Positions 1 through 64,000 of a stretch of 64,000 nucleotides of DNA are shown here, piece after piece. The stretch is from an uncultured Rikenellaceae bacterium (GTDB taxonomy: Bacteria > Bacteroidota > Bacteroidia > Bacteroidales > VadinHA17). The notes under the pieces were generated by a model. That model made no database searches and was not told the DNA's origin. It saw only the letters and a list, made by a program, of their open reading frames with translations. The stretch is taken from assembly GCA_964429295.1 (NCBI GenBank), contig CAYSBL010000001.1, positions 178,528 through 242,527 on the forward strand. Direction: 5' to 3'. Each line of letters begins with the position of its first letter. Within the stretch, counting starts at the first letter, position 1. Position numbers and translations under genes: made by a program.

Positions 1-177
1 CAAATTAGCCTTGGTAAGCTTTTCTAGAGCAGCCCGGTCACCTTTTTTGATCCTTTGTGCAAGTTCAACTTCTTCTTCAACCGATATCAACTCCTCTTTA
101 CCAATTTCCTGAAGGTACTTGTCCAGTGATGCACTTTCCCTGTTTGTTATGGACTTGGTAATCTTTAGCTGTCTCAT
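1..177 (-). CDS. rpoD: RNA polymerase primary sigma factor (sigma-70/RpoD family); N-terminal fragment, with the rest of the gene lying beyond the window edge
   Basis: Reverse-complement translation from the ATG at 177-175 gives [59 protein letters not shown]. This matches the characteristic N-terminus of Bacteroidota sigma-A. It is truncated at the edge and so is absent from the ORF track. Confidence 0.75.
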
Positions 178-309
178 TATGCCTCCGAAAAAATTTCCGC
201 AAAGATATTGCTTTATTAATTAATAACAAAAGAATTGGAATAATGTTTTGCACAGGGAGTGTTTATAAAAACAGCCCCCTGTGCAACAGTATTTTATATG
301 GAGCCGGGA

Positions 310-1779
310 TTAGTTCCTGAACGAATAGCTGAACATGGTCCCGTTCGACTGGATTCCTTCAATGGATCTTAATTCCTTCCCGTCGGATGTTGCCTGGCGT
401 ACATCTGAAGCTGATTTTACCTTCCTGCCGTTCACACTCAGGATGATGTAGCCTTTCTTTATCCCAAGATCCTTGAATCTGCCATCATTGACCTCTGAGA
501 CCTTTACTCCATGGTCAATGTCAAATTTCTTCATTTCAGCCGTTTCAAGCGATTCCAGGCGGGCTCCATAAACTACCGAACCTGCTCCCATTCCGGGTGT
601 GACTACATTGGTATTCCCGGCTACATTCTTCATCGTCACCGGTATGGTGGTCTCTTTTCCATTCCTGAAGTAAGTGACACTTGCCTTGTCTCCCGGTCGC
701 TTCCTGCTCACAAACTCCTGGAGCTCTGAGGGAGAATTGACTTCCTTGCCATCAAAACTCATTATTATATCATTCTCTTTAAGACCTGCTGATTCAGCAG
801 CTCCGTCAGGAACAACTCCGGTAATGCGGGCTCCCCTGACTTCTGGCAGCTTAAGTTTTTCAGCGTCCTCCTGGGTCACTTCGGTAATATTTACACCAAT
901 TATGGCCCTCTGAACTTCACCATATTGCTTAAGATCCTCGACTACCTTGCTCACAAGCGTTATCGGTATGGCAAAGGAATTGCCCGCGTATGCCCCGCTG
1001 GGTGATACTATTGCTGAAGTAATCCCGACCAGCAGACCCTTGGTGTCAACAAGAGCGCCTCCGCTGTTGCCCATGTTAAGCGCTGCATCAGTCTGAATGA
1101 ATGATTCGATCCTGAGCTCACTGTCAAGAATGTTGAGGTTTCTGCCTTTGGCACTTACAATACCTGCAGTAACCGTGGATGTAAGATCCAGCTCGCTGGT
1201 GGAAAACGGATTACCGACTGCGAGAACCCATTCACCAAGCCGGAGCTTGTCAGAATCTCCATACTTGATGTAGGGTAAACCTTTAGCATCGATCTTCAGC
1301 AATGCAATATCGGTACTGGGATCCTTTCCGACTATTCTGGCTTCAAAAACCCTCTTGTCATTGAGTCTTACTTCAACATTCTCAGCATCATCAATAACAT
1401 GATCGTTTGTGATTATATAACCGTCTTCAGAAATAATCACTCCTGAGCCATAACCCTTCACTTCCCTGGGACGAGGTGAGTAACGGTCTCCGTAAAAATA
1501 CTCCCAGAAAGGATTGGTTGACTGTGGGGCAACCATACTCTTTGTGCGAACATGGACAACCGCGTGGACGGTCATCTCGGCAGCATAGGTAAAGTCAATC
1601 TGTCCTTCCTGCATCGAAAGCGATGTCAGCAAAGCCTCGGCATTCTTATCAGACAAACCGGAACTTTCCCTGGTCTGATTCACGGCAGGCTTCTCAATGA
1701 ACCTGGTGTAGGCAAACAGAGCTATTGCACCTCCAAGTACTGCCATGAGAAAACTCCCTAATAAATATTTCGTTTTCAT
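310..1779 (-). CDS. htrA: Periplasmic serine endoprotease, HtrA/DegP/DegQ family (trypsin-like domain plus two PDZ-like regions)
   Basis: 489-aa ORF with an N-terminal membrane anchor or signal (LLGSFLMAVLGGAIALFAY). The catalytic triad context is TNDHVI (His), DIALLKI (Asp) and GNSGGALV (Ser). The C-terminal ~200 aa has PDZ-like repeats. Confidence 0.9.
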   Translation of the reverse strand: MKTKYLLGSFLMAVLGGAIALFAYTRFIEKPAVNQTRESSGLSDKNAEALLTSLSMQEGQIDFTYAAEMTVHAVVHVRTKSMVAPQSTNPFWEYFYGDRYSPRPREVKGYGSGVIISEDGYIITNDHVIDDAENVEVRLNDKRVFEARIVGKDPSTDIALLKIDAKGLPYIKYGDSDKLRLGEWVLAVGNPFSTSELDLTSTVTAGIVSAKGRNLNILDSELRIESFIQTDAALNMGNSGGALVDTKGLLVGITSAIVSPSGAYAGNSFAIPITLVSKVVEDLKQYGEVQRAIIGVNITEVTQEDAEKLKLPEVRGARITGVVPDGAAESAGLKENDIIMSFDGKEVNSPSELQEFVSRKRPGDKASVTYFRNGKETTIPVTMKNVAGNTNVVTPGMGAGSVVYGARLESLETAEMKKFDIDHGVKVSEVNDGRFKDLGIKKGYIILSVNGRKVKSASDVRQATSDGKELRSIEGIQSNGTMFSYSFRN

Positions 1780-1827
1780 AACTGTCGTTTATTTTTGTTA
1801 TACTTATTAATTCCTGTATCCTGTTCT

Positions 1828-1835
1828 CAAATTTA
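1828..1835 (-). promoter_or_regulatory. Candidate Bacteroidota -7 promoter box (TAAATTTG on the minus strand) for htrA
   Basis: The plus strand reads CAAATTTA, which is TAnnTTTG on the minus strand. It lies 49 nt upstream of the htrA ATG. Motif match only. Confidence 0.35.
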
Positions 1836-1855
1836 ATGCCTTTACAAAAGATTCA

Positions 1856-1863
1856 TATATTTG
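1856..1863 (+). promoter_or_regulatory. Candidate Bacteroidota -7 promoter box (TATATTTG) for the dapF-rlmN-dacB unit
   Basis: TAnnTTTG match 94 nt upstream of the dapF ATG, in the divergent htrA/dapF intergenic region. Motif match only. Confidence 0.3.
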
Positions 1864-1956
1864 TAACCATTTTCAGTCATTTCTGTTCAGCAAAGTTTGT
1901 GCTTTTTTCTGTTGTTTATTAATGACTGACAAACATTTAACAAGTATTTAACACTG

Positions 1957-2733
1957 ATGGCAACACCTTTTAACAAATACCAGGGAACCGGCAACGATTT
2001 CATTATTATAGACAACCGCAAAGGCACTTTTAATCCCGGCAATTCAACGCTTATAAAAAGACTGTGCGACAGGAGGTTTGGCATTGGGGCGGACGGGCTG
2101 ATACTTATTGACAAACATGACAGTCTTGACTTTGAGATGATATATTTCAATGCCGACGGCTTCAGGGGTACGATGTGCGGGAACGGCGGAAGATGCACTG
2201 CAGCCTTTGCACTTAAACATGGAATTGCAGGTACTGCACAGAGATTTATGGCTTCCGACGGGATTCATGAAGCAAGGGCTGAAAATGACATCATCCGTCT
2301 TTCAATGAGCAATGTGAAAAATATAAGCAAAATAGCCGGGAACTACTTCATAAATACAGGATCACCACATTATGTTGTGTTCACCGGTGATGCTGACAAT
2401 ACCGATGTATTCTCCGAAGGCAGAAATATCAGATGGTCAGATGATTTTAAACCCGGGGGTACCAATGTTAACTTCGTTGAAATCCGTGAAAATGGGATCT
2501 ATGTGAGAACATTCGAGAGGGGCGTCGAAGATGAAACCCTGTCATGTGGAACCGGCGTGACGGCTTCTGCCATTGCTTCGGTTCTGTCAGGACATTTTGT
2601 CAGTACCCCCGTAAATGTTAAAACCAGGGGAGGTGATCTTATGGTTGAATTTGAGGCAAAGCCCAACATCATAACTGATATCAGACTCTGTGGCCCTGCA
2701 ACTTTTGTATTCGAAGGAAATATAGAAATCTGA
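1957..2733 (+). CDS. dapF: Diaminopimelate epimerase
   Basis: 258 aa. It has the N-terminal FNKYQGTGNDFIIIDN motif and the two catalytic Cys contexts MCGNGGRC and LSCGTG typical of DapF. Confidence 0.9.
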   Translation: MATPFNKYQGTGNDFIIIDNRKGTFNPGNSTLIKRLCDRRFGIGADGLILIDKHDSLDFEMIYFNADGFRGTMCGNGGRCTAAFALKHGIAGTAQRFMASDGIHEARAENDIIRLSMSNVKNISKIAGNYFINTGSPHYVVFTGDADNTDVFSEGRNIRWSDDFKPGGTNVNFVEIRENGIYVRTFERGVEDETLSCGTGVTASAIASVLSGHFVSTPVNVKTRGGDLMVEFEAKPNIITDIRLCGPATFVFEGNIEI

Positions 2734-2795
2734 CCACACAATTCGTGGCGAAAAACCAGCTTGGAATCAGATCTCAGCGATCAGAGACCTGCATC

Positions 2796-3821
2796 ATGCA
2801 AAAGGAAAGACTTTACGGCAAGACATTAAACGAACTCATTGCCATAGCAAAGAGGATCGGATTGCCGGGGTATGCAGCAAGGCAGATAGCTGACTGGTTG
2901 TACCGGAAAGAGATCAGGTCAATTGAAGAGATGACCAATCTCTCGAAAAACATGAGAGAGGTGCTTTCGGAATATTATGAAATTGGATTGACCGAACCGA
3001 TTCAGACTTCAGTCAGCTCTGACGGAACAAAGAAATACCTGTACAGGGTGCTGGACGGGAAGTTTATCGAGACTGCTTTCATCCCTGACAACGAAAGGGC
3101 TACCATTTGCGTATCATCCCAGTCCGGATGCAAGATGGGCTGCATATTCTGCATGACAGGCAGACAGGGATTTCAGGGAAACCTTACATCTAATGAAATT
3201 CTGAATCAGTTTCGCAGCATGCCGGAATACAGGCAGATAACCAACATGGTTTATATGGGAATGGGAGAGCCTCTCGACAATCTGAATGAAGTCATTAAAA
3301 GCCTCGAAATCCTTACCAGCGACTGGGGTTATGGATGGAGTCCGACCAGGATCACTGTCAGCACTGTCGGAATTCTTAACAGACTGAACGATTTTCTTGA
3401 AAAAACCCGATGCCATCTGGCTGTGAGCCTTCATTCCCCTTTTGATGAGGAACGCCGGATGCTTATGCCGATACAAAAAACCAATACCCTGGATGAAGTT
3501 CTTAATATCATAAGAAACTTTGACTTCAACAAACAGAGAAGAGTATCCTTTGAATACATTCTTTTCAGGGGAATAAACGACACACCCCGTCATGTCAGAG
3601 AGCTTGCCCGTAAACTAAACGGAATCAAGTGCAGGATAAATATCATCCGGTTCCATCCCGTCCCGGGATCAGGATTCTCGAGTCCCGTAGAGGAAGAAAC
3701 CATCGCTTTCAGGGATGCACTCAGCGCTAAGGGCATAATTACCACAATAAGAGCAAGCAGGGGCATTGACATTAATGCTGCCTGCGGCCTACTGTCGACT
3801 CTTGAACAGAATAAAACCTGA
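2796..3821 (+). CDS. rlmN: 23S rRNA (adenine2503-C2)/tRNA methyltransferase, radical SAM enzyme RlmN
   Basis: Carries the radical-SAM CxxxCxxC motif (CKMGCIFCMTG), GMGEPL, and a C-terminal conserved Cys (INAACG). The track starts at a GTG at 2745, but the ATG at 2796 (MQKERLYGKTL) is the more likely start. Confidence 0.88.
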   Translation: MQKERLYGKTLNELIAIAKRIGLPGYAARQIADWLYRKEIRSIEEMTNLSKNMREVLSEYYEIGLTEPIQTSVSSDGTKKYLYRVLDGKFIETAFIPDNERATICVSSQSGCKMGCIFCMTGRQGFQGNLTSNEILNQFRSMPEYRQITNMVYMGMGEPLDNLNEVIKSLEILTSDWGYGWSPTRITVSTVGILNRLNDFLEKTRCHLAVSLHSPFDEERRMLMPIQKTNTLDEVLNIIRNFDFNKQRRVSFEYILFRGINDTPRHVRELARKLNGIKCRINIIRFHPVPGSGFSSPVEEETIAFRDALSAKGIITTIRASRGIDINAACGLLSTLEQNKT

Positions 3822-3826
3822 CCGGT

Positions 3827-5263
3827 ATGTCACGGAAATATCTGGCAATTTTACTCCTTCTCATTTCATCCGCTGCCTCAGGTCAGGGCACTGCACTCAA
3901 ATTCCTTCTGTCCGATACGGCAATGTCCGGATCCTCCGTCTCAGTATGCATTATTGATACCAGTGACGGAAGCACCGTACTGGAGTACAATTCAGGTGAA
4001 AGCCTTATGCCTGCGTCTGTGCTGAAAATTGTTACTACGGCAGCAGCTTTGGAATTGCTGGGTCCTCAATATCGTTTTAAAACACGTCTGGGCTATACCG
4101 GCAGCCTGAACAGAAGGACGGGTGTGATTACAGGTGATCTTGTTATAAAAGGCGGAGGAGATCCGGTACTTGGATCCCCATACTTCGGGGAACATTACGG
4201 CGACTTCCTCAACGGCTGGATACAAATGCTGAAAAAGGCCGGTATCAGGACCGTAAACGGAAGGATTATATGTGACGACTCAAGATATGATTACCATCCT
4301 GTGCCTCCAAAGTGGCTTTGGGAAGATATCGGAAATTATTACGGTGCAGGGGTATATGGATTGTCACTATTCGACAACACCTATGAAATACATTTCAGAA
4401 CATCCTCAGAAGGTACAGTTCCTGAGATCACCGGTTACAGCCCTGACATATGCCGTTATCAACTTTCCAACCAGCTTACATCATACGGGAACTCCGACAG
4501 GGGATATGTTTTTGCCGCTCCCTATGGCAATTATGGTTGGATGAAAGGCACAATCCCTGCAAACAGAAATGATTTCGTCCTGAAAGCATCAATTCCAGAC
4601 CCTCCCCTGCTGATGGCCACACTTTTTGACCACATGCTCGATTCTGCAGGCATTGTGGTCAGACAGGACCCGTCAACCTGCCGGATTGAAAATCGTGCTG
4701 AACAGGAAATAGTCCTGCTGGCAGAAGTTGAATCCCCTCCCCTTTTTTCAATTGCAGAAGTTCTTAATCATGAAAGTGTCAACCTGTATGCAGAGCATCT
4801 TCTCAAAGAAATTGGTCTTCAGTTCAATGGAAAGGGAACAACTCTGGCGGGAATAGAAGTTGTTTACAATTTTCTCAATGATGCAGGTGTTGATGCAAAA
4901 GGATTCTTTATAGAGGATGGAAGCGGTTTATCTCCGCTCAATGCGGTGACATCAAAAGGGCTTGCCGGTCTTTTGCTATACATGAAGAAAAATGCCGTGA
5001 ATTCTGAAGCTTTTATGAACTCGCTTCCCGAAGCAGGAAAGGAGGGAACTTTGAAAAGTGTGTTCCGTCATCCCTCATTTGCCGGCAATCTCAAAGCAAA
5101 AAGCGGATCCATAACCAGGACCAGATGCTATTCCGGCTATTTTACTGCAAGGTCAGGCAGGGAAATGGCTTTCAGCGTTTTGGTTAATAATTTCTCTGGT
5201 CCTGTACAAACCATAGTTGCAGGCATTGAAGCCTTATTGCTTGAAATAATTGAAAGCCAGTGA
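3827..5263 (+). CDS. dacB: D-alanyl-D-alanine carboxypeptidase/endopeptidase (PBP4, peptidase S13 family)
   Basis: 478 aa with a signal peptide (LAILLLLISSAASG). It has the SxxK active-site motif (SVLK) and a late KSG (KTG-like) motif in KAKSGSI. Length and layout fit PBP4. Confidence 0.85.
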   Translation: MSRKYLAILLLLISSAASGQGTALKFLLSDTAMSGSSVSVCIIDTSDGSTVLEYNSGESLMPASVLKIVTTAAALELLGPQYRFKTRLGYTGSLNRRTGVITGDLVIKGGGDPVLGSPYFGEHYGDFLNGWIQMLKKAGIRTVNGRIICDDSRYDYHPVPPKWLWEDIGNYYGAGVYGLSLFDNTYEIHFRTSSEGTVPEITGYSPDICRYQLSNQLTSYGNSDRGYVFAAPYGNYGWMKGTIPANRNDFVLKASIPDPPLLMATLFDHMLDSAGIVVRQDPSTCRIENRAEQEIVLLAEVESPPLFSIAEVLNHESVNLYAEHLLKEIGLQFNGKGTTLAGIEVVYNFLNDAGVDAKGFFIEDGSGLSPLNAVTSKGLAGLLLYMKKNAVNSEAFMNSLPEAGKEGTLKSVFRHPSFAGNLKAKSGSITRTRCYSGYFTARSGREMAFSVLVNNFSGPVQTIVAGIEALLLEIIESQ

Positions 5264-5279
5264 CCGGACAAAAGTCCCT

Positions 5280-7262
<1,983 letters not shown>

Positions 7263-7357
7263 TTACAACAACATCCGACAATAAGTTACAAGTATGGCTT
7301 AATTAACTAATTTTTCAATACTTAACAATCTGATTTTATGCCCCTTAATTAATCCGA

Positions 7358-7365
7358 CAAAGATA
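7358..7365 (-). promoter_or_regulatory. Candidate -7 promoter box (TATCTTTG on the minus strand) upstream of gyrB
   Basis: The plus strand reads CAAAGATA, which is TAnnTTTG on the minus strand, 108 nt upstream of the gyrB ATG. No clear -33 TTTG at the canonical spacing. Confidence 0.25.
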
Positions 7366-7551
7366 CCCTTTTTTAAAGGTTTTTTTAGTTAAAACAAGTT
7401 AAAAGAAATCCACAATCTGGTAAAGAAATTAACAATTACAAGCCTTCCCTGTCATGTATGCAGGCAGCCCTGAGGTCTGCAACAAAACTGGTAACCGTTC
7501 AATTTGAAAATACAGTACAATTAAACTCAGGAACGGAGAAAACATCCCTTT

Positions 7552-9261
7552 TCAGAGGCTGTAGCTGAAACCGGCCATGAAATTGAACATCTGTGATGGA
7601 TAGTAGGCCCATTCATAGTATCTGTTCCATGAAACATTGTCTACCTTGATCCAGAAAGACAATATCCTGGTATACCTGTATTCAGCTGACAAACCAAGGT
7701 TGACATGAACCGGCTGTTCAACCACCTGAGGTTCCAGTGTCATCCATCCTGTTGGACTCTTACTAACCATAAGCTTCCTTCTTCCGAGCGCTGTCACCTC
7801 AGCTCCGGCAATAATCTTGTCCCTCAGGTTATAGAATAATCCGAACCTGCCATCCCAGTCCGGCTTGTTCCATGCATATTCATTGGCCGAAAGGGTATAT
7901 TTGTAGTAATTGGCCGATGTACTGAACGACATTCTTTTAGAGAATTTTCCGCTGATCTCCCCGTGGAAATTAAGCACTTCAGCATCATCCGGGGTGATCA
8001 TGAAATAATTTCCCCTCTCCACAAATCCTGCAGTGTCGGGATAGACTACATTTGAATAGAGGATCATATTGTTAACAATGGAATAAGAAGCCGAAAGCAC
8101 GTAGTTGCCTCCTATTCCGCTGTTCCCCTTCAGTCCTGCAGACATGATCAGGGCATGATTGGTATTTGGTACCTTGTATATCGTTTCACCGGGGACAAGA
8201 AAAGGATTTTCCCGGATAAGATTCATCGGCTCATTATTCTCAAGCCTGCCTCCCAGTCCGGCAAAGAACCTTATATACTGAGGAACTACACTGAACCCGA
8301 ATTCAAGGTCGGGATGAAAATAGGCCTTCACCTTCGAGTCAAGGTTCTTTTCAAGAGAAAGCCCCGCTCCCAGTTTGAAGTTCCACTGATCGGTACTTTT
8401 TCTTACAAAAGGACTTAAAGTAAGTATGTACTTGGGATCAATCCCAAGTGATTTCGAAAGAGTGTAATGACTAATATCCAGTCCGGAGCCAAGATAGAAT
8501 CCCTCATAAAGTGCTGCCATCTTCCCGTTGAATCCTATGTGGTTCATGTTGCCCTCGCCGGCATTGCGGAAGTAATCGTATGAGACTCCCAGGTCGTATG
8601 AAAGATCAGCAGAATCGAGGTTGAGGGATGCCAGGGATAATCTGGCTCCTGCATCAAGGTAACTCAGCCTGATGTTCTTCTTCAGGAATTCATAGGGTAC
8701 TTCAGTATTGTAGCCATAGGCATACCTGGCTTTCTGCATAAAATCGGCAGAAAGATCCAGGTAACTTTTATCAAAAAATTTTCTTCCGAACACCGTTGCA
8801 TCATTATCCATGAATCCCGCGTACACTTTCTGCTTGTTCTCGAGCGGAACCTTTCCGTTCGATGAATAGTGCTTTGCATAGATTCCTACAGCTCCTTTTT
8901 TTGACCTGTGGTTGCTAATGCTCAGTTCAGCAAGGGGTGTCGTATTGCTCCCTAATCCAACCTTCACGTAACTCTTGTAGAGCTTGGGAAGAGGATCGGA
9001 AAGAAGCGATGCCGACTTGATCGGACTAATTGAATGTGCAGGGCTATAAGGTTCGGAGTTTACGTCATAGAAAAAAACGGGATTGACACTCGCAGTATCA
9101 TTCATATCCGGAAAGAAACTTAGCTTCCTGGTATCTGAAAGAGAAGGCTTGTATGGATTATAAAGTGTCACCTCTCTTTTAAGATCCTGTTCCTGGGCCA
9201 GGAGCGGCACGCAGACTATCAGGGTCAGGATCATGGCGAATATGGCTTTCTTTAATATCAT
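7552..9261 (-). CDS. Putative outer-membrane beta-barrel protein (Bacteroidota putative-porin-like)
   Basis: 569 aa with a signal peptide (AIFAMILTLIVCVPLLAQ). The whole length shows an alternating hydrophobic/aromatic beta-strand pattern with frequent G/Y/S/N turns. The C-terminus is aromatic-rich (FNFMAGFSYSL). The gene lies 35 nt downstream of the TPR gene. Confidence 0.6.
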   Translation of the reverse strand: MILKKAIFAMILTLIVCVPLLAQEQDLKREVTLYNPYKPSLSDTRKLSFFPDMNDTASVNPVFFYDVNSEPYSPAHSISPIKSASLLSDPLPKLYKSYVKVGLGSNTTPLAELSISNHRSKKGAVGIYAKHYSSNGKVPLENKQKVYAGFMDNDATVFGRKFFDKSYLDLSADFMQKARYAYGYNTEVPYEFLKKNIRLSYLDAGARLSLASLNLDSADLSYDLGVSYDYFRNAGEGNMNHIGFNGKMAALYEGFYLGSGLDISHYTLSKSLGIDPKYILTLSPFVRKSTDQWNFKLGAGLSLEKNLDSKVKAYFHPDLEFGFSVVPQYIRFFAGLGGRLENNEPMNLIRENPFLVPGETIYKVPNTNHALIMSAGLKGNSGIGGNYVLSASYSIVNNMILYSNVVYPDTAGFVERGNYFMITPDDAEVLNFHGEISGKFSKRMSFSTSANYYKYTLSANEYAWNKPDWDGRFGLFYNLRDKIIAGAEVTALGRRKLMVSKSPTGWMTLEPQVVEQPVHVNLGLSAEYRYTRILSFWIKVDNVSWNRYYEWAYYPSQMFNFMAGFSYSL

Positions 9262-9295
9262 CGCAACTCTTTTTCTTTTAACAATTGTTTCAAAA

Positions 9296-12200
9296 TTACC
9301 TGTCGAGTGAATCCAGCCTGGCTTTCACTTCATCAAGGATCCCGTCATCGCTGACATTGTAGTATTCCTGAAGGCTCTGAAGAGTTGCCCTGGCCTGAAG
9401 GGTGTCTCCTTTCCTGATGCTGATATCTGCGAGCAGCAGGAACATCCTGGCTGTCCAGTATGGATGCGGGGAATTCTGGCCAATAAACTGGTTCACCAGC
9501 TTTTCCGACTCATCAATACTTCCATTTTTGAACAGGATCTCGGCCACCCTGTATTTTGACTCGGCTCCTTCAGCGCTGACCACTTCATTTGAAGTAATCC
9601 TGAAATCTTTGAGCGCTTCATCAAACTCATTCAGACTGTAGTGTGCTTTGGCACTGATGAAAATTGCTTCACGCATCAGCTCTTCCGGAATATTTGAAGT
9701 CTTCCTGATTCTTTCTGAAGCAAGAATGCTTTTCTGCGCATCACCATCCTGGTAGGCTGACCGGAGCTGGCCCCTCATGGCAGTCAGCTTGAACTCAGCA
9801 ATGGTTGTAATTCTTTCGAGAGATTCATAATATTCAAAAGCTTCTGAGTATTCCTCCTTTTCGTAAAGGATAGCGGATGCTGATATCAGGGACTGTTCCA
9901 TAAACTGGTTATTCGGGGTCCTGATCACCTCCCTGTAGTAGCCGAGGGCTTCGTCCTTGTTTCCCGATGAATTCAGGCATTCTGCCAGATAAAACTGAGC
10001 ATTGAGCCTGAAGCTTCCATTCTGGAACTCCCTGAGATAATTCCTGAACACCTCTGAAGCCCTGTTGCAATTGCCGGAGATGTAAAGATTTTCTCCCGAT
10101 ATGTAAAGCAGGGAATCCCGCTCCGTCAGGCTTACATCTCCATATCCGCGATTCCTTACATATGCAAAGTAACTTTCAACATCATTCATCTCGACATAGG
10201 CATTTTTCAGCCCGGTCATAGCATAGCGGGCCTCGGGAGTGGATGGATAATTTTCGATCACCTTCCTGAACTGAGCCACCGACTTCTCATTCTCACCCTG
10301 GTTGTAGTAAAGCAGGCCAAGCTGTACAATAGCCTGCGGAACAAATGAACTCGACTGGTAGTTTGCTATTATGTTGACAAAGTCGGCCTCACCCCTGCGA
10401 TAATCTTCCATCGCAAGAAAAGCCCTTCCCCTTTCATAAATCGCGCTTGGCACATAAGGGGATGACGGATATCTCGTTGTAAGCAATGTCAGAATATCTG
10501 TCTTGCCCCTGTTGTTATTCGTCAGGCCCAGGCAGAAACCCTTCTGATACAATGCATAATCGGCATTTTCCTTTCCGTGGGCTATCACCATGTCATAATA
10601 GCTGACCGCCTGGGAGTAATTTGTGTTAATAAAATAACAATCTGCTATCCTGAGCCTGGTGTCGTACTGCACCTCAGGCTTTGCTCTGGCAAATGCCGAT
10701 TCAAAGGTTCTGAATTCCGCCAGTGCCTTGCTGTAATCCTTCAGGTTGTAATAGACATAACCGAGATTGTATCTAAGCAGGGAGGCTTCAGGCAGGTTCA
10801 TGGCCCCTGGTATTCCCGAAAAAGTCATATAATCATTCCTTGCCTCCTCATACAAACCGATCCGGTATTCCGCTTCCGCTTTCCAGTAGTAGGCCCTTGC
10901 CCTCAGTTCCCTGTTGTGTTTTTCAAAGCGAAGCGATTTGTCGAACATGTCGATTGATTCTTCAATCTGCATGTTCCTGAAGAGCTCAAGTCCCCTGAAA
11001 AAAGCTACCCTCTGGTAGGCTGCCTCCAGGCGTGTATCCTTGTTCCTGATCCTGTCGAGAGCCGATAAAGCCGCCTGGTAGTTCCTTATCTCGGTGAATG
11101 TCGCAACCAGATAGTTGTATGCTTCCTCAATCTTAGGGGAATTAGGATACAGATCGATGTATTCCTGGAATGCGGCTATAGCCTCTCCAAAGGGTGATGT
11201 TGACGTCTCATAGGTCAGCTTTGCATAGCTCAGGAGCGATTCTTCCCTGAGCTTTTTGTCGCCTTCCATTCTGGATGCCTGACCAAAAGCAAACTGCGCC
11301 CTTTTCTTGTCCCCCGTCTTCAGATAACTATCCCCCAGAACAAACCATATATTCTGGCTCAGAATGTCATTCCTGGCCCCTGCACTTAGAAGTGTCCTGA
11401 TAGCGTCGTCGTACCTGCCGGTTTTATAGTAGCAAAAACCGAGTTGATACTTATCCTCCCTCTCGGTGGTCTTTGCACCTGCATTGTATTGCTCAAGGTA
11501 AGTAAGCGCTTCAACATAGTTTCCCTTATTGTAATAAGCATCCCCAATAAAGCGGAACATCTCAACTGCCCTCTCCTTTGGCGCTGATTTAAGCAGCTCG
11601 GGAGAGATTTCCAGTATCCCGTCATAATCCTTCTTAAGATACAATATCTGGGTGATGTAAAAAGGAACAATCGAACCGAAAGTCTCGTCACCCCTCAATT
11701 TGCTGAAGCCCTCAAGAGCGGTCTCATACATCTGCTGTTCATAGGCTATATGACTGAAATAGTATATCGCAGGAGCTGTATATTCCGTATCCCTGTCCTT
11801 GATTTCAGAAAACATGGTAAGCGCTTTGGCCTTATCACCCCGTACATACAGTGAATAACCGTACCTGAAATAGTATTCGGCCAGTTTTTCTTCGCTCAGC
11901 TCAAATCTGTTTACAGCCTCATAATAAGTGCATGCCTTCCTGTAGCTCTTGTTCTGGTAAAAATAGTCAGCAAGCGAGATCCTGCCCTCATTCAGCCGCG
12001 GACTCTCCGGATGACCTGACATATAGATCAGCATCCTGTATTCAGCATCGGGATTGTACAGCTTCAGAGCCGACAGAGCCGCATAATACTCGGCTTCATC
12101 ATTCCTTATACTGCTGTTATCCTTGTTTTCCCTGATGTAGGAATCGAACAGCCTTATTGCAGGTGCATACTTCTCCTTGTTGAAAAGATCCATGGCTCTC

Positions 12201-12307
12201 ACGAAATCGGACCTCAGGTCTTCTCCCGAGAAAGATGCCTGGGGAAATGCCTGTACAGCAGCAACAAAAAGGAGAATAAATATAAAGAGTAGCTTTTTAA
12301 TGTTCAT
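9296..12307 (-). CDS. Large secreted tetratricopeptide-repeat (TPR) protein
   Basis: 1003 aa with a Sec signal (LLFIFILLFVAAVQAFPQ). Almost the entire length consists of ~34-aa repeats with the A/Y/F/L TPR signature (for example YYFALSALKLY and AEYRIGLYEEA). Confidence 0.8.
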   Translation of the reverse strand: MNIKKLLFIFILLFVAAVQAFPQASFSGEDLRSDFVRAMDLFNKEKYAPAIRLFDSYIRENKDNSSIRNDEAEYYAALSALKLYNPDAEYRMLIYMSGHPESPRLNEGRISLADYFYQNKSYRKACTYYEAVNRFELSEEKLAEYYFRYGYSLYVRGDKAKALTMFSEIKDRDTEYTAPAIYYFSHIAYEQQMYETALEGFSKLRGDETFGSIVPFYITQILYLKKDYDGILEISPELLKSAPKERAVEMFRFIGDAYYNKGNYVEALTYLEQYNAGAKTTEREDKYQLGFCYYKTGRYDDAIRTLLSAGARNDILSQNIWFVLGDSYLKTGDKKRAQFAFGQASRMEGDKKLREESLLSYAKLTYETSTSPFGEAIAAFQEYIDLYPNSPKIEEAYNYLVATFTEIRNYQAALSALDRIRNKDTRLEAAYQRVAFFRGLELFRNMQIEESIDMFDKSLRFEKHNRELRARAYYWKAEAEYRIGLYEEARNDYMTFSGIPGAMNLPEASLLRYNLGYVYYNLKDYSKALAEFRTFESAFARAKPEVQYDTRLRIADCYFINTNYSQAVSYYDMVIAHGKENADYALYQKGFCLGLTNNNRGKTDILTLLTTRYPSSPYVPSAIYERGRAFLAMEDYRRGEADFVNIIANYQSSSFVPQAIVQLGLLYYNQGENEKSVAQFRKVIENYPSTPEARYAMTGLKNAYVEMNDVESYFAYVRNRGYGDVSLTERDSLLYISGENLYISGNCNRASEVFRNYLREFQNGSFRLNAQFYLAECLNSSGNKDEALGYYREVIRTPNNQFMEQSLISASAILYEKEEYSEAFEYYESLERITTIAEFKLTAMRGQLRSAYQDGDAQKSILASERIRKTSNIPEELMREAIFISAKAHYSLNEFDEALKDFRITSNEVVSAEGAESKYRVAEILFKNGSIDESEKLVNQFIGQNSPHPYWTARMFLLLADISIRKGDTLQARATLQSLQEYYNVSDDGILDEVKARLDSLDR

Positions 12308-12531
12308 AACTTACGCTTTTTGACCTACTTTCAAAGAAATGCTTAATGAACCGGGAATTCCCCCGATCCTGTAATAACTTAATAATAAATCACATAAGCC
12401 CAAAAAAGATTCTGTTCAGCACAGGCAAAAATACAATTATAAAACGGCGCCTTCAGGCCTTTATTACTGATTTTATCAACATATAAATATTATTTATCAA
12501 TTCTTTGCTTTCTTTACGGGAACAACAAAAT

Positions 12532-13251
12532 ATGATGCAGGAAAATATTTCATCCGACAGAATCATTGAACTGTCAAACTGCAACATCTGGCAGCAGGAT
12601 CACCTGGTCCTGACCGATGTCAGCCTGAGCGTGCATAAAGGTGAATTCGTTTATCTTGTGGGAAAAGTAGGAAGCGGGAAAACCAGCCTTATCAAAACCC
12701 TAAATGTGCAGCTTCCCCTGAAAGAAGGCTCGGGCATGGTTGCCGGCTTTGACCTGTCGGAAATAAAACCAGGAGAGATCCCTTACCTTCGCAGGAAAAT
12801 AGGAATTGTTTTCCAGGACTTTCAGCTGTTGATTGACAGGCCGGTAAACGAAAACCTTGAATTCGTCCTGAGGGCAACCGGATGGAAAAACAGGGAAGAC
12901 ATTGATAAGAGAATAAATGAAGTCCTCGAAAAGGTGGGGCTGAGCCTTAAGGGTTACAAGATGCCCCATCAGCTCTCTGGCGGCGAACAGCAAAGGGTTG
13001 TTATTGGAAGAGCACTGCTTAACGACCCGGAAATCATCCTTGCCGATGAACCGACAGGAAACCTTGATCCGGAGACATCGGAAGGGATCATACGTCTCCT
13101 GAGGGACATCAGCACGACAGGAAGGGCTGTGATCATCGCCACCCACAATTACACAATTGTCAAGAAATTCAGCGCGAGGACTATTAAATGTGAAAACGGA
13201 AGGATTGTCGAGGTACGCGATGATGAAGAAATAGAACTTGAACAGCTCTGA
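12532..13251 (+). CDS. ftsE: ABC-type ATPase, cell-division FtsE-like
   Basis: Walker A GKVGSGKTS, ABC signature LSGGEQQRV, Walker B ILADEPTGNLD, and an H-loop (ATHN). The size fits FtsE. The track begins at a TTG at 12505, but the ATG at 12532 is more likely. No ftsX lies adjacent. Confidence 0.75.
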   Translation: MMQENISSDRIIELSNCNIWQQDHLVLTDVSLSVHKGEFVYLVGKVGSGKTSLIKTLNVQLPLKEGSGMVAGFDLSEIKPGEIPYLRRKIGIVFQDFQLLIDRPVNENLEFVLRATGWKNREDIDKRINEVLEKVGLSLKGYKMPHQLSGGEQQRVVIGRALLNDPEIILADEPTGNLDPETSEGIIRLLRDISTTGRAVIIATHNYTIVKKFSARTIKCENGRIVEVRDDEEIELEQL

Positions 13252-13334
13252 CCTGAGTTATCTTCGCGATTGCCTTATGCTGCAATTCCGAGAAATATCA
13301 GTAACACTTTCTGATACTGCGCCGGAACGGAAAT

Positions 13335-15170
13335 CTATCTCTTCATATAGTCATCATACAGAACCTGAAGGAATGCCTTTCCAAGCCTCAGGTTCCGCTC
13401 GGGATCAGTTCCTTCCCTGACAACCGGTTCCCCGAGCTTGTGGTCATATATCAGCTTCGAGCTGTGGGTAATGAACGCAAATCCTTCATTGTACACATAA
13501 AAGGCAAATTCCGGGGATCCTTCTGAAAGGAAGTCCTTTGAGAATGGGAATTCTCCACTGAGCTTCATCTGGTTTGTCAGGATTAAGGGAAGATCCACCT
13601 GGGAACCGATCCTTTCAATCCTTGTGCCGGGATTCTGAACAGCGCCTCCCAGCCAGAGCATGGGAATCCTGAAAACATTTTCCGAATAAACCAGGTCCTC
13701 CGGATAACTGAGCCTGCAATGATCGGCGAGCAGGATCACGAGTGTATTCTTCCACCATTCAGTGGTTTTCGCCCAGTCTATGAAGCTTCCCAGCGATTTA
13801 TCAGTATAATAGACTGAATTTCTGAATCTTGCCAGGTCATCCTTGCCAGTAAAGACGGGCTCCATGGGAACATCGAAAGGTTCATGACTTGAAAGGGTCA
13901 GTACCACCCTGAAAAACGGCTCTTCCATTACCGCCATAGAATCACGGAGGGTATTGAACAGAACATGGTCGTGGACACCCCACTTGGCATTGTAATTGTC
14001 ACGCGAAAAGTCCTCCATATTTATAATCTGCCTGAAACCAGAGTTTATCAGATAGGAGTTAATGTTTGCAAAGTTTATATCTCCACCGTACCAGAACGAA
14101 CTGGTGTACCCATTTTCATTGAGAATTCTTACCAGGCTTGTCATTGATTGGGTCTTTCTGGGTTCCTTTATTATTGATACAGCCGGCTGAGCCGGATAAC
14201 CGCTTAAGATAGCTGGAAGTGCCTTGTCAGTGCGGTTGCCTGAAGCATAAAAACTGGTAAAAAGCATTCCTTCCCCCGACAATCTGTTCAGGTTAGGTGT
14301 GGTGGCAGTATCTCCTCCCAGCGAACCGACAAGGAAATTCCCGAAACTCTCCAGAATTACCACAAGTATGTTTGGGCGTAAGGTGTTAAGTACCATTGCC
14401 GGATTCCCGGTTTTTACGGTAAGCGAATCCCTTATCGCCACCGACCGGTCCAGGTCACCAAAAGAATAGGGATTGACTGAGGGTTTCCTGTTGAACCATG
14501 AACTGCCAACATTCCATACCACATTCACCGCACTGTGATTTGCAAACAGGTTATCAGAGAAATAAACAGAACCGGCATTTATCGGAGCTAGCCCCACCCC
14601 TCCCCTTATCGGTATTATAAGTGATCCCAGCAGCACTAAAAAGGCAATGGTGACAGGAAATCTGAAACGATCAATTCGTTTCTCAGAAAATTGCCTGTCG
14701 ATGAATTTGTTATATGAAAGTCCGGATATTACTGTTAAAAGAATAACAATAAAAACAAATCCGCTTATCTGCAGGGTTGATACTGAAGCTGCTGCATCCC
14801 CGGGATTGTCAAGATAAAGAAAAGGAGTATAATCCATCCTGAATCTCCAGTAAGAATACAAAACCAGGTCGCCGACAACAATCAGTGAACAAACCAGAAG
14901 TAAAAGCCAGGTATAGCCTTTCATGAAGTGCCTGAACCACTCCCCCTTTATCCATATCGAAGGCAGGAGGACAAGCATGGGGATTACGAGAATATAGGCA
15001 GCGGCTGAGATATCTAGTTTTATACCGTGAGTAAAGGTCCCTGCAAGCGCTTTCATCCCAAGCTCTGAAGAACTGCCGATATGTCCCAGCAGGAACAGAA
15101 GCCTGGCGATAAAGAAAAAAACCAGCCAGAAAACGATATACAGGATCAGGGATTTAAGTTTGTATTTCAT
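13335..15170 (-). CDS. LTA-synthase / phosphoglycerol-transferase family membrane sulfatase-fold protein
   Basis: 611 aa. The N-terminal ~200 aa has about 5 hydrophobic helices, followed by an alkaline-phosphatase/sulfatase-fold domain (VVILESFG, GNRTDKALPAILSG, LLADH). Confidence 0.75.
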   Translation of the reverse strand: MKYKLKSLILYIVFWLVFFFIARLLFLLGHIGSSSELGMKALAGTFTHGIKLDISAAAYILVIPMLVLLPSIWIKGEWFRHFMKGYTWLLLLVCSLIVVGDLVLYSYWRFRMDYTPFLYLDNPGDAAASVSTLQISGFVFIVILLTVISGLSYNKFIDRQFSEKRIDRFRFPVTIAFLVLLGSLIIPIRGGVGLAPINAGSVYFSDNLFANHSAVNVVWNVGSSWFNRKPSVNPYSFGDLDRSVAIRDSLTVKTGNPAMVLNTLRPNILVVILESFGNFLVGSLGGDTATTPNLNRLSGEGMLFTSFYASGNRTDKALPAILSGYPAQPAVSIIKEPRKTQSMTSLVRILNENGYTSSFWYGGDINFANINSYLINSGFRQIINMEDFSRDNYNAKWGVHDHVLFNTLRDSMAVMEEPFFRVVLTLSSHEPFDVPMEPVFTGKDDLARFRNSVYYTDKSLGSFIDWAKTTEWWKNTLVILLADHCRLSYPEDLVYSENVFRIPMLWLGGAVQNPGTRIERIGSQVDLPLILTNQMKLSGEFPFSKDFLSEGSPEFAFYVYNEGFAFITHSSKLIYDHKLGEPVVREGTDPERNLRLGKAFLQVLYDDYMKR

Positions 15171-16087
15171 CGGCTTCCGGTAATTGAGGACTTTATTTTT
15201 CCTGAAGTAACAAAAAATAATACTAGTGATGCCGTAATAATAAACATTCCGGCTATTGTAAGCATCTCAGGATGTTCACCTGGGACCAGCAGCCAGCTGA
15301 GGATGGCCCCAACAACCGGAATTATGAATTTCCAAAGGTTAAGTTCCGAGACCTTTACCCCCGGTCGCTGGAGCAGCTTAAACCATAATGAAAATGCAAA
15401 GGCCGACATAAAACTCAGCCAGGCAAGATCGGCCCAGTACAGGAATGGTCTTGGAAGCCTTGCAGTCCCTTCTAAGGGAATGGATACCAGGTAGAGAATT
15501 AATCCTCCTATACCCAGTGAAAAGGAACTGAGGACAACAGGATTCATACCCCTGCTTTTCAGGGAAACTATCACATTGCTGACAGCCGTGGCTATGTTCG
15601 CCCCCAGTATCAGAACCACTCCAAGAAATTCAAGAGCAGTCCCGATCCTGAAAGCCTGCCTTCCGGCACTTATCAGGATTACTCCGGAAATACCGAACAC
15701 AATGGTGATTATCTTGCTCCTTGTAAGCCTTTCCTCATCATGCATCATAGCCGCAACAACGGCAGTCACCAGTGGCTGTGATCCTACTATCACAGCACCG
15801 AGAGCGCCCGGAACCAGATTCATCCCAAAATAAAAAAGTGAATAATTAATAAGCGTCTGAAGAACCATGACAGACAGAACCAGCTTGTAGTTCTCCCTTA
15901 TCATCCTTATGTAAGACGCGGGTTTGACAGTAAAGGGAAGAAGCATGAGACCTGAAATTATGAACCTCACCCCTGCAAAATGAAGCGGAGTATCATATTG
16001 CAGACCGAGTTTTATGCCTGCATATGCAGTCGACCAGAGAAGGCATGCAATAACCGCCCAGAATATAGTATTTCCCTTACTGTACAC
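15167..16087 (-). CDS. DMT-superfamily (EamA-like) transporter
   Basis: 306 aa with about 10 predicted TM helices arranged as two EamA-type halves. Its stop overlaps the start of the downstream gene by 4 nt (ATGA). Confidence 0.75.
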   Translation of the reverse strand: MYSKGNTIFWAVIACLLWSTAYAGIKLGLQYDTPLHFAGVRFIISGLMLLPFTVKPASYIRMIRENYKLVLSVMVLQTLINYSLFYFGMNLVPGALGAVIVGSQPLVTAVVAAMMHDEERLTRSKIITIVFGISGVILISAGRQAFRIGTALEFLGVVLILGANIATAVSNVIVSLKSRGMNPVVLSSFSLGIGGLILYLVSIPLEGTARLPRPFLYWADLAWLSFMSAFAFSLWFKLLQRPGVKVSELNLWKFIIPVVGAILSWLLVPGEHPEMLTIAGMFIITASLVLFFVTSGKIKSSITGSR

Positions 16088-16122
16088 TTCAAAAGATCAG
16101 GCCGCAAATATGAGAAAAAAAA

Positions 16123-18381
16123 TCATTTTTCAAGCATGTTCCAGTCAGGAGTATCAAGCCCCAGAAGGTTCCTGACGAAGAAATCCCTGCGCTTCCGCTC
16201 CCCGTAAACACCTCCGCTCGTATGCCCCGCTCCGGGAAGCAGCACATATTCAAAATCCTTATTGGTTTTTATGAGCGCATTTACAAGTTGAGCTGTTGAT
16301 GATGGATCAACATTGTAGTCCATCTCTCCGTTCAGAAGCAGCAGTTTACCCTTGAGCCGCCAGGCATTATCAACATTCGACGATTCGGAATACTCAACAC
16401 CTACCGGCCAGCCCATCCACGCTTCATTCCACCACATCTTGTCCATCCTGTTATCGTGGCAGCCGCATGAAGCCACTGCAACTTTGTAAAAATCAGGATG
16501 GAACAGAACTGCACCTGCAGCGTTCTGACCTCCGGCTGATGTGCCGTAAACGCCTACCCTCTCAAGATCCATGTACGGATACTTTTCAGCGGCTGCCTTA
16601 ATCCACAGTATCCTGTCAGGGAAACCGGCATCCTTTATGTTCTTCCAGCAGACATCATGAAAGGCCTTCGAACGGTTAGATGTTCCCATACCATCTACCT
16701 TCACCACAATGAATCCCAGTTCGGCAAGCTGGTGCATGGATGTAGCCTGCCCCCTGAAACTCTTTGGTACAAAACTGCTGTGAGGTCCTGCATAAATATC
16801 TTCTATCACCGGGTATTTTTTTGAAGGATCAAAATCTGTAGGCCTGATGATAATTCCCCATATGTCAGTAACTCCGTCCCTGCCTTTGGAAACAAAAACC
16901 TCCGGCAGCCTGATCCCGGTACGAAGGAGTTCCGAAATGTCAGATTTCTCAACTACCATCAGCTGGGTCCCGTCATCCGCCCTTCGAAGGACAGAGACCG
17001 GAGCCGTATTTATTGTCGACCATGTGTCAACGAAATAATCATGCCCGGGTGAAAAACTTGCTTCATGAGTCCCTTCCCCTTCAGAAAGCAGTTTAAGCCC
17101 CGACCCGTCAAAGTTGATTCGGTAGTAATATATGAAATACGGATCGCCAGGCTCCCTTCCGCTGGCCTGAAAAATGATCGTCCGGTTCTTTTCGTCGATA
17201 TGAGTAACATCCCTTACAACCCACTCCCCTGAGGTGATCTGGTTCTTCACCTCACCAGATGATGAATCGTAGAGATACAGATGATTCCAGCCATCCCTCT
17301 CTGAAGCCCATATCATCTCGCCAGTCTCCTCAATATCGTAACGGTATTTCTTGCCGCTGTAATCTATGAAGGTGGAGGATTTCTCATTTACGATAACCCT
17401 TGAATCCCCCGAACTGGCGTCAACCTTTATTATATCGTATTGCTGGTGACCCCGCCGGTTGTATTCATAGGTAAAAAAATTACTGTTCCTGCTCCACTTA
17501 ATATTGTTTATGGCATACTGATTAGGAATAAGTGATTCATCTACTTTAACATGTACTTTCAACTCTACATCAAACAGCTGGGGATACTTCTGCGGGACTG
17601 CATCACCCGGCTTCTGATATTCGTACGAATAATGCCTGGGCTGAAGCTGATCCTCGGGAGAGGATTGAATGTAATGGATCATATGCTTCTCTGCCGGCTT
17701 AACCCTGTAGGCCACAAGCTTCCTGGAATCGGGAGACCATCTGATAAAAGATGAATAATATTCACCCAGAGCCCCGTCGAAGCTAAGCTGGTATTCCTTC
17801 TTATCCTTTTCATCTGTTGATCTGACATAGACATTATAGTTTTTTATGAAAGCTATCCATTTCTTGTCAGGCGATTCCACAGGATCGTTTGTAAGCTCGT
17901 CCCTGAAACCCCAGTCCCATCCGCTTCTCATCGGGCGTTCCGGTACCTTTTCCCGCTTTGTAATGCTGTAGTCCCTCAGGTTGCATAACCAGTTATACCC
18001 ATCATAAGTGAATGCAAAACTGGACAGCCGGTCTGAAAAAATGAGATTCCTTATAGGCAATTTGCCAGCATCAAACTTCTTCCCGGTTTCCTTACCCAGC
18101 GATTCAGCGAATTTTTCCTGATTGAATGCCTTCCTTTTGGTAAGCTTCCCGGCGTCAGCAATTATGAATTCAGTTCCTGCCGGTGTAAGGTTTTCATAAA
18201 GAAAGCTGTCTGTCTTGCCAATCCAGACTGGCCTCACATTACCGTAATATACCTTGTCTGCCGTTAGCCGCCCCAGTGAATCGGCTTTCTTGTACATGTC
18301 AGCCGAAAACTGTGATAAAGAGTCAGATACAGCAAAAACAAAGAAGGTGACCGTCAGAATTGTTCTGCTTAAGGTTTTCAT
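16123..18381 (-). CDS. S9 family serine peptidase, dipeptidyl-peptidase IV-like
   Basis: 752 aa with a signal peptide and a long beta-propeller-like N-terminal region. The C-terminal alpha/beta hydrolase has the nucleophile motif YGTSAGG, an Asp in GEMDYNVD and a His in GAGHTS. Confidence 0.8.
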   Translation of the reverse strand: MKTLSRTILTVTFFVFAVSDSLSQFSADMYKKADSLGRLTADKVYYGNVRPVWIGKTDSFLYENLTPAGTEFIIADAGKLTKRKAFNQEKFAESLGKETGKKFDAGKLPIRNLIFSDRLSSFAFTYDGYNWLCNLRDYSITKREKVPERPMRSGWDWGFRDELTNDPVESPDKKWIAFIKNYNVYVRSTDEKDKKEYQLSFDGALGEYYSSFIRWSPDSRKLVAYRVKPAEKHMIHYIQSSPEDQLQPRHYSYEYQKPGDAVPQKYPQLFDVELKVHVKVDESLIPNQYAINNIKWSRNSNFFTYEYNRRGHQQYDIIKVDASSGDSRVIVNEKSSTFIDYSGKKYRYDIEETGEMIWASERDGWNHLYLYDSSSGEVKNQITSGEWVVRDVTHIDEKNRTIIFQASGREPGDPYFIYYYRINFDGSGLKLLSEGEGTHEASFSPGHDYFVDTWSTINTAPVSVLRRADDGTQLMVVEKSDISELLRTGIRLPEVFVSKGRDGVTDIWGIIIRPTDFDPSKKYPVIEDIYAGPHSSFVPKSFRGQATSMHQLAELGFIVVKVDGMGTSNRSKAFHDVCWKNIKDAGFPDRILWIKAAAEKYPYMDLERVGVYGTSAGGQNAAGAVLFHPDFYKVAVASCGCHDNRMDKMWWNEAWMGWPVGVEYSESSNVDNAWRLKGKLLLLNGEMDYNVDPSSTAQLVNALIKTNKDFEYVLLPGAGHTSGGVYGERKRRDFFVRNLLGLDTPDWNMLEK

Positions 18382-18462
18382 AAATCTGGATTTTTACGTG
18401 TTTTGAAGACTATAAAAATAATGTTATTTGCCATCCGCCGCATACAGGCTTGATTAATTTGA

Positions 18463-18470
18463 TAGCTTTG
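18463..18470 (+). promoter_or_regulatory. Candidate -7 promoter box (TAGCTTTG) for the TPP-enzyme gene
   Basis: TAnnTTTG match 22 nt upstream of the ATG at 18492. Its position argues against the upstream TTG start at 18450 used in the track. Confidence 0.35.
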
Positions 18471-18491
18471 CAAAGGGAAACCCTTAGTGAT

Positions 18492-20084
18492 ATGACTGTT
18501 GCTGAACATATTGCAGATATTTTATCAAATGCCGGTGTAAGATTCGTATTCGGAGTGCCGGGCGGTCCGTCCATCCCGTACATGGAAGCCTTCAGAAAGA
18601 AAGGGATTGAATTCATTCTAACCTCAAACGAATCGGCAGCCGGAGTTATGGCAAGTGTAACCGGCAGACTTACAGGCATCCCAGGTGTGTGCCATGCTAC
18701 TTTCGGTCCGGGTGCGGTAAACCTGGCTTCCGGCGCCGGCGGAGCACTTCTCGACAGATCACCGGTCATAATACTTACAAGTGAAATAGATGACAGAATG
18801 CTTGGCAGGACTACCCAGATGAACATCGACCATCAGAAACTGTTCCTGCCTGTCACAAAAGCAACCTTCCGGGTGAATCACCTGAATGCCGCCGAAGTCC
18901 TTTCCGGAGCCCTTGCAATCTGCACGGATGAATTACCGGGACCCGTGCACATAGGACTGCCATCTGATATTGCCTGCTTGGAAACAACCAGAAATTTCAA
19001 GGAAATTCCAGGGCAGGAACCGGCAAAGCCGTTCCCTGACATCGCACAGATAAAGACATTGCTTGGAAACTGCGTAAATCCTGTAATCGCCGTTGGACTT
19101 ACTGCCGCCAGATATTCAATCGGAACAAGACTCTCCGAATTCCTCCGGCATACAAGGATCCCCGTCGTTCTGACTCCAATGGCAAAAGGAATTCTTCCTG
19201 AAGATCATCCCTGTTACGCCGGTGTGCTGTTTCATGCTCTGAGTAACAGTCTCGACAATCTGCTGGACAATGTTGATCTGGTCATAGGCCTGGGATATGA
19301 TCCGGTGGAATACAATTACGAATCATGGATGCCGGATGTTCCGCTTCTGGATTTCACTACAGCAATGACAGACCTGCCCTTTGTAAAAAACGTTACAAGA
19401 TATACAGGAAAGCCTGATGAGTGGTTCCGGATCCTCGGATTCCTCAATCAAAAGCTGTTGACATTCAACCAGTTGAAAATTGAATCGGTACGAAATGAAA
19501 CAAGAGCTGTATTCAATGGATTAACCGGGCATTTCGGACCGGTTACAGCCCTCAGGGTACTCAGGGAAGCTATCCCCGCTGATACCATAGTAAGCTTCGA
19601 TGTAGGTTCGCATCTTCATGTAGCCGGGCAGTACTGGAACACTTACGGCCGGCAGAATATGATGATTACAAACGGCTGGTCCGGAATGGGATTCGGGCTT
19701 CCCGCAGCACTGGCGGCAAGTCTTTCTTCGGCCGGATCAACTGTGGTTTGTGTCACAGGTGACGGAGGTTTCCTGATGAGCGCCGGAGAAATAATTACTG
19801 CAAGAAGGTATAACCTTCCGGTCATAACCGTGGTCTTCTCTGACAAAGAACTGAACCTGATAAAACTCAAACAATCATGGCAGGGCCTTGACCATTATGG
19901 AACCAGCCTCTATGATGGTGATCTTTTCGGTGCAGGCGACTTTTTGGGGATCAGTGTTTTACCTGCTGACTCAGAAGAGACAATGAAAAATGCCATCCTT
20001 ATGGCACTTTCAATGAAAAAGCCTGTCATTGTGAACGCCCGTATTGACCCTGATGATTACAGACTGCTTATAGTCAGCAGATAA
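18492..20084 (+). CDS. Thiamine-diphosphate-dependent enzyme, acetolactate-synthase large-subunit-like
   Basis: N-terminal PYR domain (VFGVPGGPSIP), a central domain, and the C-terminal TPP motif GDGGFLMSAGE...VVFSDKELN. No small regulatory subunit gene lies nearby, so the physiological reaction is unassigned. Confidence 0.8.
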   Translation: MTVAEHIADILSNAGVRFVFGVPGGPSIPYMEAFRKKGIEFILTSNESAAGVMASVTGRLTGIPGVCHATFGPGAVNLASGAGGALLDRSPVIILTSEIDDRMLGRTTQMNIDHQKLFLPVTKATFRVNHLNAAEVLSGALAICTDELPGPVHIGLPSDIACLETTRNFKEIPGQEPAKPFPDIAQIKTLLGNCVNPVIAVGLTAARYSIGTRLSEFLRHTRIPVVLTPMAKGILPEDHPCYAGVLFHALSNSLDNLLDNVDLVIGLGYDPVEYNYESWMPDVPLLDFTTAMTDLPFVKNVTRYTGKPDEWFRILGFLNQKLLTFNQLKIESVRNETRAVFNGLTGHFGPVTALRVLREAIPADTIVSFDVGSHLHVAGQYWNTYGRQNMMITNGWSGMGFGLPAALAASLSSAGSTVVCVTGDGGFLMSAGEIITARRYNLPVITVVFSDKELNLIKLKQSWQGLDHYGTSLYDGDLFGAGDFLGISVLPADSEETMKNAILMALSMKKPVIVNARIDPDDYRLLIVSR

Positions 20085-20085
20085 C

Positions 20086-20475
20086 TCAGTCTTTCTTTTC
20101 TTTTTTAGGCTTTGCTTCCTTTTTCTCCTTAGGCTGTTTTGCAGTTTTTGACTCTTTTTTCTCCTTTGGTTCGGCTTCGGTTTCAGCTGTAACCGTTTCA
20201 GTGCCGGGTTTGGTTCTGGGGACAGGTTTTACAGCTTCCTTTTCAGTTTTTACCTCTTTTACTGCAGATTCAGTTTCTTCCTTTACAGGCCTGACCGGCT
20301 TTGATTCCTTTGCTACAGGAGCTTCCTTCTTTTCCCTCGACAGTTTCTTTTCCTTTTTATCAGCAGCCGGTTCAACTGTCTTGCTGGTTTTATCCGCCTT
20401 TTTCCTTGGGCGCCTTACTCCAAAGGTACCAAGTATGATCTTACCTCTTCTGGATTTTTTATCACCTTTTCCCAT
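20086..20475 (-). CDS. Ribosomal protein bTHX-like N-terminal domain fused to a ~100-aa Lys/Glu/Pro-rich tail
   Basis: The N-terminus MGKGDKKSRRGKIILGTFGVRRPRKK closely parallels Thermus bTHX ([25 protein letters not shown], quoted from memory). The remaining residues are low-complexity KEKK/EKKE/PV repeats. Confidence 0.7.
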   Translation of the reverse strand: MGKGDKKSRRGKIILGTFGVRRPRKKADKTSKTVEPAADKKEKKLSREKKEAPVAKESKPVRPVKEETESAVKEVKTEKEAVKPVPRTKPGTETVTAETEAEPKEKKESKTAKQPKEKKEAKPKKEKKD

Positions 20476-20510
20476 AATTGAATTTTTTTCTGAAGTTTTC
20501 GAGAATCGAG

Positions 20511-20518
20511 CAAATTTA
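20511..20518 (-). promoter_or_regulatory. Candidate -7 promoter box (TAAATTTG on the minus strand) for the bTHX-like gene
   Basis: The plus strand reads CAAATTTA, which is TAnnTTTG on the minus strand, 36-43 nt upstream of the ATG at 20475. Confidence 0.35.
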
Positions 20519-20574
20519 ATAATATTCTTCTTTGTAAGGACATTTTTTTATCCCCCATGTCATATCCAGCCCCT

Positions 20575-21390
20575 CTATCGGACTTCAATCCATCCCTGTC
20601 TGTAATTCCTGAAGATCCTTCTTGTCAGCCACATCATAATACCTTCGGGAATGAACATGCCCAGACCAAAAAACAAACACGACAACTTTCCGGGAAGAAT
20701 GACATTCCTCCCCCTGAACATCCCCCTGACAACAATAGAGGCCACCTCCTCCGGTTCAAGCGCTGATTTTCTTGAGAACCAGCCATTCCTTTCTATCCTG
20801 TCCCGGGTATTGATATTGGTCATAACTGCAGACGGGACAGCTACACAGGTCCTGACACCAGATCCCTTCAGCTCTGATTCTATCGCCCTGGTGAAATAAA
20901 AAATATATGACTTTGTTGCAAGATAAATGCTCTTGTAGGCTGTTGGAAGATAACACCCGAAACTGCTCATGTTGAGAATATATGATCGCTCATGTGTTTT
21001 CAATTCGGGTATGAAGAGCATGGTCAGCATGGTAACCGCCCTCACATTGAGCATGAGCATTGTGTCTATCTGTTTTCGGGTATACCCTTCCACCGGACCT
21101 TCATAGCCAATTCCGGCATTATTCACAAGAACATCTACTTTCAGGTTTTTGTGCCTGACAAACTCGCGGAGCGATTCCGGACCATCATCTGCCGTCAGGT
21201 CGCCCTCGGCGCAATATACAGTTACCCCATGATCTGATTCAAGCTTCCTCCCCATATCAGCCAGACCCTGACCCGGAAGCGAATTAAGCACCAGATTATG
21301 CTTTCTTGAGGCAAGCTCTTCAGCAATTGCCCTGCCGATTCCCATGCTTGCTCCGGTTATAACTGCAAAGCTGCTATTTACTTTTTCCAT
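20575..21390 (-). CDS. Classical short-chain dehydrogenase/reductase (SDR) with a hydrophobic C-terminal segment
   Basis: TGASMGIG cofactor motif, NNAG, and catalytic YLATK (YxxxK). The C-terminal segment LSCLFFGLGMFIPEGIMMWL is hydrophobic. Confidence 0.8.
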   Translation of the reverse strand: MEKVNSSFAVITGASMGIGRAIAEELASRKHNLVLNSLPGQGLADMGRKLESDHGVTVYCAEGDLTADDGPESLREFVRHKNLKVDVLVNNAGIGYEGPVEGYTRKQIDTMLMLNVRAVTMLTMLFIPELKTHERSYILNMSSFGCYLPTAYKSIYLATKSYIFYFTRAIESELKGSGVRTCVAVPSAVMTNINTRDRIERNGWFSRKSALEPEEVASIVVRGMFRGRNVILPGKLSCLFFGLGMFIPEGIMMWLTRRIFRNYRQGWIEVR

Positions 21391-22375
21391 CTTTCATGGT
21401 TTTTAGCCAGTCAATGGTTAGGGTAACTCCTTCGGAAAGGGGCGTTATCCGGTAGCCCAGTTCCCTTTCTGCCTTTTCGCTCGTCATGATCCAGTCCCTC
21501 AGATACTTGTCAAGAAAGTCGCGTGTGATTGGCGGAGACACCCTCAATGCGCCCGAGAAACAGGTGATCGTCCCGACAATGGCCTTCATAAGTCCAGCCG
21601 GAAGCCTGACCAGGATTCTTTTTTTCCCGGACACTTCCCCGATGGTGTCAAACAGGCTGGTGAACGAATGATTCTCTCCTCCAAGGATGTAACGCTCGCC
21701 TCCTCTCCCGTGCATTGCTGCAAGTATATGCCCCTCGGCAACATCATCCACATAGACGTAATTGCCTACTGATTTACCGTTACCCGGATTGATCCTCCAA
21801 ATACCCGACATGTACAGCTTTATTATCCTGGTAACGGAATTACTTTCGGAAAGCTTCCCTGGTCCATAAACCCTTGTCGGATTGACTATGACCACTTCGA
21901 GTCCCTTTGAACGATAATCCACGGCTATTTTCTCCGCTTCAGCCTTGGTTTTCTCATAAAGGGTGTGCAGCTCCGGATTCTTGTTGGTTTCTTCGCCGAC
22001 TGGCTTCCCGTCGCGGGAATAACTCATTGTACCACCTGTGGAGGTGAATACTACTTTTCCGGCACCTGATTCACGAGCAGCTTCAAAGACATTGACGGTC
22101 CCGTCAATATTTACAGAGTTAATAACCGAAGGATCCTTGCCGGAAGGTTTGGCATAGGCTGCCATGTGAAAAACCCAATCGCACGATTTCATGGACCTCT
22201 TCAACAGGTTCCTGTCTGACAGATCTCCCTTTACTATTGAAACCCTGCTGTTTCCGGAAAAAGATGACATCGATGGATTCCTGGCAAGCATAATAACTTC
22301 ATGATCCTTTTCAATAAGTTTCTCAATCAGTCTTGCGCCAATAAAACCGGTTCCACCGGTAATAAAAACTTTCAT
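21374..22375 (-). CDS. NAD-dependent epimerase/dehydratase-family (extended SDR) protein
   Basis: ITGGTGFIGARL Rossmann motif and YEKTK catalytic YxxxK. 333 aa. It overlaps the downstream SDR gene by 17 nt. Confidence 0.8.
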   Translation of the reverse strand: MKVFITGGTGFIGARLIEKLIEKDHEVIMLARNPSMSSFSGNSRVSIVKGDLSDRNLLKRSMKSCDWVFHMAAYAKPSGKDPSVINSVNIDGTVNVFEAARESGAGKVVFTSTGGTMSYSRDGKPVGEETNKNPELHTLYEKTKAEAEKIAVDYRSKGLEVVIVNPTRVYGPGKLSESNSVTRIIKLYMSGIWRINPGNGKSVGNYVYVDDVAEGHILAAMHGRGGERYILGGENHSFTSLFDTIGEVSGKKRILVRLPAGLMKAIVGTITCFSGALRVSPPITRDFLDKYLRDWIMTSEKAERELGYRITPLSEGVTLTIDWLKTMKDGKSK

Positions 22376-22388
22376 TTGTTGCAGATGT

Positions 22389-23096
22389 TTAATGAAGCCT
22401 TACTTCAGGTTCATGATACAGGGAGAAGATTTCCGTGGACACTGCTATAAAGCTGTGGATAATGAAGGCAGGAAGAAAGGATCCTGTGAGGCTGGCAAGA
22501 AGACAGAATAGTATGCCGACAGGGATGGTGCCTATGGCCATCCTGATACCCTGGGGAAGGTGAACCAGGGAATAAAGAACAACGTTTACAGCCAACGCCG
22601 GCCAGAACCCAAAGGCATCAATGCATATAAACCAGAGAACTCCCCTGAAAAGAAATTCATAGCCCAGCAGATAGATCACCCATGAACCGGCCGAAAGAAT
22701 CACATGCCTGGGATACCAGTCCTTCATCCTCAGTTCAGGCGACCGGGCTCTGATTTGCGGGCTTTTTGATGAATAATAGGAAATGACAAGTGTGGCAAGT
22801 ACCAGCACCAATATAAGATACCAGTAAGAAGAAGTGCGTCCGGCTATAAAACCCACTCTCGAAGGTGTGAGTTTAAGTATCCACAGAAAAAGTATGACCG
22901 GAATAACTCCCGTGAATAAGATTCCCGAAAGTTTGTAAGACAAAAAACTGGTGACTGGCTCGGAGATTGATGGAAAAACAGGTCTTATAACCCGCTTACC
23001 TATTATTTTCCTGTCAGCAGTATAATAATAAAGTAAGAAGAGCAGAATAACGGAAAATACTGCGGCAATGGCAAGGAATTCTTTGGATAAGTTCAT
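22389..23096 (-). CDS. CPBP-family (CAAX/Abi-type) intramembrane glutamic metalloprotease
   Basis: 235 aa and polytopic. It has motif 1 as GYEFLFRG (EExxxR-like), a later conserved His in HLPQG, and HSFIAV. Confidence 0.7.
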   Translation of the reverse strand: MNLSKEFLAIAAVFSVILLFLLYYYTADRKIIGKRVIRPVFPSISEPVTSFLSYKLSGILFTGVIPVILFLWILKLTPSRVGFIAGRTSSYWYLILVLVLATLVISYYSSKSPQIRARSPELRMKDWYPRHVILSAGSWVIYLLGYEFLFRGVLWFICIDAFGFWPALAVNVVLYSLVHLPQGIRMAIGTIPVGILFCLLASLTGSFLPAFIIHSFIAVSTEIFSLYHEPEVRLH

Positions 23097-23211
23097 TAGG
23101 TGTCCTTTTTTCCCGCGTATGATGGACCGGGAAATCGGCCCAAATTATAAAAATCCCCACTAACTACAAAAGCCAAAGAGAAAAAAGGATAACTTGCAAA
23201 CCATAACGATA

Positions 23212-23988
23212 ATGAACATGGAACCCTTAAACGACCTCAGGCTTGCAGTGCTCATAGATGCTGACAATATTCCGTACGGCAACGTCAAGGGGATGCTCGA
23301 GGAGATAGCAAAATACGGCACACCTACCTTCAAGAGGATCTATGGCGACTGGACCAAACCTACCGTAGCAGGATGGAAATCGGTTCTTCTTGAAAATGCA
23401 ATTACCCCGGTTCAGCAGTACAGCTACACCCAGGGTAAAAATGCCACTGACTCGGCGATGATAATTGATGCAATGGATATTCTCTACTCCGGCAAAGTTG
23501 ATGGATTCTGCCTGGTATCAAGCGACAGCGATTTCACCAGGCTTGCCACCCGGCTCAGGGAAGCAGGAATGAAAGTAATTGGGATAGGAGAACGTAAAAC
23601 GCCGGAGCCTTTTATTGTCGCATGCGATAAATTCATTTACCTTGAAATTATAAACACTGCAGCTCAGCCTGATCCTGTAATTCCTAAAAAGAAAAAGGAA
23701 AAACCCGCAGGAAGCAGGTCAAAAAGCGAGGATAACGAACAGCAAAACCAGATAAGAAGGGCCCGCCGCCTTATTGCTTCTTCCATAACTGACCTTGCTG
23801 ATGAGACCGGATGGGCCTATCTCGGAGATGTTGGAAACCTCATCCTCAAAAAACAACCTGACTTCGATCCACGCAACTATGGTTTCACAAAACTGACTCC
23901 CTTGATCAGATCGCTTGATTTTGAGATAGATGAAAGAGAATCAGGACAGCAGCACATAAAACATATTTACATCCGGATAAAAAAATAA
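23212..23988 (+). CDS. NYN (LabA-like PIN-fold) nuclease domain protein with a C-terminal OST-HTH/LOTUS RNA-binding domain
   Basis: The N-terminus LAVLIDADNIPY...FCLVSSDSDF has the acidic residues of NYN domains. A K-rich linker follows. The C-terminus GWAYLGDVGNLILKKQPDFDPRNYGFTKLTPLI is typical of OST-HTH. The track starts at a TTG at 23194, and ATGs lie at 23212 and 23218. Confidence 0.7.
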   Translation: MNMEPLNDLRLAVLIDADNIPYGNVKGMLEEIAKYGTPTFKRIYGDWTKPTVAGWKSVLLENAITPVQQYSYTQGKNATDSAMIIDAMDILYSGKVDGFCLVSSDSDFTRLATRLREAGMKVIGIGERKTPEPFIVACDKFIYLEIINTAAQPDPVIPKKKKEKPAGSRSKSEDNEQQNQIRRARRLIASSITDLADETGWAYLGDVGNLILKKQPDFDPRNYGFTKLTPLIRSLDFEIDERESGQQHIKHIYIRIKK

Positions 23989-24102
23989 TAACTGAACAAT
24001 CTCTCTCCTGATTTGTTTAACCTTCATTATTAATTTTTTATTTTCAGATATCAAAAATTTATGTGACCTTTGCTACTGTTTTATTTACCTAATTATTGAA
24101 TT

Positions 24103-24420
24103 ATGAACATTTACGTTGGAAGCCTCAACTTCAAAATGAGTGAAGCTGAACTTAAGGAATTATTTGAAGGGTACGGCGAAGTAGGATCAGCCAAGATCAT
24201 CTTCGACAAGTACTCCGGAAAGAGTAAGGGATTTGGTTTCGTTGAAATGCCTAACGAAGCTGAAGCTAAAAAAGCTATTGAGGAACTTAATGGCTTTGAG
24301 ATACAGGGCAGAAAAATTATTGTTAACGAATCAATTGAAAGACCCGAACGCAGAAGAGATTTCCGCGGAGGAGATAATGACCGCAGAGGAGGCGGTGACA
24401 GAAGAGACCACTACAGATAG
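24103..24420 (+). CDS. RRM-type (RNP-1) RNA-binding protein with an Arg/Gly/Asp-rich tail
   Basis: RNP2 is IYVGSL and RNP1 is KGFGFVEM. The C-terminal tail is RRRDFRGGDNDRRGGGDRRDHYR. Confidence 0.9.
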   Translation: MNIYVGSLNFKMSEAELKELFEGYGEVGSAKIIFDKYSGKSKGFGFVEMPNEAEAKKAIEELNGFEIQGRKIIVNESIERPERRRDFRGGDNDRRGGGDRRDHYR

Positions 24421-24434
24421 AAAAACTCAGAAAA

Positions 24435-24632
24435 ATGAAAGGCACCGTTAAATGGTATGACAGGATCAAAGGTTACGGATTTCTTCAGACTGAAGACCAG
24501 AAGGATATTTTTATCCACAGGTCAGGACTGGATGCTCCGCACACCGAACTTGAGACAGGCCAGGCGGTTGAGTTTGAAGTCGAGCTGAGAGAAAAAGGTC
24601 CTGTTGCTGTCAGAGTAAAAAGAGTCGATTAA
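24435..24632 (+). CDS. Cold-shock-domain protein (CspA family)
   Basis: 65 aa. GTVKWYDRIKGYGFL (RNP1-like) and DIFIHRS (RNP2-like). It lies 14 nt downstream of the RRM gene. Confidence 0.9.
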   Translation: MKGTVKWYDRIKGYGFLQTEDQKDIFIHRSGLDAPHTELETGQAVEFEVELREKGPVAVRVKRVD

Positions 24633-24651
24633 CTTCACTCGGTTTATATTA

Positions 24652-24685
24652 AAAGAGGCTGCGCACTGCACAGCCTCTTTTTCAT
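24652..24685. terminator. Bidirectional rho-independent terminator between csp (+) and the Gfo/Idh/MocA gene (-)
   Basis: Perfect 9-bp stem, AAGAGGCTG (24653-24661) paired with CAGCCTCTT (24671-24679), with a 9-nt loop. It is preceded by an A-run and followed by a T-run, so it can act on either strand. Confidence 0.75.
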
Positions 24686-24731
24686 TTCTGGTTACCAGGG
24701 GCTGATCGGCAATACCCCCGAAAAAAGATTA

Positions 24732-26078
24732 TTATAGCAGAACCCAGGGACTCCGGTATTCATAATGGAGTCTTTTGGTTGCCTCGCCGTCGGCATCATC
24801 AATAAACGTTTCGGTTGCCGGATCCCACTTTATTGTCCTTTTAAGATCGCAGGCAATATTACCGAGAGTGCAGACCGTACAACTGCTGTGGCCGATATCA
24901 ACCGATGCAACGGGATCCTGACGCGACCTGACGCATTCAATGAAATTGACCTGGTGCGGTATCCTTGTCTCATAAGGACCTTCTTCAGCAGCTGCTGCTG
25001 TAGCCGGAGGATTGAATTTCGGGTCGGATGCATTAAAGTAACCTCTTGCGACTTCTATCCATCCGTTCTCTCCCCAGAATTTTACTCCCTTTGTAAGCTT
25101 TTCATCAAATGGCTCAGATGTCATAACAACTCCATTCGCATACTTGTAGGAAATAAACTCCGTCCCGTCACCAATCGGTGAGATCTCAACAGGTCCGTTC
25201 TTATCCATTCCAAGACCCCATTGCGCAATGTCGAACATGTGAGCTCCCCAGTCGGTGGTGAATCCGCCGCCCATCTCCTTGTACCAGCGCCATGCACCCC
25301 AGATTTCCTCATTCTTTTCAGGGTCGAGTGAAATGGGAGGATTGAGCTGGTTGTTGAAATGAATTGTTGCCGGAAGAGGACCAAGCCACAAATCCCAGTT
25401 CAGATCAGCGGGTATCGGCTCCTCGGGAAGATCATAGGGCTTTGGAGGAGCACCTACATATGCATTGACTTTCGAGATCTTGCCAAGAGCTCCTGTCTGA
25501 ACAAGATTAACCGCATGCTGGAATCCAGCATCTGAACGTTGCTGGCTTCCCACCGCAAGTACCCTGTTGTACTGCCTGACTGCCTTCTTCAACTCCTGAC
25601 CTTCCTTTATGGTAAGAGTCATGGGCTTCTCAAGATAAACATCCTTGCCTGCTCTGCAGGCAGCAATCGCTATCATGGCATGATTGTGGTCTGGAACGGC
25701 AATAACTACCGCATCTATGTCCTCCCTCGAGAGAACATCCTGGTATTTTTCGTAGGTGTCAACTTTGAACTCCTTGCCGGCTCCTGTGTAAAAATCGGTT
25801 ACCCTTTTCTCAAAACGCTTGCGTTTAATGCCATAAACATCGCATCCTGCAACCACTTTTACGCCCGGAACCTGCAAAAAGCCGCTAAGCAGAAACATAG
25901 CCTGCTGTCCGAGCCCGATAAATCCGAGAGTGATTTCATCGCCGCCCTCAACGGCGACAGCTTTTTTCTTTCCCTTACAGGATGTTGACAAAGCCGGTAT
26001 CACTGCAATCCCAGCCATCCCGATAGCTGCAGAACCCAGGAACCGTCGCCTGGTCCATAATTTACTTTGTTCCTTCAT
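24732..26078 (-). CDS. Gfo/Idh/MocA-family NAD(P)-dependent oxidoreductase with a twin-arginine lipoprotein-type signal
   Basis: TAT motif TRRRFLGSAAIGMAGIAV followed by LSTSC. Rossmann segment LGFIGLGQQA. The EKP motif (YLEKPM) is typical of the family. Confidence 0.8.
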   Translation of the reverse strand: MKEQSKLWTRRRFLGSAAIGMAGIAVIPALSTSCKGKKKAVAVEGGDEITLGFIGLGQQAMFLLSGFLQVPGVKVVAGCDVYGIKRKRFEKRVTDFYTGAGKEFKVDTYEKYQDVLSREDIDAVVIAVPDHNHAMIAIAACRAGKDVYLEKPMTLTIKEGQELKKAVRQYNRVLAVGSQQRSDAGFQHAVNLVQTGALGKISKVNAYVGAPPKPYDLPEEPIPADLNWDLWLGPLPATIHFNNQLNPPISLDPEKNEEIWGAWRWYKEMGGGFTTDWGAHMFDIAQWGLGMDKNGPVEISPIGDGTEFISYKYANGVVMTSEPFDEKLTKGVKFWGENGWIEVARGYFNASDPKFNPPATAAAAEEGPYETRIPHQVNFIECVRSRQDPVASVDIGHSSCTVCTLGNIACDLKRTIKWDPATETFIDDADGEATKRLHYEYRSPWVLL

Positions 26079-26195
26079 TAATTAATTTTTGTTTTAGGTT
26101 ATTACTGGTTGATGGTCGATTCCTATTTGCTCTTTTGTGATTTGAGCCATAAAAATAATCTATTTTATGCTTAAAATGAAATGATGCTTTAATTA

Positions 26196-26912
26196 TCAGA
26201 ATCTTCCAAAAACAGAATATTTCCCCGTGTTGCAAAATATAGATGAATAAAGAAACAAACCTTCCATGCTTGTCACCATCCGCCGCTCAAGATGAAGAAC
26301 AGGCTGACCTGCCTCAAGCTTAAGAAACCTCCTTATCCTTGATGATGGCGAAATTGCACGTATCCTCTGTTCCCCCCCTTTTATCTCAACCTTGTAACGC
26401 TCCCTGAGTACCTCAAAAAGCGACCTGTTTTCAAACTGCCTGGCCGTAATGCGTGGCAGATTAATATTTGCTATATAGCTTATGTCATAAAATATAGGAG
26501 CCTCATCCAGCAGCCTCAGCCTCTCCATGTATATGCAACCCGACTCCCTCTCCAGTCCGGTCAGGGGAAACATGAATTCTCCGGGCCATGGCTTCAATAC
26601 TGGTTTTACAATGATCCGTGTCTTAAGATTCCTGTTTCCCACAGCCGTGGTGGTTCCCGACACCGATAATATCCCTATATCCCTCGGCGGAAGCTGGACA
26701 ATACTACCCTTCCCCTGATGCTTCCGTATGTAACCGTCGTTTGCCAGACTTGCCAGCGACTGCCTTACTGTCGGACGAGTCATCCCGTATATCCTGCATA
26801 ACTCGTTCTCCGATGGCAAAAGATCACCCTCAGCATAAACACCCTCAGCAATGTGCCGGCGAAGTATCCCGTACAGCTTCCTGTGCTGCGGTATGGAACT
26901 GCCCGAAATCAT
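26196..26912 (-). CDS. GntR-family transcriptional regulator, HutC subfamily (winged HTH plus UTRA domain)
   Basis: N-terminal HTH LPSENELCRIYGMTRPTVRQSLASLANDGYIRKHQGKGSIV and a ~150-aa UTRA-like C-terminal domain. It is divergent from the E2-E1 operon. Confidence 0.85.
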   Translation of the reverse strand: MISGSSIPQHRKLYGILRRHIAEGVYAEGDLLPSENELCRIYGMTRPTVRQSLASLANDGYIRKHQGKGSIVQLPPRDIGILSVSGTTTAVGNRNLKTRIIVKPVLKPWPGEFMFPLTGLERESGCIYMERLRLLDEAPIFYDISYIANINLPRITARQFENRSLFEVLRERYKVEIKGGEQRIRAISPSSRIRRFLKLEAGQPVLHLERRMVTSMEGLFLYSSIFCNTGKYSVFGRF

Positions 26913-26945
26913 TAACAGATTTTTTTTGTAAATATAATATTATCT

Positions 26946-26961
26946 ACTTGTAAATACAAGT
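26946..26961. promoter_or_regulatory. Candidate GntR/HutC operator: perfect palindrome ACTTGT-AAAT-ACAAGT
   Basis: 6-4-6 perfect inverted repeat in the divergent gntR/E2 intergenic region, immediately upstream of a TAnnTTTG box. The same half-sites recur at 27006-27011 and 27040-27045. Confidence 0.5.
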
Positions 26962-26969
26962 TTAATTTC

Positions 26970-26977
26970 TATTTTTG
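26970..26977 (+). promoter_or_regulatory. Candidate -7 promoter box (TATTTTTG) for the E2-E1 operon
   Basis: TAnnTTTG match 143 nt upstream of the E2 ATG, flanked by the ACTTGT/ACAAGT repeats. Confidence 0.3.
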
Positions 26978-27005
26978 TAACAACATTAAAATAAAGACTT
27001 TTAAA

Positions 27006-27045
27006 ACTTGTTCTTTTAGAGATTGTTCAACTTATTTTAACAAGT
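27006..27045. promoter_or_regulatory. Second pair of ACTTGT / ACAAGT half-sites (28-nt spacer), a possible auxiliary operator
   Basis: ACTTGT lies at 27006-27011 and ACAAGT at 27040-27045, the same hexamers as the palindrome at 26946-26961. Confidence 0.3.
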
Positions 27046-27119
27046 ACCCGAGGTCTTGAGTCTGCAGTCACATGCAGCAGACAGGACATGATAAGCAACA
27101 TTAAATCTTCATAACCCAG

Positions 27120-28397
27120 ATGGCAAGTGCAGTAATAATGCCCAGGCAGGGTCAATCGGTAGAGACCTGCATAATAACAAAATGGTTCAGGAGAAAGGGC
27201 GAAACGGTCAAGACAGGCGACATCCTTTTCTCCTATGAAACCGACAAGGCCGCATTCGATGTGGAGTCTCCGGCCGACGGAACTATTCTGGAAATCCTTT
27301 ATGACGAAGGTGCCGAAGTCCCGGTACTGGTCAACGTGGCTTTCATCGGTGAACCGGGAGAAGCATCTGAACGTTCAGGCCAGCCAGCTCCTGAAGAACC
27401 GGTAACGGCTTCAGTCATTCAACCCGGAGAAGTGGCGGCTCCTGCTCCTTCCGGAACATTGGCGGCTGAATCAGCCGTTATTCACGACAGCCGGCTCAGG
27501 ATATCCCCAAGGGCAAGAAGGTTTGCCGAAAAGAACAGGTTCGACTACAGAACGGTAAGCGGGTCGGGCCCAAACGGAAGAATAATGTGCGGCGACATCC
27601 AGAAAGCCATTTCAGAAAAATCCCCGGTATCGGACACAGCTCCGGCGGAAGCTCCGGCTGCCCCTCCCATTGCACCACCGGCTGAAACATCAATCTCACC
27701 AGAAGAATTCACCGAAAAGCCTCTTTCAAATGTCAGAAAGCTGATAGCCAAAGCAATGTATTCATCACTTCGCGATTCCGCCCAGCTCACCCATCACATG
27801 AGCGCCGATGTCCGGAATGTGCTTGAAGCAAGAAGAAAAATCAAGGAAGGTATAAAAAACGGAACCGGACACCACGACATCACAATTAACGACATCATCT
27901 GCTACTGCGTGATAAGGGCCCTGGCAAAACACCCCGGGATAAACGCCCACTTGCTCGGCGATTCCCTTAGAGTGTTCAACAGGGTAAACCTTGGGATAGC
28001 CGTCGACACTCCAAGAGGACTTATGGTACCTGCCATAAAAAATGCCGACCTTATGGATCTCACTCAGCTCTCCGGAGCACTGAAGACCGCGGCCGAGGCA
28101 TGCAGAAAGGGAAACATCAGCACTGAGCTGATCCAGAGCACTTCAGCTTCATTCACTGTTTCTAATCTTGGAAATTACGGAGTTGAAATGTTCACACCTG
28201 TCATAAACCTTCCGCAGTGCGCAATACTGGGAGTCTGTACAATAATAAACCGGCCGGCTGACCTGGGAAACAATACCTTCGGATTTGTTCCGTATTTAGG
28301 CCTTTCCCTGACCTACGACCACAGGGCTGTTGATGGCGGTCCGGCTACCTTGTTCCTCAGGGAAATAAAAGAACAGATTGAACAATTCAGCTATTAA
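27120..28397 (+). CDS. 2-oxoacid dehydrogenase complex E2 component (dihydrolipoamide acyltransferase)
   Basis: Lipoyl domain with [12 protein letters not shown], an Ala/Pro-rich linker, a peripheral-subunit-binding domain ([29 protein letters not shown]), and a catalytic domain with DHRAVDG. Confidence 0.9.
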
Positions 28398-28432
28398 CGA
28401 ATCAACAACAATATTCTGTAAAACACTATAAC

Positions 28433-30901
28433 ATGCCAAAAAGTCAGTATATCAGTCCGGAAGAAGTACGCAGACCCCGGTTCATCGAATTCGGCAAGAT
28501 CCCGGTAAACCAGTACAGCAGATCGATTGAAGAGGAAAAGCAGCATTTCAGCACTGGGGATTTTCTCAGAATCTACCACGACATGGTCATAATAAGGGAA
28601 TTTGAGACTATGCTTAATCTTATCAAGACCACTAATGAATACAGGGGAATCCCTTATAATCATCCTGGACCCGCACATCTTTCAATCGGCCAGGAGGCAG
28701 CTGCAGTCGGAATGGCTTATAACCTCGGCATCGATGATTATATTTTCGGCTCCCACAGGAGCCATGGAGAAATACTTGCAAAAGGTCTTTCTGCCATAGC
28801 AAGGCTCAGCGAAGATGAACTTTATACAATAATGAAGAATTACTTCGGAGGGAAGACTCTGAAAGTGGTGGAAAAAGATTTTACAGGCTCCGTCAGTGAG
28901 CTCGCCAGACGCTTTCTGCTGTACGGAGCACTGGCAGAAATTTTCGCCCGGGAAAACGGTTTCAATAAAGGACTGGGCGGGTCGATGCATGCTTTCTTCA
29001 CTCCGTTTGGCATTTATCCGAATAATGCAATAGTGGGCGGCTCAGGAGACATTTCCGTGGGCGCAGCCCTTTACAAGAAGATCAACCGGAAACCCGGACT
29101 GGTGGTCTGCAACATCGGAGATGCATCGATGGGCTGCGGACCTGTCTGGGAGGGTATCGCTTTCGCAACAATGGATCAGTACAGGACACTCTGGGAAGGC
29201 GAATTCAACGGAGGTCTGCCTCTTATCTTCAACTTCATGAACAACCTCTACGGCATGGGAGGTCAGACCATGGGCGAAACAATGGGATACGGAATACTGG
29301 CCAGGATCGGAGCCGGAGTAAATCCCGAGATGATGCATGCCGAAAGGGTCGACGGATACAACCCTCTGGCTGTGATCGACGCATTCAGAAGAAAAATGGA
29401 AGTCATCCGGCAGAAAAAAGGACCGGTTCTCCTCGATACCCTTACCTACAGGATAAGCGGCCACTCCCCTTCCGACGCTTCATCATACAGGTCGAAAGAA
29501 GAAATTGAAGCCTGGCAGAAGGAAGATTCAATAATTGCCTATGGTCAGAAACTTACTGAAGCAGGAATTGCCTCTCCTTTGCAGCTCGACGAGATAAGGG
29601 AAGATGCATCGGAACTGATGACTCACATTCTCCGGCTTGCAGTGAATGACGATATCTCTCCAAGGCTTGACCTTGATTCAAATCCCGACGAAATTGGAAA
29701 AATGATGTTTTCCAACCAGTCGGTCGACAGAATGTCGGAAGGGACTCCTGAGGTCCTTCTTCCCATGGAGGAAAATCCAAGGGTAAAATCCCTGAAGGCA
29801 AAGGAAAGATTCTACCTCGACAGTGAAGGGAAACCTGTGTCAAAGGCAAGAACCTATCAGCTTCGCGACGGATTATTCGAAGCTATTATTGACCGTTTCT
29901 ACAAGGACCCCACCCTTGCAGCATGGGGCGAGGAAAACCGCGACTGGGGAGGTGCATTCGCAGTATACCGCGGCCTTACTGAGGCACTTCCTTATAACCG
30001 CCTTTTCAATTCTCCCATTTCCGAAGGCGCAATAGTTGGCACTGCAATCGGATACGGTATGTGCGGAGGAAGAGTGATAGCGGAAATTATGTATTGCGAT
30101 TTTCTTGGAAGAGCTGGAGATGAAGTCTTCAACCAGCTTCCGAAATGGCAGGCAATGAGCGGAAATCTCATAAAAATGCCTGTGGTTATAAGAGTTTCAG
30201 TTGGTTCAAAATACGGAGCACAACATTCTCAGGACTGGTCCTCTCTTGTTGCCCATATCCCCGGGCTTAAAGTGATCTTCCCGGCAACACCTTACGATGC
30301 AAAGGGACTTATGAACAGTGCCCTCCAGGGAACCGATCCGGTGATATTCTTTGAAAGCCAGAGAATCTACGACATTGGAGAAATGTTCCATACCGGCGGT
30401 GTGCCGGAGGGCTATTACGCTTTACCCCTTGGAGTTCCTGACATAAAGAAAACCGGAAGCGACATTACTATCCTTACTATAGGCGCCACACTTTACCCGG
30501 CTGTGAAAGCCGCCGAAATCCTCGAAAAGAATTACGGTATGAGCGCTGAAATAATAGATGCCAGAACCCTGGTTCCTTTCAATTATGAGCCGGTACTGGA
30601 ATCTGTCAGGAAAACCGGCAGGATTGTCCTGGCAAGCGATGCATCATCCAGGGGTTCGTTCCTGAAGGAGATGGCCCAGACAATCACAGAGCTCGCATTT
30701 GATGACCTCGACGCACCTCCTGTTGTAGTAGGCGCACGCAACTGGATAATCCCGGCTCATGAGATGGAGAATTATTTCTTTCCCCAGCCTTCGTGGATCG
30801 TGGATGCAATTCATGAGAAAATAGTTCCCCTGAAAGGACATGTAAGCTCAACAGACCTTTCAGTGCAAAAGACTTTGCACCTTAACAGGGAGGGGGTGTA
30901 A
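28433..30901 (+). CDS. Fused E1 alpha-beta component of a 2-oxoacid (pyruvate/acetoin/branched-chain type) dehydrogenase
   Basis: 822 aa. The N-terminal half has the TPP-binding motif [17 protein letters not shown]...[12 protein letters not shown] linker of roughly 80-100 aa follows. The C-terminal half is E1-beta/transketolase-like ([26 protein letters not shown]). Confidence 0.85.
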
Positions 30902-30911
30902 GAGCTTTTTA

Positions 30912-30919
30912 TATCTTTG
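30912..30919 (+). promoter_or_regulatory. Candidate internal -7 promoter box (TATCTTTG) ahead of the HAD gene
   Basis: TAnnTTTG match 24 nt upstream of the ATG at 30943, in the 41-nt E1/HAD spacer. Confidence 0.35.
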
Positions 30920-30942
30920 CGTAACACATCATTTTATAAATA

Positions 30943-31728
30943 ATGGAAAATGTCATCGGGAAGATAAAAGCCAAATCAGGGTTTATCATAGACATGGATG
31001 GGGTAATCTACCATGGGAACAAACTTCTTCCGGGTATTCCTGAATTCCTTAAATGGCTTGAATCATCCGGCAAGAAATTTCTGTTTCTTACCAATTCCAG
31101 TGAACGTTCGCCCAAGGAACTGCATGAAAAACTCCTGAGACTTGGCATAGATGTCGGAGAGGAACACTTCTACACCAGCGCCCTGGCTACAGCCGGTTTT
31201 CTCGCCAGTCAGAAACCAAATGGAAGCGCTTTCATCATTGGCGACGCCGGACTGATACACGCTCTTTACAGTTTTGGTTACACCATAAACAATGTAAACC
31301 CCGACTATGTGGTTGTCGGAGATACCCATAACTATAACTTTGAGAGTATCCAGACAGCCGTCAACCTGGTTCTCAGGGGAGCCAGGCTGATTGGTGCAAA
31401 TCCGGACGTCAGCGGACCTGTGGAAAACGGCATAGCTCCGTCTACCAAGGCTCTTATTGCACCTATAGAGATTGCAACAGGGAAAAAAGCCTATTTCGTT
31501 GGCAAGCCAAACCCCCTGATGATGAGAATTGCACTTAAAAAACTCATGATCAGCAGAGAAGATGCCATAGTTATTGGCGACAGAATGGATACCGATGTCA
31601 GATGCGGGCTTGAATCGGAAATCGATACTCTTCTGGTGCTCAGCGGAATAACATCAAGGGAGGAAGTTGATAATTTCCCTTACAGACCACAGTATATTTT
31701 GAACGGAATTATCGACCTGGTACAATAA
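30943..31728 (+). CDS. HAD-IIA (NagD-like) sugar-phosphate phosphatase family protein
   Basis: Motif I is IIDMDGVIY, motif II is FLTNSS, and motif IV is GDRMDTD. 261 aa. Confidence 0.8.
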   Translation: MENVIGKIKAKSGFIIDMDGVIYHGNKLLPGIPEFLKWLESSGKKFLFLTNSSERSPKELHEKLLRLGIDVGEEHFYTSALATAGFLASQKPNGSAFIIGDAGLIHALYSFGYTINNVNPDYVVVGDTHNYNFESIQTAVNLVLRGARLIGANPDVSGPVENGIAPSTKALIAPIEIATGKKAYFVGKPNPLMMRIALKKLMISREDAIVIGDRMDTDVRCGLESEIDTLLVLSGITSREEVDNFPYRPQYILNGIIDLVQ

Positions 31729-31735
31729 ACATTAT

Positions 31736-32377
31736 ATGGAAAAGGATTCCCTTTACCGGAACGAACGCAAAGAGGTTGCACGGTTCATGCGACGACTATA
31801 CAGGCAGGGCCTTACAACCACTTCGGGAGGGAACATCAGCTTAAAGATCAACCCTGATCTGCTTGCAATCACTCCTTCTGCTACTGACAAGGGAAGAATG
31901 AAATGGGAGGAAATCGGACTTATGACAATGGATGGGAAAAACCTGACTCCCAGCCTCAAGCCCTCTATTGAGCATGAGATGCACCTCTCAATCTACAGGA
32001 AAAAGAAAGAAATAACTGCCATTGTCCATGCACATCCTTTGTTTGCCTCTGCATTCACTGCCATGAAGGCTGCAATAGACACTAACCTGACTGCAGAGGC
32101 AAGAGCGGTGTGCGGAGAACCTTACCTTGTCCGCTATGCTCTGATGGGATCCGGAAAACTGGCATCCCTGGCCAGCGAAGGAATTCTGATATCAGAAATC
32201 CTGCTGCTTGAGAACCATGGAGTGCTTACAGCCGGCAATTCCATTCTGCAGGCTTTCGACAGGCTTGAAGTACTCGAAAACGCAGCCAGGATGACCTGGA
32301 TCGTTAATATTGCCGGAAATAAGAAATCTCTCGGGAAAGCAAGCATCAGGGAACTCGACAGGCTTTTCAGGCGGTAA
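31736..32377 (+). CDS. Class II aldolase/adducin-family protein (fuculose-P aldolase / ribulose-5-P epimerase / decarboxylase fold)
   Basis: 213 aa with TSGGNIS, metal-binding His contexts (IEHEMH, VHAHP) and LLENHGVLTAG. Confidence 0.75.
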   Translation: MEKDSLYRNERKEVARFMRRLYRQGLTTTSGGNISLKINPDLLAITPSATDKGRMKWEEIGLMTMDGKNLTPSLKPSIEHEMHLSIYRKKKEITAIVHAHPLFASAFTAMKAAIDTNLTAEARAVCGEPYLVRYALMGSGKLASLASEGILISEILLLENHGVLTAGNSILQAFDRLEVLENAARMTWIVNIAGNKKSLGKASIRELDRLFRR

Positions 32378-32400
32378 ATGTTCATAAACCGCCTGCTGTA

Positions 32401-33675
32401 TTGTTTTTTTGCTATAATAAACATATATCTGGTAAAGTGGTGAAATATTTTCTGGTCGACTATCCGGCCCCGGAAGAAATTCGGAAAAAGCTCTCAAATA
32501 ACCATCTTCCGCAATTCAGAGAGGCTAATGCGCATATCCATACTCCATACTCCTTCAGCTCCTTCCCCGACATGGAGACGATATTCTCAATGGCAAGAAG
32601 CGAAAGTATTGCCGTCCTGGGGATCAACGATTTCTATGTCGCCGACGGATTCAGCGAATTCATCAGCGGATCGCTCCGAAACAGGGTGTTCCCTCTCTTT
32701 AATATTGAATTCATGGGACTTCTGAAAGAGGAACAAAAAAAAGGTATCAGGATCAACGATCCAAATAATCCAGGAAGAATCTATTTCTGCGGAAAGGGAT
32801 TTGATTTTCCCTTCAACCCGGGATTCCTCAACAGGATGAAGCTGAAATCAGTTGTCAGGGAAAGCCAGAAGCAGATGAAGTCCATGATATCAAAGCTTAA
32901 CGGCATTACAGAACCTGTAAATCCTGCACTGACTCTTTCATATGATAATATTAAAGCCCGGCATGCACGCGACATGGTTCGTGAACGACACCTTGCCAAG
33001 GCTCTGCGAACCCTGGTAACGGAAAACTATCCCGACACGGTTGACCAGGCAACTATTCTCGAAAAGATTTACGGAGGGAAAAAATCAAGCGCCGATCCTG
33101 CCAATCCTGCCCTTCTTGAAAATGAAATACGCTCAAACCTTCTTAAAAGCGGAGGTGCTGCTTTCGTAAGAGAGGATGAGGATTCTTTCCTGGAACTTCC
33201 TTCAATTATGAAGATAATCCTCAAGGCAGGCGGTATACCTTGCTACCCTGTATTGCTCGATGATTCTGCGGGAAACTATACCGAATTTGAAAAAGACTGG
33301 GAAAAACTGTACAAATCATTGACAGACAAAAAGATTGCCTGCATCGAACTCATTCCGGGAAGAAACAGCCTGTCAGCCCTGAACGATTTTGTTCACTTCT
33401 TCCATGAAAAAAACTTTATTGTGACCTTCGGTACCGAACACAATACTCCGGATCTTTTGCCTCTTTCTGTGGCCGCAAAAGGAAAGGAGCAGCTTGGCAA
33501 CGATCTCAAGCAGATTGCGTGGGATGGGGTTTGCATCATCGCCGCGCATCAGTATCTCAGGGCTAAGGGAATGCAGGGCTATGTCCTGCCCGACGGGAAG
33601 CCGAGTTTCGACCAGAAAAGGGAACTTGCTTATCTCGGGAAACTTGTAATTGAATTTTTCCTCTCAAAAAACTGA
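32401..33675 (+). CDS. Hypothetical protein with a split PHP-like (polymerase/histidinol-phosphatase fold) signature
   Basis: N-terminal ANAHIHTPYSFSSF...LGINDFY and C-terminal TFGTEHNTP resemble PHP metal-binding motifs separated by a long insert. There is no in-frame ATG before residue ~57. The start is probably the GTG at 32437 or 32440 (VVKYFLVDY). Confidence 0.45.
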   Translation: MFFCYNKHISGKVVKYFLVDYPAPEEIRKKLSNNHLPQFREANAHIHTPYSFSSFPDMETIFSMARSESIAVLGINDFYVADGFSEFISGSLRNRVFPLFNIEFMGLLKEEQKKGIRINDPNNPGRIYFCGKGFDFPFNPGFLNRMKLKSVVRESQKQMKSMISKLNGITEPVNPALTLSYDNIKARHARDMVRERHLAKALRTLVTENYPDTVDQATILEKIYGGKKSSADPANPALLENEIRSNLLKSGGAAFVREDEDSFLELPSIMKIILKAGGIPCYPVLLDDSAGNYTEFEKDWEKLYKSLTDKKIACIELIPGRNSLSALNDFVHFFHEKNFIVTFGTEHNTPDLLPLSVAAKGKEQLGNDLKQIAWDGVCIIAAHQYLRAKGMQGYVLPDGKPSFDQKRELAYLGKLVIEFFLSKN

Positions 33676-33678
33676 TGC

Positions 33679-35652
33679 ATGAAACCGGAAATTGCTGAAC
33701 TCGTTGAAATATCAAGGTTTTACGGGAATAACAAAGAGTATGTTATCGCAGGGGGAGGAAATACTTCATTCAAAGACGAACAGACTATTTGGATCAAGGC
33801 AAGCGGACAACCCCTCTCAGCCCTGAGCGAAGAAGGGCTTGTGGCCCTTGACAGGGAAAAACTCCGCCTCATCTCGGAAAAAAAGTATTCAGAAGAATCG
33901 TCGGCCAGAGAGGAACAGGTAAAAACAGACCTTTTCGACTGCATAATAGACAAAGGCCAGAATAAAAGACCTTCTGTCGAAACTTCCCTTCACGACCTGA
34001 TCAGGTATAAATTTGTTGTCCATCTGCATCCTGCCCTTATAAACGGTATACTTTGCAGCAGAAATGCCAGAAATATTGTGATGCAGCTTTTCGGGGAAAA
34101 GGCTTTGTTTATACCCTATACTGATCCCGGTTATACACTCTTTAAGAAACTTGAATCGGAGATTGTTAAATACAGGGCTGCTTTCCAGTCTGATCCCCGG
34201 ATAATACTGCTTGAAAACCATGGATCGTTCGTAAGCGCCGATTCAACCGCTGAAGTGAAAAATATCTATGATGATATTTTATCAGCAATCACCGGACACG
34301 TGAAGGAAATCGCTGACAATGAAGAACTTCCCTTTAACCCCGTTCTTTTAAAAGCCCTGCCGGCCCTGAGGATGCTGCTTACGGAAGAAAAGCCCAGACT
34401 GATCAAATACCGCCACAACAGTCTGATAGCAAAATACTATCAGAACCAAACGGAGTTTCATAAGATTTCCCTTCCCCTGACTCCCGATATCATTGTCTAT
34501 TGTAAATCAAGATACCTTTTTATAGAGCAATCGTCAACAGCAGAAAAGATCCTTGAATCGGTAAGAACCCAGCTTCCGCGCTTTGTTAGTGAATACGGAT
34601 TCCTGCCGAAAGTCATTGTGATAAAAAACGCAGGTATTCTGGCTGTTGACGATTCCGTCGCCTCCGTAGATACCGTGCTTGACGTATATGAGGATATGAT
34701 TAAAGTCTGTTATTACTCTTCTCTCTGCGGAGGCACAAAAACCCTTACTCCCGATCAGACAGAATTCATCGACAAATGGGAGGTTGAAAACTACAGGAGA
34801 AAAGTGGCTGCAAGCGGAATCAAAAGCAGCAGAATGGATCAGAAAATTGCCATTGTGACAGGTGGAGCACAGGGATTCGGAGCAGGGATTGCTGAGGCTC
34901 TTTTTAAAATGAATGTAAACGTGGTGGTTGCCGACCTTAATGAAGAAAGCGGAAAAGCTTTCGTTGACGGGCTCAATTCCGGCGGTTATAAAAACATGGC
35001 AATTTTCATCCGGACAGATGTTTCCGATGCAGAATCCGTAAGGAACCTTGTCGAAACCACAGTCGGCGCTTTTGGGGGACTTGACCTGATGGTAAGCAAT
35101 GCAGGTGTTCTCAGAGCAGGAGGACTCGACGAAATGGATCCCGAAACTTTTGCAAAGACCACAAATATTAATTACAGCGGTTACTTCTATTGCGCAAAAT
35201 ATGCTTCAGAAATAATGAGGATCCAGAACCAGGAAAAGCCGGAGTACTTCTCCGACATTATACAGATAAATTCAAAATCAGGCCTCAGGGGAAGCAACAG
35301 AAACTTTGCATACGCAGGAACAAAATTCGGCGGAATAGGCCTCACCCAGTCTTTTGCCCTTGAACTGGCTCCCTTCAGGATAAAGGTTAATTCAATTTGC
35401 CCGGGCAACTTCTACGAGGGACCATTATGGTCCGATCCGCATAACGGGCTTTTTGTTCAATATCTTAGAACCGGGAAGGTTCCGGGCGCAAAAACCATTG
35501 AGGATGTAAAGAAGCATTACGAGGAGCAGGTTCCGCTTAAGCGTGGTTGCAGGCTCGAAGACGTGGTTAAGGCAATGCTTTACATCATTGATCAGGAATA
35601 TGAGACAGGGCAGGCAGTTCCGGTCACAGGCGGACAGGTAATGCTAAGTTAA
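33679..35652 (+). CDS. Bifunctional class II aldolase / short-chain dehydrogenase (RhaEW-type architecture)
   Basis: 657 aa. The N-terminal ~380 aa is aldolase-II-like (AGGGNTS, VVHLHP, LLENHGSF). The C-terminal ~270 aa is an SDR (VTGGAQGFGAGIA, NAG, YAGTK). Confidence 0.8.
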   Translation: MKPEIAELVEISRFYGNNKEYVIAGGGNTSFKDEQTIWIKASGQPLSALSEEGLVALDREKLRLISEKKYSEESSAREEQVKTDLFDCIIDKGQNKRPSVETSLHDLIRYKFVVHLHPALINGILCSRNARNIVMQLFGEKALFIPYTDPGYTLFKKLESEIVKYRAAFQSDPRIILLENHGSFVSADSTAEVKNIYDDILSAITGHVKEIADNEELPFNPVLLKALPALRMLLTEEKPRLIKYRHNSLIAKYYQNQTEFHKISLPLTPDIIVYCKSRYLFIEQSSTAEKILESVRTQLPRFVSEYGFLPKVIVIKNAGILAVDDSVASVDTVLDVYEDMIKVCYYSSLCGGTKTLTPDQTEFIDKWEVENYRRKVAASGIKSSRMDQKIAIVTGGAQGFGAGIAEALFKMNVNVVVADLNEESGKAFVDGLNSGGYKNMAIFIRTDVSDAESVRNLVETTVGAFGGLDLMVSNAGVLRAGGLDEMDPETFAKTTNINYSGYFYCAKYASEIMRIQNQEKPEYFSDIIQINSKSGLRGSNRNFAYAGTKFGGIGLTQSFALELAPFRIKVNSICPGNFYEGPLWSDPHNGLFVQYLRTGKVPGAKTIEDVKKHYEEQVPLKRGCRLEDVVKAMLYIIDQEYETGQAVPVTGGQVMLS

Positions 35653-35734
35653 TTTTGTCCCCAGTCATCAGGGTTTGAATCACCTGTGATGTCTTCAGGT
35701 CCCCCCGGGGAATTTAGGGGTAAAAACGAAAATC

Positions 35735-36997
35735 ATGAAAACCAAAGCAGTACGTATTTACGGAAAAAAAGACCTCAGACTCGAGGAGTTTGACCTTCCC
35801 CCGATGCAGGATGATGAAATCCTTGCGCAGGTTATCTCCGACAGTATTTGCATGTCGTCGCACAAGGCAGCTCTCCAGGGACCGGAACATAAAAGGGTAC
35901 CAGATGATATCGCAGTCAATCCCACTATGATAGGTCACGAGTTTTCTGGCGTTATCCTTGAAGTTGGAAGCAAATGGCAGCATAAATTCAGACCCGGACA
36001 AAAATTCTCAATTCAGCCTGCAATGGCCCATATGGGAACACTCGATGCTCCCGGCTACTCCTACAGGTACATCGGAGGCGACGCTACACATATCATAATT
36101 CCCGACATTGTGATGGAAGCCGACTGCCTCCTTCCCTATGACGGTGAAGCTTTTTATCCGGCATCACTTTCCGAACCTATGTCATGCATAGTAGGCGCCT
36201 TCAATGCAAGCTATCATGTTCCTCCGGGAACCTACAACCATATCATGGGAATAAAGGAAGGCGGGAACCTTGCTATACTTGCGGGTGTAGGTCCGATGGG
36301 ACTCGGAGCAATTGATTACGCCCTTCATCAGGACAAAAAGCCTGGACTGATGGTCGTTACCGACATTGACGACTCCAGGCTGGCAAGGGCTGCCTGCCTG
36401 TTTACCCCCGAAAAGGCTCTTGAGGATGGAGTTCGCCTTGTTTATGTGAATACAGCGAAAACTCCTGATCCCGTAAAACATCTGAGGGAACTGACAGCTC
36501 ACCAGGGCTTCGACGATGTTTTTGTCTTTGCCCCTGTCAGGCAGGTAGTTGAGCAGGGTGATGCGATACTCGGATTCGACGGATGCCTTAATTTCTTTGC
36601 AGGTCCTACAAATACCGAATTCAGGGCCGAACTTAACTTCTACAACGTGCATTATGCATTCACCCATCTGGTCGGAACATCTGGCGGCAACACCGACGAT
36701 ATGCGTGAATCACTCAGGCTGATGTCAGCAGGCAGGATAAATCCTGCAGTGATGATTACCCATGTCGGAGGCCTTGATGCAGTACCGGAGACTACTCTCA
36801 GCCTGCCGCAAATTCCAGGCGGAAAGAAACTGATCTATACCAACATATCGATGCCTCTTGTTTCGCTATACAAACTTGGCGAACTGGGAAAAACAGATCC
36901 TTTCTATGCCGGACTGCACCAGATTGTGGCCGCAAACGATTACATATGGAATCCTGAGGCTGAAAGATATATTCTTGAAAAAGGAAAACCGATCTGA
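35735..36997 (+). CDS. Zinc-dependent medium-chain dehydrogenase (sorbose-1-phosphate-reductase-like long MDR)
   Basis: 420 aa with GHEFSGVILEVG (catalytic Zn ligand context) and the nucleotide fold ILAGVGPMGLGAI. Confidence 0.7.
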   Translation: MKTKAVRIYGKKDLRLEEFDLPPMQDDEILAQVISDSICMSSHKAALQGPEHKRVPDDIAVNPTMIGHEFSGVILEVGSKWQHKFRPGQKFSIQPAMAHMGTLDAPGYSYRYIGGDATHIIIPDIVMEADCLLPYDGEAFYPASLSEPMSCIVGAFNASYHVPPGTYNHIMGIKEGGNLAILAGVGPMGLGAIDYALHQDKKPGLMVVTDIDDSRLARAACLFTPEKALEDGVRLVYVNTAKTPDPVKHLRELTAHQGFDDVFVFAPVRQVVEQGDAILGFDGCLNFFAGPTNTEFRAELNFYNVHYAFTHLVGTSGGNTDDMRESLRLMSAGRINPAVMITHVGGLDAVPETTLSLPQIPGGKKLIYTNISMPLVSLYKLGELGKTDPFYAGLHQIVAANDYIWNPEAERYILEKGKPI

Positions 36998-37058
36998 CCG
37001 GAATAATCCTGTCCTTCAGTATGGTTTAACATACTTATGAATCTGTCGGACCTGACTT

Positions 37059-37988
37059 CTATTCTATGTTTTTTCTGAATGCTTCAGCAAATTCCTTCGG
37101 GATATAGTTATCATAACTCATGCAGACTTCAGATGCAAAGTCAATTCCGGTATTTACAATCTCTTTCCACAGACTACCATTCACAGAGGGCAGCTGACCG
37201 GCATCAACCCTTTTGACAAACATGGCAGCCATCATGCCTGCATTGAAATTGTCGCCAGCACCAATTGTGCTCACAGGTGTTATTTTTCTGACAGGAAACT
37301 TACCGGTGAATCCTTCCGTCCTTACATAAACTCCTTCAGCATTGGCAGTGTAAACCAGGCATTTGCAATGGCCCCTCACTGACTCCCATGCTTCATCGGG
37401 AGTTGCTGCTCCGAAAATATTCAGAAAATCCTCATCCGAACCCCTTACCAGATTTGCCATCGACATATTTTCGACAATGAGAGGTTTCAGCCGGTCCAGC
37501 TCATGAAGGTGGGCACTCCTGAAATTCGGATCATATATTACCAGTGATCCGTTATTGTAAGCCTGACTGATGAATCCTTTGAATTTCTCCCTGATTTCGG
37601 CAGTGATCGAATATATCGAGCCGCAAAGTACAATATCATCTTTTCCGGCCGGAGGTAAAGCGATGTCAAGCCTTTTTGCCGGATACTTTTCATAGAAGGT
37701 GTATGCCGCATCATTCCTCTCATTCAGGAAGGCAAGTGCAAGCTTGGTCTTGCCCTCGGCATATTGATCGACATGGGATGTATCAACACCGTTTGAACGG
37801 AGGAAGGAATCGATAAGTCTGCCTACATCGTCATCTGCGTATTCACTGATGAAATGAACAGGAAGACCTGCCCTTCCCAACGATACCAGGCTGTTGAGCA
37901 TCGCTCCTCCCGGCTTTGCTGCCTGCGGCTGACCATTCTTGAAAATAATGTCGAGTACCGTCTCACCTACACCGAATATCTCACGCAT
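37059..37988 (-). CDS. PfkB-family carbohydrate kinase (fructokinase-like)
   Basis: 309 aa with the N-terminal GG motif (AKPGGAMLN), DPNFR and the C-terminal GAGDNFNAG signature. Confidence 0.8.
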   Translation of the reverse strand: MREIFGVGETVLDIIFKNGQPQAAKPGGAMLNSLVSLGRAGLPVHFISEYADDDVGRLIDSFLRSNGVDTSHVDQYAEGKTKLALAFLNERNDAAYTFYEKYPAKRLDIALPPAGKDDIVLCGSIYSITAEIREKFKGFISQAYNNGSLVIYDPNFRSAHLHELDRLKPLIVENMSMANLVRGSDEDFLNIFGAATPDEAWESVRGHCKCLVYTANAEGVYVRTEGFTGKFPVRKITPVSTIGAGDNFNAGMMAAMFVKRVDAGQLPSVNGSLWKEIVNTGIDFASEVCMSYDNYIPKEFAEAFRKNIE

Positions 37989-38092
37989 AATCTATGGTGG
38001 TTAAGCATTTACAATGAATTATTCACTTTGAGCCAGGTAGTGAATATACAAATAAAAAAACCATGTCAGATAAACATGCTCCCGTAATATTC

Positions 38093-38100
38093 TATATTTG
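38093..38100 (+). promoter_or_regulatory. Candidate -7 promoter box (TATATTTG) for the sorbitol-dehydrogenase-like gene
   Basis: TAnnTTTG match 23 nt upstream of the ATG at 38123. A 7-bp inverted repeat, ATTCACT (38021-38027) and AGTGAAT (38039-38045), lies just upstream. Confidence 0.35.
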
Positions 38101-38122
38101 AAGAAACAAATCATAGCGGAAT

Positions 38123-39157
38123 ATGAAAGCAATGATGCTCACCGGTATCCGGCAGATGGACATGCGTGAGGTCCCTGATCCGGTTCTCACCGATTCCCAT
38201 GATGTTAAGATCAGACTGCTTGTTCTTGGAATATGCGGATCGGATATCCACTATTACGTGTCAGGCAGGATAGGATCGCAGGTAGTCACTTATCCGTTTA
38301 CGGTCGGGCACGAAAGCGCCGGAGTGGTTGTTGAAACCGGACCCGCCGTCACCAGGGTGAAGGAAGGCGATATCATTGCCGTTGAACCCGCAATGTGGTG
38401 CGGAACCTGCGACCAGTGCCTGGCCGGAAGACATCATACCTGCCGGCGGCTGAAATTCCTCGGATGCCCCGGACAGGCTGAAGGTGCTCTTTCAGAATAT
38501 ATTGTCATGCCCGAAAACAGCTGCTTTCCGCTGCCTGCAAACCTGAATCCCGATCATGGTGCTATCTCCGAGCCTCTTTCAATCGGGGTTTACTCAGTGA
38601 AAAAAGCAGGAGATATAACAAATTCAGATATTGCCATCCTTGGTTATGGCCCCATAGGGATGAGTGTCATGCTGGCGGCAAAAGCAAATGGTGCAGCATC
38701 AGTAAGCGTAACTGATAAGATCGGAAGCAGGCTTGCCATTGCAGAAAAGGAAAAAGCCTCCTGGACAGGCAATCCTTTAAACAATGACATCCTAAAGGAA
38801 ATATCACATATCAGGCCTTCAGGTCTCGATGTTGTGTTTGAATGTTGCGGCCAGCAGGAAGCCGTCGATCAGGCTGTTGAAATCCTTAAACCTGGCGGAC
38901 GCCTGGTAATAGTGGGGATTCCTGAATTCGACAAGTGGACACTTGACGTCGATAAAACAAGGCGCAAGGAAATATCCATCCAGTTCATCAGGAGACAGCT
39001 GAACTGCGTTGACGATTCAATCCGCATGATGTCAGGTGGTATAATAGATGTAAGCAATATGATTACCCACCGATTCCCCTTTGAAAGGACAAAGGAGGCC
39101 TTCGATCTTGTGGACGGATATCACGACGGTGTAATGAAGGCTATGATAGATTTTTGA
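38123..39157 (+). CDS. Zn-dependent polyol dehydrogenase (sorbitol / 2,3-butanediol / threonine dehydrogenase-like MDR)
   Basis: GICGSDIHYY, GHESAGVVVETG, a structural-Zn Cys cluster (CGTCDQCLAGRHHTC) and the GYGPIG nucleotide fold. Confidence 0.85.
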   Translation: MKAMMLTGIRQMDMREVPDPVLTDSHDVKIRLLVLGICGSDIHYYVSGRIGSQVVTYPFTVGHESAGVVVETGPAVTRVKEGDIIAVEPAMWCGTCDQCLAGRHHTCRRLKFLGCPGQAEGALSEYIVMPENSCFPLPANLNPDHGAISEPLSIGVYSVKKAGDITNSDIAILGYGPIGMSVMLAAKANGAASVSVTDKIGSRLAIAEKEKASWTGNPLNNDILKEISHIRPSGLDVVFECCGQQEAVDQAVEILKPGGRLVIVGIPEFDKWTLDVDKTRRKEISIQFIRRQLNCVDDSIRMMSGGIIDVSNMITHRFPFERTKEAFDLVDGYHDGVMKAMIDF

Positions 39158-39203
39158 GGCCGTCACATTCCTGCATTGAACTTTTATTCAGAAGTGTGCC
39201 GAA

Positions 39204-39217
39204 CCCCCTTTAGGGGG
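39204..39217. other. G/C hairpin CCCCC-TTTA-GGGGG between convergent genes, overlapping the GH88 stop codon
   Basis: 5-bp GC stem with a 4-nt loop, followed by a second GGGGG run. The last codons of GH88 (LPPAP-stop) are encoded by this element. There is no flanking U-run. Confidence 0.35.
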
Positions 39218-40406
39218 CAGGGGGTAACATGCCTTTGAACCTCATCATCGCTTCTATGAAATAGTAATCACCGTATGTCAGCGGTACATCAACCTCGCTG
39301 TTTCCCGGCAAATGCCCCACCCCGTGCTTCAGTATGAAATTACCATTCTCCCCTTCCCCTGCCCTGTATTCAGGTGACGAAAGGGTTCTGATCTGTTTTT
39401 CTGCAACTGCAAGATACTCTGCTGACTTTCCTGCTTCAGCATACCGGCTGAGTTCAATAAGAGCCGAAGCCATGATGGCCCCGGCCGAAGCATCTCTCTT
39501 TGCCTCCGGAATACCGGGAGCATTGAAATCCCAGTAAGGAATTCCGTCGGCCGGAAAATTCGGATGACCTATAAGGAAATCGGCAATCTTCACAGCCTGG
39601 TCAAGATATCTTTCCAGGCCTGTTTCCCTGTACATTACAGTGTATCCATACAAGCCCCAGACCTGTCCGCGCGCCCATGCCGACTCATCAGCCGCACCCT
39701 GATGCGTCTGCCTGGCCTCCACCTTTCCTGAAATCGTATCATACGAAACAACATGGTATGAGCTGTTGTCTGTCCTGAAATGGTTCTTTATGGTGGTGTC
39801 CGAATGAGTCACAGCAATCCTGTAGAAGGAGGAATCGCCTGAATGGTTGAATGCCCATAGCAGCAGTTCAAGGTTCATCATATTGTCGATAATAACCGGA
39901 CATTGCCAGCCTTGCCGGCTTCCCCACGACTGAATGCAGCCGATATTCGGTCTGAACCGGGTGCTTAGGGACCTGGCACCGGTCATAAGTACTTCATTGT
40001 AGCTCTCCTCTCCGGTCAGCCGCAATCCGTTCCCGAAACTGCAGAACAACATGAAACCCAAATCGTGAGTGCCCTTGTTGTACTTCTCATTTTCGATTCT
40101 TGCAGTCATTTCGGTTGCAGCAACCTTGAACTTCTCATCCCCGGTATATTCATACAGATACCACAAACTCCCGGGGAAAAATCCGCTTGTCCACCAACCC
40201 GGCCCGGCGGTAACAAATTCACCCTTCTCGTTCAGCGTTCTGGGCAGCTGACCGGGCTTTTCCTTCATCACATCATTCATAAGTAAATACTGCTGAGCCG
40301 AAAAGACAAGCGATTCATCAATCACTTTTCCGATTGGTTTTTCCTTTGCACACGAGTAAAGTATAACCGAAATAACCATTCCGGCAGTGATAAGTCTCAT
40401 TTTCAT
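39210..40406 (-). CDS. Glycoside hydrolase family 88 (unsaturated glucuronyl/galacturonyl hydrolase) lipoprotein
   Basis: 398 aa with a lipoprotein signal (GMVISVILYSC). It has the alpha/alpha-barrel motifs typical of GH88 (WWTSGFFPGSLWYLY, HDLGFM, GLYGY). Confidence 0.8.
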   Translation of the reverse strand: MKMRLITAGMVISVILYSCAKEKPIGKVIDESLVFSAQQYLLMNDVMKEKPGQLPRTLNEKGEFVTAGPGWWTSGFFPGSLWYLYEYTGDEKFKVAATEMTARIENEKYNKGTHDLGFMLFCSFGNGLRLTGEESYNEVLMTGARSLSTRFRPNIGCIQSWGSRQGWQCPVIIDNMMNLELLLWAFNHSGDSSFYRIAVTHSDTTIKNHFRTDNSSYHVVSYDTISGKVEARQTHQGAADESAWARGQVWGLYGYTVMYRETGLERYLDQAVKIADFLIGHPNFPADGIPYWDFNAPGIPEAKRDASAGAIMASALIELSRYAEAGKSAEYLAVAEKQIRTLSSPEYRAGEGENGNFILKHGVGHLPGNSEVDVPLTYGDYYFIEAMMRFKGMLPPAP

Positions 40407-40555
40407 ATCGTATCAGGTTTATTGTTTATCGGTTAATAACAGTTTCAGCAGGCAAAATATACGAATTTTCCTTCCATTCAAAATACCGTACATCCAATAT
40501 TTACATTGAAATCGAAATTTGCTACTTTTAGCTGAACTTTAAAACCTGCCCGCCC

Positions 40556-41488
40556 ATGAAGAAAAAATACGTCCTTGCCGCAGTCCTGCTGACGGCTTTC
40601 GTTGCCGCTCCGGCACAGAATGTTGGTTCAACACCCGAATACATAAAAGCCCTGACCTCCGAATGGAAGGGAGAACGTTTCACCGATGGAAGACCAAAGG
40701 TTCCGGATGCCATACTCGAAAGACTGAAAAATATTTCCATTGAGGAAGCCTGGGGAGTCCTTCGCAACCGGGGCTATAATAATCAGTTTGAAAGCGAATG
40801 GCAGATCATACACCCTGACGAACCTATGACCGGCCGGGTGGTTACGGCACAGTATATGCCACTTCGTCCCGATCTCGAAAAATACGTAAAGGAAAAGGGC
40901 AAAGCCGAAAACCGGGCCCAGCAGGGCGGTACCAATTCCTGGCCCATAGATGTTCTGACCGACGGTGATGTATATGTTGCCGACAGCTATGGCAAAATCG
41001 TCGACGGGACTCTTATCGGTGACAACCTGGGTAACTCTATCTATGCAAAATCAAAGAGGGGAGTCATATTCTACGGATCGGTAAGGGACCAGGAAGGACT
41101 TGAAGAAATAAAGGGATTCAATGGCTGGATAAAGGGCAATGATCCCTCTTATATAACCCAGATGAGCCTCGTTTCCATAAATGCTCCCATCCGCGTTGGA
41201 AGAGCCGTGGTACTACCTGGTGATGTGGTACTTGCCAAGAAATTCGGAGTAATATTCATACCCGCGCACCTCGTTGAGGAACTGGTAATTACCGCCGAGG
41301 TCACAGCCCTCAGGGATGAGTTCGGCCACCTGCGGTTAAGGGAAGGAAAATACAAACCGGGACAGATCGACAGCCAGTGGACTGAAGAGATACGTAAAGA
41401 TTTCATGAACTGGCTCAATAATTACCCCGGAAAACTGCCCATGACCAAAACTGAGCTTGATAATTACTTCAGGGAAAGGAACTGGTGA
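40556..41488 (+). CDS. RraA-family (HMG/CHA-aldolase / demethylmenaquinone-methyltransferase-like fold) protein with a Sec signal peptide
   Basis: Signal MKKKYVLAAVLLTAFVAAPAQ. The core GDVYVADSYGK...GTLIGDNLG...GVIFYGSVRD fits the RraA-like fold. At 310 aa it is longer than cytoplasmic RraA. Confidence 0.65.
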   Translation: MKKKYVLAAVLLTAFVAAPAQNVGSTPEYIKALTSEWKGERFTDGRPKVPDAILERLKNISIEEAWGVLRNRGYNNQFESEWQIIHPDEPMTGRVVTAQYMPLRPDLEKYVKEKGKAENRAQQGGTNSWPIDVLTDGDVYVADSYGKIVDGTLIGDNLGNSIYAKSKRGVIFYGSVRDQEGLEEIKGFNGWIKGNDPSYITQMSLVSINAPIRVGRAVVLPGDVVLAKKFGVIFIPAHLVEELVITAEVTALRDEFGHLRLREGKYKPGQIDSQWTEEIRKDFMNWLNNYPGKLPMTKTELDNYFRERNW

Positions 41489-41511
41489 GGCGCAAATTGT
41501 CAGGGGAAAGG

Positions 41512-41543
41512 GGTTGCTTCGTCCTTCGGGACTCGCAATGACT
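41512..41543. repeat. Short structured intergenic element, copy 1 (GGTTGCTTCG-GTCCTTCGGGAC-TCGCAATGAC)
   Basis: Shares its terminal arms (GGTTGCTTCG / CTCGCAATGAC) with the inverted copy at 44056-44087. The internal mini-hairpin is GTCC-TTCG-GGAC. Confidence 0.6.
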
Positions 41544-41584
41544 GTGCAAAGATTGAGGATCAGACAGAGATAAAAAAATAATTA

Positions 41585-42991
41585 ATGAATATGAAAAACA
41601 TAGACAGACGCAATTTCATCAGGAAAAGTGCCCTGGGGGGCATTGCCCTCGGAGGATTAATGCACTTGTCCCTGGAAGACACATTAGCACAGACTACCTC
41701 TAAGGTGAACCGTGCTTCCAGTCCGTCCGACCTGAAGATAACTGACATGCGGGTCGCAGTTGTCGGAAACGTAGGTAGAACAGCGATAATCAGAATCGAC
41801 ACCAATCAGGGCATCTATGGGCTTGGGGAGGTCAGGGACGGAGCTGATGAAAGATATGCGCTGATGCTTAAGAGCAGGATTCTGGGCCTTAATCCCTGCA
41901 ATGTCGAAATGATTTTCAAGATAATCAGGCAATATGGCTACCATGGCCGGCAGGGCGGAGGGGTATGTGCTGTCGAGATGGCTCTCTGGGATCTCTGCGG
42001 CAAAGCCTACGGCGTGCCTGCGTGGCAGCTGCTGGGCGGAAGATACAGGGACAAAATAAGACTGTATGCCGACACTCCGGGAGCCAATGATCCTGTAGCC
42101 TTCGCCGCAACAATGAGAAAACGTGTTGAAGAACAGGGCTTCACCTGGCTCAAAATGGACCTCGGTATCCATGTGGTGGCCAAACAGCCCGACTCGCTTG
42201 TAAACAACAAATTCTGGGACGGAGCAGTGGGCCAGTACGACCTCAGAACCTACATGGGCTACGGCAATACCCTTCATCCCTTCACTCAGGTGCAGATAAC
42301 CGACAAGGGTCTGGAGGGACTTGCAGAATACGTTGAACAGGTAAGAAATGCAGTAGGATATGAAATGCCTCTCTGTGCCGACCACTTCGGGCACTTTGAT
42401 ATAAACAACTCTATCCGTTTCGGCAGGGCTATGGAGAAATACAGGCTCGCCTGGCTCGAGGATATGGTTCCGTGGTTTTATACCGAACAATGGAGAACTG
42501 TTTCCGATGCACTCGAAACTCCGACATGCACGGGCGAAGACATCTATATGCTCAACGGCGGATTCAAACCGCTTCTCGACGCACGCGCAGTTGACATAAT
42601 CCATCCCGACCTTGCTACATCCGGTGGACTTCTCGAAACCAAACGAATCGGTGACTATGCTGAAGAATGCGGTGTGGCCATGGCCATGCACATGGCTGGA
42701 ACGCCGGTCTGCTTCATGGCAAATGTGCATTGTGCTGCTGCCACCCAGAACTTCCTTGCACTGGAGCATCACAGCGTGGACTCGCCATGGTGGGAAAACC
42801 TGGTAAGGATGACCGGATCACAGCCGATGGTAACAAAAGGCTTTGCAAACGTGCCGCTTGATTCTCCGGGCCTCGGAATAGAATTAAACGAGGAAGAAGT
42901 GAAAAAGCACCTGCATCCGAGGGCAAAGGGATTCTTTGAACCTACCCCGGAATGGGACGACAAGCGCTCGCACGACAGGCTCTGGAGTTAG
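41585..42991 (+). CDS. Enolase-superfamily enzyme (mandelate racemase/muconate-lactonizing family, sugar-acid dehydratase-like) with a twin-arginine signal
   Basis: TAT signal NIDRRNFIRKSALGGIALGGLM...TLAQ. Metal and acid/base contexts are WLKMDLG, CADHFGH, LAWLEDM, TGEDIY and HPDLATSGG. 468 aa. Confidence 0.75.
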   Translation: MNMKNIDRRNFIRKSALGGIALGGLMHLSLEDTLAQTTSKVNRASSPSDLKITDMRVAVVGNVGRTAIIRIDTNQGIYGLGEVRDGADERYALMLKSRILGLNPCNVEMIFKIIRQYGYHGRQGGGVCAVEMALWDLCGKAYGVPAWQLLGGRYRDKIRLYADTPGANDPVAFAATMRKRVEEQGFTWLKMDLGIHVVAKQPDSLVNNKFWDGAVGQYDLRTYMGYGNTLHPFTQVQITDKGLEGLAEYVEQVRNAVGYEMPLCADHFGHFDINNSIRFGRAMEKYRLAWLEDMVPWFYTEQWRTVSDALETPTCTGEDIYMLNGGFKPLLDARAVDIIHPDLATSGGLLETKRIGDYAEECGVAMAMHMAGTPVCFMANVHCAAATQNFLALEHHSVDSPWWENLVRMTGSQPMVTKGFANVPLDSPGLGIELNEEEVKKHLHPRAKGFFEPTPEWDDKRSHDRLWS

Positions 42992-44019
42992 CGAACTACC
43001 CTGCCTGACGCATCACCTTTCATAAGCTGCTCGACCTCCGCAACCGAAACGAGGTTAAAGTCGCCATGTATAGTGTGCTTCAGGCATGATGCGGCTACTG
43101 CAAAATGAAGGGCTTTCCGGTCATCGCCCTGATAGGCATTCAGACCGTAAATAAGACCACCCATAAATGAATCGCCTCCGCCAACCCTGTCGACTATGTG
43201 GGTTATCTGGTAAACCGGCGCTTCATACAAGGTTGTGCCGTCAAACAAAACCCCAGACCAGGTGTTATGATCGGCATTTATCGATCCGCGTAGGGTGATG
43301 ATCACCTTTTTTGCATTCGGAAACCGCAACATCAGCTGCCTGCATACCGATTCATAATCGGAAGCTTCTACCCTGCCCCCCATGACATCAGCTGATCCGG
43401 GCTTTATTCCGAAAACCTTTTCCGCATCCTCTTCATTTCCGAGGATAATGTCACATCCCGAAACAAGCCCGGGCATAACCTCGCCTGCCTTTTTACCCCA
43501 CTTCCACAGGTTCTTCCTGTAATTAAGGTCGCAGGATACGGTGATCCCTTTCTTCCTTGCCGTACTGATTGCCGTAAGGCACTCCTCTGCAGCTCCCTCT
43601 GATATCGCAGGTGTAATGCCTGTCCAGTGAAACCATCCGGCTCCTTCCAGGACATTTTCCCAGTCTATCATACCAGCTTCGATCTCGGCAATTGATGAAT
43701 GTGCACGGTCATAAATTACCTTGCTTGGCCTGGCTACCGAACCTGTCTCAAGAAAATATATTCCGACCCTGCTCCCTCCTCTGATAATATGGGAAGTCCC
43801 AACATTGTGCCTCCGAAGTTCCCTGACTGCAGCTTCCCCAATATCGTTAAGAGGCAAACGTGTCACAAACTCTGCATTCATTCCGAAATTTGCCAGTGAG
43901 ACCGCCACATTCGCCTCTCCTCCACCGAATGAAGCACAGTATGAATCAGCCTGTGTGAAACGCTGGTGCCCGGGCGTTGCAAGCCTTAACATGATCTCTC
44001 CAAACGTAATGATTTTCAT
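42988..44019 (-). CDS. kdgK: 2-dehydro-3-deoxygluconokinase (PfkB family)
   Basis: 343 aa with the N-terminal FGEIMLRL...FGGGEANVA motif and the C-terminal GGGDSFMGGLIYG motif, as in KdgK. Its stop overlaps the convergent enolase-family stop (TTAG). Confidence 0.8.
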   Translation of the reverse strand: MKIITFGEIMLRLATPGHQRFTQADSYCASFGGGEANVAVSLANFGMNAEFVTRLPLNDIGEAAVRELRRHNVGTSHIIRGGSRVGIYFLETGSVARPSKVIYDRAHSSIAEIEAGMIDWENVLEGAGWFHWTGITPAISEGAAEECLTAISTARKKGITVSCDLNYRKNLWKWGKKAGEVMPGLVSGCDIILGNEEDAEKVFGIKPGSADVMGGRVEASDYESVCRQLMLRFPNAKKVIITLRGSINADHNTWSGVLFDGTTLYEAPVYQITHIVDRVGGGDSFMGGLIYGLNAYQGDDRKALHFAVAASCLKHTIHGDFNLVSVAEVEQLMKGDASGRVVR

Positions 44020-44055
44020 TATCTTATTAATTTATTAAAATCCCAAAATGACCCC

Positions 44056-44087
44056 GTCATTGCGAGGCCCGCTGGGCCGAAGCAACC
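44056..44087. repeat. Short structured intergenic element, copy 2 (inverted: GTCATTGCGAG-GCCCGCTGGGCC-GAAGCAACC)
   Basis: The arms match the reverse complement of copy 1. The internal mini-hairpin has a different sequence but the same shape (GGCCC-GCT-GGGCC). The element supplies the last ~10 codons and the stop of the transporter ORF (VASAQRASQ-stop). Confidence 0.6.
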
Positions 44088-45358
44088 TCATCCTTCACCG
44101 GCCTCCCCCTCCACCAGTTCGCCAGCACCGATCCCGTAACATTCATCAATGGACCGAATATGGCAGGCGCAAGACCTACTGTGGCAAGCTTCCCCATCTG
44201 GTTTGCCAGTCCCGAAGCCAGACCACCGTTCTGCATTCCCACCTCAAAGGCAATAGTCCTCCGGTCTTTCTCCGGCATCCTGAGCAGCCATGCAAGCAGG
44301 TAACCAACAGTGTAACCCGTCAGGTTGTGAAGTATACTGGTGCAGACAAGCAGAATTCCAACACTCATCAGGCTGTCACGTCCCGAAGCTGTGATCACCG
44401 CTACTATGAGTGCTATTCCCACCATCGACACCATCGACAGTATCTTCTCCATGATCTTCTTGTCGCCCCCGAAAGCCTTCAGAAACAAAGTACCTCCTGC
44501 CATAGGCAGCAGATAGAAAATAAGAAGCATTTTTATCAGTTGAATTATGAACTGGGAAAGACTGGCATCCTTTGCCTTTACATAAACCAATCCTGTAAGT
44601 ATCATCACCAAAGGATAAATAATGAGCTGTATAAGCTTCGACCTGCCTGTTGCTTCCCTCTTCAGGAAGAGGTTGAAAATGAATCCGGCAACAATTGGAA
44701 GGATTATCATGTTGAGTATATCGAGCATCATGCTCCAGAAATCAATATCGATGAACTGACCAGCCAGTTTCTCCATAAGAAGCGGAGTCAGCAGGGGTGA
44801 AAGCAGTGTCGTAATTGCTGCCAGCGTAACTGCAAGAGGCACATTTGCACGGGCAAGGAACGACATCACATTGGATGCAAGACCGCTAGGAACACAACCG
44901 ATAAGTATTATCCCGGCTGCGATCTCAGGAGGAAAACTGAAAATATTGGCAATACCAAGGGCGACCAGCGGCATGATGGAGAACTGGGCTATCACCCCTA
45001 TTATCACCCCTTTCGGCATTTTGATAATGCCTGCAAAATCGTTGAAGCTCATCTGCGATCCCATTCCGAACATTATCAGCTGCAGAAGCGGGGTGATTAG
45101 CCTGCTCAGTTTAAAGCTACCGATCTGGGTAAGGTACTGGGGATAAAACATACTTACAACTACGGCAGTGAAAATCCATAGGGTATACGACAATCCCCTG
45201 AACCGGCTGGATCCCCTCACCCCCGTCGCCAGGGCAACAAAGCCGCCTATAAGCAGCCATCCCATCAGGGTGATCTTCCCGAGAAAATAAGAGATAATGG
45301 ATGAGATAATGAGCAGCGCTGAAAGTATCAGCAACAGTGAATAAACATTCTTCTTCAT
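44057..45358 (-). CDS. Bile-acid:sodium symporter (BASS/SBF-like) family transporter
   Basis: 433 aa and polytopic. MFGMGSQMSFNDF...GVIAQFSIMPL and a second repeat, CVPSGLASNVM, are typical of the SBF fold. Confidence 0.65.
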   Translation of the reverse strand: MKKNVYSLLLILSALLIISSIISYFLGKITLMGWLLIGGFVALATGVRGSSRFRGLSYTLWIFTAVVVSMFYPQYLTQIGSFKLSRLITPLLQLIMFGMGSQMSFNDFAGIIKMPKGVIIGVIAQFSIMPLVALGIANIFSFPPEIAAGIILIGCVPSGLASNVMSFLARANVPLAVTLAAITTLLSPLLTPLLMEKLAGQFIDIDFWSMMLDILNMIILPIVAGFIFNLFLKREATGRSKLIQLIIYPLVMILTGLVYVKAKDASLSQFIIQLIKMLLIFYLLPMAGGTLFLKAFGGDKKIMEKILSMVSMVGIALIVAVITASGRDSLMSVGILLVCTSILHNLTGYTVGYLLAWLLRMPEKDRRTIAFEVGMQNGGLASGLANQMGKLATVGLAPAIFGPLMNVTGSVLANWWRGRPVKDEVASAQRASQ

Positions 45359-45525
45359 CAGACGGTCATTTGTGCAAATCTTGCTGAGATAAATATAGCA
45401 AAATGACGTGAAATGGCTTATCCGGGAATTCTTTTTTACCGGCCAGCTTAAAAGTGAGACAGGAGATTTGAAAAGATTAATATATCTTCGGGATAATTTA
45501 ACACATACCTCTTAACTGTTTTTAC

Positions 45526-46428
45526 ATGGGCAGAATCGTTGTAATCGGAAGCACCAATACCGACATGGTGGTAAAGTCGAAAAAGATCCCGGCACCGGGA
45601 GAAACCATCATCGGAGGTACTTTTTTCATGAATCCGGGTGGTAAAGGCGCCAACCAGGCAGTGGCTGCCGCCCGCCTGAACGGGAAAGTCACCCTGGTAA
45701 CAAAGACCGGCAACGATTACTTCAGCGAACAGGCAAAACATATCTTTGATTTTGAAGGAATTGAAACAAAATATTTGGTCAATGATCCAAGAAATCCATC
45801 GGGTATCGCTCTGATTATGGTTGATCAGGACGGAGAGAACTGCATAGTGGTCGCACCAGGATCCAATGGCACACTGTCAGCTTATGACATTGATGATGAG
45901 GTCTATGGAGATGATCCCTCCGATGTCTACCTGATGCAGCTTGAGATACCGGTAAGCACTGTTGAATTCGTGGCCGAAAGGGTTTCCACAAAAGGTAACA
46001 GGGTTATTCTTAATCCTGCTCCTGTTAAACAGCTTTCAAACGAATTACTGAAATGTCTCTATATTATAACTCCCAATGAGATTGAAGCTGAATTGCTGAC
46101 AGGCATCAAGGTCACCGACGCTTCATCTGCTGAAAAATGCGCTGAAAAACTCAGGGCGCGGGGACCGCGAAATGTCATAATAACGATGGGGGCCGCCGGC
46201 GCTTACCTGCTTACCGACAATATATCAAGGATTATCCCGGTGATCCCCGTCAAGGCACTCGATACAACGGCAGCAGGGGACGTGTTCAACGGGGCCCTTG
46301 CAGTTGCCATTTGTGAAGGCCGTGACCTTACTGATGCAGTCAGGTTTGCCAACAAAGCCGCCGCAATTTCGGTTACACGGATGGGAGCCCAGTCTTCTGC
46401 CCCCTACCGGAAAGAGATCGATTTATAG
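45526..46428 (+). CDS. rbsK: Ribokinase
   Basis: 300 aa with VVIGSTNTDMV, NPGGKGANQAVAAARL and the C-terminal DTTAAGDVFNGALAV motif. Confidence 0.85.
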   Translation: MGRIVVIGSTNTDMVVKSKKIPAPGETIIGGTFFMNPGGKGANQAVAAARLNGKVTLVTKTGNDYFSEQAKHIFDFEGIETKYLVNDPRNPSGIALIMVDQDGENCIVVAPGSNGTLSAYDIDDEVYGDDPSDVYLMQLEIPVSTVEFVAERVSTKGNRVILNPAPVKQLSNELLKCLYIITPNEIEAELLTGIKVTDASSAEKCAEKLRARGPRNVIITMGAAGAYLLTDNISRIIPVIPVKALDTTAAGDVFNGALAVAICEGRDLTDAVRFANKAAAISVTRMGAQSSAPYRKEIDL

Positions 46429-46471
46429 TACTGATATTCAGTTATTTACTTTTATTACAATTGATACTCAA

Positions 46472-47473
46472 ATGAAAAGCCTCGTGTACTTAGTGTCCCT
46501 TTCAGTCCTGATCATTGCAAGCTGCTCCGGCCAGAATTCAGGGAAAGTCACTGAACCGGTAAAAATCATTTTCGACACCGACCTTGGTCCCGACTATGAT
46601 GACGTGGGAGCCCTTGCTTTCCTTCACGCCATGGCCGACAGCGGGAAAGCTGAGATCCTGGCCACCTTATCATCCAACAAACACGAACTGGTTGCACCCT
46701 CAATTGATGTGATAAACACATGGTTCAACAGACCGGACCTTCCGACAGGTGCTCCTGCAAGTGAAGGACCAAACCTTGGTTCATCGCAACACTGGGCCGA
46801 CTCGATCGTTGCTGCCTATCCTCACGACATAAAATCAACTTCCGAAGCTGAAGATGCAGTGAGGATATACAGGAAAATACTTGCCGGACAGCCCGACAAC
46901 AGTGTAACAATAATAACAGTGGGATTCCTGACCAACCTTAATAACCTGCTCCGGTCGGGCCCGGATGAGTTCAGCCCGCTTTCCGGAAGCGGACTTATCG
47001 GCGCTAAAGTGTCCTTGCTGGTCTCCATGGCAGGAAGCTTTCCGGAAGGAAGGGAATTCAACGTTTACATAGATTCGCTTGCTTCGAAACAAGTTTTTGA
47101 AAACTGGCCCGGTGAAGTGATTTTCACAGGCTTCGAGATAGGAAGAGAGATCCTTACAGGCCTCAGAGTGATGGAAATGCCTGTCAGCAGCAGTCCCGTA
47201 AAGGATGTCTTCAGGATCTCCATCCCGATGTCAGAAGAAGATAAAAACGGCCGCATGAGCTGGGACGAAACCGCAGTGCTAATTGCCGTATACGGCACCG
47301 AGGGTTTCTTCGACACCAGGAGGGGAACCATCCTCGTCGAAAGTTCCGGAAGCAACAAATGGCAGGATGATCCTGAAGGAAAACACCAGTTTGTGATTCA
47401 AAAGATGCCCGTACCTGATATGGCACGTTTCATCGAGGACAGAATGATGCATGTACCTGCCGACAAGAAATGA
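46472..47473 (+). CDS. Inosine-uridine-preferring nucleoside hydrolase-family lipoprotein
   Basis: Lipoprotein signal MKSLVYLVSLSVLIIASC, then IIFDTDLGPDYDDVGALAFL (the DxDxxxDD Ca-binding motif of IUNH). The 58 upstream codons in the track overlap rbsK and are rejected. Confidence 0.75.
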   Translation: MKSLVYLVSLSVLIIASCSGQNSGKVTEPVKIIFDTDLGPDYDDVGALAFLHAMADSGKAEILATLSSNKHELVAPSIDVINTWFNRPDLPTGAPASEGPNLGSSQHWADSIVAAYPHDIKSTSEAEDAVRIYRKILAGQPDNSVTIITVGFLTNLNNLLRSGPDEFSPLSGSGLIGAKVSLLVSMAGSFPEGREFNVYIDSLASKQVFENWPGEVIFTGFEIGREILTGLRVMEMPVSSSPVKDVFRISIPMSEEDKNGRMSWDETAVLIAVYGTEGFFDTRRGTILVESSGSNKWQDDPEGKHQFVIQKMPVPDMARFIEDRMMHVPADKK

Positions 47474-49107
47474 TTTTAATAAATAAAATAATGAGATACA
47501 GACACTTCCACATCCTGACTTCAGTGCTGCTCATCACACTGAGTTCCTGCTCCGGTCCAGGTGACCTGACACCAGTAAAGACAAATGTTCTCAAGGATAA
47601 GATTGCCGGAGGCTGGGCCGGAAAAATGATAGGCGTCACTTATGGAGCGCCAACCGAGTTCAGGGCACAGGGCCGCACCTACGAGGATTCTATTAAATGG
47701 AAACCTTCCGATATAAGGGGCAGCCTCTGGCAGGACGATATTTATGTGCAGCTCTCTTTTCTCATGGCAATGGACAAATACGGGATGGATGCTCCTTCAA
47801 AAAAGTTCCAGGAGATGTTTGCCCTTGCCGGTTTTCCGCTGTGGCACGCCAACATGCAGGCCAGGAAAAACTTCCACGACAGCATCTTCGCACCACTCTC
47901 GGGAAGCCCCGAATATAACCTCCATGCCGATGACATCGATTTCCAGATAGAATCCGACTATATCGGCTTCATGTGTCCGGGTATGCCAGCCACTGCCTCG
48001 GCGATAGCCGACAGGATCGGACGTATCATGAACTATGGCGATGGTGTCTACGGCGGAATTTTCGTAGCCGCTCTTTACTCCGAAGCCTTTTTTGAATCAG
48101 ATATCCGGCTGATAATTGAAAAAGCACTTTTGTCAATACCGAGCGAAAGCGACTATCACAAGGCAATAAGCGATGTACTCATACTCCACGACCGGTACCC
48201 GGGTGACTGGCGGGCTGCCTGGATGCAACTGGAGGGGAAATGGGGAGATGTGGATATCTGCGGCGCTGGCTCACCATTCAATATCGATGCCAAACTGAAC
48301 GGGGCCTATATTGCCATGGGGCTTTTGTACGGAGAAGGCGATCCGCTGAAAACACTTGAGATATCAACACGCTGCGGACAGGACTCCGACTGCAATCCGT
48401 CAAATGCGATGGCGGTGCTTGGCGTAATTAACGGGTTCAGCGGATTGCCTGCTGAAATGCAGGAAGGGATCAGGGCAATCGCCGATTCAACATTCATCCA
48501 TACTTCATATTCCTTTAATTCCGCCGTCGGATCTACATACAAATATGCTGTCGAACTGGCAGGCAGGTCGGGGGGTAAGATCAAAGGAAACAAGATCCTT
48601 ATAAAAAGGGAAGAACCGGTTGCCCCTGAGCTGGAAATATCATTCCCTGATCTGGTCTATGACCGAAAAATATCTGTGTTTGACAATGACGGATGGAAAT
48701 TCCGCGGGAAATGGGATGTACACAAGCCGGAATCCGCACGTACAAATCAGCGCCGGGGACAATCGATGGTTTCGGGTAACGCCGGTGATGAACTGACAAT
48801 TAAGTTTTCAGGAAGCGGGATCTCTCTCGAGGGCAACTGGTATCGCGACGGAGGACGGGCCGATGTATTCCTCGACGGAAATTATCACCGTACAATAGAT
48901 ACATATTACGACTATGCAGGCCAGCAGCATACTGAAAGCATCTGGCATGCCGTAAACCTCTCACCTGGTGATCACACTGTCAGACTGGTCGTTAAGGGCG
49001 AAAAAAGAAATGAATCAGCCGGAACAAATGTTTATGTTGTTTCGGCTACCATTTTCAGAAACGACCGGAAAAAGAATGAAACACACAACTTCAGCTTCAA
49101 ACAATAG
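47470..49107 (+). CDS. ADP-ribosylglycohydrolase-family protein with a signal/lipobox and an extra C-terminal beta-rich (carbohydrate-binding-like) domain
   Basis: Lipobox LITLSSC. ARH-fold motifs are GGWAGKMIGVTYGAPTEF, WQDDIYV and GQDSDCNPSNA. The C-terminal ~170 aa (GISLEGNWYRDGGRADVFLDGNY...GDHTVRLVV) resembles a CBM/galactose-binding-like module. The start is either 47470 (ATGA overlap) or 47491. Confidence 0.7.
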   Translation: MILINKIMRYRHFHILTSVLLITLSSCSGPGDLTPVKTNVLKDKIAGGWAGKMIGVTYGAPTEFRAQGRTYEDSIKWKPSDIRGSLWQDDIYVQLSFLMAMDKYGMDAPSKKFQEMFALAGFPLWHANMQARKNFHDSIFAPLSGSPEYNLHADDIDFQIESDYIGFMCPGMPATASAIADRIGRIMNYGDGVYGGIFVAALYSEAFFESDIRLIIEKALLSIPSESDYHKAISDVLILHDRYPGDWRAAWMQLEGKWGDVDICGAGSPFNIDAKLNGAYIAMGLLYGEGDPLKTLEISTRCGQDSDCNPSNAMAVLGVINGFSGLPAEMQEGIRAIADSTFIHTSYSFNSAVGSTYKYAVELAGRSGGKIKGNKILIKREEPVAPELEISFPDLVYDRKISVFDNDGWKFRGKWDVHKPESARTNQRRGQSMVSGNAGDELTIKFSGSGISLEGNWYRDGGRADVFLDGNYHRTIDTYYDYAGQQHTESIWHAVNLSPGDHTVRLVVKGEKRNESAGTNVYVVSATIFRNDRKKNETHNFSFKQ

Positions 49108-49133
49108 CTAAAGCGTCTTCAGTACATATTGAA

Positions 49134-50510
49134 TCATCTTTCCATGTGCGCCTGTCGCTGGCTGAGAGGAATATAATCACTCCTTTCATAGACATTCTTG
49201 AATGCCGGCCGGATGATCCTTTTTGCTGAGAATGTAAGCTCCTCTATCCTGTGCGTGCACCACCCCGAAACCCTGGCAATTGCAAAAAGCGGTGTGTAAA
49301 GTTCCTTTGAGATTGCAAGGCAGGAGTAGACAAAGCCTGAATAGAAGTCGACATTTATGCATAGTGTTTTTGCAGACTTTTCTCCCTTGAATATCCTGAA
49401 GACTTCCGGGGTCACTTTTTCAACAAGAGAATAGAGCTCAAACTCCTCCAGTCGTCCCTCTTCAATTGCCAGCTCCCTTGCCTTCTTTTTCAGGATTATA
49501 GCCCTCGGATCGGAAATAGTGTAAACAGCATGTCCGACTCCGTAAATCTTCCCGGAAAAATCGTTCGCCTGTTTGTTAAGAATCTTAAGCAGGTAATTCT
49601 TTACTTCCTCTTCATCCCTCCAGTCCTTCACATTTGCTTTGATATTATCCATCATTTCAAGCACCCTTACGTTGGCTCCGCCGTGCAAAGGTCCCTTGAG
49701 CGAACCTATTGCAGAGGTTACAGAAGAGTAAATATCCGTCTCTGATGAGCTTGTGACTCTCATTGTAAAAGTGGAGTTGTTTCCGCCCCCGTGTTCAGCA
49801 TGCAGCACCAGCAGAAGATCAAGGAGATCAGCCTCAAGTTTTGTAAAAGGTCTGTTGGTTCCCTTTATCAGGTAAAGAAAATTCTCAGCTGTGGTGAGTT
49901 CCGGATCAGGATGCCTGATCGACAGGGTTTTCCCCTTGTACAAGTGCCGGAGGGCCTGGTATGAATAGGCAACAATTGTCGGGAATTTGGCAATCAGGTT
50001 TAGCGACTGTCTTATCATGTTGCTGAGAGAAATGTCATCCGGACTGTCATCGAGAATGTAAAGTCCCAGGACTGACCTTGCCAGTATATTAAGTACATCC
50101 TTCCCCTTCATCGACAGGATCATATCCTTGGTGAAATCATCGGGAAGAGCCCTCAGGGTGCCCATGTAGGCTGAGAATTCATCCAGCTCGGCCTTTGAAG
50201 GCAGGTATCCTGTAAGAAGCAGAAAGACAGTCTCATCAAATCCATGCCTGTCTTCATTCTGAAATCCGGTCGTGATGTCTTCAAGATCAATCCCCCTGTA
50301 ATAAAGTTTGCCGGGAATAGGTATTACCTTACCATCCTCTTTCCTGTATCCCACAACATCACCAATGTTGGTAAGACCGACCAGAACACCTGTTCCGTCA
50401 GCATTTCGCAGACCTCTCTTGACATCCCACTTTTCAAAAAGGGTGTTGTCAATGTCACATGATCTTCTTACAGGCTCCTCAAGTTTAGAAATGATGTTGC
50501 TTCCTTCCAT
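49134..50510 (-). CDS. gltA: Citrate synthase
   Basis: 458 aa with HAEHGGGNNSTF, GVGHAVY and conserved C-terminal Arg/Asp contexts. Confidence 0.9.
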   Translation of the reverse strand: MEGSNIISKLEEPVRRSCDIDNTLFEKWDVKRGLRNADGTGVLVGLTNIGDVVGYRKEDGKVIPIPGKLYYRGIDLEDITTGFQNEDRHGFDETVFLLLTGYLPSKAELDEFSAYMGTLRALPDDFTKDMILSMKGKDVLNILARSVLGLYILDDSPDDISLSNMIRQSLNLIAKFPTIVAYSYQALRHLYKGKTLSIRHPDPELTTAENFLYLIKGTNRPFTKLEADLLDLLLVLHAEHGGGNNSTFTMRVTSSSETDIYSSVTSAIGSLKGPLHGGANVRVLEMMDNIKANVKDWRDEEEVKNYLLKILNKQANDFSGKIYGVGHAVYTISDPRAIILKKKARELAIEEGRLEEFELYSLVEKVTPEVFRIFKGEKSAKTLCINVDFYSGFVYSCLAISKELYTPLFAIARVSGWCTHRIEELTFSAKRIIRPAFKNVYERSDYIPLSQRQAHMER

Positions 50511-50527
50511 GATTACAGTCTTTTTGA

Positions 50528-51799
50528 TTAGGTGTTAATATTTGCTATCAACGCATCTCCGAATTCCGAGGTTTTCAGCAAATGCGCCCCGTCCATGAGA
50601 CGGTGAAAATCGTAGGTTACCTTCCTTTCAAGGATGGTTTTTTCAAGACTTGCATAAATGCAGGCTGCAGCTTCTCCCCAGCCAAGGTAGTCAAACATAA
50701 GGGCACCCGAAAGTATCACAGAACCGGGATTGACCTTGTCCAGACCGGCATACTTTGGCGCCGTGCCGTGTGTCGCTTCAAATACGGCATGCCCTGTCTC
50801 GTAATTAATATTCCCTCCCGGAGCAATACCTATCCCCCCTACTATCGCCGCCAGGGCATCAGAAATATAATCACCGTTAAGATTCAGTGTGGCTATTACA
50901 GAATACTCTGCCGGCCTGGTAAGTATCTGCTGGAGGAAAGCATCTGCAATAACATCCTTTATTATGACTTTGCCCTCCGATACGGCTTTCGACTGCTGTT
51001 CTTGTGCCTTCTCCTCTCCTTCCTTTGCTGAAATAGCTTTATATTGGCTCCATGTGAAGACCAAATCGCCAAACTCTCTTTCGGCCAGTGCATAGCCCCA
51101 TTTCATGAATGCACCCTCGGTGTATTTCATTATATTGCCCTTGTGAACAAGTGTCACCGAGGGTAACCTCTTCTCAATTGCAAATTTTAGAGCCTGCCTT
51201 ATGAGCCTTTCCGAACCCTCAAGAGAAACCGGTTTGATGCCTATCGATGAAGTAGCCGGAAAACGGATGGACCTTACTCCCATTTCATCAATCAGATATC
51301 TCCTTAGCTTCTCCGTGGCCGGATCACCGTGCATGTACTCTATCCCTGCATAGATATCCTCCGAGTTCTCCCTGAAGATATGCATATCAACCTTTTCAGG
51401 ATTTTTCACAGGACTCGGAACTCCGCTGAAATATCTTACCGGCCGGTAACAGACATAAAGGTCAAGCTCCTGGCGAAGAGCCACGTTCAGCGAACGCATC
51501 CCTCCTCCAACCGGAGTGGTGAGAGGCCCCTTTATCCCAACAAGGTATTCCCTGAAACTCTCAAGGGTTTCCCGGGGAAGCCACTGGCCAGTCTTTTTGA
51601 AGGCCTTCTCTCCTGCCAGAACTTCCATCCATTCGATTCGCTTTTTTCCGCCATAGGCTTTTGCCACTGCAGCATCCAAAACCCTAACAGCTGAATTCCA
51701 GATATCCGGCCCCGTTCCATCACCCTCAATAAAGGGAATCACAGGGTTATCAGGAACTTCAAGCCTGCCGTTTATATGTCTGATCTTCTGAGGACTCAT
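50528..51799 (-). CDS. icd: NADP-dependent isocitrate dehydrogenase (prokaryotic homodimeric type)
   Basis: Near-colinear with E. coli Icd as I remember it: [57 protein letters not shown] and [13 protein letters not shown]. Confidence 0.95.
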
Positions 51800-51860
51800 A
51801 TTTAATGTCTTGATAATCTTATGATTCTAATAATCTATAATCTTCTTTTATTTAGATTTA

Positions 51861-51937
51861 ACCCCCTTTCCCGTTTCCCCCAAGGGGGAAAAGCTTTGTC
51901 TGCTCCTTCCCCTCTGGGGGAAGGTTGGGAAGGGGGT
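51861..51937. other. G/C-rich nested stem-loop element in the acn-icd spacer (outer stem enclosing two hairpins)
   Basis: The outer stem is ACCCCCTT (51861-51868) paired with AAGGGGGT (51930-51937). Hairpin 1 is TTTCCCCC-AA-GGGGGAAA (51874-51891). Hairpin 2 is CCTTCCCC-TCTG-GGGGAAGG (51905-51924). All stems are perfect 8-mers. Confidence 0.55.
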
Positions 51938-51984
51938 ATTTATCAATTTATGTTATTCATCGTTGCCAACAGTCATTTAAAATA

Positions 51985-54243
51985 CTAAGCATTCGCTTTT
52001 CTTATCAGATTCAGGGCGCTTCCAGCCCTGAACCATGCAATCTGGTTTTCATTGTATGAATGAAGTGCATCGATGAATTCAACGGTTTCATCAGAGTGAT
52101 GCACTTCAATCCTGAACCTGCTTCCCGGAACGAACCTGTCAAACCCTCCGACACTGAACCAGTCATCCTCCCTGATCCTTTCATAATCAGCAGGATCGGC
52201 AAAAGTGAGCGTCAGAACACCCTGTTTCTTCAGGTTCGTCTCATGAATGCGGGCAAACGATTTCACAATGATAATCCTGACACCAAAGAACCTGGGTTCC
52301 ATGGCAGCATGCTCGCGCGATGATCCTTCGCCGAAATTTTCCTCTCCCACCACCACCATACCCAGATTGTTGTTGCGGTAATTCCCTGCAACTTCGGGTA
52401 CCGGCCCGTATTCCCTTGTGAATATGTTCAACACCGAATTTACAGTGTTGCTGAAGGCATTAACGGCACCAATCATGTAATTGCCTGATATATTTTCAAG
52501 ATGTCCCCTGTACCTTAGCCAGGGCCCTGCCATAGAAATATGATCGGTGGTGCATTTTCCCCTGACCTTGATAAGCAGCGGCATATTATGAAACCCGCTC
52601 TCATCAAACTCCGGAAACGGCTTAATCATTTGAAGCCGCTCCGAACCGGCAGATATGCTTACCTTAATACTTTTCCTGTCAGCCGGTGGGGTCCTGTACC
52701 CGGGAGGCGGTCCATCCTGAACTACCGGAGGAAGTGTACCTCCTTCAGGCTCAGGAAGCCTTATAAGCTTCCTTTCGGGGCTCAATACCATGTCGGTCAT
52801 CGGATTGAACATTAGACTGCCTGCGACCGACAGTGCAGCTACTATTTCAGGAGATGCCACAAAAGCATGGGTGTCGGGATTGCCGTCGGCCCTCCTGGCA
52901 AAATTCCTGTTAAAGGAATGTACTATTGAATTGCGCCCTTTATCTTCCCCTCTGTCCCACTGTCCGATACACGGGCCGCAGGCATTTGCAAAAAGCCTGG
53001 CTCCTGCCCTCCTGAAAACATCCATCAGACCGGCCTCCTCCGATATCATCCTGACTTTCTCCGAACCTGGTATTACAATGAATTCCGATTTCACCTTCAG
53101 GTTCCGCTGAAGCGCATTGTCTATTACCGATGCCGCCCTCGACAGATCCTCAAACGACGAATTTGTGCATGAACCGATCAACCCGGCGCTCAGCCTGAGG
53201 GGCCATCCGTTCCTTACTGCCTCCTCCTTCATCTTCGAGATCGGGATTGCACGGTCGGGAGTAAAAGGACCGTTAATATGAGGCTCAAGCGACGACAGAT
53301 CAATAACGATAACCTGATCATAAAATTTTTCAGGATCTGCCAGCACTTCAGGATCTGCTGTCAGATGTTTACTATTTGCCATGGCCAGGGCAGCCACTTC
53401 CTCCCTGCCCGTGGAAACAAGATATTCAATCATTGAATCATCGAGTCCGAAAACAGAACATGTGGCTCCTGTCTCGGCTCCCATGTTGCAGATCGTCGCT
53501 TTTCCCGTGCACGACAACGATTCAGCTCCTTCGCCGAAATATTCGATAACCGATCCCGTACCTCCCTTCACCGTCAGCAATCCTGCCAGACGGAGAATGA
53601 TATCCTTGGCTGAAGCCCATCCGCTTAGCTTTCCGGTGAGCTTCACTCCTGTTATGCCGGGAAGCCTGAGCTCCCATCCCATCCCGGTCATAACATCAAC
53701 TGCATCGGCACCCCCGACACCCGGGGCTAACATCCCCAGACCGCCGGCAGTAGGTGTGTGTGAGTCGGTGCCGATCATCAGTCCCCCCGGAAAAGCATAG
53801 TTCTCAAGCACAACCTGATGTATTATCCCTGCCCCTGGTTCCCAGAAACCTATATTGTACTTTGCAGAAACTGAACTTAGAAAATCATAAACTTCCCTGT
53901 TTGAACCAAGAGCCGTATGCAAATCTTCCTCAGCCCCAAGTCTCCCTGTGATAAGATGATCGCAGTGAACCGAAGCCGGAACCTCCGACTGGTCCTTTCC
54001 TGTCACCATAAACTGCAAAAGGGCCATCTGGGCTGTTGCATCCTGCATGGCAACCCTGTCAGGACTAAATAAGGCATAGTCTTTCTTTCTTTTCATCGCA
54101 GCAGCCTGCGACAGGTCGTCCAGATGGTTGAACAGTATCTTTTCTGTCAGAGTAAGAGGACGGCCGGCAGCATTCCTCACATCTTTCATCCTCCCGGGAA
54201 GCGACTGGTAAAAGGTCTTAATTATGTCAATATCAAGGATCAT
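51985..54243 (-). CDS. acnA: Aconitate hydratase (mitochondrial-type, ~750 aa)
   Basis: 752 aa with [12 protein letters not shown], the Fe-S ligand contexts GSCTNSS and [11 protein letters not shown], and a C-terminal swivel domain. Confidence 0.92.
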
Positions 54244-54259
54244 GATTCACTAATTCATT

Positions 54260-55513
54260 TTATGGTTTCCTCACGTGTCCTTCCCCCCTGATTATCCACT
54301 TGTAGGTGGTCAGCTCTCTTAAAGCCATCGGCCCCCTGGCATGAAGCTTCTGAGTAGATATTCCTATTTCCGCGCCAAGTCCGAATTCACCGCCGTCGGT
54401 AAAGGCAGTGGATGCATTTGAATAAACAGATGAGGCGTCAACATGTTTGAAAAAAAGGCCGGTCCGTTCACTGTTCTCCGAAATAATCGCCTCGCTGTGC
54501 CTTGAACCATACTTTTCTATATGCTCAAGAGCATCCTCCATGTCCCTGGCTGTTTTTACCGACATTCTCAGCGAAAGAAACTCGGTTCCGAACGACTCTT
54601 CCGTTGCATTCTTGAGCAGCTCCTGCGGATATTTCCCCTTCAGGGCTTCAAAAGCCCTGCTGTCCGCAAAGACTTCCACCCCCGAACCTGCACACAGTTC
54701 AGTAAGGCAGGGCAGATCAGCCAGGCGGCTTTCATGTATTATCAGACAATCAAGAGCATTGCATACGCTTACCCTCCTTGTCTTGGCGTTGTGAATTATA
54801 ATGCGGCCCTTTTCAATATCTCCGTATTCATCAAAATATGTGTGGCAGATCCCTGCACCGGTCTCGATCACAGGTATTTCAGAATTCTCCCTCACAAAAT
54901 CGATCAGGCTCCTGCTTCCCCTCGGAATGATAAGATCAACATATTTCCTGGCCTTGAGAAGAAGGATCGTCTCTTCGCGCCCCGGAGGAAGCAGTGTCAG
55001 TATATCCTGACTGACACTGAATTCGGCAAGCACATCCTTAATAACCCGCGTTATTGCAAGGTTCGAGTTGATGGCATCACTGCCCCCCTTTAGGATACAG
55101 ACATTTCCCGATTTCAGGCAGAGCGAAAAAACATCAAAAGTAACATTCGGCCTGGCTTCATAGATTATCCCGACGACACCGAAAGGAACGGAAATCCTGT
55201 TGATCCGGAGGCCATCAGTTCTGGTATATTCCGATAGTACATGTCCGAGAGGAGATTCCATCGCCGCCACTTTCATGATATCCGACGATATGGCCCTTAT
55301 CCTGTCTTCATCAAGCAAAAGTCTGTCGTACAATGGATTATTCTTATCCATCCGGGCCAGGTCGCGCGCATTTTCCGACAGAATGAAATCCATCCTTTTC
55401 ACAGTCTCTTCTGAAAGCTTTTCAAGAATACCGTTGATGGTTTCCGGACTGAGGACATTCAGTGACCTTCTCGCGGCCGATGCATTAATAAGTATTTTCT
55501 CAATTCCCGTCAT
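54260..55513 (-). CDS. proA: Glutamate-5-semialdehyde dehydrogenase (gamma-glutamyl phosphate reductase)
   Basis: 417 aa from the aldehyde-dehydrogenase superfamily, with [12 protein letters not shown], the catalytic Cys context VCNALDCLI, and HSEAI. Confidence 0.9.
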
Positions 55514-55531
55514 ATCAGTTTACCATTTCTG

Positions 55532-56650
55532 TCAGGAGACAAACCCGTTCTTCAGTTCATCATTCAAAACGAGGTAGTGGTAGTGTATAAATGGTCTGGG
55601 AAGCCTGGTCCCAATACTTTGTTCCGCCTTCCGGGAGTCGTAGGCTGTTTTTCCAAGGCCTATGCTGCTGCCATTCTCATCAATTATCCTCACAATGTCA
55701 CCTTTCTCAAAATATCCTTCAACTCCTGTTATTCCGACCATTAAAAGACTTGAAGCCCGGTCGGCAAGAAGAGCATCCCTTGCGCCCTTGTTTACAACAA
55801 CAGCTCCCCTCGCGAAAGTGTCCGAATGATAAAGCCACTTTTTCACACTTTTTGGCCGGCCGTTGCATCTCCTGATCCTCGTGTAGGGAACATCCCTCCC
55901 CCTGAGAATATCGAGTACGACAGAATCGCGGTTGCCATTGGCAATGAATACATCAACACCCTCGGATGCAATTTTCCTTGCCGTCGCATACTTTGTAAGC
56001 ATGCCTCCCCTTCCAAAGCCCGACTTTGAGTTTGTTATAAACTGTTCGGGATTGACTGTGCTGTCGCTTACCTCCCTTATTATTTCCACACCGGCATTGC
56101 CGGGAATGCCATTGAAAATCCCGTCGACGTTGGAAAGCAGAAAGAGCGCCTCGCTGTCCATCATGGAAGCTATCATGCCCGACAACTCGTCGTTATCGGT
56201 GAACATCAGCTCATTTATAGCAACCGTATCATTTTCATTAACAACTGGCAGCACCTTGTTCTCAAGCATTGCCGAAATGCAGTTCTTCATGTTCAGGTAA
56301 TGCCTCCGGTCGCTGAAACCTTCCTTCGTTGCCAGTACCTGCCCGGCGATGATGTTGTATTTTTCAAACAGGAACTGGTAGGTCGACATGAGTTTCACCT
56401 GCCCTATGGCAGCCCATATCTGCTTGGCGGATACAATGTTTGTCCTCTTTGCCGGTACCACCGAGCCGCGACCTGCCGCAACCGCTCCCGAAGAAATCAG
56501 AATTACCTCAAGACCCTGCTTGGCCAGCACTGAAATATCCTCCACTATCCTTAACATCCGGCCCACATTCAGTGTGCCGTCTTCACGAGTGATCACATTA
56601 CTCCCTACCTTGATTGCAATCTTCCTGTATTTCCAGTCACCAGTTTTCAA
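55532..56650 (-). CDS. proB: Glutamate 5-kinase with a C-terminal PUA domain
   Basis: 372 aa with IKVGSNVIT, ILISSGAVAAG, FTDNDELS, and a PUA-like C-terminus (GDIVRIIDENGSSIGLG). Confidence 0.9.
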   Translation of the reverse strand: MKTGDWKYRKIAIKVGSNVITREDGTLNVGRMLRIVEDISVLAKQGLEVILISSGAVAAGRGSVVPAKRTNIVSAKQIWAAIGQVKLMSTYQFLFEKYNIIAGQVLATKEGFSDRRHYLNMKNCISAMLENKVLPVVNENDTVAINELMFTDNDELSGMIASMMDSEALFLLSNVDGIFNGIPGNAGVEIIREVSDSTVNPEQFITNSKSGFGRGGMLTKYATARKIASEGVDVFIANGNRDSVVLDILRGRDVPYTRIRRCNGRPKSVKKWLYHSDTFARGAVVVNKGARDALLADRASSLLMVGITGVEGYFEKGDIVRIIDENGSSIGLGKTAYDSRKAEQSIGTRLPRPFIHYHYLVLNDELKNGFVS

Positions 56651-56688
56651 TTTGATATTTTTTTATGCTTTCCTGAAAATTTTCGGCG

Positions 56689-56696
56689 CAAAAATA
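56689..56696 (-). promoter_or_regulatory. Candidate -7 promoter box (TATTTTTG on the minus strand) for proB and downstream genes
   Basis: The plus strand reads CAAAAATA, which is TAnnTTTG on the minus strand, 39-46 nt upstream of the proB ATG. Confidence 0.35.
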
Positions 56697-56949
56697 ATAG
56701 TTTTTATTAATATATTAAACTAATATAGAGTTTTATAAACATCTCTGTAAACTGACCATAGCAGTCCTCTCAGGTTTTTACCGGAATACCGAAACAGAAT
56801 GACAATTAATAGAACGTCGTCCTGTAATTTGATTTCAGTTTAATACTGCCAAAACCTGCTAGCCTGACAATTATCTGTTATTTTTACAATTTACAGAAAA
56901 TGACCGGCATTTTGCCATGTATAAGGAGTTATTTTAAATAACCACAACT

Positions 56950-58797
56950 ATGAAGTATTATAAATTGTTGATTATTGCACAGATAGCTGCTCTGGTTGCG
57001 GCAACGGCCGGTTCATGCAAAAAAACAGGCGATGTTCAGATCTCAGGCGGGCTGAAACAATGGCATACAGTAACCCTGACATTTGAAGGACCCGAATCCG
57101 GGGAATATGACACCCTGAATCCTTTCACTGATTACCGCCTGGATGCAGAATTTACAAACGGCACCAGCTCCTTTCTCGTTCCGGGATATTTCGCAGCCGA
57201 TGGAAATGCCGCGGAGACATCAGCAAATTCCGGGAATAAATGGCGGGTGAAATTCTGTCCTCCTGCCCCTGGTGAATGGACTTACAAGATCAGCTTTGCA
57301 AAAGGAAGAAATATTGCAGTATCGGACAATACCGGATCAGCCGTGAAGCTTTATCCCGATGGTGTAACAGGAACTCTTGAAATTTCAGGAACAGACAATA
57401 ATTCTCCCGGTTTCCTTTCAAAAGGCAGACTGAAATATGACGGAACACGCTACCTGAAACTCGAAGGGACCGGTGAAATTTTTCTGAAAGGAGGCGCCGA
57501 CAGCCCGGAGAATTTCCTGGCTTACAGGGAATTCGACGGGACATACTACGGCGGAAACAATAAGGCAAGAAGCGGAGAAGCTGATCCAAACCAGGGATTG
57601 CACCTGTATGAACCTCATATTGCCGACTGGAAAGAAGGCGATCCTCAATGGAAAAACGGCAGGGGAAAAGGGATAATAGGAGCCCTGAATTATCTTTCAT
57701 CGAAAGGAATGAACAGCTTTTACTTTCTCACACTGAATATACTGGGCGACGGCGAGGATGTATGGCCCTACACTGACCGCAATGAACGATACCGCTTCGA
57801 TGTAAGCAAGCTCGATCAGTGGGATTTGGTTTTTTCCCATGCCGACATGCTTGGAATTATGATGCATTTCGTCCTCCAGGAAACAGAAAATGAATGCCTC
57901 CTCGATTGCGGTTACCTTGATGTTCAGAGAAAGCTTTACCTGAGGGAACTGATAGCCAGATTCTCGCATCACCTTGCAATTACATGGAACCTCGGGGAAG
58001 AACATCATGCCATTGAATGGTCACCTTACGGACAGACTTACGCTGATACGAAAAAAATGGCTGACTACATGCGGGATCTGGATCCGTATGACAATTTCAT
58101 AGTGATTCACACCCACTCAGATCCAATCCAAAGAATTAAAAAAATGTCAGAATATCTTGGATTTAAATCAGTTGAGGGCCCTTCAATTCAATGCGGAAAT
58201 GTGGATGAAGTTCACGAGGATGCAATCCATTGGATTGAAAGTTCAGGCTATGCTTTGCACCAGTGGGTGGTCTGCATAGACGAGATTGGCCAGCACTGGA
58301 AAGGCGCCCTGCCTGACTCGTTCGATCCCGGCCACGATACAATAAGACATAAAGTCCTTTGGGGTAACCTTATGGCCGGAGGAGCCGGAGTGGAATGGTA
58401 CTTCGGATATCAGTACCCCAATTCAGACCTTAGCTGTGAGGACTGGAGAAGCCGTGACAAACTGTGGGATCAAACCCGGACGGCTTTGGATTTCTTCCAT
58501 AAGCACCTGCCTTTACATGAGATGACCAGCGCTGATGGACTTACCAGAGCAACTGACGATTACTGCTTTGCGAAGACCGGCGAAACTTATGCAGTATATC
58601 TTCCTGAAGGAAAGACGACGGAAATACTTCTTCCATCAGGCGATTTCAGAGTATCCTGGTTCAACCCACGTACAGGGGGAGAATTAATGACCGGAACCAT
58701 TGACAGAATAAGCGGCACCGGATATTCTTCCATCGGATTTCCCCCCGGTGATCCCGGTAAGGATTGGGTGTGCCTCATAAAACGTATTCAATCCTGA
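56950..58797 (+). CDS. Putative glycoside hydrolase lipoprotein (DUF5060-type N-terminal beta-sandwich plus TIM-barrel GH5-like core)
   Basis: Lipobox AATAGSC. The N-terminus WHTVTLTFEGP...YRLDAEFTNG...VPGYFAADGNA...WRVKFCPPAPGEWTY matches my memory of DUF5060. The central region has cellulase-like NLGEE/IDEIG contexts. The family assignment comes from memory only. Confidence 0.5.
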   Translation: MKYYKLLIIAQIAALVAATAGSCKKTGDVQISGGLKQWHTVTLTFEGPESGEYDTLNPFTDYRLDAEFTNGTSSFLVPGYFAADGNAAETSANSGNKWRVKFCPPAPGEWTYKISFAKGRNIAVSDNTGSAVKLYPDGVTGTLEISGTDNNSPGFLSKGRLKYDGTRYLKLEGTGEIFLKGGADSPENFLAYREFDGTYYGGNNKARSGEADPNQGLHLYEPHIADWKEGDPQWKNGRGKGIIGALNYLSSKGMNSFYFLTLNILGDGEDVWPYTDRNERYRFDVSKLDQWDLVFSHADMLGIMMHFVLQETENECLLDCGYLDVQRKLYLRELIARFSHHLAITWNLGEEHHAIEWSPYGQTYADTKKMADYMRDLDPYDNFIVIHTHSDPIQRIKKMSEYLGFKSVEGPSIQCGNVDEVHEDAIHWIESSGYALHQWVVCIDEIGQHWKGALPDSFDPGHDTIRHKVLWGNLMAGGAGVEWYFGYQYPNSDLSCEDWRSRDKLWDQTRTALDFFHKHLPLHEMTSADGLTRATDDYCFAKTGETYAVYLPEGKTTEILLPSGDFRVSWFNPRTGGELMTGTIDRISGTGYSSIGFPPGDPGKDWVCLIKRIQS

Positions 58798-58875
58798 AAT
58801 CAGGAGCCGCCGGCAAGAGGCTGAAGGAGATATCTTTTTGATATATTATTATATCATAATAATATCTTTTTAATA

Positions 58876-61032
58876 TTATTGTGATATCATTTCCCCTTTA
58901 AGCCTTATATCTGATGACGATGATCCCACAAGGATGCTGATCTTCCCCGGTTCAAGTGTCCATTCACCCTTCTCAGGATTCCAGTATGCAAGGTCAGATC
59001 CTTTCAAAGGTATGGTAACTACACGCGATTCTCCCTTCTTCAGGCTTACCCTTGCAAATCCCTTCAGGGCTTTAGCCGGACGCTCAACCGCGGAACCGGG
59101 AAAACTGACGTAAATCTGCGTCACCTCGTCGCTGTCGTAACTTCCTGTGTTCTGAAGGGTGAAACTGACATTGACCTGTCTGTCAATGCCAATGGTTTTA
59201 CTGTCGGTTTTCAGCCCGGAATATTTGAAGGTAGTATAGGTAAGCCCGTGTCCAAACGGGAAAAGCGGCTCACGCTTATCATACATGTATGTCCTGCCGT
59301 TTCTTATGTTGTAGTCGAGTATTGGCGGGAGATGGTCTATCGATGCGCTCCAGGTCTGAACCAGCCTGCCCGAGGGACTTTCCTTTCCGAATATGATATC
59401 CGCCACCCCATTTCCGAGTTCCTGGCTCGACTGTGAAACATGAAGTATTGCCGGAATATTTGCTTTCGACCAGCTTATCGAATAAGGAAAACTTGAGACA
59501 ACGACAAGCACCGTTCTCGGATTCGCCTGGTAAACGAGCTTCACAAGGTCTTCCTGTTCAAGTGAAACAGCCTGCCTGTCCACATCTTCACGGCCGTCGC
59601 TCGGAACATGGTTCTGACCCCAGCCCAGCCCGTAGCTGAGCGGATGATTCCCGACGCAGACTATTGCCACATCGCTTTCCCTTGCTGCAATAACTGCCGA
59701 ATCGGCCTTGTTGCTCATTGCAAACCTTACCATTACATCATCTCCAAGAAAATCCCTGATCCCTTTTACAATACTCACACTGTAGGGAGGGGTCCCTGAA
59801 TACCAGTCCGAAATCACCTTGTTTGCAGAAGGTCCGATCACAGCCACTGATTTTACCGATCCTTTATTCAAGGGAAGAAGTGAACCGCTGTTCTTCATAA
59901 GCACAACGGATTTCCTGGTTGCCTCACGTGCAAGTTCCCTTGCCTCGATCCTCGTCCATGGTGCTATCGTGTCATTCACCCCTATTCCGGCATACGGATC
60001 GTTGCCGGGCGGGTCGAGAAGCCCAAGTTTAAGAAGCACTCTAAGGTTGCCGTAAATGGCTTCATCAATTTCCTTTTCTGTAACAAGGTTCTTTGCAATT
60101 GCACCCTTTATGGCTGCCATATAGTTATCGAGAAAGACCGTTATTCCGGCTTTGATGCATTCTGCAGCTGCCGTGTCCGGTGAAGAATAATATGCATGTG
60201 TTGACATCAGCTGTCCAAAGGCTCCTCCGTCGGTGCAGATTATCCCCCTCAGGCCCCAGTCGTTCATGGTGACGTTCCTGAGAACAGGATGAACCGTACA
60301 GGGGATGCCGTTGTACTTGTTGTATGCTGCCATGAAGCACTGTGAACCGCCTTCTGTGACTCCCTTCCAGAAAGCATACGAATAGTATTCCCTGAACAGG
60401 CGGTCGTCAAAATCGCTGCTGTTGTAAGTTCTGTTGTTCTCATTGCTGTTGGCAAGGAAATGCTTCATCAGCGAGGCTGTTTTCCAGTAAACCGGATGGT
60501 CTCCCTGCAGCCCTTTTACGAAGGCCGTAACCAGCGTAGCATTTAGAAAGGGATCCTCACCGAAACACTCCTCGGTCCTTCCCCAGCGGATATCCCTTCC
60601 CATATCGGCATTCGGTGCGAACACCACCAGTCCGGACACTCCGAACCTTTTATTCTGGGCAAGATAACGGGCTTCGGTTGCCTGCCAGTCAGCAATCTTC
60701 TTCATCATTCCGGGATCCCACATCTGGGCAAGCCCGATAGCCTGGGGAAATGTTGTTGTCGGGGAAGCCTTAGGGCCTTTCACTGCCCAGTTGGCCGGAC
60801 CGCTGTAGGCAAGCCCGTGAAGGCCTTCTATCGTCCTGGTGCCCTGGACACCGAGACGCGGAACCGATATCCGTGTCGAAAGGCACTGAAGCTTTTCATC
60901 GGAAGTCATCAGCGAGATCAGGTTCCTGATCCTTTTATCCTCAGGCAGATTCCTGTCCTGAAATGGATGACTCTGGGTGCTGGCATTAAAAAAAATACAA
61001 ACCAGAAACAGAATAACCGTAAGTCTTTTCAT
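58876..61032 (-). CDS. Glycoside hydrolase family 3 (beta-glucosidase/beta-xylosidase type)
   Basis: Signal MKRLTVILFLVCIFFNASTQ. It has the GH3 motifs (LMTSDEKL, GRDIRWGRTEE.FGEDP, KHFLANS, ICTDGGA) and a C-terminal Fn3-like domain. The track start at 61074 is an upstream extension, and the ATG at 61032 is preferred. Confidence 0.88.
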   Translation of the reverse strand: MKRLTVILFLVCIFFNASTQSHPFQDRNLPEDKRIRNLISLMTSDEKLQCLSTRISVPRLGVQGTRTIEGLHGLAYSGPANWAVKGPKASPTTTFPQAIGLAQMWDPGMMKKIADWQATEARYLAQNKRFGVSGLVVFAPNADMGRDIRWGRTEECFGEDPFLNATLVTAFVKGLQGDHPVYWKTASLMKHFLANSNENNRTYNSSDFDDRLFREYYSYAFWKGVTEGGSQCFMAAYNKYNGIPCTVHPVLRNVTMNDWGLRGIICTDGGAFGQLMSTHAYYSSPDTAAAECIKAGITVFLDNYMAAIKGAIAKNLVTEKEIDEAIYGNLRVLLKLGLLDPPGNDPYAGIGVNDTIAPWTRIEARELAREATRKSVVLMKNSGSLLPLNKGSVKSVAVIGPSANKVISDWYSGTPPYSVSIVKGIRDFLGDDVMVRFAMSNKADSAVIAARESDVAIVCVGNHPLSYGLGWGQNHVPSDGREDVDRQAVSLEQEDLVKLVYQANPRTVLVVVSSFPYSISWSKANIPAILHVSQSSQELGNGVADIIFGKESPSGRLVQTWSASIDHLPPILDYNIRNGRTYMYDKREPLFPFGHGLTYTTFKYSGLKTDSKTIGIDRQVNVSFTLQNTGSYDSDEVTQIYVSFPGSAVERPAKALKGFARVSLKKGESRVVTIPLKGSDLAYWNPEKGEWTLEPGKISILVGSSSSDIRLKGEMISQ

Positions 61033-61215
61033 TATCCAGATAATTAAAATAAATTCAATTCCAAATGCTGGCAATCACGGTGTAAAGCGGGCATGGACCA
61101 ATCTCAACCAATATTTCCCGATACTTTTTCATTAGTGCCTTTCCCTGATCCAATTCTCTTGTGACATCATCCGTCCACGATCGTAAATATACATCTGCAC
61201 CGCCTCATGTCAAAA

Positions 61216-62391
61216 TTATTCTGGAATCAGCTTTATTGCTCCCGCTGGACAAATAACGGCACAGGCTCCGCATCCTGTGCACAATTCCGGATGGATATGC
61301 GGCAGAGCCTCACTGCCAGCTTCTCCCGAACCAATGGAAAGTGCGTCATACCTGCACGAAACCTGGCACCTGTTGCATTCACGGTTGTTCGACAACCAGC
61401 ATTTATCAGGCTCAATCTCAGCCTTACCCATGATTATCCTCTTCTTGTCTTCAGGGCTGAAAAGTGATATGCTTCCCGAAGGGCATACCTTGCTGCACAG
61501 GTTGCAATCCTCGAGGCAATAGCCCTTAATGAACCTAACCTCGGGTGTCATGAAAGATATAAGCCGTGAAGCATCAAGATGATGAAAGAGGATATTTGTC
61601 GGGCACGATCTGATGCAATTGCCGCAGCGGATGCAGAGCGTGTTGAATGTATCTTCAGCCAGGGAACCGGGTGGCCGGATGAATGGTCTACCTTCAGGAT
61701 TAATTTGTTTTGGCAGAATTAATCCTGCGGCAAGGCCTGCACCAGCTGAAATAAAATAACGCCTGCCTGCTGAATAACCATGGCTGGATTTCTTTTCATT
61801 ACCGGATAGTGAGTGAACATTACTTCTCAGATCCCAGGCAACATTTTGAAGGCCTCCAAGGGGACATAGTTTTCCGCACCACAAATTTGGAAAGAAATAA
61901 TGAAGTGCAAGCAGAAGAGGAAATCCCGCCAGGGCAAGGATGCCGGCAAGTTCAGCATTCCCATCCAGGGATGTGAAGAATCCGTGAAAAATGGCCAGTG
62001 GATCGATGAGTATAAAAAGAGGCAGGCCCGCTGCAGCAGATGCAATTGAAAGAAGGGCTATCCACCGGCTGATATCCGGAAATTTCTTAAAAAAGGATGC
62101 TTTGAAAGGCGATATCCGGGAAATAGTATCACAGGGGTACCCGACCGGGCATAGATAAACACAGAAAAAACGTTTTTTAAAAAAGGCTGTGACCAGGACT
62201 GCCGCAGCAACAGTGTTAAGGAAAACAAAACTTTTGAGGGTCAGCACAGAATTAAGCATGATAAAAGGACTGAACCACAGATAGAAACCAGTGAATATAC
62301 CCCATGCTAATGGAAGGGCAAGCAACACGGCAAGCAGGGTTGATATTAAACGTATACCTGACGGACCGGTTTTGATCTTTATCCGAGCCAT
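61216..62391 (-). CDS. Membrane polyferredoxin: NapH-like N-terminal half (two CX3CP motifs) fused to a NapG-like 4x[4Fe-4S] C-terminal half
   Basis: The N-terminal half has several TM helices with FFCVYLCPVG and LWCGKLCPLG. An internal GRRYFISAGAGLAAG is followed by IRPPGSLAEDTFNTLCIRCGNCIRSCP. Further clusters are CLEDCNLCSKVCP, CNRCQVSCRYD and CTGCGACAVICP. Confidence 0.7.
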   Translation of the reverse strand: MARIKIKTGPSGIRLISTLLAVLLALPLAWGIFTGFYLWFSPFIMLNSVLTLKSFVFLNTVAAAVLVTAFFKKRFFCVYLCPVGYPCDTISRISPFKASFFKKFPDISRWIALLSIASAAAGLPLFILIDPLAIFHGFFTSLDGNAELAGILALAGFPLLLALHYFFPNLWCGKLCPLGGLQNVAWDLRSNVHSLSGNEKKSSHGYSAGRRYFISAGAGLAAGLILPKQINPEGRPFIRPPGSLAEDTFNTLCIRCGNCIRSCPTNILFHHLDASRLISFMTPEVRFIKGYCLEDCNLCSKVCPSGSISLFSPEDKKRIIMGKAEIEPDKCWLSNNRECNRCQVSCRYDALSIGSGEAGSEALPHIHPELCTGCGACAVICPAGAIKLIPE

Positions 62392-63728
62392 GCGCCTTGT
62401 TCAGTGAGAAGGGTTTTCAGTTCTTTCGTATTAACATCCCGGGCTCTTATTCCTTTTTTTGAAGCAATGGCAGCTGCCGCACCCGCTCCGTGACCGGTTA
62501 CCAGGCAGGTTCCTATGATCCGGGTATCTTCAACGAGGTCTCTTTCAAAGCAGAAGCAACGGCCCGCAACAATCAGGTTCTCTGTACTACGTGGCAGCAA
62601 GGAGCGGTAAGGTATCTGCCAGTAGGGCCTCTCATCAGGTTTTACGGCCCTGCCTTTGTACATCATTGTTGTCCATGCACCGCTTATGCCTATAGCATCG
62701 GGGAAAGCCTTGAATGTCATTGTGTCTTCAAGTGTCAGCCTGTATTCACCGTCCAGAATACGCGACATCCTTACTCCCATCTGTGAAGCTGTATCGACCA
62801 GAAAAACATCCTCAAATCCCGGCGTGGAACGTATTCTCTGAGTCTTCTCCCATATCTCCTTACGGTAATCCATCTGGAGCTTTGAAAGGTTCAGAACATC
62901 CACTCCATTCTGATCGCGACGACCCTGCATGTTTACCCAGTTAACGCTTTTAATTGGTGTGGGGCTTCCCAGATCAAGGCCCTCGGGAAGCGCTGAAGGA
63001 TCTTTTATCCTGTCGATATTACCGAGCCTGTGAACAAGACCTATATGGTAATTCATCATGTCGTATTTCTCACCTGCAAAATGATAGATATCGCCGTCGC
63101 CGGTACAGTCAACCACTATTTTTGCAAGTATTGCCATCCTGCCTGATTTGCTTTCAATGAATACTCCCCTGATGACATTATCTTCCATTATTGCTCCCGT
63201 TGCCCAGGCATGGTACAGCATTTTGACTCCCGATTCACTTATCATCTCATCCAGCACATATTTGGCTGCTTCGGGGTCAACAACGGGATTCACCTCGGAT
63301 ATTGACATGCCGAGGTCTTTCAGCCTCTGGGACATTTCTCCCCCAATGCCAAATATGACCTGTTTTCTGCGGTTCCGCCTGTCAACTGCATGGGTTGAGA
63401 GAAGCGGCAGGACCAGGCCGCCTGTCCACAGGCCGCCCAGATGGTTGTACCTCTCTACAAGCCATGTTTCGGCTCCCGCCCTGCTTGCAGCGATAGCAGC
63501 TGCGGTTCCTGCAGGGCCTCCGCCGACAACAAGGACATCCGTCTCGGTAAGGACGGGTATCTGCCTTGCAGGTTCCGTTATGGTCCTGCCTGACAGTCCC
63601 GCCAAAGCTGGTTCAGGAACAGGTTTTTTGTCATCTGACTGAATGGGAAGGTCCCGTCTGCAGCCGATACCAAGGCTTATAGTGCCTCCTGCAATCAGAG
63701 CTTTTGTAAGGAAGTCTCTTCTTCTCAT
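62379..63728 (-). CDS. TAT-exported FAD-dependent oxidoreductase (lipoprotein-type signal)
   Basis: MRRRDFLTKALIAGGTISLGIGC, then the dinucleotide fold VLVVGGGPAGTAAAIAASRAG. 449 aa. Its stop overlaps the start of the polyferredoxin gene by 13 nt. Confidence 0.75.
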   Translation of the reverse strand: MRRRDFLTKALIAGGTISLGIGCRRDLPIQSDDKKPVPEPALAGLSGRTITEPARQIPVLTETDVLVVGGGPAGTAAAIAASRAGAETWLVERYNHLGGLWTGGLVLPLLSTHAVDRRNRRKQVIFGIGGEMSQRLKDLGMSISEVNPVVDPEAAKYVLDEMISESGVKMLYHAWATGAIMEDNVIRGVFIESKSGRMAILAKIVVDCTGDGDIYHFAGEKYDMMNYHIGLVHRLGNIDRIKDPSALPEGLDLGSPTPIKSVNWVNMQGRRDQNGVDVLNLSKLQMDYRKEIWEKTQRIRSTPGFEDVFLVDTASQMGVRMSRILDGEYRLTLEDTMTFKAFPDAIGISGAWTTMMYKGRAVKPDERPYWQIPYRSLLPRSTENLIVAGRCFCFERDLVEDTRIIGTCLVTGHGAGAAAAIASKKGIRARDVNTKELKTLLTEQGAWLG

Positions 63729-63741
63729 AATAATGTTTTAT

Positions 63742-63749
63742 CAAATATA
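63742..63749 (-). promoter_or_regulatory. Candidate -7 promoter box (TATATTTG on the minus strand) directly upstream of the FAD oxidoreductase gene
   Basis: The plus strand reads CAAATATA, which is TAnnTTTG on the minus strand, 14-21 nt upstream of the ATG at 63728. This would give a very short leader. Confidence 0.3.
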
Positions 63750-63760
63750 ATCCAACTTTT

Positions 63761-63902
63761 CTTCTCTGTGGTTCCCCGTGTCCTCCGTGGTTAAGTTCTT
63801 ATCTCACCACAGAGAACACAGAGGGTCACAAAGGTTAATCCTTTTCATGCTTTTATTCTTTTTCTTTTCTTCTCTGTGCTTCTCCGTGCCCTCGTGGTTA
63901 AT
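63761..63902. repeat. Cluster of three copies (direct, inverted, direct) of a ~33-nt CTTCTCTGTG...CCGTGGTTAA element
   Basis: Copy A (63761-63795) is CTTCTCTGTGGTTCCCCGTGTCCTCCGTGGTTAAG. Copy C (63869-63902) is CTTCTCTGTGCTTCTCCGTGCCCTCGTGGTTAAT. Copy B (63803-63838) is inverted (CTCACCACAGAGAACACAGAGGGTCAC...). A and B can pair over 11 bp (63762-63772 with 63806-63816). Confidence 0.65.
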
Positions 63903-64000
63903 TTTTTCTCTTCCCAAAAAGCCGGGTAATCTTCGGAAACCACATCGGCACTTCATTCATGTAATCCCTGTATTCTTTACCGAAATGTTCAAGGAGGATT
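63898..64000 (-). CDS. C-terminal fragment of an isoprenylcysteine-carboxyl / phospholipid methyltransferase-family membrane protein (gene enters from beyond the window)
   Basis: The reverse-complement frame gives ILLEHFGKEYRDYMNEVPMWFPKITRLFGKRKN-stop. The E..FG.EY..Y...VP....P pattern is the usual C-terminus of ICMT/PEMT-type methyltransferases. The fragment is short, so this is tentative. Confidence 0.45.
   Translation of the reverse strand, partial: ILLEHFGKEYRDYMNEVPMWFPKITRLFGKRKN

Follow-up and report, generated by a model that had tools for sequence, protein, structure and literature searches.

A described counterpart of the putative sugar-cleaving enzymes considered here is RhaEW, which converts a ketose 1-phosphate to DHAP and L-lactate, some regulons continuing to pyruvate (PMC3870299). 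For the thiamine-dependent enzymes, QncN/L/M provide a case in which ThDP and then a lipoyl group carry the C2 unit of a ketose phosphate to a thioester (PMC6335953). Here we describe a locus of an uncultured Rikenellaceae bacterium (GCA_964429295.1, contig CAYSBL010000001.1) in which predicted enzymes of both kinds are encoded side by side. Coordinates refer to the 64,000-nt stretch of this contig that was analysed (the window), and gene families were assigned from Pfam and NCBIfam.

Gene content and a paired palindrome

The features of the locus, in order, are:

24732-26078, minus strand: GFO/IDH/MocA-family oxidoreductase, 448 aa (PF01408/PF19051)
26196-26912, minus strand: GntR + UTRA regulator, HutC type (PF00392 + PF07702)
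26946-26961: candidate operator 1, perfect palindrome ACTTGTAAATACAAGT
27030-27045: candidate operator 2, ACTTATTTTAACAAGT, one mismatch
27120-28397, plus strand: E2 dihydrolipoyl acyltransferase (PF00364, PF02817, PF00198)
28433-30901, plus strand: fused E1 alpha-beta, ThDP enzyme, 822 aa (PF00676 + PF02779 + PF02780; E1_dh + Transket_pyr + Transketolase_C)
30943-31728, plus strand: HAD-IIA (NagD/PGP-like) phosphatase (PF13344 + PF13242; TIGR01460)
31736-32377, plus strand: class II aldolase-family protein, 213 aa (PF00596, Aldolase_II, 138.5 bits)
32401-33675, plus strand: PHP-fold, COG0613-like phosphoesterase candidate, 424 aa (AlphaFold2 model and Foldseek)
33679-35652, plus strand: Aldolase_II + SDR fusion of RhaEW architecture, 657 aa (PF00596 + PF00106)
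35735-36997, plus strand: long Zn-MDR dehydrogenase, polyol-dehydrogenase type, 420 aa (PF00107/PF08240, weak)
37059-37988, minus strand: PfkB-family sugar kinase, fructokinase-like (PF00294)
38123-39157, plus strand: second MDR, threonine/sorbitol/IolM-like polyol dehydrogenase (PF08240 + PF00107)

A preliminary description had listed the ten genes from the regulator to the second MDR; their coordinates match open reading frames exactly and their families, that of the PHP-like protein apart, are borne out by Pfam and NCBIfam. The divergent HutC-type regulator is indeed a minus-strand gene with GntR and UTRA domains, and the spacers along the string from E2 to the long MDR, given as 3-82 nt, measure 35, 41, 7, 23, 3 and 82 nt. 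PfkB and the second MDR were correctly placed immediately after the string, but the minus strand of PfkB had been omitted, which makes the gene convergent with the operon on one side and divergent from the second MDR on the other. No E3 (dihydrolipoyl dehydrogenase), isomerase, rhamnulokinase or transporter is found within 26196-39157, in agreement with that description, nor did a scan of all non-nested ORFs of 150 aa or more in the 64-kb window reveal an E3. Transporter genes of the SBF (44057-45358) and EamA (15167-16087) families do occur outside the cluster, and the adjoining genes form a sugar-acid module with an MR-family dehydratase, an RraA-like protein and a KDG-kinase-like protein. 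No cluster protein, the regulator, E2 and the second MDR included, attains an NCBIfam equivalog cut-off, and the enzyme specificities discussed below are therefore all guesses.

The spacer between the GntR and E2 genes carries the palindrome ACTTGT-N4-ACAAGT in 36 of the 36 loci that have both genes, those of Cytophagales included. In 33 of these there is a second copy, spaced some 72-105 bp from the first (in most Bacteroidales loci, 83-86 bp); here candidate operator 2 lies 84 bp downstream of operator 1. Elsewhere in ~1.3 Mb of sequence the palindrome is almost absent, with five one-mismatch matches. The pair is a candidate HutC-type operator common to the string. It is positioned only in front of E2, and no operator precedes PfkB or the second MDR. 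In 21 loci the GntR gene is adjoined by the GFO/IDH/MocA oxidoreductase gene, whose product matches, weakly, only BT_2158-type glycoside 3-dehydrogenase and IolG. As it follows the regulator gene on the same strand, it probably comes second in the divergent transcript.

Distribution across Bacteroidota

Using tblastn we compared the window proteins with 56 loci chosen via the PHP-like gene. Sampling from this gene outward biases the set towards relatives. The order in Bacteroidales is GntR-E2-E1-HAD-AldII-PHP-AldSDR-MDR-PfkB(-)-MDR2. Among 62 clustered loci the PHP-like gene is found in all 62, an (aldolase-)SDR in 60, the long MDR in 54, E1 in 51, E2 in 40 and the GntR regulator in 37, with HAD-IIA in 41, PfkB in 40 (on the opposite strand every time), the 213-aa protein in 38 and the second MDR in 35. 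Of the 11 loci lacking E1, seven are cut by a contig end. The preliminary description had proposed a genome-context survey of E1/E2 co-occurrence, and this proves to be conserved: given enough upstream sequence, the fused E1 stands beside the PHP-like gene in 51 of 55 loci, spanning Bacteroidales, Cytophagales and other Bacteroidota. The reverse search, starting from E1 homologues, recovered the same cluster. Dozens of independent contigs carry the arrangement, and the Bacteroidota carriers, from wetlands and digesters, are all uncultured MAGs.

Judged by this comparison, the string from E2 to the long MDR is a conserved, co-directional, operon-like functional unit and not a chance juxtaposition. 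Its invariant core consists of the PHP-fold protein, the SDR, which in most cases is fused to the aldolase domain, and the 420-aa MDR; the 213-aa aldolase, HAD-IIA, PfkB and second MDR are lineage-specific accessories. Distant loci instead have an M1PDH-like enzyme, a transketolase and an FGGY kinase, in the order E2-E1-M1PDH-like-PHP-SDR-MDR-transketolase-FGGY, with E1 abutting the next gene (L044, L058, L060, L064, L065). The E1/E2 complex is a frequent but optional branch, because the core also occurs without it: L057, L059, L061 and L066 lack E1/E2 and the regulator, and L021 has the core without E1/E2 at a syntenic site. For the same reason E1/E2 is dispensable for the function of the core, whatever that may be. 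In L057 and L061 a transaldolase/FSA-type gene follows the core, and the L059 and L066 operons contain no kinase, transporter or regulator. An RND efflux pump lies within the operon in 10-12 relatives.

One explanation is that two independent modules are co-transcribed with no common intermediate, GntR-E2-E1(-E3) being a hydroxy-2-oxoacid dehydrogenase (for example for homoserine- or sugar-acid-derived 4-hydroxy-2-oxo acids) and HAD/aldolase/PHP/SDR/MDR a polyol-phosphate set. The four loci with the core alone, the operator solely in front of E2, the RND pump insertable between the modules and the neighbouring sugar-acid module, which could supply 2-keto-3-deoxy acids, are consistent with this, as are the unrelated partners of alphaproteobacterial E1 (see below). 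However, the adjacency is kept down to 43-50% PHP identity and through several rearrangements of the second module, and gene junctions in divergent loci are zero-length or overlapping. In L055, moreover, a rhamnulokinase-like gene (TIGR02627 527.3, cut-off 527.95) and a stand-alone RhaE-like aldolase are divergent from E2 and share its divergent promoter region; aldolase and kinase are thus on the regulator's side of the operator with the SDR still behind E1, a layout that would be difficult to account for if regulation and function were not shared. We therefore regard independent modules as unlikely.

The E1/E2 complex and its plasmid relatives

The E2 translation has lipoyl, E3-binding and catalytic domains, with the motifs ETDKA, a PSBD and YDHRAVDG. 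The fused E1 keeps the GDAS...NN ThDP motif, the beta-subunit Glu in AEIMYCDF and the H128-beta equivalent. No catalytic motif of a lipoamide-dependent complex is missing from the pair. In two distant loci (L047 and L055) the order is E2-E3-E1-PHP, the dihydrolipoyl dehydrogenase between E2 and E1 scoring 493.1 and 483.7, respectively, on TIGR01350 (cut-off 408.8). Some relatives recruit a genuine E3 in cis, whereas recruitment is presumably in trans in the present locus.

The fused E1 shares 80-94% identity with its Bacteroidales counterparts and 71-75% with those of Cytophagales. At 52-55% it also matches fused E1 genes carried by plasmids of Rhizobium, Agrobacterium and Pleomorphomonas; the other E1 matches listed reach at most 34%. 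It belongs, with these plasmid genes, to a distinct clade. The plasmid genes have as neighbours kinases of the PfkB or FGGY type and sugar-type regulators, in two of the four contexts read also polyol dehydrogenases of the mannitol-dehydrogenase family, and on individual replicons a psicose-epimerase-like gene, sugar ABC transporters or lipA. Their E2 is of the split AcoC type, made up of a lipoyl protein and a separate alpha/beta hydrolase. E1 alone is common to the alphaproteobacterial and Bacteroidota clusters, the other partners being unrelated. The E1 clade is accessory and has sugar-type neighbours in another phylum too, and E1/E2 is therefore a pathway-specific complex, not a housekeeping one.

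The preliminary description had named a housekeeping pyruvate or branched-chain 2-oxoacid dehydrogenase, set apart from the aldolase genes in relatives, as the finding that would count against a single pathway. The source annotation of E1 ('2-oxoisovalerate dehydrogenase E1 component'), the best family matches (PDH E1 alpha and beta for E1, PDH E2 for E2) and the unusual conservation of E1 (at least 82% identity among the best 120 matches) are in line with such a role. Yet E1/E2 lies directly upstream of PHP/SDR/MDR across orders, in one operon with sugar genes and behind a dedicated HutC operator; the complex is missing from the syntenic site of L021, and no equivalog cut-off is met. In Rhizobium the orthologues are on accessory conjugative plasmids, the essential pdhABC genes being chromosomal (PMC5118466). 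A housekeeping enzyme beside sugar genes is hence hardly credible.

We prefer to read the E1 step as oxidative decarboxylation of a hydroxylated 2-oxoacid. The Rhizobium gene pRL80083 has been reported to be responsible for homoserine catabolism (bioRxiv 10.1101/2021.02.09.430557); we equate it with the E1 gene via pRL80081 in PMC5118466 and gene order. Homoserine would point more naturally to a 2-oxoacid, 4-hydroxy-2-oxobutanoate, as E1 substrate. Cleavage of an acyloin or a ketose phosphate by E1 is a serious alternative. In its fullest form the fused E1 would be an 'oxidative transketolase' attacking the carbonyl of an alpha-hydroxyketone (a ketose phosphate formed by the kinase and polyol dehydrogenases, a 1-deoxyketose or an acyloin), freeing an aldose phosphate and loading glycolyl or acetyl on lipoamide for transfer by E2 to CoA. 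The chemistry has a precedent in QncN/L/M (PMC6335953), the clade occurs with ketose-type genes (a fructokinase-like or FGGY kinase, in some cases also a mannitol-dehydrogenase-family or psicose-epimerase-like gene) and AcoC-type split E2 in several alphaproteobacterial replicons, transketolase and FGGY kinase genes are further members of the class B loci of Bacteroidota, a transaldolase/FSA-type gene follows the core in E1-less L057 and L061, and the cluster has no obvious 2-hydroxyacid dehydrogenase making a 2-oxoacid for E1. However, E2 here is of the canonical PDH/BCKDH type with PDH E1 alpha/beta as best E1 matches, homoserine catabolism, the one genetic finding available for this clade, would favour a 2-oxoacid, glycolyl-CoA has no evident fate, and the transaldolase adjacency may be a lineage-specific coincidence. 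No residue-level discriminator between 2-oxoacid and acyloin/ketose enzymes was found in E1. On balance we consider this 'oxidative transketolase' improbable, though it has to be kept in mind.

Core enzymes and a candidate pathway

The PHP-like protein has no Pfam or NCBIfam match and no PDB sequence match. Its AlphaFold2 model (pLDDT 81.6, pTM 0.84) matches COG0613-type PHP phosphoesterases (Foldseek E about 1e-10 to 1e-11), best RNase AM 9etk, Cv1693 2yb1 and Bad_1165 3e0f, which together with an HxH motif vindicates its earlier labelling as PHP-like. A helical insertion of ~130 aa is present, and the invariant residues include H33/H35, E91, H185, D275/D276, H335 and H371. The model suggests a metal-dependent phosphoesterase. 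The family numbers 550 representatives, and natural fusions with Aldolase_II (P0452) and with Mannitol_dh (P0459) exist. With homologues of 411-413 aa, translation probably begins at the GTG codon at 32437.

In the aldolase/SDR fusion (TIGR02632 238.7, below the cut-off of 567.75; motifs GGGNTS, KASG, PSVE, HLH, NHG, TGGAQGFG, YAGTK) the zinc and phosphate sites of the RhaE-like aldolase domain are intact, and the SDR domain best matches sorbitol-6-phosphate dehydrogenase 5o3z in the PDB (E 4.7e-46). The 213-aa protein keeps the phosphate- and zinc-site motifs GGNIS, PSIEHEMH, VHAH and NHG and has FucA proteins as best PDB matches; it may act as aldolase, epimerase, decarboxylase or dehydratase. 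The long MDR resembles sorbitol dehydrogenases and IolM in its N-terminal part and has C39, GHE and EP motifs, GVGPMG and an NAD-type Asp. HAD-IIA scores 138.5 on TIGR01460, above the cut-off of 100.15, and PfkB 99.9 on PRK09434, below 450.

We suggest, with about even confidence, that 27120-36997 is a HutC/GntR-repressed catabolic operon for a phosphorylated polyol or (deoxy)ketose in which E1/E2 forms an acyl-CoA. A kinase (PfkB here, FGGY in Cytophagales, the rhamnulokinase-like enzyme in L055) would yield a ketose or polyol phosphate, the two being interconverted by MDR, SDR or M1PDH-like enzymes. Cleavage of a ketose 1-phosphate by the aldolase domain would give DHAP plus a hydroxy-aldehyde, the latter to be oxidised by the SDR in the manner of RhaEW; the two phosphatase types, PHP and HAD, might take phosphate off an intermediate, and a dedicated E1/E2(/E3) would convert a pathway-specific carbonyl compound to acyl-CoA. 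Candidate E1 substrates are pyruvate from lactate, hydroxypyruvate or a 4-hydroxy-2-oxo acid. The preliminary description had proposed cleavage of a phosphorylated (deoxy)ketose followed by thiamine-dependent acyl-CoA formation. The L055 kinase and RhaE-like aldolase fit the cleavage of a phosphorylated deoxyketose; the lack of an operator at PfkB and the second MDR speaks against the proposal. It is partly supported, by the conserved unit, the shared operator and the E3 in cis, but E1/E2 is an optional branch and four of the genes are lineage-specific.

Two to three phosphatases per operon and the inserted RND pump sit oddly with simple catabolism, and the operon has neither transporter nor isomerase. 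A biosynthetic, fermentative or detoxifying route could instead reduce and dephosphorylate sugar phosphates to an exported polyol or other small molecule, E1/E2 then serving to provide or take away an acyl or aldehyde unit. In L059 and L066 as many as three phosphatases (HAD-IIA, HAD_2 HxpB-like, PHP) accompany a YdjG-like aldo-keto reductase and the M1PDH-like enzyme, and the efflux pump would suit export. But a HutC-type UTRA repressor, divergent kinases and nearby glycoside hydrolases are typical of catabolic loci, and E1/E2 reactions are essentially irreversible oxidations, making such a route very unlikely.

A literature search found no published description of a pathway like the catabolic one proposed, and the preliminary description had likewise not recognised it. 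Of the known systems, RhaEW has the same architecture as the aldolase/SDR fusion, which is a paralogue and not an orthologue of it, and ketose cleavage by E1, if it occurs, would be analogous to acetoin dehydrogenase and QncN/QncL.

Gene content, conservation and regulation of the operon

The genes listed below form a conserved, co-regulated unit in which an E1/E2 complex, lipoamide-dependent and catalytically intact as judged by its motifs, is joined to predicted phospho-sugar and polyol enzymes. All gene coordinates of the preliminary description recurred identically in our ORF list, its spacers of 3-82 nt were reproduced and its gene content held for all ten genes; we add that the PfkB kinase lies on the minus strand, which had not been given. 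No E3 (dihydrolipoyl dehydrogenase) turned up when non-nested ORFs of 150 aa or more were scanned across the 64-kb window, and Pfam and NCBIfam searches of the window's ORFs found no rhamnose isomerase, rhamnulokinase or rhamnose transporter. An Rfam scan of the whole window found no riboswitch and no other RNA family. The observation is confirmed; its interpretation as cleavage of a phosphorylated (deoxy)ketose followed by thiamine-dependent acyl-CoA formation by E1/E2 is borne out in part only. From the translations, no catalytic protein of the cluster appears degenerate.

Gene string in the window (assigned from Pfam/NCBIfam matches unless stated otherwise)
26196-26912, minus: GntR + UTRA regulator
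27120-28397, plus: E2 with lipoyl, E3-binding and catalytic domains
28433-30901, plus: fused E1 alpha-beta, 822 aa
30943-31728, plus: HAD-IIA hydrolase, the sole protein passing a curated cut-off (TIGR01460)
31736-32377, plus: class II aldolase-family protein (AldII), 213 aa
32401-33675, plus: PHP-like protein, 424 aa, no family match
33679-35652, plus: Aldolase_II + SDR fusion (AldSDR), 657 aa
35735-36997, plus: long MDR, 420 aa
37059-37988, minus: PfkB kinase
38123-39157, plus: second MDR (MDR2)

Scanning a genome collection with the PHP-like protein gave 56 loci. Almost all bear Bacteroidota MAG labels, with fens, peat, sediments, soils and digesters as their sources; the genome-contig records hold no cultured Bacteroidota carrier, all being MAGs or metagenome assemblies. 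By tblastn, almost every Bacteroidales locus has the order GntR (minus strand), E2, E1, HAD-IIA, AldII, PHP, AldSDR, long MDR, PfkB (minus strand), MDR2. De novo clustering of 62 loci recovered the PHP-like gene in all 62, the SDR with or without its aldolase domain in 60, the long MDR in 54, E1 in 51 and HAD-IIA in 41, followed by E2 and PfkB (40 each), AldII (38), GntR (37) and MDR2 (35). Eleven loci are without E1, seven of them ended by a contig edge and four genuinely. The association first noted in this single stretch is conserved, E1 being kept beside the PHP-like gene in 51 of the 55 loci with enough upstream sequence. A reverse search from E1 homologues led back to the same cluster; the E1 homologue list was filled by proteins at least 82% identical, and more distant contexts came from a tblastn search of plasmids.

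Several loci depart from this order. Cytophagales-type loci (L044-46, L058, L060, L064, L065) carry E2, E1, an M1PDH-like gene, PHP, an SDR from which the aldolase domain is absent, the long MDR, a transketolase and a novel FGGY kinase. Two others (L047 and L055) have E2, E3, E1 and PHP, their E3 scoring 493.1 and 483.7, respectively, on TIGR01350 (cut-off 408.8). L049 keeps E2, E1, PHP and AldSDR, with an opposite-strand peptidase gene between E1 and PHP. The core of PHP, SDR and long MDR also occurs without E1/E2: in L059 and L066 it is found with M1PDH-like, HAD-IIA, HAD_2 and aldo-keto reductase genes (as PHP, aldolase and SDR, MDR), in L021 the GntR-E2-E1 stretch is missing at the syntenic site, and in L057 and L061 a transaldolase/FSA-type gene is present. 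We treat this last gene as weak evidence, since a short TalC-type enzyme may be a housekeeping transaldolase.

In 10-12 relatives (L015-L017, L021, L028, L033, L035, L042, L043, L051, L054; for example L017:1560-6741), E1 and the HAD gene are separated by a co-directional three-gene RND efflux system (OEP, HlyD, AcrB). Such a pump is unusual in sugar operons and may point to a substrate or product that is toxic. Just downstream of GntR, the Cytophagales-type loci always encode a ~500-aa protein that matches neither Pfam nor NCBIfam families (L044:2422-3930, minus strand, with equivalents in L045, L046, L058, L064 and L065), which occupies the place of the window's GFO/MocA oxidoreductase. A small ORF of about 105 aa (24103-24420), between an NYN/OST-HTH gene and the GFO gene, is kept in 18 loci; in its place L062 (5726-6234) and L063 have RRM_1 and cold-shock-domain genes.

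The 207-bp spacer between GntR and E2 contains a perfect palindrome, ACTTGTAAATACAAGT, at 26946-26961 and a one-mismatch copy at 27030-27045, 84 bp from the first. The motif ACTTGT-N4-ACAAGT is present in the same spacer of all 36 loci holding both GntR and E2, distant taxonomic orders included, and is almost missing from the other ~1.3 Mb, where five one-mismatch matches were found. There is no copy before PfkB/MDR2 and none before the core of E1-less loci. The domains of the regulator (PF00392 and PF07702) and the paired palindromic sites in its own promoter region place it in the HutC subfamily, and we take the pair as a candidate operator of HutC type that would control both divergent transcripts, GntR(-GFO) and E2-to-MDR. 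Consensus scans for promoters and terminators gave counts near shuffled expectation, Bacteroidota promoters being outside the coverage of these consensus sequences.

The surrounding genes were also inspected. Directly downstream, at 39210-44019, lie genes for a GH88-like protein (minus strand), a 310-aa RraA-like protein, an enolase-superfamily dehydratase (galactonate/mannonate-like) and a KDG-kinase-like PfkB (minus strand); in 17-18 loci the RraA-like and dehydratase genes come after the cluster, and this sugar-acid module could be a source of 2-keto-3-deoxy acids. The stretch 45526-49107, possibly a nucleoside or ADP-ribose salvage group, encodes a ribokinase-like PfkB, a nucleoside-hydrolase-like protein and an ADP-ribosylglycohydrolase fused to a CE2_N domain; the nucleoside-hydrolase-like ORF overlaps the ribokinase-like gene by ~130 nt and its start codon is probably later. 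Adjacent citrate synthase, isocitrate dehydrogenase and aconitase genes at 49134-54243 (minus strand) make up an oxidative TCA branch cluster. Upstream, at 18450-20084, is an acetolactate-synthase-like ThDP enzyme scoring under all equivalog cut-offs, whose gene occupies an equivalent position in L062 and L063, beside an EamA transporter and a sulfatase. Two further ORFs, 7552-9261 (569 aa, adjoining a 1003-aa TPR protein) and 54260-55513 (417 aa), have no Pfam match.

The E1/E2 complex and its plasmid-borne relatives

The translated E2 has the ETDKA motif, a peripheral-subunit-binding domain and YDHRAVDG, with PF00364, PF02817 and PF00198 as its domains; it has the lipoyl-lysine, subunit-binding domain and DHRxxDG expected of a 2-oxoacid dehydrogenase E2. 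The fused E1 carries the ThDP motif (GDAS...), the alpha-loop catalytic His, the beta-subunit Glu and, within GAQHSQD, the equivalent of H128-beta, which are the motifs of alpha/beta-type 2-oxoacid dehydrogenase complexes. No NCBIfam equivalog for PDH, BCKDH or OGDH was reached: the scores were 230.3 against a cut-off of 321 for E1 beta, 180.7 against 393.85 for E1 alpha and 247.5 against 722 for E2.

Two readings of the E1 step have to be weighed. We prefer a hydroxylated 2-oxoacid as the substrate, on account of the canonical E2, the PDH-like family matches and the genetics of homoserine catabolism described below. A serious alternative is that an acyloin or a ketose phosphate is cleaved, as in the ketose-to-glycolicacyl system QncN/QncL/QncM (PMC6335953), where QncN/L offer a precedent; the transketolase of the Cytophagales-type loci and the lack of any 2-oxoacid-making step in the cluster also speak for it. 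The H128-beta position (PMC2663715) is conserved in the window E1, so this residue does not discriminate 2-oxoacid from acyloin specificity, and we found no sequence feature of E1 that separates the two readings.

Outside Bacteroidota, tblastn against plasmids detected fused E1 genes 52-55% identical over 97% of the length on replicons of Rhizobium (including pRL8 of strain 3841), Agrobacterium tumefaciens (pAt15955) and Pleomorphomonas, other E1 matches listed being at most 34% identical. In all four contexts that we read, genes for a 78-aa lipoyl protein and an alpha/beta hydrolase, together an AcoC-type split E2, come after the fused E1, and in three of the four a SorC/DeoR sugar regulator is next. 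The kinase beside E1 is a fructokinase-like PfkB on pRL8 and an FGGY kinase on the other three. Other neighbours are mannitol-dehydrogenase-family genes (two replicons), sugar-type ABC transporters (three), lipA (once) and, on pRL8, a psicose-3-epimerase-like gene. The Aco-type partners and the ketose-type neighbours on these alphaproteobacterial replicons again favour cleavage of an acyloin or ketose.

The preferred reading, with a hydroxylated 2-oxoacid, draws in part on the homoserine genetics of pRL8. The hydrolase pRL80081 has been counted among PDH-like genes, the essential pdhABC being chromosomal (PMC5118466). From the gene order relative to pRL80081 we infer that the fused E1 gene is pRL80083, which is the closest annotated homologue of the window E1 among the matches listed (54.8% identity, 97% of length). 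A passage in a preprint (bioRxiv 10.1101/2021.02.09.430557, citing Vanderlinde 2014) holds pRL80083 and pRL80071 responsible for L-homoserine catabolism, and the homoserine-catabolism cluster adjoins a homoserine dehydrogenase gene (PMC10228743). The plasmid contexts, the chromosomal pdhABC and this chain to homoserine together argue that the E1 clade is accessory and pathway-specific, and we consider a 4-hydroxy-2-oxo acid a plausible substrate class for it. The psicose-3-epimerase-like TIM barrel, fructokinase-like kinase and sugar-type ABC transporters by the fused E1 on pRL8 of R. johnstonii 3841 (L067, 10830-17649) are puzzling for an amino-acid pathway. E1 alone is common to pRL8 and the window at high identity, and orthology does not extend to the whole gene set: the E2 match is limited to the lipoyl domain and the PfkB proteins are 24.6% identical.

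The PHP-like protein and the aldolase, SDR and MDR enzymes

Sequence searches gave no Pfam (including PF02811), NCBIfam or PDB match for the PHP-like protein, and a PDB profile search returned noise only, so that a fold comparison was needed. Using Foldseek against the PDB, the AlphaFold2 model (pLDDT 81.6, pTM 0.84) matched 9etk, 2yb1, 3e0f and 3o0f (E 2e-11 to 5e-10, probability 1.0, TM to target 0.64-0.70). The predicted model has the distorted (beta/alpha)7 barrel of the PHP superfamily, which suggests that the protein belongs there at fold level only. Conserved in the family are an N-terminal HxH and the invariant E91, H185, D275/D276, H335 and H371, which are candidate metal ligands. Clustered at 50% identity, the family has 550 representatives, of which 157 match with an E value of 1e-30 or lower; most have no Pfam match, and matches to PF02811 in some homologues are weak or faint. 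Since homologues are 411-413 aa long, translation probably begins at the GTG at 32437. A PHP-like domain also occurs in natural fusions, in P0452 (842 aa) with a class II aldolase domain and in P0459 (886 aa) with a mannitol-dehydrogenase-family domain, and several members of 450-515 aa (P0434, P0437, P0473) have unexplained extensions. A fusion of a PHP fragment to a DEAD helicase (P0505) was discarded as evidence, since faulty gene calling or assembly probably produced it.

In each of the two class II aldolase-type domains the phosphate and acid/base motifs (GGN, S/T-G and PS-x-E) are intact, as are three His zinc ligands. The SDR domain has TGxxxGxG and YxxxK, and its nearest solved structure is sorbitol-6-phosphate dehydrogenase. 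The long MDR, of a kind scarcely covered by family models, retains the zinc set (Cys/His-Glu/Glu) found in polyol dehydrogenases, together with a Rossmann motif of NAD type. Fused Aldolase_II and SDR domains with intact catalytic residues are the architecture of RhaEW, a bifunctional L-rhamnulose-1-phosphate aldolase/L-lactaldehyde dehydrogenase (PMC3870299). The AldSDR fusion scores 238.7 on TIGR02632, short of the trusted cut-off of 567.75, which makes it a RhaEW paralogue.

A possible pathway and its known counterparts

In the pathway we propose, the kinase and polyol dehydrogenases would supply a ketose or polyol phosphate, and the RhaE-like domain would cleave a ketose 1-phosphate to DHAP and a hydroxy-aldehyde. 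The SDR would oxidise this aldehyde as in RhaEW (PMC3870299), the phosphoesterases would take phosphate off an intermediate, and E1/E2, with E3 where present, would convert a pathway-specific carbonyl compound to an acyl-CoA. Further, we hold it to be improbable that the fused E1 clade (Bacteroidota and Hyphomicrobiales plasmids) forms a catabolic "ketose-phosphate dehydrogenase complex" that cleaves phosphorylated ketoses or 1-deoxyketoses, yielding glycolyl- or acetyl-CoA and an aldose phosphate, with the PHP-like protein and the 420-aa MDR preparing the substrate. Teichoic-acid, inositol, methylglyoxal, tetronate and 5-deoxyribose substrates found no specific support beyond weak family resemblances, and D-apiose is a guess on which we do not rely. 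In the literature that could be searched, nothing relevant was found on this gene combination or on complexes of acetoin type acting in sugar catabolism.

Should the coupling prove functional, a lipoic-acid-dependent E1/E2 would be at work inside a sugar/polyol-phosphate pathway; we know of no such step in textbook carbohydrate catabolism. If a ketose phosphate is indeed the substrate, this would be a new route from sugar carbon to acyl-CoA, helping fermenters in substrate-level phosphorylation. The operon is abundant in uncultured Bacteroidota of fens, peat, sediments and digesters, and searches returned thousands of metagenomic homologues each for the PHP-like protein and E1, suggesting that an unidentified carbon flux of carbon-rich anoxic habitats may run through it. 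Three poorly covered families (PHP-like, 420-aa MDR and fused E1 clade) gain a testable context, and tractable cultured rhizobia and agrobacteria with E1 homologues provide an experimental route. The E1 clade may also account for the biochemistry of homoserine catabolism on pRL8.

The catalytic anatomy of E1 and E2 is common to the window and to 2-oxoacid dehydrogenase complexes with a heterotetramer-type E1 (PDH/BCKDH of Gram-positives, mitochondria and Thermus), and some relatives have a bona fide E3 in the cluster. Unlike those enzymes, the window complex has alpha and beta in one 822-aa chain, reaches no equivalog cut-off and stands under a predicted HutC-type repressor inside a sugar-phosphate operon. 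Acetoin dehydrogenase AcoABCL and QncN/QncL/QncM (PMC6335953) likewise combine a ThDP E1 with a lipoyl carrier, but cleave an alpha-hydroxyketone rather than a 2-oxoacid. AcoC-like partners (lipoyl protein and alpha/beta hydrolase) accompany alphaproteobacterial orthologues of the window E1, whereas the window E2 is a canonical acyltransferase with a 2-oxoacid_dh catalytic domain, matched by PRK14875 in its lipoyl/linker region only, and ACP, NRPS, acoX and acoR are lacking. Because the E2 type differs, the window complex is not an Aco system.

RhaEW (B. subtilis YuxG, Chloroflexus aurantiacus Caur_2283; PMC3870299) has the same N-terminal class II aldolase and C-terminal SDR as the window fusion, and is encoded in a rha locus with rhamnose isomerase, rhamnulokinase and transporter. 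The window fusion, in contrast, is found with no rhamnose isomerase, mutarotase or rhamnose transporter, its SDR is closest to sorbitol-6-phosphate dehydrogenase, and the Cytophagales SDR is entirely without an aldolase domain; L055 alone among the relatives pairs a rhamnulokinase-like gene with a split aldolase and SDR. By analogy the fusion may work like RhaEW, but it falls outside that group by score and locus.

In the homoserine-catabolism cluster of pRL8 (Rhizobium leguminosarum/johnstonii 3841) the fused E1 also adjoins a fructokinase-like PfkB; that cluster, however, has the lipoyl protein, alpha/beta hydrolase, SorC-type regulator, psicose-epimerase-like gene and ABC transporters, and no PHP, SDR or long MDR. 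With COG0613 PHP enzymes (Cv1693 3',5'-bisphosphonucleotide phosphatase, 2yb1; RNase AM/TrpH, 9etk; Bad_1165, 3e0f) the PHP-like protein has the predicted fold, HxH and His/Asp/Glu set in common, but identity is 11-13%, and it has a helical insertion of ~130 aa and a sugar-metabolism rather than a nucleotide context. Compared with transketolase and phosphoketolase, the proposed ketose-phosphate dehydrogenase complex would be their lipoamide-dependent, CoA-acylating counterpart.

Follow-up and report, generated by a model that had tools for sequence, protein, structure and literature searches.

The window analysed here, a stretch of 64,000 nucleotides from an uncultured Rikenellaceae bacterium, carries on its plus strand two consecutive genes that a first-pass annotation had called as a pair, and both were confirmed as open reading frames. 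The first (40556–41488) encodes an RraA-like protein of 310 aa with the fold of HMG/CHA aldolase, predicted to be exported, and the second (41585–42991) encodes a 468-aa enzyme of the enolase superfamily (MR/MLE), predicted to leave the cytoplasm through the Tat pathway. The two are separated by a spacer of 96 nt (41489–41584), within which a G+C-rich hairpin-forming element can be read and at the place of which most homologues of the second gene have about 30 extra N-terminal codons. Beyond the pair, on the minus strand, lie a gene for a BASS/SBF-family Na+-coupled transporter (44057–45358; Pfam SBF, E 3.6e-36) and, co-oriented downstream of it, a gene for a KdgK-type 2-keto-3-deoxy-sugar-acid kinase (42988–44019; PfkB, E 2.7e-30). 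The latter scored 506.6 bits against the kinase half of a KHG/KDPG aldolase–kinase fusion model, the transporter remained below the cut-offs of the NCBIfam models for bass and for the ketopantoate/pantoate transporter PanS, and the Eda of the same genome is encoded elsewhere, on contig C27. On the other side of the pair, a divergent minus-strand gene (39210–40406) encodes a predicted exported lipoprotein with a weak GH88 match (29.2 bits against a Pfam cut-off of 26.6) and a readable LYSC lipobox.

The product of the first gene matched the RraA-like family PF03737 at 57.7 bits (cut-off 24.5, E 2.1e-15), and its AF2 model (pLDDT 85.1, pTM 0.81), when searched with Foldseek, gave top matches that were all RraA-fold proteins, headed by 3noj, 5ir2, 5x15 and 3k4i, confirming the fold at the level of the predicted structure. 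Residues D156, R177, D178 and D254 aligned with D102, R123, D124 and E199 of 3NOJ, which are reported to be the catalytic Arg–Asp pair and the metal–water ligands (Wang et al. 2010); the Arg–Asp pair and the acidic ligands of HMG/CHA aldolase are both present in the RraA-like protein. Among 24 diverse homologues with 45–86% identity, R177, D178 and D254 were invariant and D156 nearly so. With regard to family, the best NCBIfam model was that of FlDet (PRK08245, NF006093), at 98.9 bits against a cut-off of 208, the HMG/CHA aldolase models TIGR02798 (54.2 against 304.5 bits) and NF006731 (54.1 against 179 bits) stayed below their thresholds as well, and no curated family cut-off was reached by either the RraA-like protein or its enolase-family neighbour. 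The closest characterised relative, FlDet (27% identity over 236 residues, BLASTP E 7e-15), is a dehydratase/decarboxylase and no aldolase (PMC8563752). The label of an aldolase initially given to the RraA-like protein could thus not be upheld, as the protein falls outside both the FlDet and the HMG/CHA aldolase families.

In the second gene product, both domains of the enolase superfamily were found, MR_MLE_N (PF02746, 39.9 bits against a cut-off of 22, E 5.5e-10) and MR_MLE_C (PF13378, 153.5 bits against 29.4, E 8.9e-45), together with 96 relatives of solved structure at E ≤ 1e-10, the best of which was 2qq6 (E 2.3e-58). The Asp/Glu/Glu metal triad, on which the first reading of this enzyme depended, is in place, with the carboxylate ligands D266, E292 and E318 placed where barrel strands 3, 4 and 5 end; these residues align with D183, E209 and E235 of Escherichia coli DgoD and are invariant in two alignments (A1 and A6). 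The base dyad D342/H369, invariant within the family, likewise aligns with D258/H285 of DgoD. The general-acid histidine of GalD is missing, as H185 of DgoD (in the motif D-x-H, two residues after the first metal ligand) aligns with F268, which is flanked by H267 and H270 in a family motif D-H-F-G-H. Of the Bacteroidota members, 90 of 120 have that motif in the form DH[FYLMC]GH, as do 19 of 27 from Firmicutes and 15 from Acidobacteriota. Given this His-to-Phe replacement, simple dehydration may not be what the enzyme catalyses. The nearest dehydratase models were those of galactonate, mannonate and gluconate dehydratases, with 171.3 bits for GalD/DgoD (NF010624, cut-off 311, mainly over the C-terminal half) and 155.3 bits for ManD (NF043051, cut-off 550), and far below these came glucarate dehydratase, with 20.8 bits; the strand-6 Asp is kept, unlike in RspA. 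An assignment to ManD, GalD or GlucD was hence not obtained, the enzyme being below every curated cut-off and having lost the GalD general acid, and on alignment it is a GalD/ManD-like enzyme of a distinct family that is marked by DHFGH.

Both proteins had been proposed to carry export signals, a Sec signal on the RraA-like protein and a twin-arginine signal on the enolase-family enzyme, and both proposals were borne out in silico. The RraA-like protein begins with MKKKYVLAAVLLTAFVAAPA, directly followed by QNVGS. This leader (residues 1–20, plus strand 40556–40615, read directly from the sequence) is predicted to be a Sec/SPase I signal because it has a positive n-region, a hydrophobic core of 15 residues, an A-x-A-type site with cleavage predicted between A20 and Q21, and no Cys. 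The enolase-family enzyme begins with MNMKNIDRRNFIRKSALGGIALGGLMHLSLEDTLA, directly followed by QTTS, and its leader (residues 1–35, plus strand 41585–41689) has the twin-arginine stretch D-R-R-N-F-I-R-K, with R8 and R9 as the arginine pair, then the hydrophobic region SALGGIALGGL and then a signal-peptidase site TLA before Q, with cleavage predicted between A35 and Q36. TatC is encoded in the same genome (PF00902, 226.5 bits, contig C37).

One could argue that these N-terminal segments are no functional export signals, or mere membrane anchors, with the enzymes residing in or at the cytoplasm, and the Tat-signal model TIGR01409 did score the leader borderline, slightly below its cut-off (16.6 against 16.7 bits). 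However, the twin-arginine motif RRxF[LI]K, the hydrophobic region and the Ala–Gln site are conserved over paralogues of 25–97% identity in two phyla, with R8, R9, F11 and K14 invariant in alignment A1. Of 121 enolase-family ORFs from 80 Bacteroidota loci, nearly all retain motif and hydrophobic region, the departures being truncated ORFs or RR variants, and the RR motif was seen also in the Acidobacteriota orthologues. Every full-length RraA homologue of the Bacteroidota loci had a Sec-type leader, the physico-chemical pattern of which stays while its sequence drifts; a hydrophobicity test was passed by 68 of 75 such ORFs, the others being truncated or over-extended, and Gln21, the first residue of the predicted mature protein, was invariant in 24 sequences. 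Gram-positive (Firmicutes) orthologues of both proteins simply lack exactly these leader segments, and genes neighbouring the pair encode exported or outer-membrane proteins. We consequently give a non-exported location hardly any credence. Export signals on the pair were conserved across hundreds of other bacteria, and, because leaders are kept in homologues, Gln21 is invariant and the exact segments are missing in Firmicutes, the signals on both enzymes are, as judged from these comparisons, more than chance.

The co-conservation of the two genes, also suggested at the first pass, proved to be strong and adjacent. When 201 evenly sampled Bacteroidota genomes were searched, the dehydratase was present in 5 and the RraA-like gene in 7, with an adjacent RraA-like gene in all five dehydratase genomes. 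In a neighbourhood set of 80 Bacteroidota loci located via the dehydratase, an RraA homologue was found in 64, mostly 50–350 nt upstream, while some 10 of the 70 loci that extend far enough upstream had the dehydratase without an RraA-like gene and a few loci had RraA and BASS genes without the dehydratase. Pairwise identities of 70 adjacent pairs were correlated (r = 0.75), and swapping partners within loci holding at least two pairs always lowered r, to a mean of 0.53, indicating that paralogous dehydratase/RraA-like pairs co-diversify. The exported pair was also found in Acidobacteriota (the enolase-family gene in 50 of 80 loci), and a leaderless, cytoplasmic pair in Firmicutes and Treponema (41 of 80 loci).

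Tight adjacency and co-diversification would fit a physical complex as well, in which the RraA-like protein could be a non-catalytic partner of the dehydratase (inhibitor, chaperone or scaffold), much as RraA acts on RNase E, and the family is indeed named after a protein-binding regulator. We hold this to be very improbable, because the aldolase residues for metal and substrate binding are conserved, the model of the RraA regulator of RNase E (NF006875) reached only 28.4 of the 136 bits required, and the characterised long-form relatives, HMG/CHA aldolase and FlDet, are enzymes. The regulator is moreover short, at about 160 aa, and the RraA-like protein is extended at both ends.

Conserved partners of the pair in Bacteroidota are SusC/SusD and importers of the BASS or galactonate-type MFS families. 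A BASS gene adjoined the pair in 14 of the 80 loci and lay at most three genes away in 27, and tblastn placed one in the vicinity in 9 of 15 other Bacteroidota loci; counting BASS and galactonate-type MFS transporters together, 25 of 80 loci had one adjoining. SusD was directly upstream in 18 of 80 loci and SusC/SusD co-oriented within three genes in 21–22 of 80, and within the window itself no match to SusC/SusD was found, next to the pair or elsewhere. Genes for GFO-family proteins with a Tat leader were seen in some relatives' loci, and this genome too has one, at another place.

The GH88-like neighbour bears on the proposal, made in the first-pass annotation, that the pair dehydrates and then cleaves or tautomerises unsaturated uronates released by GH88, upstream of kdgK. 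In the window this arrangement is suggestive, with the lipoprotein divergently adjacent on one side and kdgK and BASS on the other, and among the Firmicutes loci two (L137 and L143) likewise have a GH88 gene close to their cytoplasmic pair. The link was not conserved, though, as GH88 adjoined the pair in 8 of 80 loci and lay within three genes in 12, only in close relatives and on the same strand in none, and was absent from the Cytophagales and Acidobacteriota versions. The conversion of 4-deoxy-5-keto-uronates to KDG, in addition, needs a reduction with NAD(P)H, a cofactor that one would not expect to find in the periplasm. We find this uronate route quite improbable and regard the GH88-like gene as a neighbour, not as a part of the conserved module.

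The leaderless operons of Firmicutes and Treponema have a content of their own, namely SDRs of the sugar-dehydrogenase type, lactonases and an aldehyde reductase, with the order SDR–SDR–ENO–RraA–AKR in Paenibacillus, where ENO denotes the enolase-family gene. For the SDRs, the nearest match was glucose or L-rhamnose 1-dehydrogenase, and the lactonases are encoded in clostridial loci. The Firmicutes operons look like aldose-to-aldonate routes. A gene with an aldehyde dehydrogenase signature was found in none of 160 loci and in only 1 of 65 Acidobacteriota loci. The Firmicutes form, like the SusC/SusD and BASS or MFS partners, lay beyond the reach of the first-pass annotation.

These data bear on a Weimberg- or aldarate-type alternative, in which an aldarate or pentonate would be dehydrated, whereupon a FlDet-like step of the RraA-like enzyme, dehydrating and for aldarates also decarboxylating, would give 2,5-dioxopentanoate (alpha-ketoglutarate semialdehyde), which BASS would import for cytoplasmic oxidation to 2-oxoglutarate. 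FlDet being the closest characterised relative, with PRK08245 as common best model (PMC8563752), speaks for such a route, as do its two cofactor-free steps and a 2-oxo acid product that suits a BASS carrier. Yet the RraA-like protein is below the PRK08245 cut-off, aldehyde dehydrogenase genes are virtually missing from the loci, the dehydratase is nearest to the aldonate models and not to glucarate dehydratase, and the Firmicutes operons resemble aldose-to-aldonate routes, leaving this alternative with a real if minor chance.

Four loci (L015, L058, L067 and L072) had operons of the order RraA–ENO–(DUF362)–(Tat-UxuA)–BASS–KdgK–Eda, and KdgK or Eda was found near the pair in all three phyla. 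Such linkage, with BASS, KdgK and Eda in one operon with exported genes, would suit another scheme, in which either the enolase-family enzyme is an epimerase, racemase or cycloisomerase, or the RraA-like protein a C4 epimerase working by reversible aldol cleavage; either way, the pair would make KDG, for use by BASS, KdgK and Eda, from an acid sugar of unusual stereochemistry. The replaced D-x-H general acid, with F268 at the place of DgoD H185, is in line with this, but H267 and H270, which flank the lost His, could act as acid, no such epimerase was found among RraA-family enzymes, and the aldehyde reductase of the Firmicutes operons fits cleavage better. We regard this scheme as unlikely.

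Most likely, as judged from the sequence comparisons, the pair converts an acid sugar in the periplasm by two successive cofactor-free reactions. Our main reading, to which we assign a probability of roughly 50%, is that the pair is a conserved functional unit outside the cytoplasm, in which dehydration of an acid sugar is followed by the RraA-like step and by uptake of the product. Of the first-pass proposal, the idea that an acid sugar is converted in two periplasmic steps is still the best reading, while its uronate and GH88 link, aldolase label and ManD/GalD/GlucD assignment were left unsupported. The enolase-family enzyme would be folded while still in the cytoplasm, presumably as an oligomer loaded with Mg2+, and be exported by Tat and cleaved after Ala35, and the RraA-like enzyme would be exported by Sec and cleaved after Ala20. 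In the first step, going by family chemistry and conserved residues, the His369–Asp342 base and a metal bound to Asp266, Glu292 and Glu318 would support abstraction of the alpha-proton of an acid sugar, most likely an aldonate, with elimination of the beta-hydroxyl giving a 2-keto-3-deoxy acid. The RraA-like enzyme would then bind the 2-oxo acid via a divalent metal on Asp178, Asp156 and Asp254, together with Arg177, and act at C3–C4. Retro-aldol cleavage to pyruvate and an aldehyde appears the more likely reaction, because the Firmicutes operons carry SDRs, lactonases and an aldehyde reductase and no aldehyde dehydrogenase; the alternative would be beta-elimination as in FlDet. As gene order suggests, the BASS-type symporter encoded next to the pair, or a galactonate-type MFS carrier in relatives, would import the small 2-oxo-acid product, which would enter central metabolism, in some lineages via KdgK and Eda, with KdgK as a possible follow-up step in the cytoplasm. 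In many relatives the substrate would be delivered by the SusC/SusD pair encoded directly upstream. Since both proposed steps need only a divalent metal, they fit a compartment without NAD or ATP, and the conserved export signals on both enzymes point to an undescribed periplasmic step of sugar-acid breakdown. A point against is that periplasmic aldolase cleavage leaves the linked KdgK and Eda without an obvious role.

A wider reading, offered tentatively, is that Bacteroidota and Acidobacteriota might run an entire stage of acid-sugar catabolism in the periplasm, with the pair as its conserved core. SusC/SusD or TonB-dependent receptors would let the substrates in, Tat-exported GFO-type or PQQ dehydrogenases would oxidise them in the periplasm of some lineages, and dehydration would fall to two kinds of Tat-exported enzyme with unrelated folds, those of the enolase superfamily and UxuA. 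The dedicated exported RraA-like lyase would act next, perhaps with DUF362 and DUF4440 proteins, and only small 2-oxo acids would pass the inner membrane, by BASS or MFS carriers. If true, the pair would be a previously unrecognised dehydratase–lyase couple having a cytoplasmic counterpart in Firmicutes.

To our knowledge, acid-sugar dehydratases of the enolase superfamily and RraA/aldolase-fold enzymes have only cytoplasmic examples; no Tat-exported enolase-superfamily enzyme, nor any published description of the exported pair, was found in the literature searched. The nearest comparison for the RraA-like protein is FlDet of the Bacteroidota member Flavobacterium sp. UMI-01, an RraA-family 2-keto-3-deoxy-D-glucarate dehydratase/decarboxylase of 237 aa that is cytoplasmic, having a sequenced N-terminus of Met-Thr-Thr and no signal peptide, that is activated by divalent cations and acts on a 2-keto-3-deoxy sugar acid, and that is partnered by an SDR and an aldehyde dehydrogenase (Nishiyama et al. 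2021, PMC8563752). The fold and the best model are shared (341.1 bits to PRK08245 for FlDet, 98.9 for the protein studied here), whereas the latter has a conserved 30-residue N-terminal motif, LTxEWxGERxxDGRPKV, a 45-residue C-terminal extension, a leader and an enolase-superfamily partner, none of which is found with FlDet. The top Foldseek match, the HMG/CHA aldolase/oxaloacetate decarboxylase of Pseudomonas putida F1 (PDB 3NOJ, E 2.7e-13), has 21% identity to the RraA-like protein, but is a cytoplasmic enzyme of aromatic (protocatechuate) catabolism without a dehydratase partner. DgoD shares with the enolase-family enzyme the two-domain fold and the aligned metal triad and His–Asp dyad at 25% identity, and differs in having His185 in place of the Phe, in lacking both the Tat leader and an insertion of about 50 residues between barrel strands 2 and 3, and in working in the cytoplasm with DgoK and DgoA. 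Non-phosphorylative pathways for L-rhamnose and L-fucose use a sugar 1-dehydrogenase, a lactonase, an enolase-superfamily aldonate dehydratase and a class II pyruvate aldolase, which there is of the HpcH/HpaI family and not RraA. Their logic is that of the leaderless Firmicutes operons with SDRs, lactonases, dehydratase, RraA-like protein and aldehyde reductase, while Bacteroidota and Acidobacteriota keep only the cofactor-free steps, with export signals. The glucose–fructose oxidoreductase of Zymomonas mobilis and other Tat-exported members of the Gfo/Idh/MocA family oxidise sugars in the periplasm. Their fold and chemistry differ from those of the pair studied here, but they show that a sugar-metabolising enzyme of a normally cytoplasmic kind can be exported by Tat.

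The two open reading frames that the first-pass annotation had placed at 40556–42991 were both present on the plus strand, the first (40556–41488) encoding an RraA-like protein of 310 residues (Pfam RraA-like, E 2.1e-15) and the second (41585–42991) a dehydratase of 468 residues with both enolase-superfamily domains in Pfam. The flanks were also found as described, with a divergent gene for a lipoprotein with a weak GH88 match on one side (39210–40406, minus strand) and, on the other, an operon convergent to the pair in which a BASS transporter (44057–45358, minus strand) lies upstream of KdgK (42988–44019, minus strand). A search of the organism's own genome gave one copy each of the RraA-like and dehydratase genes. 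An ORF antisense within the dehydratase gene (41684–42772, minus strand, 362 aa) is most likely spurious, its conservation only reflecting the sense gene. Farther along, positions 45526–49107 consecutively encode ribokinase and two exported proteins, a nucleoside hydrolase and one resembling ADP-ribosylglycohydrolase; this set recurs together in many related loci (RbsK in 33/80, IUNH in 18/80 and ARH in 15/80) and resembles Bacteroides ribose utilisation systems reportedly described in one study (bioRxiv 10.1101/574913).

The export signals were assessed by their conservation among homologues. The RraA-like protein begins with MKKKYVLAAVLLTAFVAAPA, followed by QNVGS after the predicted cleavage, and the dehydratase with MNMKNIDRRNFIRKSALGGIALGGLMHLSLEDTLA, followed by QTTS. 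In the dehydratase, R8, R9, F11, K14 and the hydrophobic stretch were invariant in eight homologues of 84–93% identity, and RRxF[LI]K with a hydrophobic region was found in nearly all of 121 enolase-family ORFs from 80 loci, distant paralogues included; the ORFs lacking it were cut at contig ends, had mis-called starts or carried RR variants such as RREAMK. In all full-length RraA-like homologues the n-region was basic and was followed by a hydrophobic core and a site of A|Q type, although the leader sequence itself drifts and tblastn matches mostly start at residue 21, as expected of a signal peptide. Gln21, the predicted first mature residue, was invariant in 24 sequences of 45–86% identity. 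A Gln right after the cleavage site has been described as a pattern of Bacteroidota signal-peptidase I substrates, and both proteins fit it. The strongest argument that these are probably genuine export signals came from Firmicutes and Treponema, where the orthologues of both proteins are leaderless and begin exactly at the mature parts. With conserved leaders and TatC encoded in the own genome, the earlier proposal of a Sec signal on the RraA-like protein and a Tat signal on the dehydratase appears sound, and the pair is probably exported to the periplasm. Most dehydratase homologues reach 492–496 aa through a conserved, charged, helix-like n-region of about 35 residues before the RR, some 30 more than in the window protein, of the type MKSILQQIAEK..EKAEAEAI.AEI.NP. 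This ancestral-type region is missing from the window dehydratase, which has only seven residues before the RR, and the spacer at 41489–41584 is filled by a G+C-rich element that reads as hairpin-forming, as if it had been inserted in place of the ancestral n-region.

The best NCBIfam models for the dehydratase were galactonate, mannonate and gluconate dehydratase, all far below every curated cut-off, and its best solved relative was the uncharacterised Rubrobacter protein 2qq6 (E 2.3e-58). In an alignment with E. coli RspA and the E. coli D-galactonate dehydratase DgoD, residues D266/E292/E318 matched D183/E209/E235, which bind the metal in DgoD, and D342/H369 matched D258/H285, its base dyad. 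The position of DgoD H185, general acid of the D-x-H motif, was occupied by F268, within a family motif D-H-F-G-H; DH[FYLMC]GH was found in 90/120 Bacteroidota, 19/27 Firmicutes and 15 Acidobacteriota members. With triad and dyad aligned and F268 in place of H185, the dehydratase should thus be catalytically competent as an enolase-superfamily enzyme, resembling GalD on the base side and with its acid side arranged differently. The assignment to a ManD/GalD/GlucD-like subgroup from catalytic residues, suggested at first as a check, gave the metal triad and base dyad but not the general-acid histidine, and membership of the GalD or ManD equivalogs was rejected on scores below the curated cut-offs.

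For the RraA-like protein, the best NCBIfam model was PRK08245, a subfamily uncharacterised by name (98.9 bits; cut-off 208), followed by the HMG/CHA aldolase model with 54 bits, the RNase E regulator RraA model giving only 28 bits. Residues D156/R177/D178/D254 aligned with D102/R123/D124/E199 of 3NOJ, the Pseudomonas putida F1 HMG/CHA aldolase structure; R177, D178 and D254 were invariant and D156 nearly invariant in 24 homologues. An AlphaFold model built with 24 sequences was confident (pLDDT 85, pTM 0.81), and Foldseek matched it to 3NOJ, then 5IR2, RraAS2 (5X15), 3K4I and yeast YER010C, with short RraA proteins ranking below these. A conserved LTxEWxGERxxDGRPKV stretch at the mature N-terminus and a C-terminal extension were without counterpart in the matched RraA-fold structures. 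The pair defines two uncharacterised families, one of long-form RraA proteins marked by LTxEWxGER near the N-terminus and an enolase family with the DHFGH motif.

The co-conservation of the two exported proteins, which had been put forward as a check on their pairing, was clear. An RraA homologue was present in 64/80 Bacteroidota dehydratase loci, mostly 50–350 nt upstream, certain lineages having it immediately downstream instead, and 6 of the 16 loci without one were contig ends with no upstream room. Of 201 evenly sampled Bacteroidota genomes, 7 had the RraA-like gene (E <= 1e-40) and 5 the dehydratase (E <= 1e-60); all 5 dehydratase genomes also had the RraA-like gene, adjoining and on the same strand, a co-occurrence that cannot be due to chance since each gene has a frequency of about 3%. 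Several Cytophagales carry two to three pairs, with distinct RraA subtypes adjoining distinct dehydratase subtypes. Across 70 adjacent pairs, pairwise identity among the RraA-like proteins was correlated with that among the dehydratases (r = 0.75), and when partners were exchanged within ten multi-pair loci every swap lowered r, to a mean of 0.53. Cultured carriers include Mongoliibacter, Indibacter, Adhaeribacter, Pontibacter and Paenibacillus. Six tandem Tat-leader dehydratase paralogues stand directly behind SusC/SusD in Adhaeribacter aquaticus DSM 16391 (locus L077, 7896–17380; likewise locus L079, 577–9386), and the flank there has no RraA-like gene; for a family of predicted exported enzymes this is a conspicuous local expansion.

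The RraA-like subfamily is compact, as only 168 clusters, leaderless forms included, matched at E <= 1e-30 among 1.84 billion representative proteins. Fused or chimeric forms of it occur among the library proteins: P0245 adds a signal peptide and an N-terminal DUF1080-like domain, P0285 the C-terminal portion of an enzyme resembling GH2 beta-glucuronidase, P0284 an SDR and P0379 a piece of the partner dehydratase from its N-terminus. Assembly or gene-calling artefacts may account for some of these. Beyond Bacteroidota, presence of the pair was judged by tblastn. Leaderless RraA-like genes (38–47% identity to the window protein) were retrieved from 80 loci of Clostridia, Paenibacillus, Bacillus and Treponema, 41 of which had a dehydratase orthologue within 8 kb, often adjacent, with 45–50% identity and no Tat leader. 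A five-sequence alignment retrieved 80 loci with divergent exported forms of about 50% identity to the window protein. Of these, 15 were further Bacteroidota loci and 65 belonged, apart from a few, to Acidobacteriota (Acidobacteriaceae, Bryobacteraceae, Terriglobia). An enolase-family gene was present in 50 of these 80, and in many Acidobacteriota loci a true dehydratase orthologue (49–53% identity) adjoined the RraA-like gene; among the N-termini inspected, the dehydratase neighbours in this set carried leaders such as NRRSILKSSLGLLAGGA. Neighbour counts for the Firmicutes and Acidobacteriota sets are lower bounds, with high-G+C ORF calls giving spurious antisense ORFs. Adjacent, co-inherited and co-diversified in three phyla, the two genes form a functional couple of long standing, probably exported in the two Gram-negative phyla and, in Gram-positive bacteria, predicted to stay in the cytoplasm.

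Among the 80 Bacteroidota loci, the next gene upstream of the pair encoded SusD in 18 and SusC/SusD were co-oriented within three genes in 21–22, while a BASS transporter adjoined the pair in 14 (within three genes in 27) and an MFS protein of the galactonate-transporter type in 11. Recurrent partners were a DUF362 protein bearing a membrane hairpin at its N-terminus (13/80), a Tat-leader UxuA-type mannonate dehydratase (9/80), a DUF4440 lipoprotein (6/80) and Tat-leader GFO oxidoreductases (5/80). The DUF362 protein (cluster c9; L010, L011, L015, L058 and other loci) has about 590 aa and sometimes flanks the pair on both sides. The UxuA type, with leaders such as MKDNRRDFLKKGASLAAA and 235 bits on PRK03906 (cut-off 191), was seen in L015, L020, L024, L041 and other Bacteroidota loci and in 19 Acidobacteriota loci; its dehydratase fold is unrelated to the first, and it too appears to be exported in these loci. 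The own genome gave no Tat-UxuA or DUF362 gene in our search. It has 19 GFO-family matches by tblastn. A Gfo/Idh/MocA oxidoreductase encoded away from the pair (contig C8, 15629–16936) shares 80% identity along its entire length, including the leader, with the Tat-leader GFO protein adjoining the pair in other genomes. The link to GH88 and unsaturated uronates, suggested at first from the window alone, was rejected as a conserved context on the neighbour counts over the 80 loci: GH88 adjoined the pair in eight, was co-oriented in none and was confined to close relatives of the own genome.

In Acidobacteriota, the partners were TonB-dependent receptors, Tat-UxuA-like proteins, a second Tat-leader ManD-like enolase, MFS carriers, PQQ dehydrogenases and cytochrome c. 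In loci L162–L226 of this phylum, PQQ-dependent dehydrogenases occurred in 11 loci, and cytochrome c, DUF1080 proteins and another exported RraA-like protein, only 253 aa long, also lay near the pair. These neighbours hint at periplasmic sugar oxidation feeding the dehydratases. In Paenibacillus the operon order was SDR-SDR-ENO-RraA-AKR (ENO being the dehydratase), adjoining a UxuA homologue, an ABC sugar transporter and GntR and AraC regulators. Glucose or L-rhamnose 1-dehydrogenase models came closest for the SDRs and aldehyde (methylglyoxal) reductase for the AKR. Clostridial loci add lactonases of the 6-phosphogluconolactonase-like and metallo-hydrolase types.

With the folds, conserved catalytic residues, leaders, Tat machinery and recurrent neighbours observed for the pair, we propose that the dehydratase would form a 2-keto-3-deoxy acid from an acid sugar (most likely an aldonate), that this product would next be acted on at C3–C4 by the RraA-like enzyme, and that a small 2-oxo acid would be imported by the BASS or MFS carrier. 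A full non-phosphorylative aldose pathway seems to be encoded in the leaderless operons, with dehydrogenase, lactonase, dehydratase, lyase and aldehyde reductase. The exported versions retain only the two steps that would need nothing beyond a divalent metal, as suits a compartment without NAD or ATP. If the pair is indeed periplasmic, part of the sugar-acid catabolism of bacteria abundant in soil, sediment and digesters would be compartmentalised unlike in textbook schemes, an explanation would be at hand for SusC/SusD loci that lack glycoside hydrolases, and genome-based metabolic reconstructions would be placing these steps in the wrong compartment. The substrates of both families could be found with existing acid-sugar libraries.

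Studies of enolase-superfamily acid-sugar dehydratases and of RraA-fold enzymes have dealt with them as cytoplasmic proteins. The full-text literature searched, in which subscription journals are thinly covered, gave no description of a Tat-exported enolase-superfamily enzyme, of an exported RraA-like protein or of such a gene pair, and the sole relevant match was FlDet, a 237-aa cytoplasmic RraA-family enzyme of Flavobacterium sp. UMI-01 (Nishiyama et al. 2021, PMC8563752). FlDet, activated by Mg2+, Co2+ or Ni2+, acts specifically on 2-keto-3-deoxy-D-glucarate, from which it forms alpha-ketoglutarate semialdehyde (PMC8563752). For the RraA-like step, retro-aldol cleavage is favoured over an elimination like that of FlDet, because the Firmicutes operons contain an aldehyde reductase and ALDH is absent: PROSITE-type patterns on our own ORF calls, a screen that can miss genes, gave ALDH signatures near the pair in none of 160 loci and in one of 65 Acidobacteriota loci. 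An alpha-ketoglutarate semialdehyde dehydrogenase as support for the FlDet-like route was accordingly rejected, with no ALDH signature in the 160 loci. Cleavage leaves the frequent link to KdgK and Eda unexplained, and in 4/80 Bacteroidota loci RraA-ENO-(DUF362)-(Tat-UxuA)-BASS-KdgK-Eda are encoded on a single strand; this link keeps alive the alternative that the pair acts as an epimerase or a KDG-forming variant, to which we nonetheless prefer cleavage.

Comparison with FlDet, using the sequence in the supplement of PMC8563752, bears directly on the aldolase activity that the first-pass annotation had suggested: the 3NOJ-type residues are kept, but the closest characterised relative is not an aldolase. 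Judged from sequence, the nearest activity known is that of a dehydratase/decarboxylase acting on a 2-keto-3-deoxy acid. FlDet and the window protein share PRK08245 as best model and 27% identity over 236 residues (E 7e-15); they differ in that FlDet itself scores 341 bits, whereas the window protein falls below the family cut-off, in a sister group.
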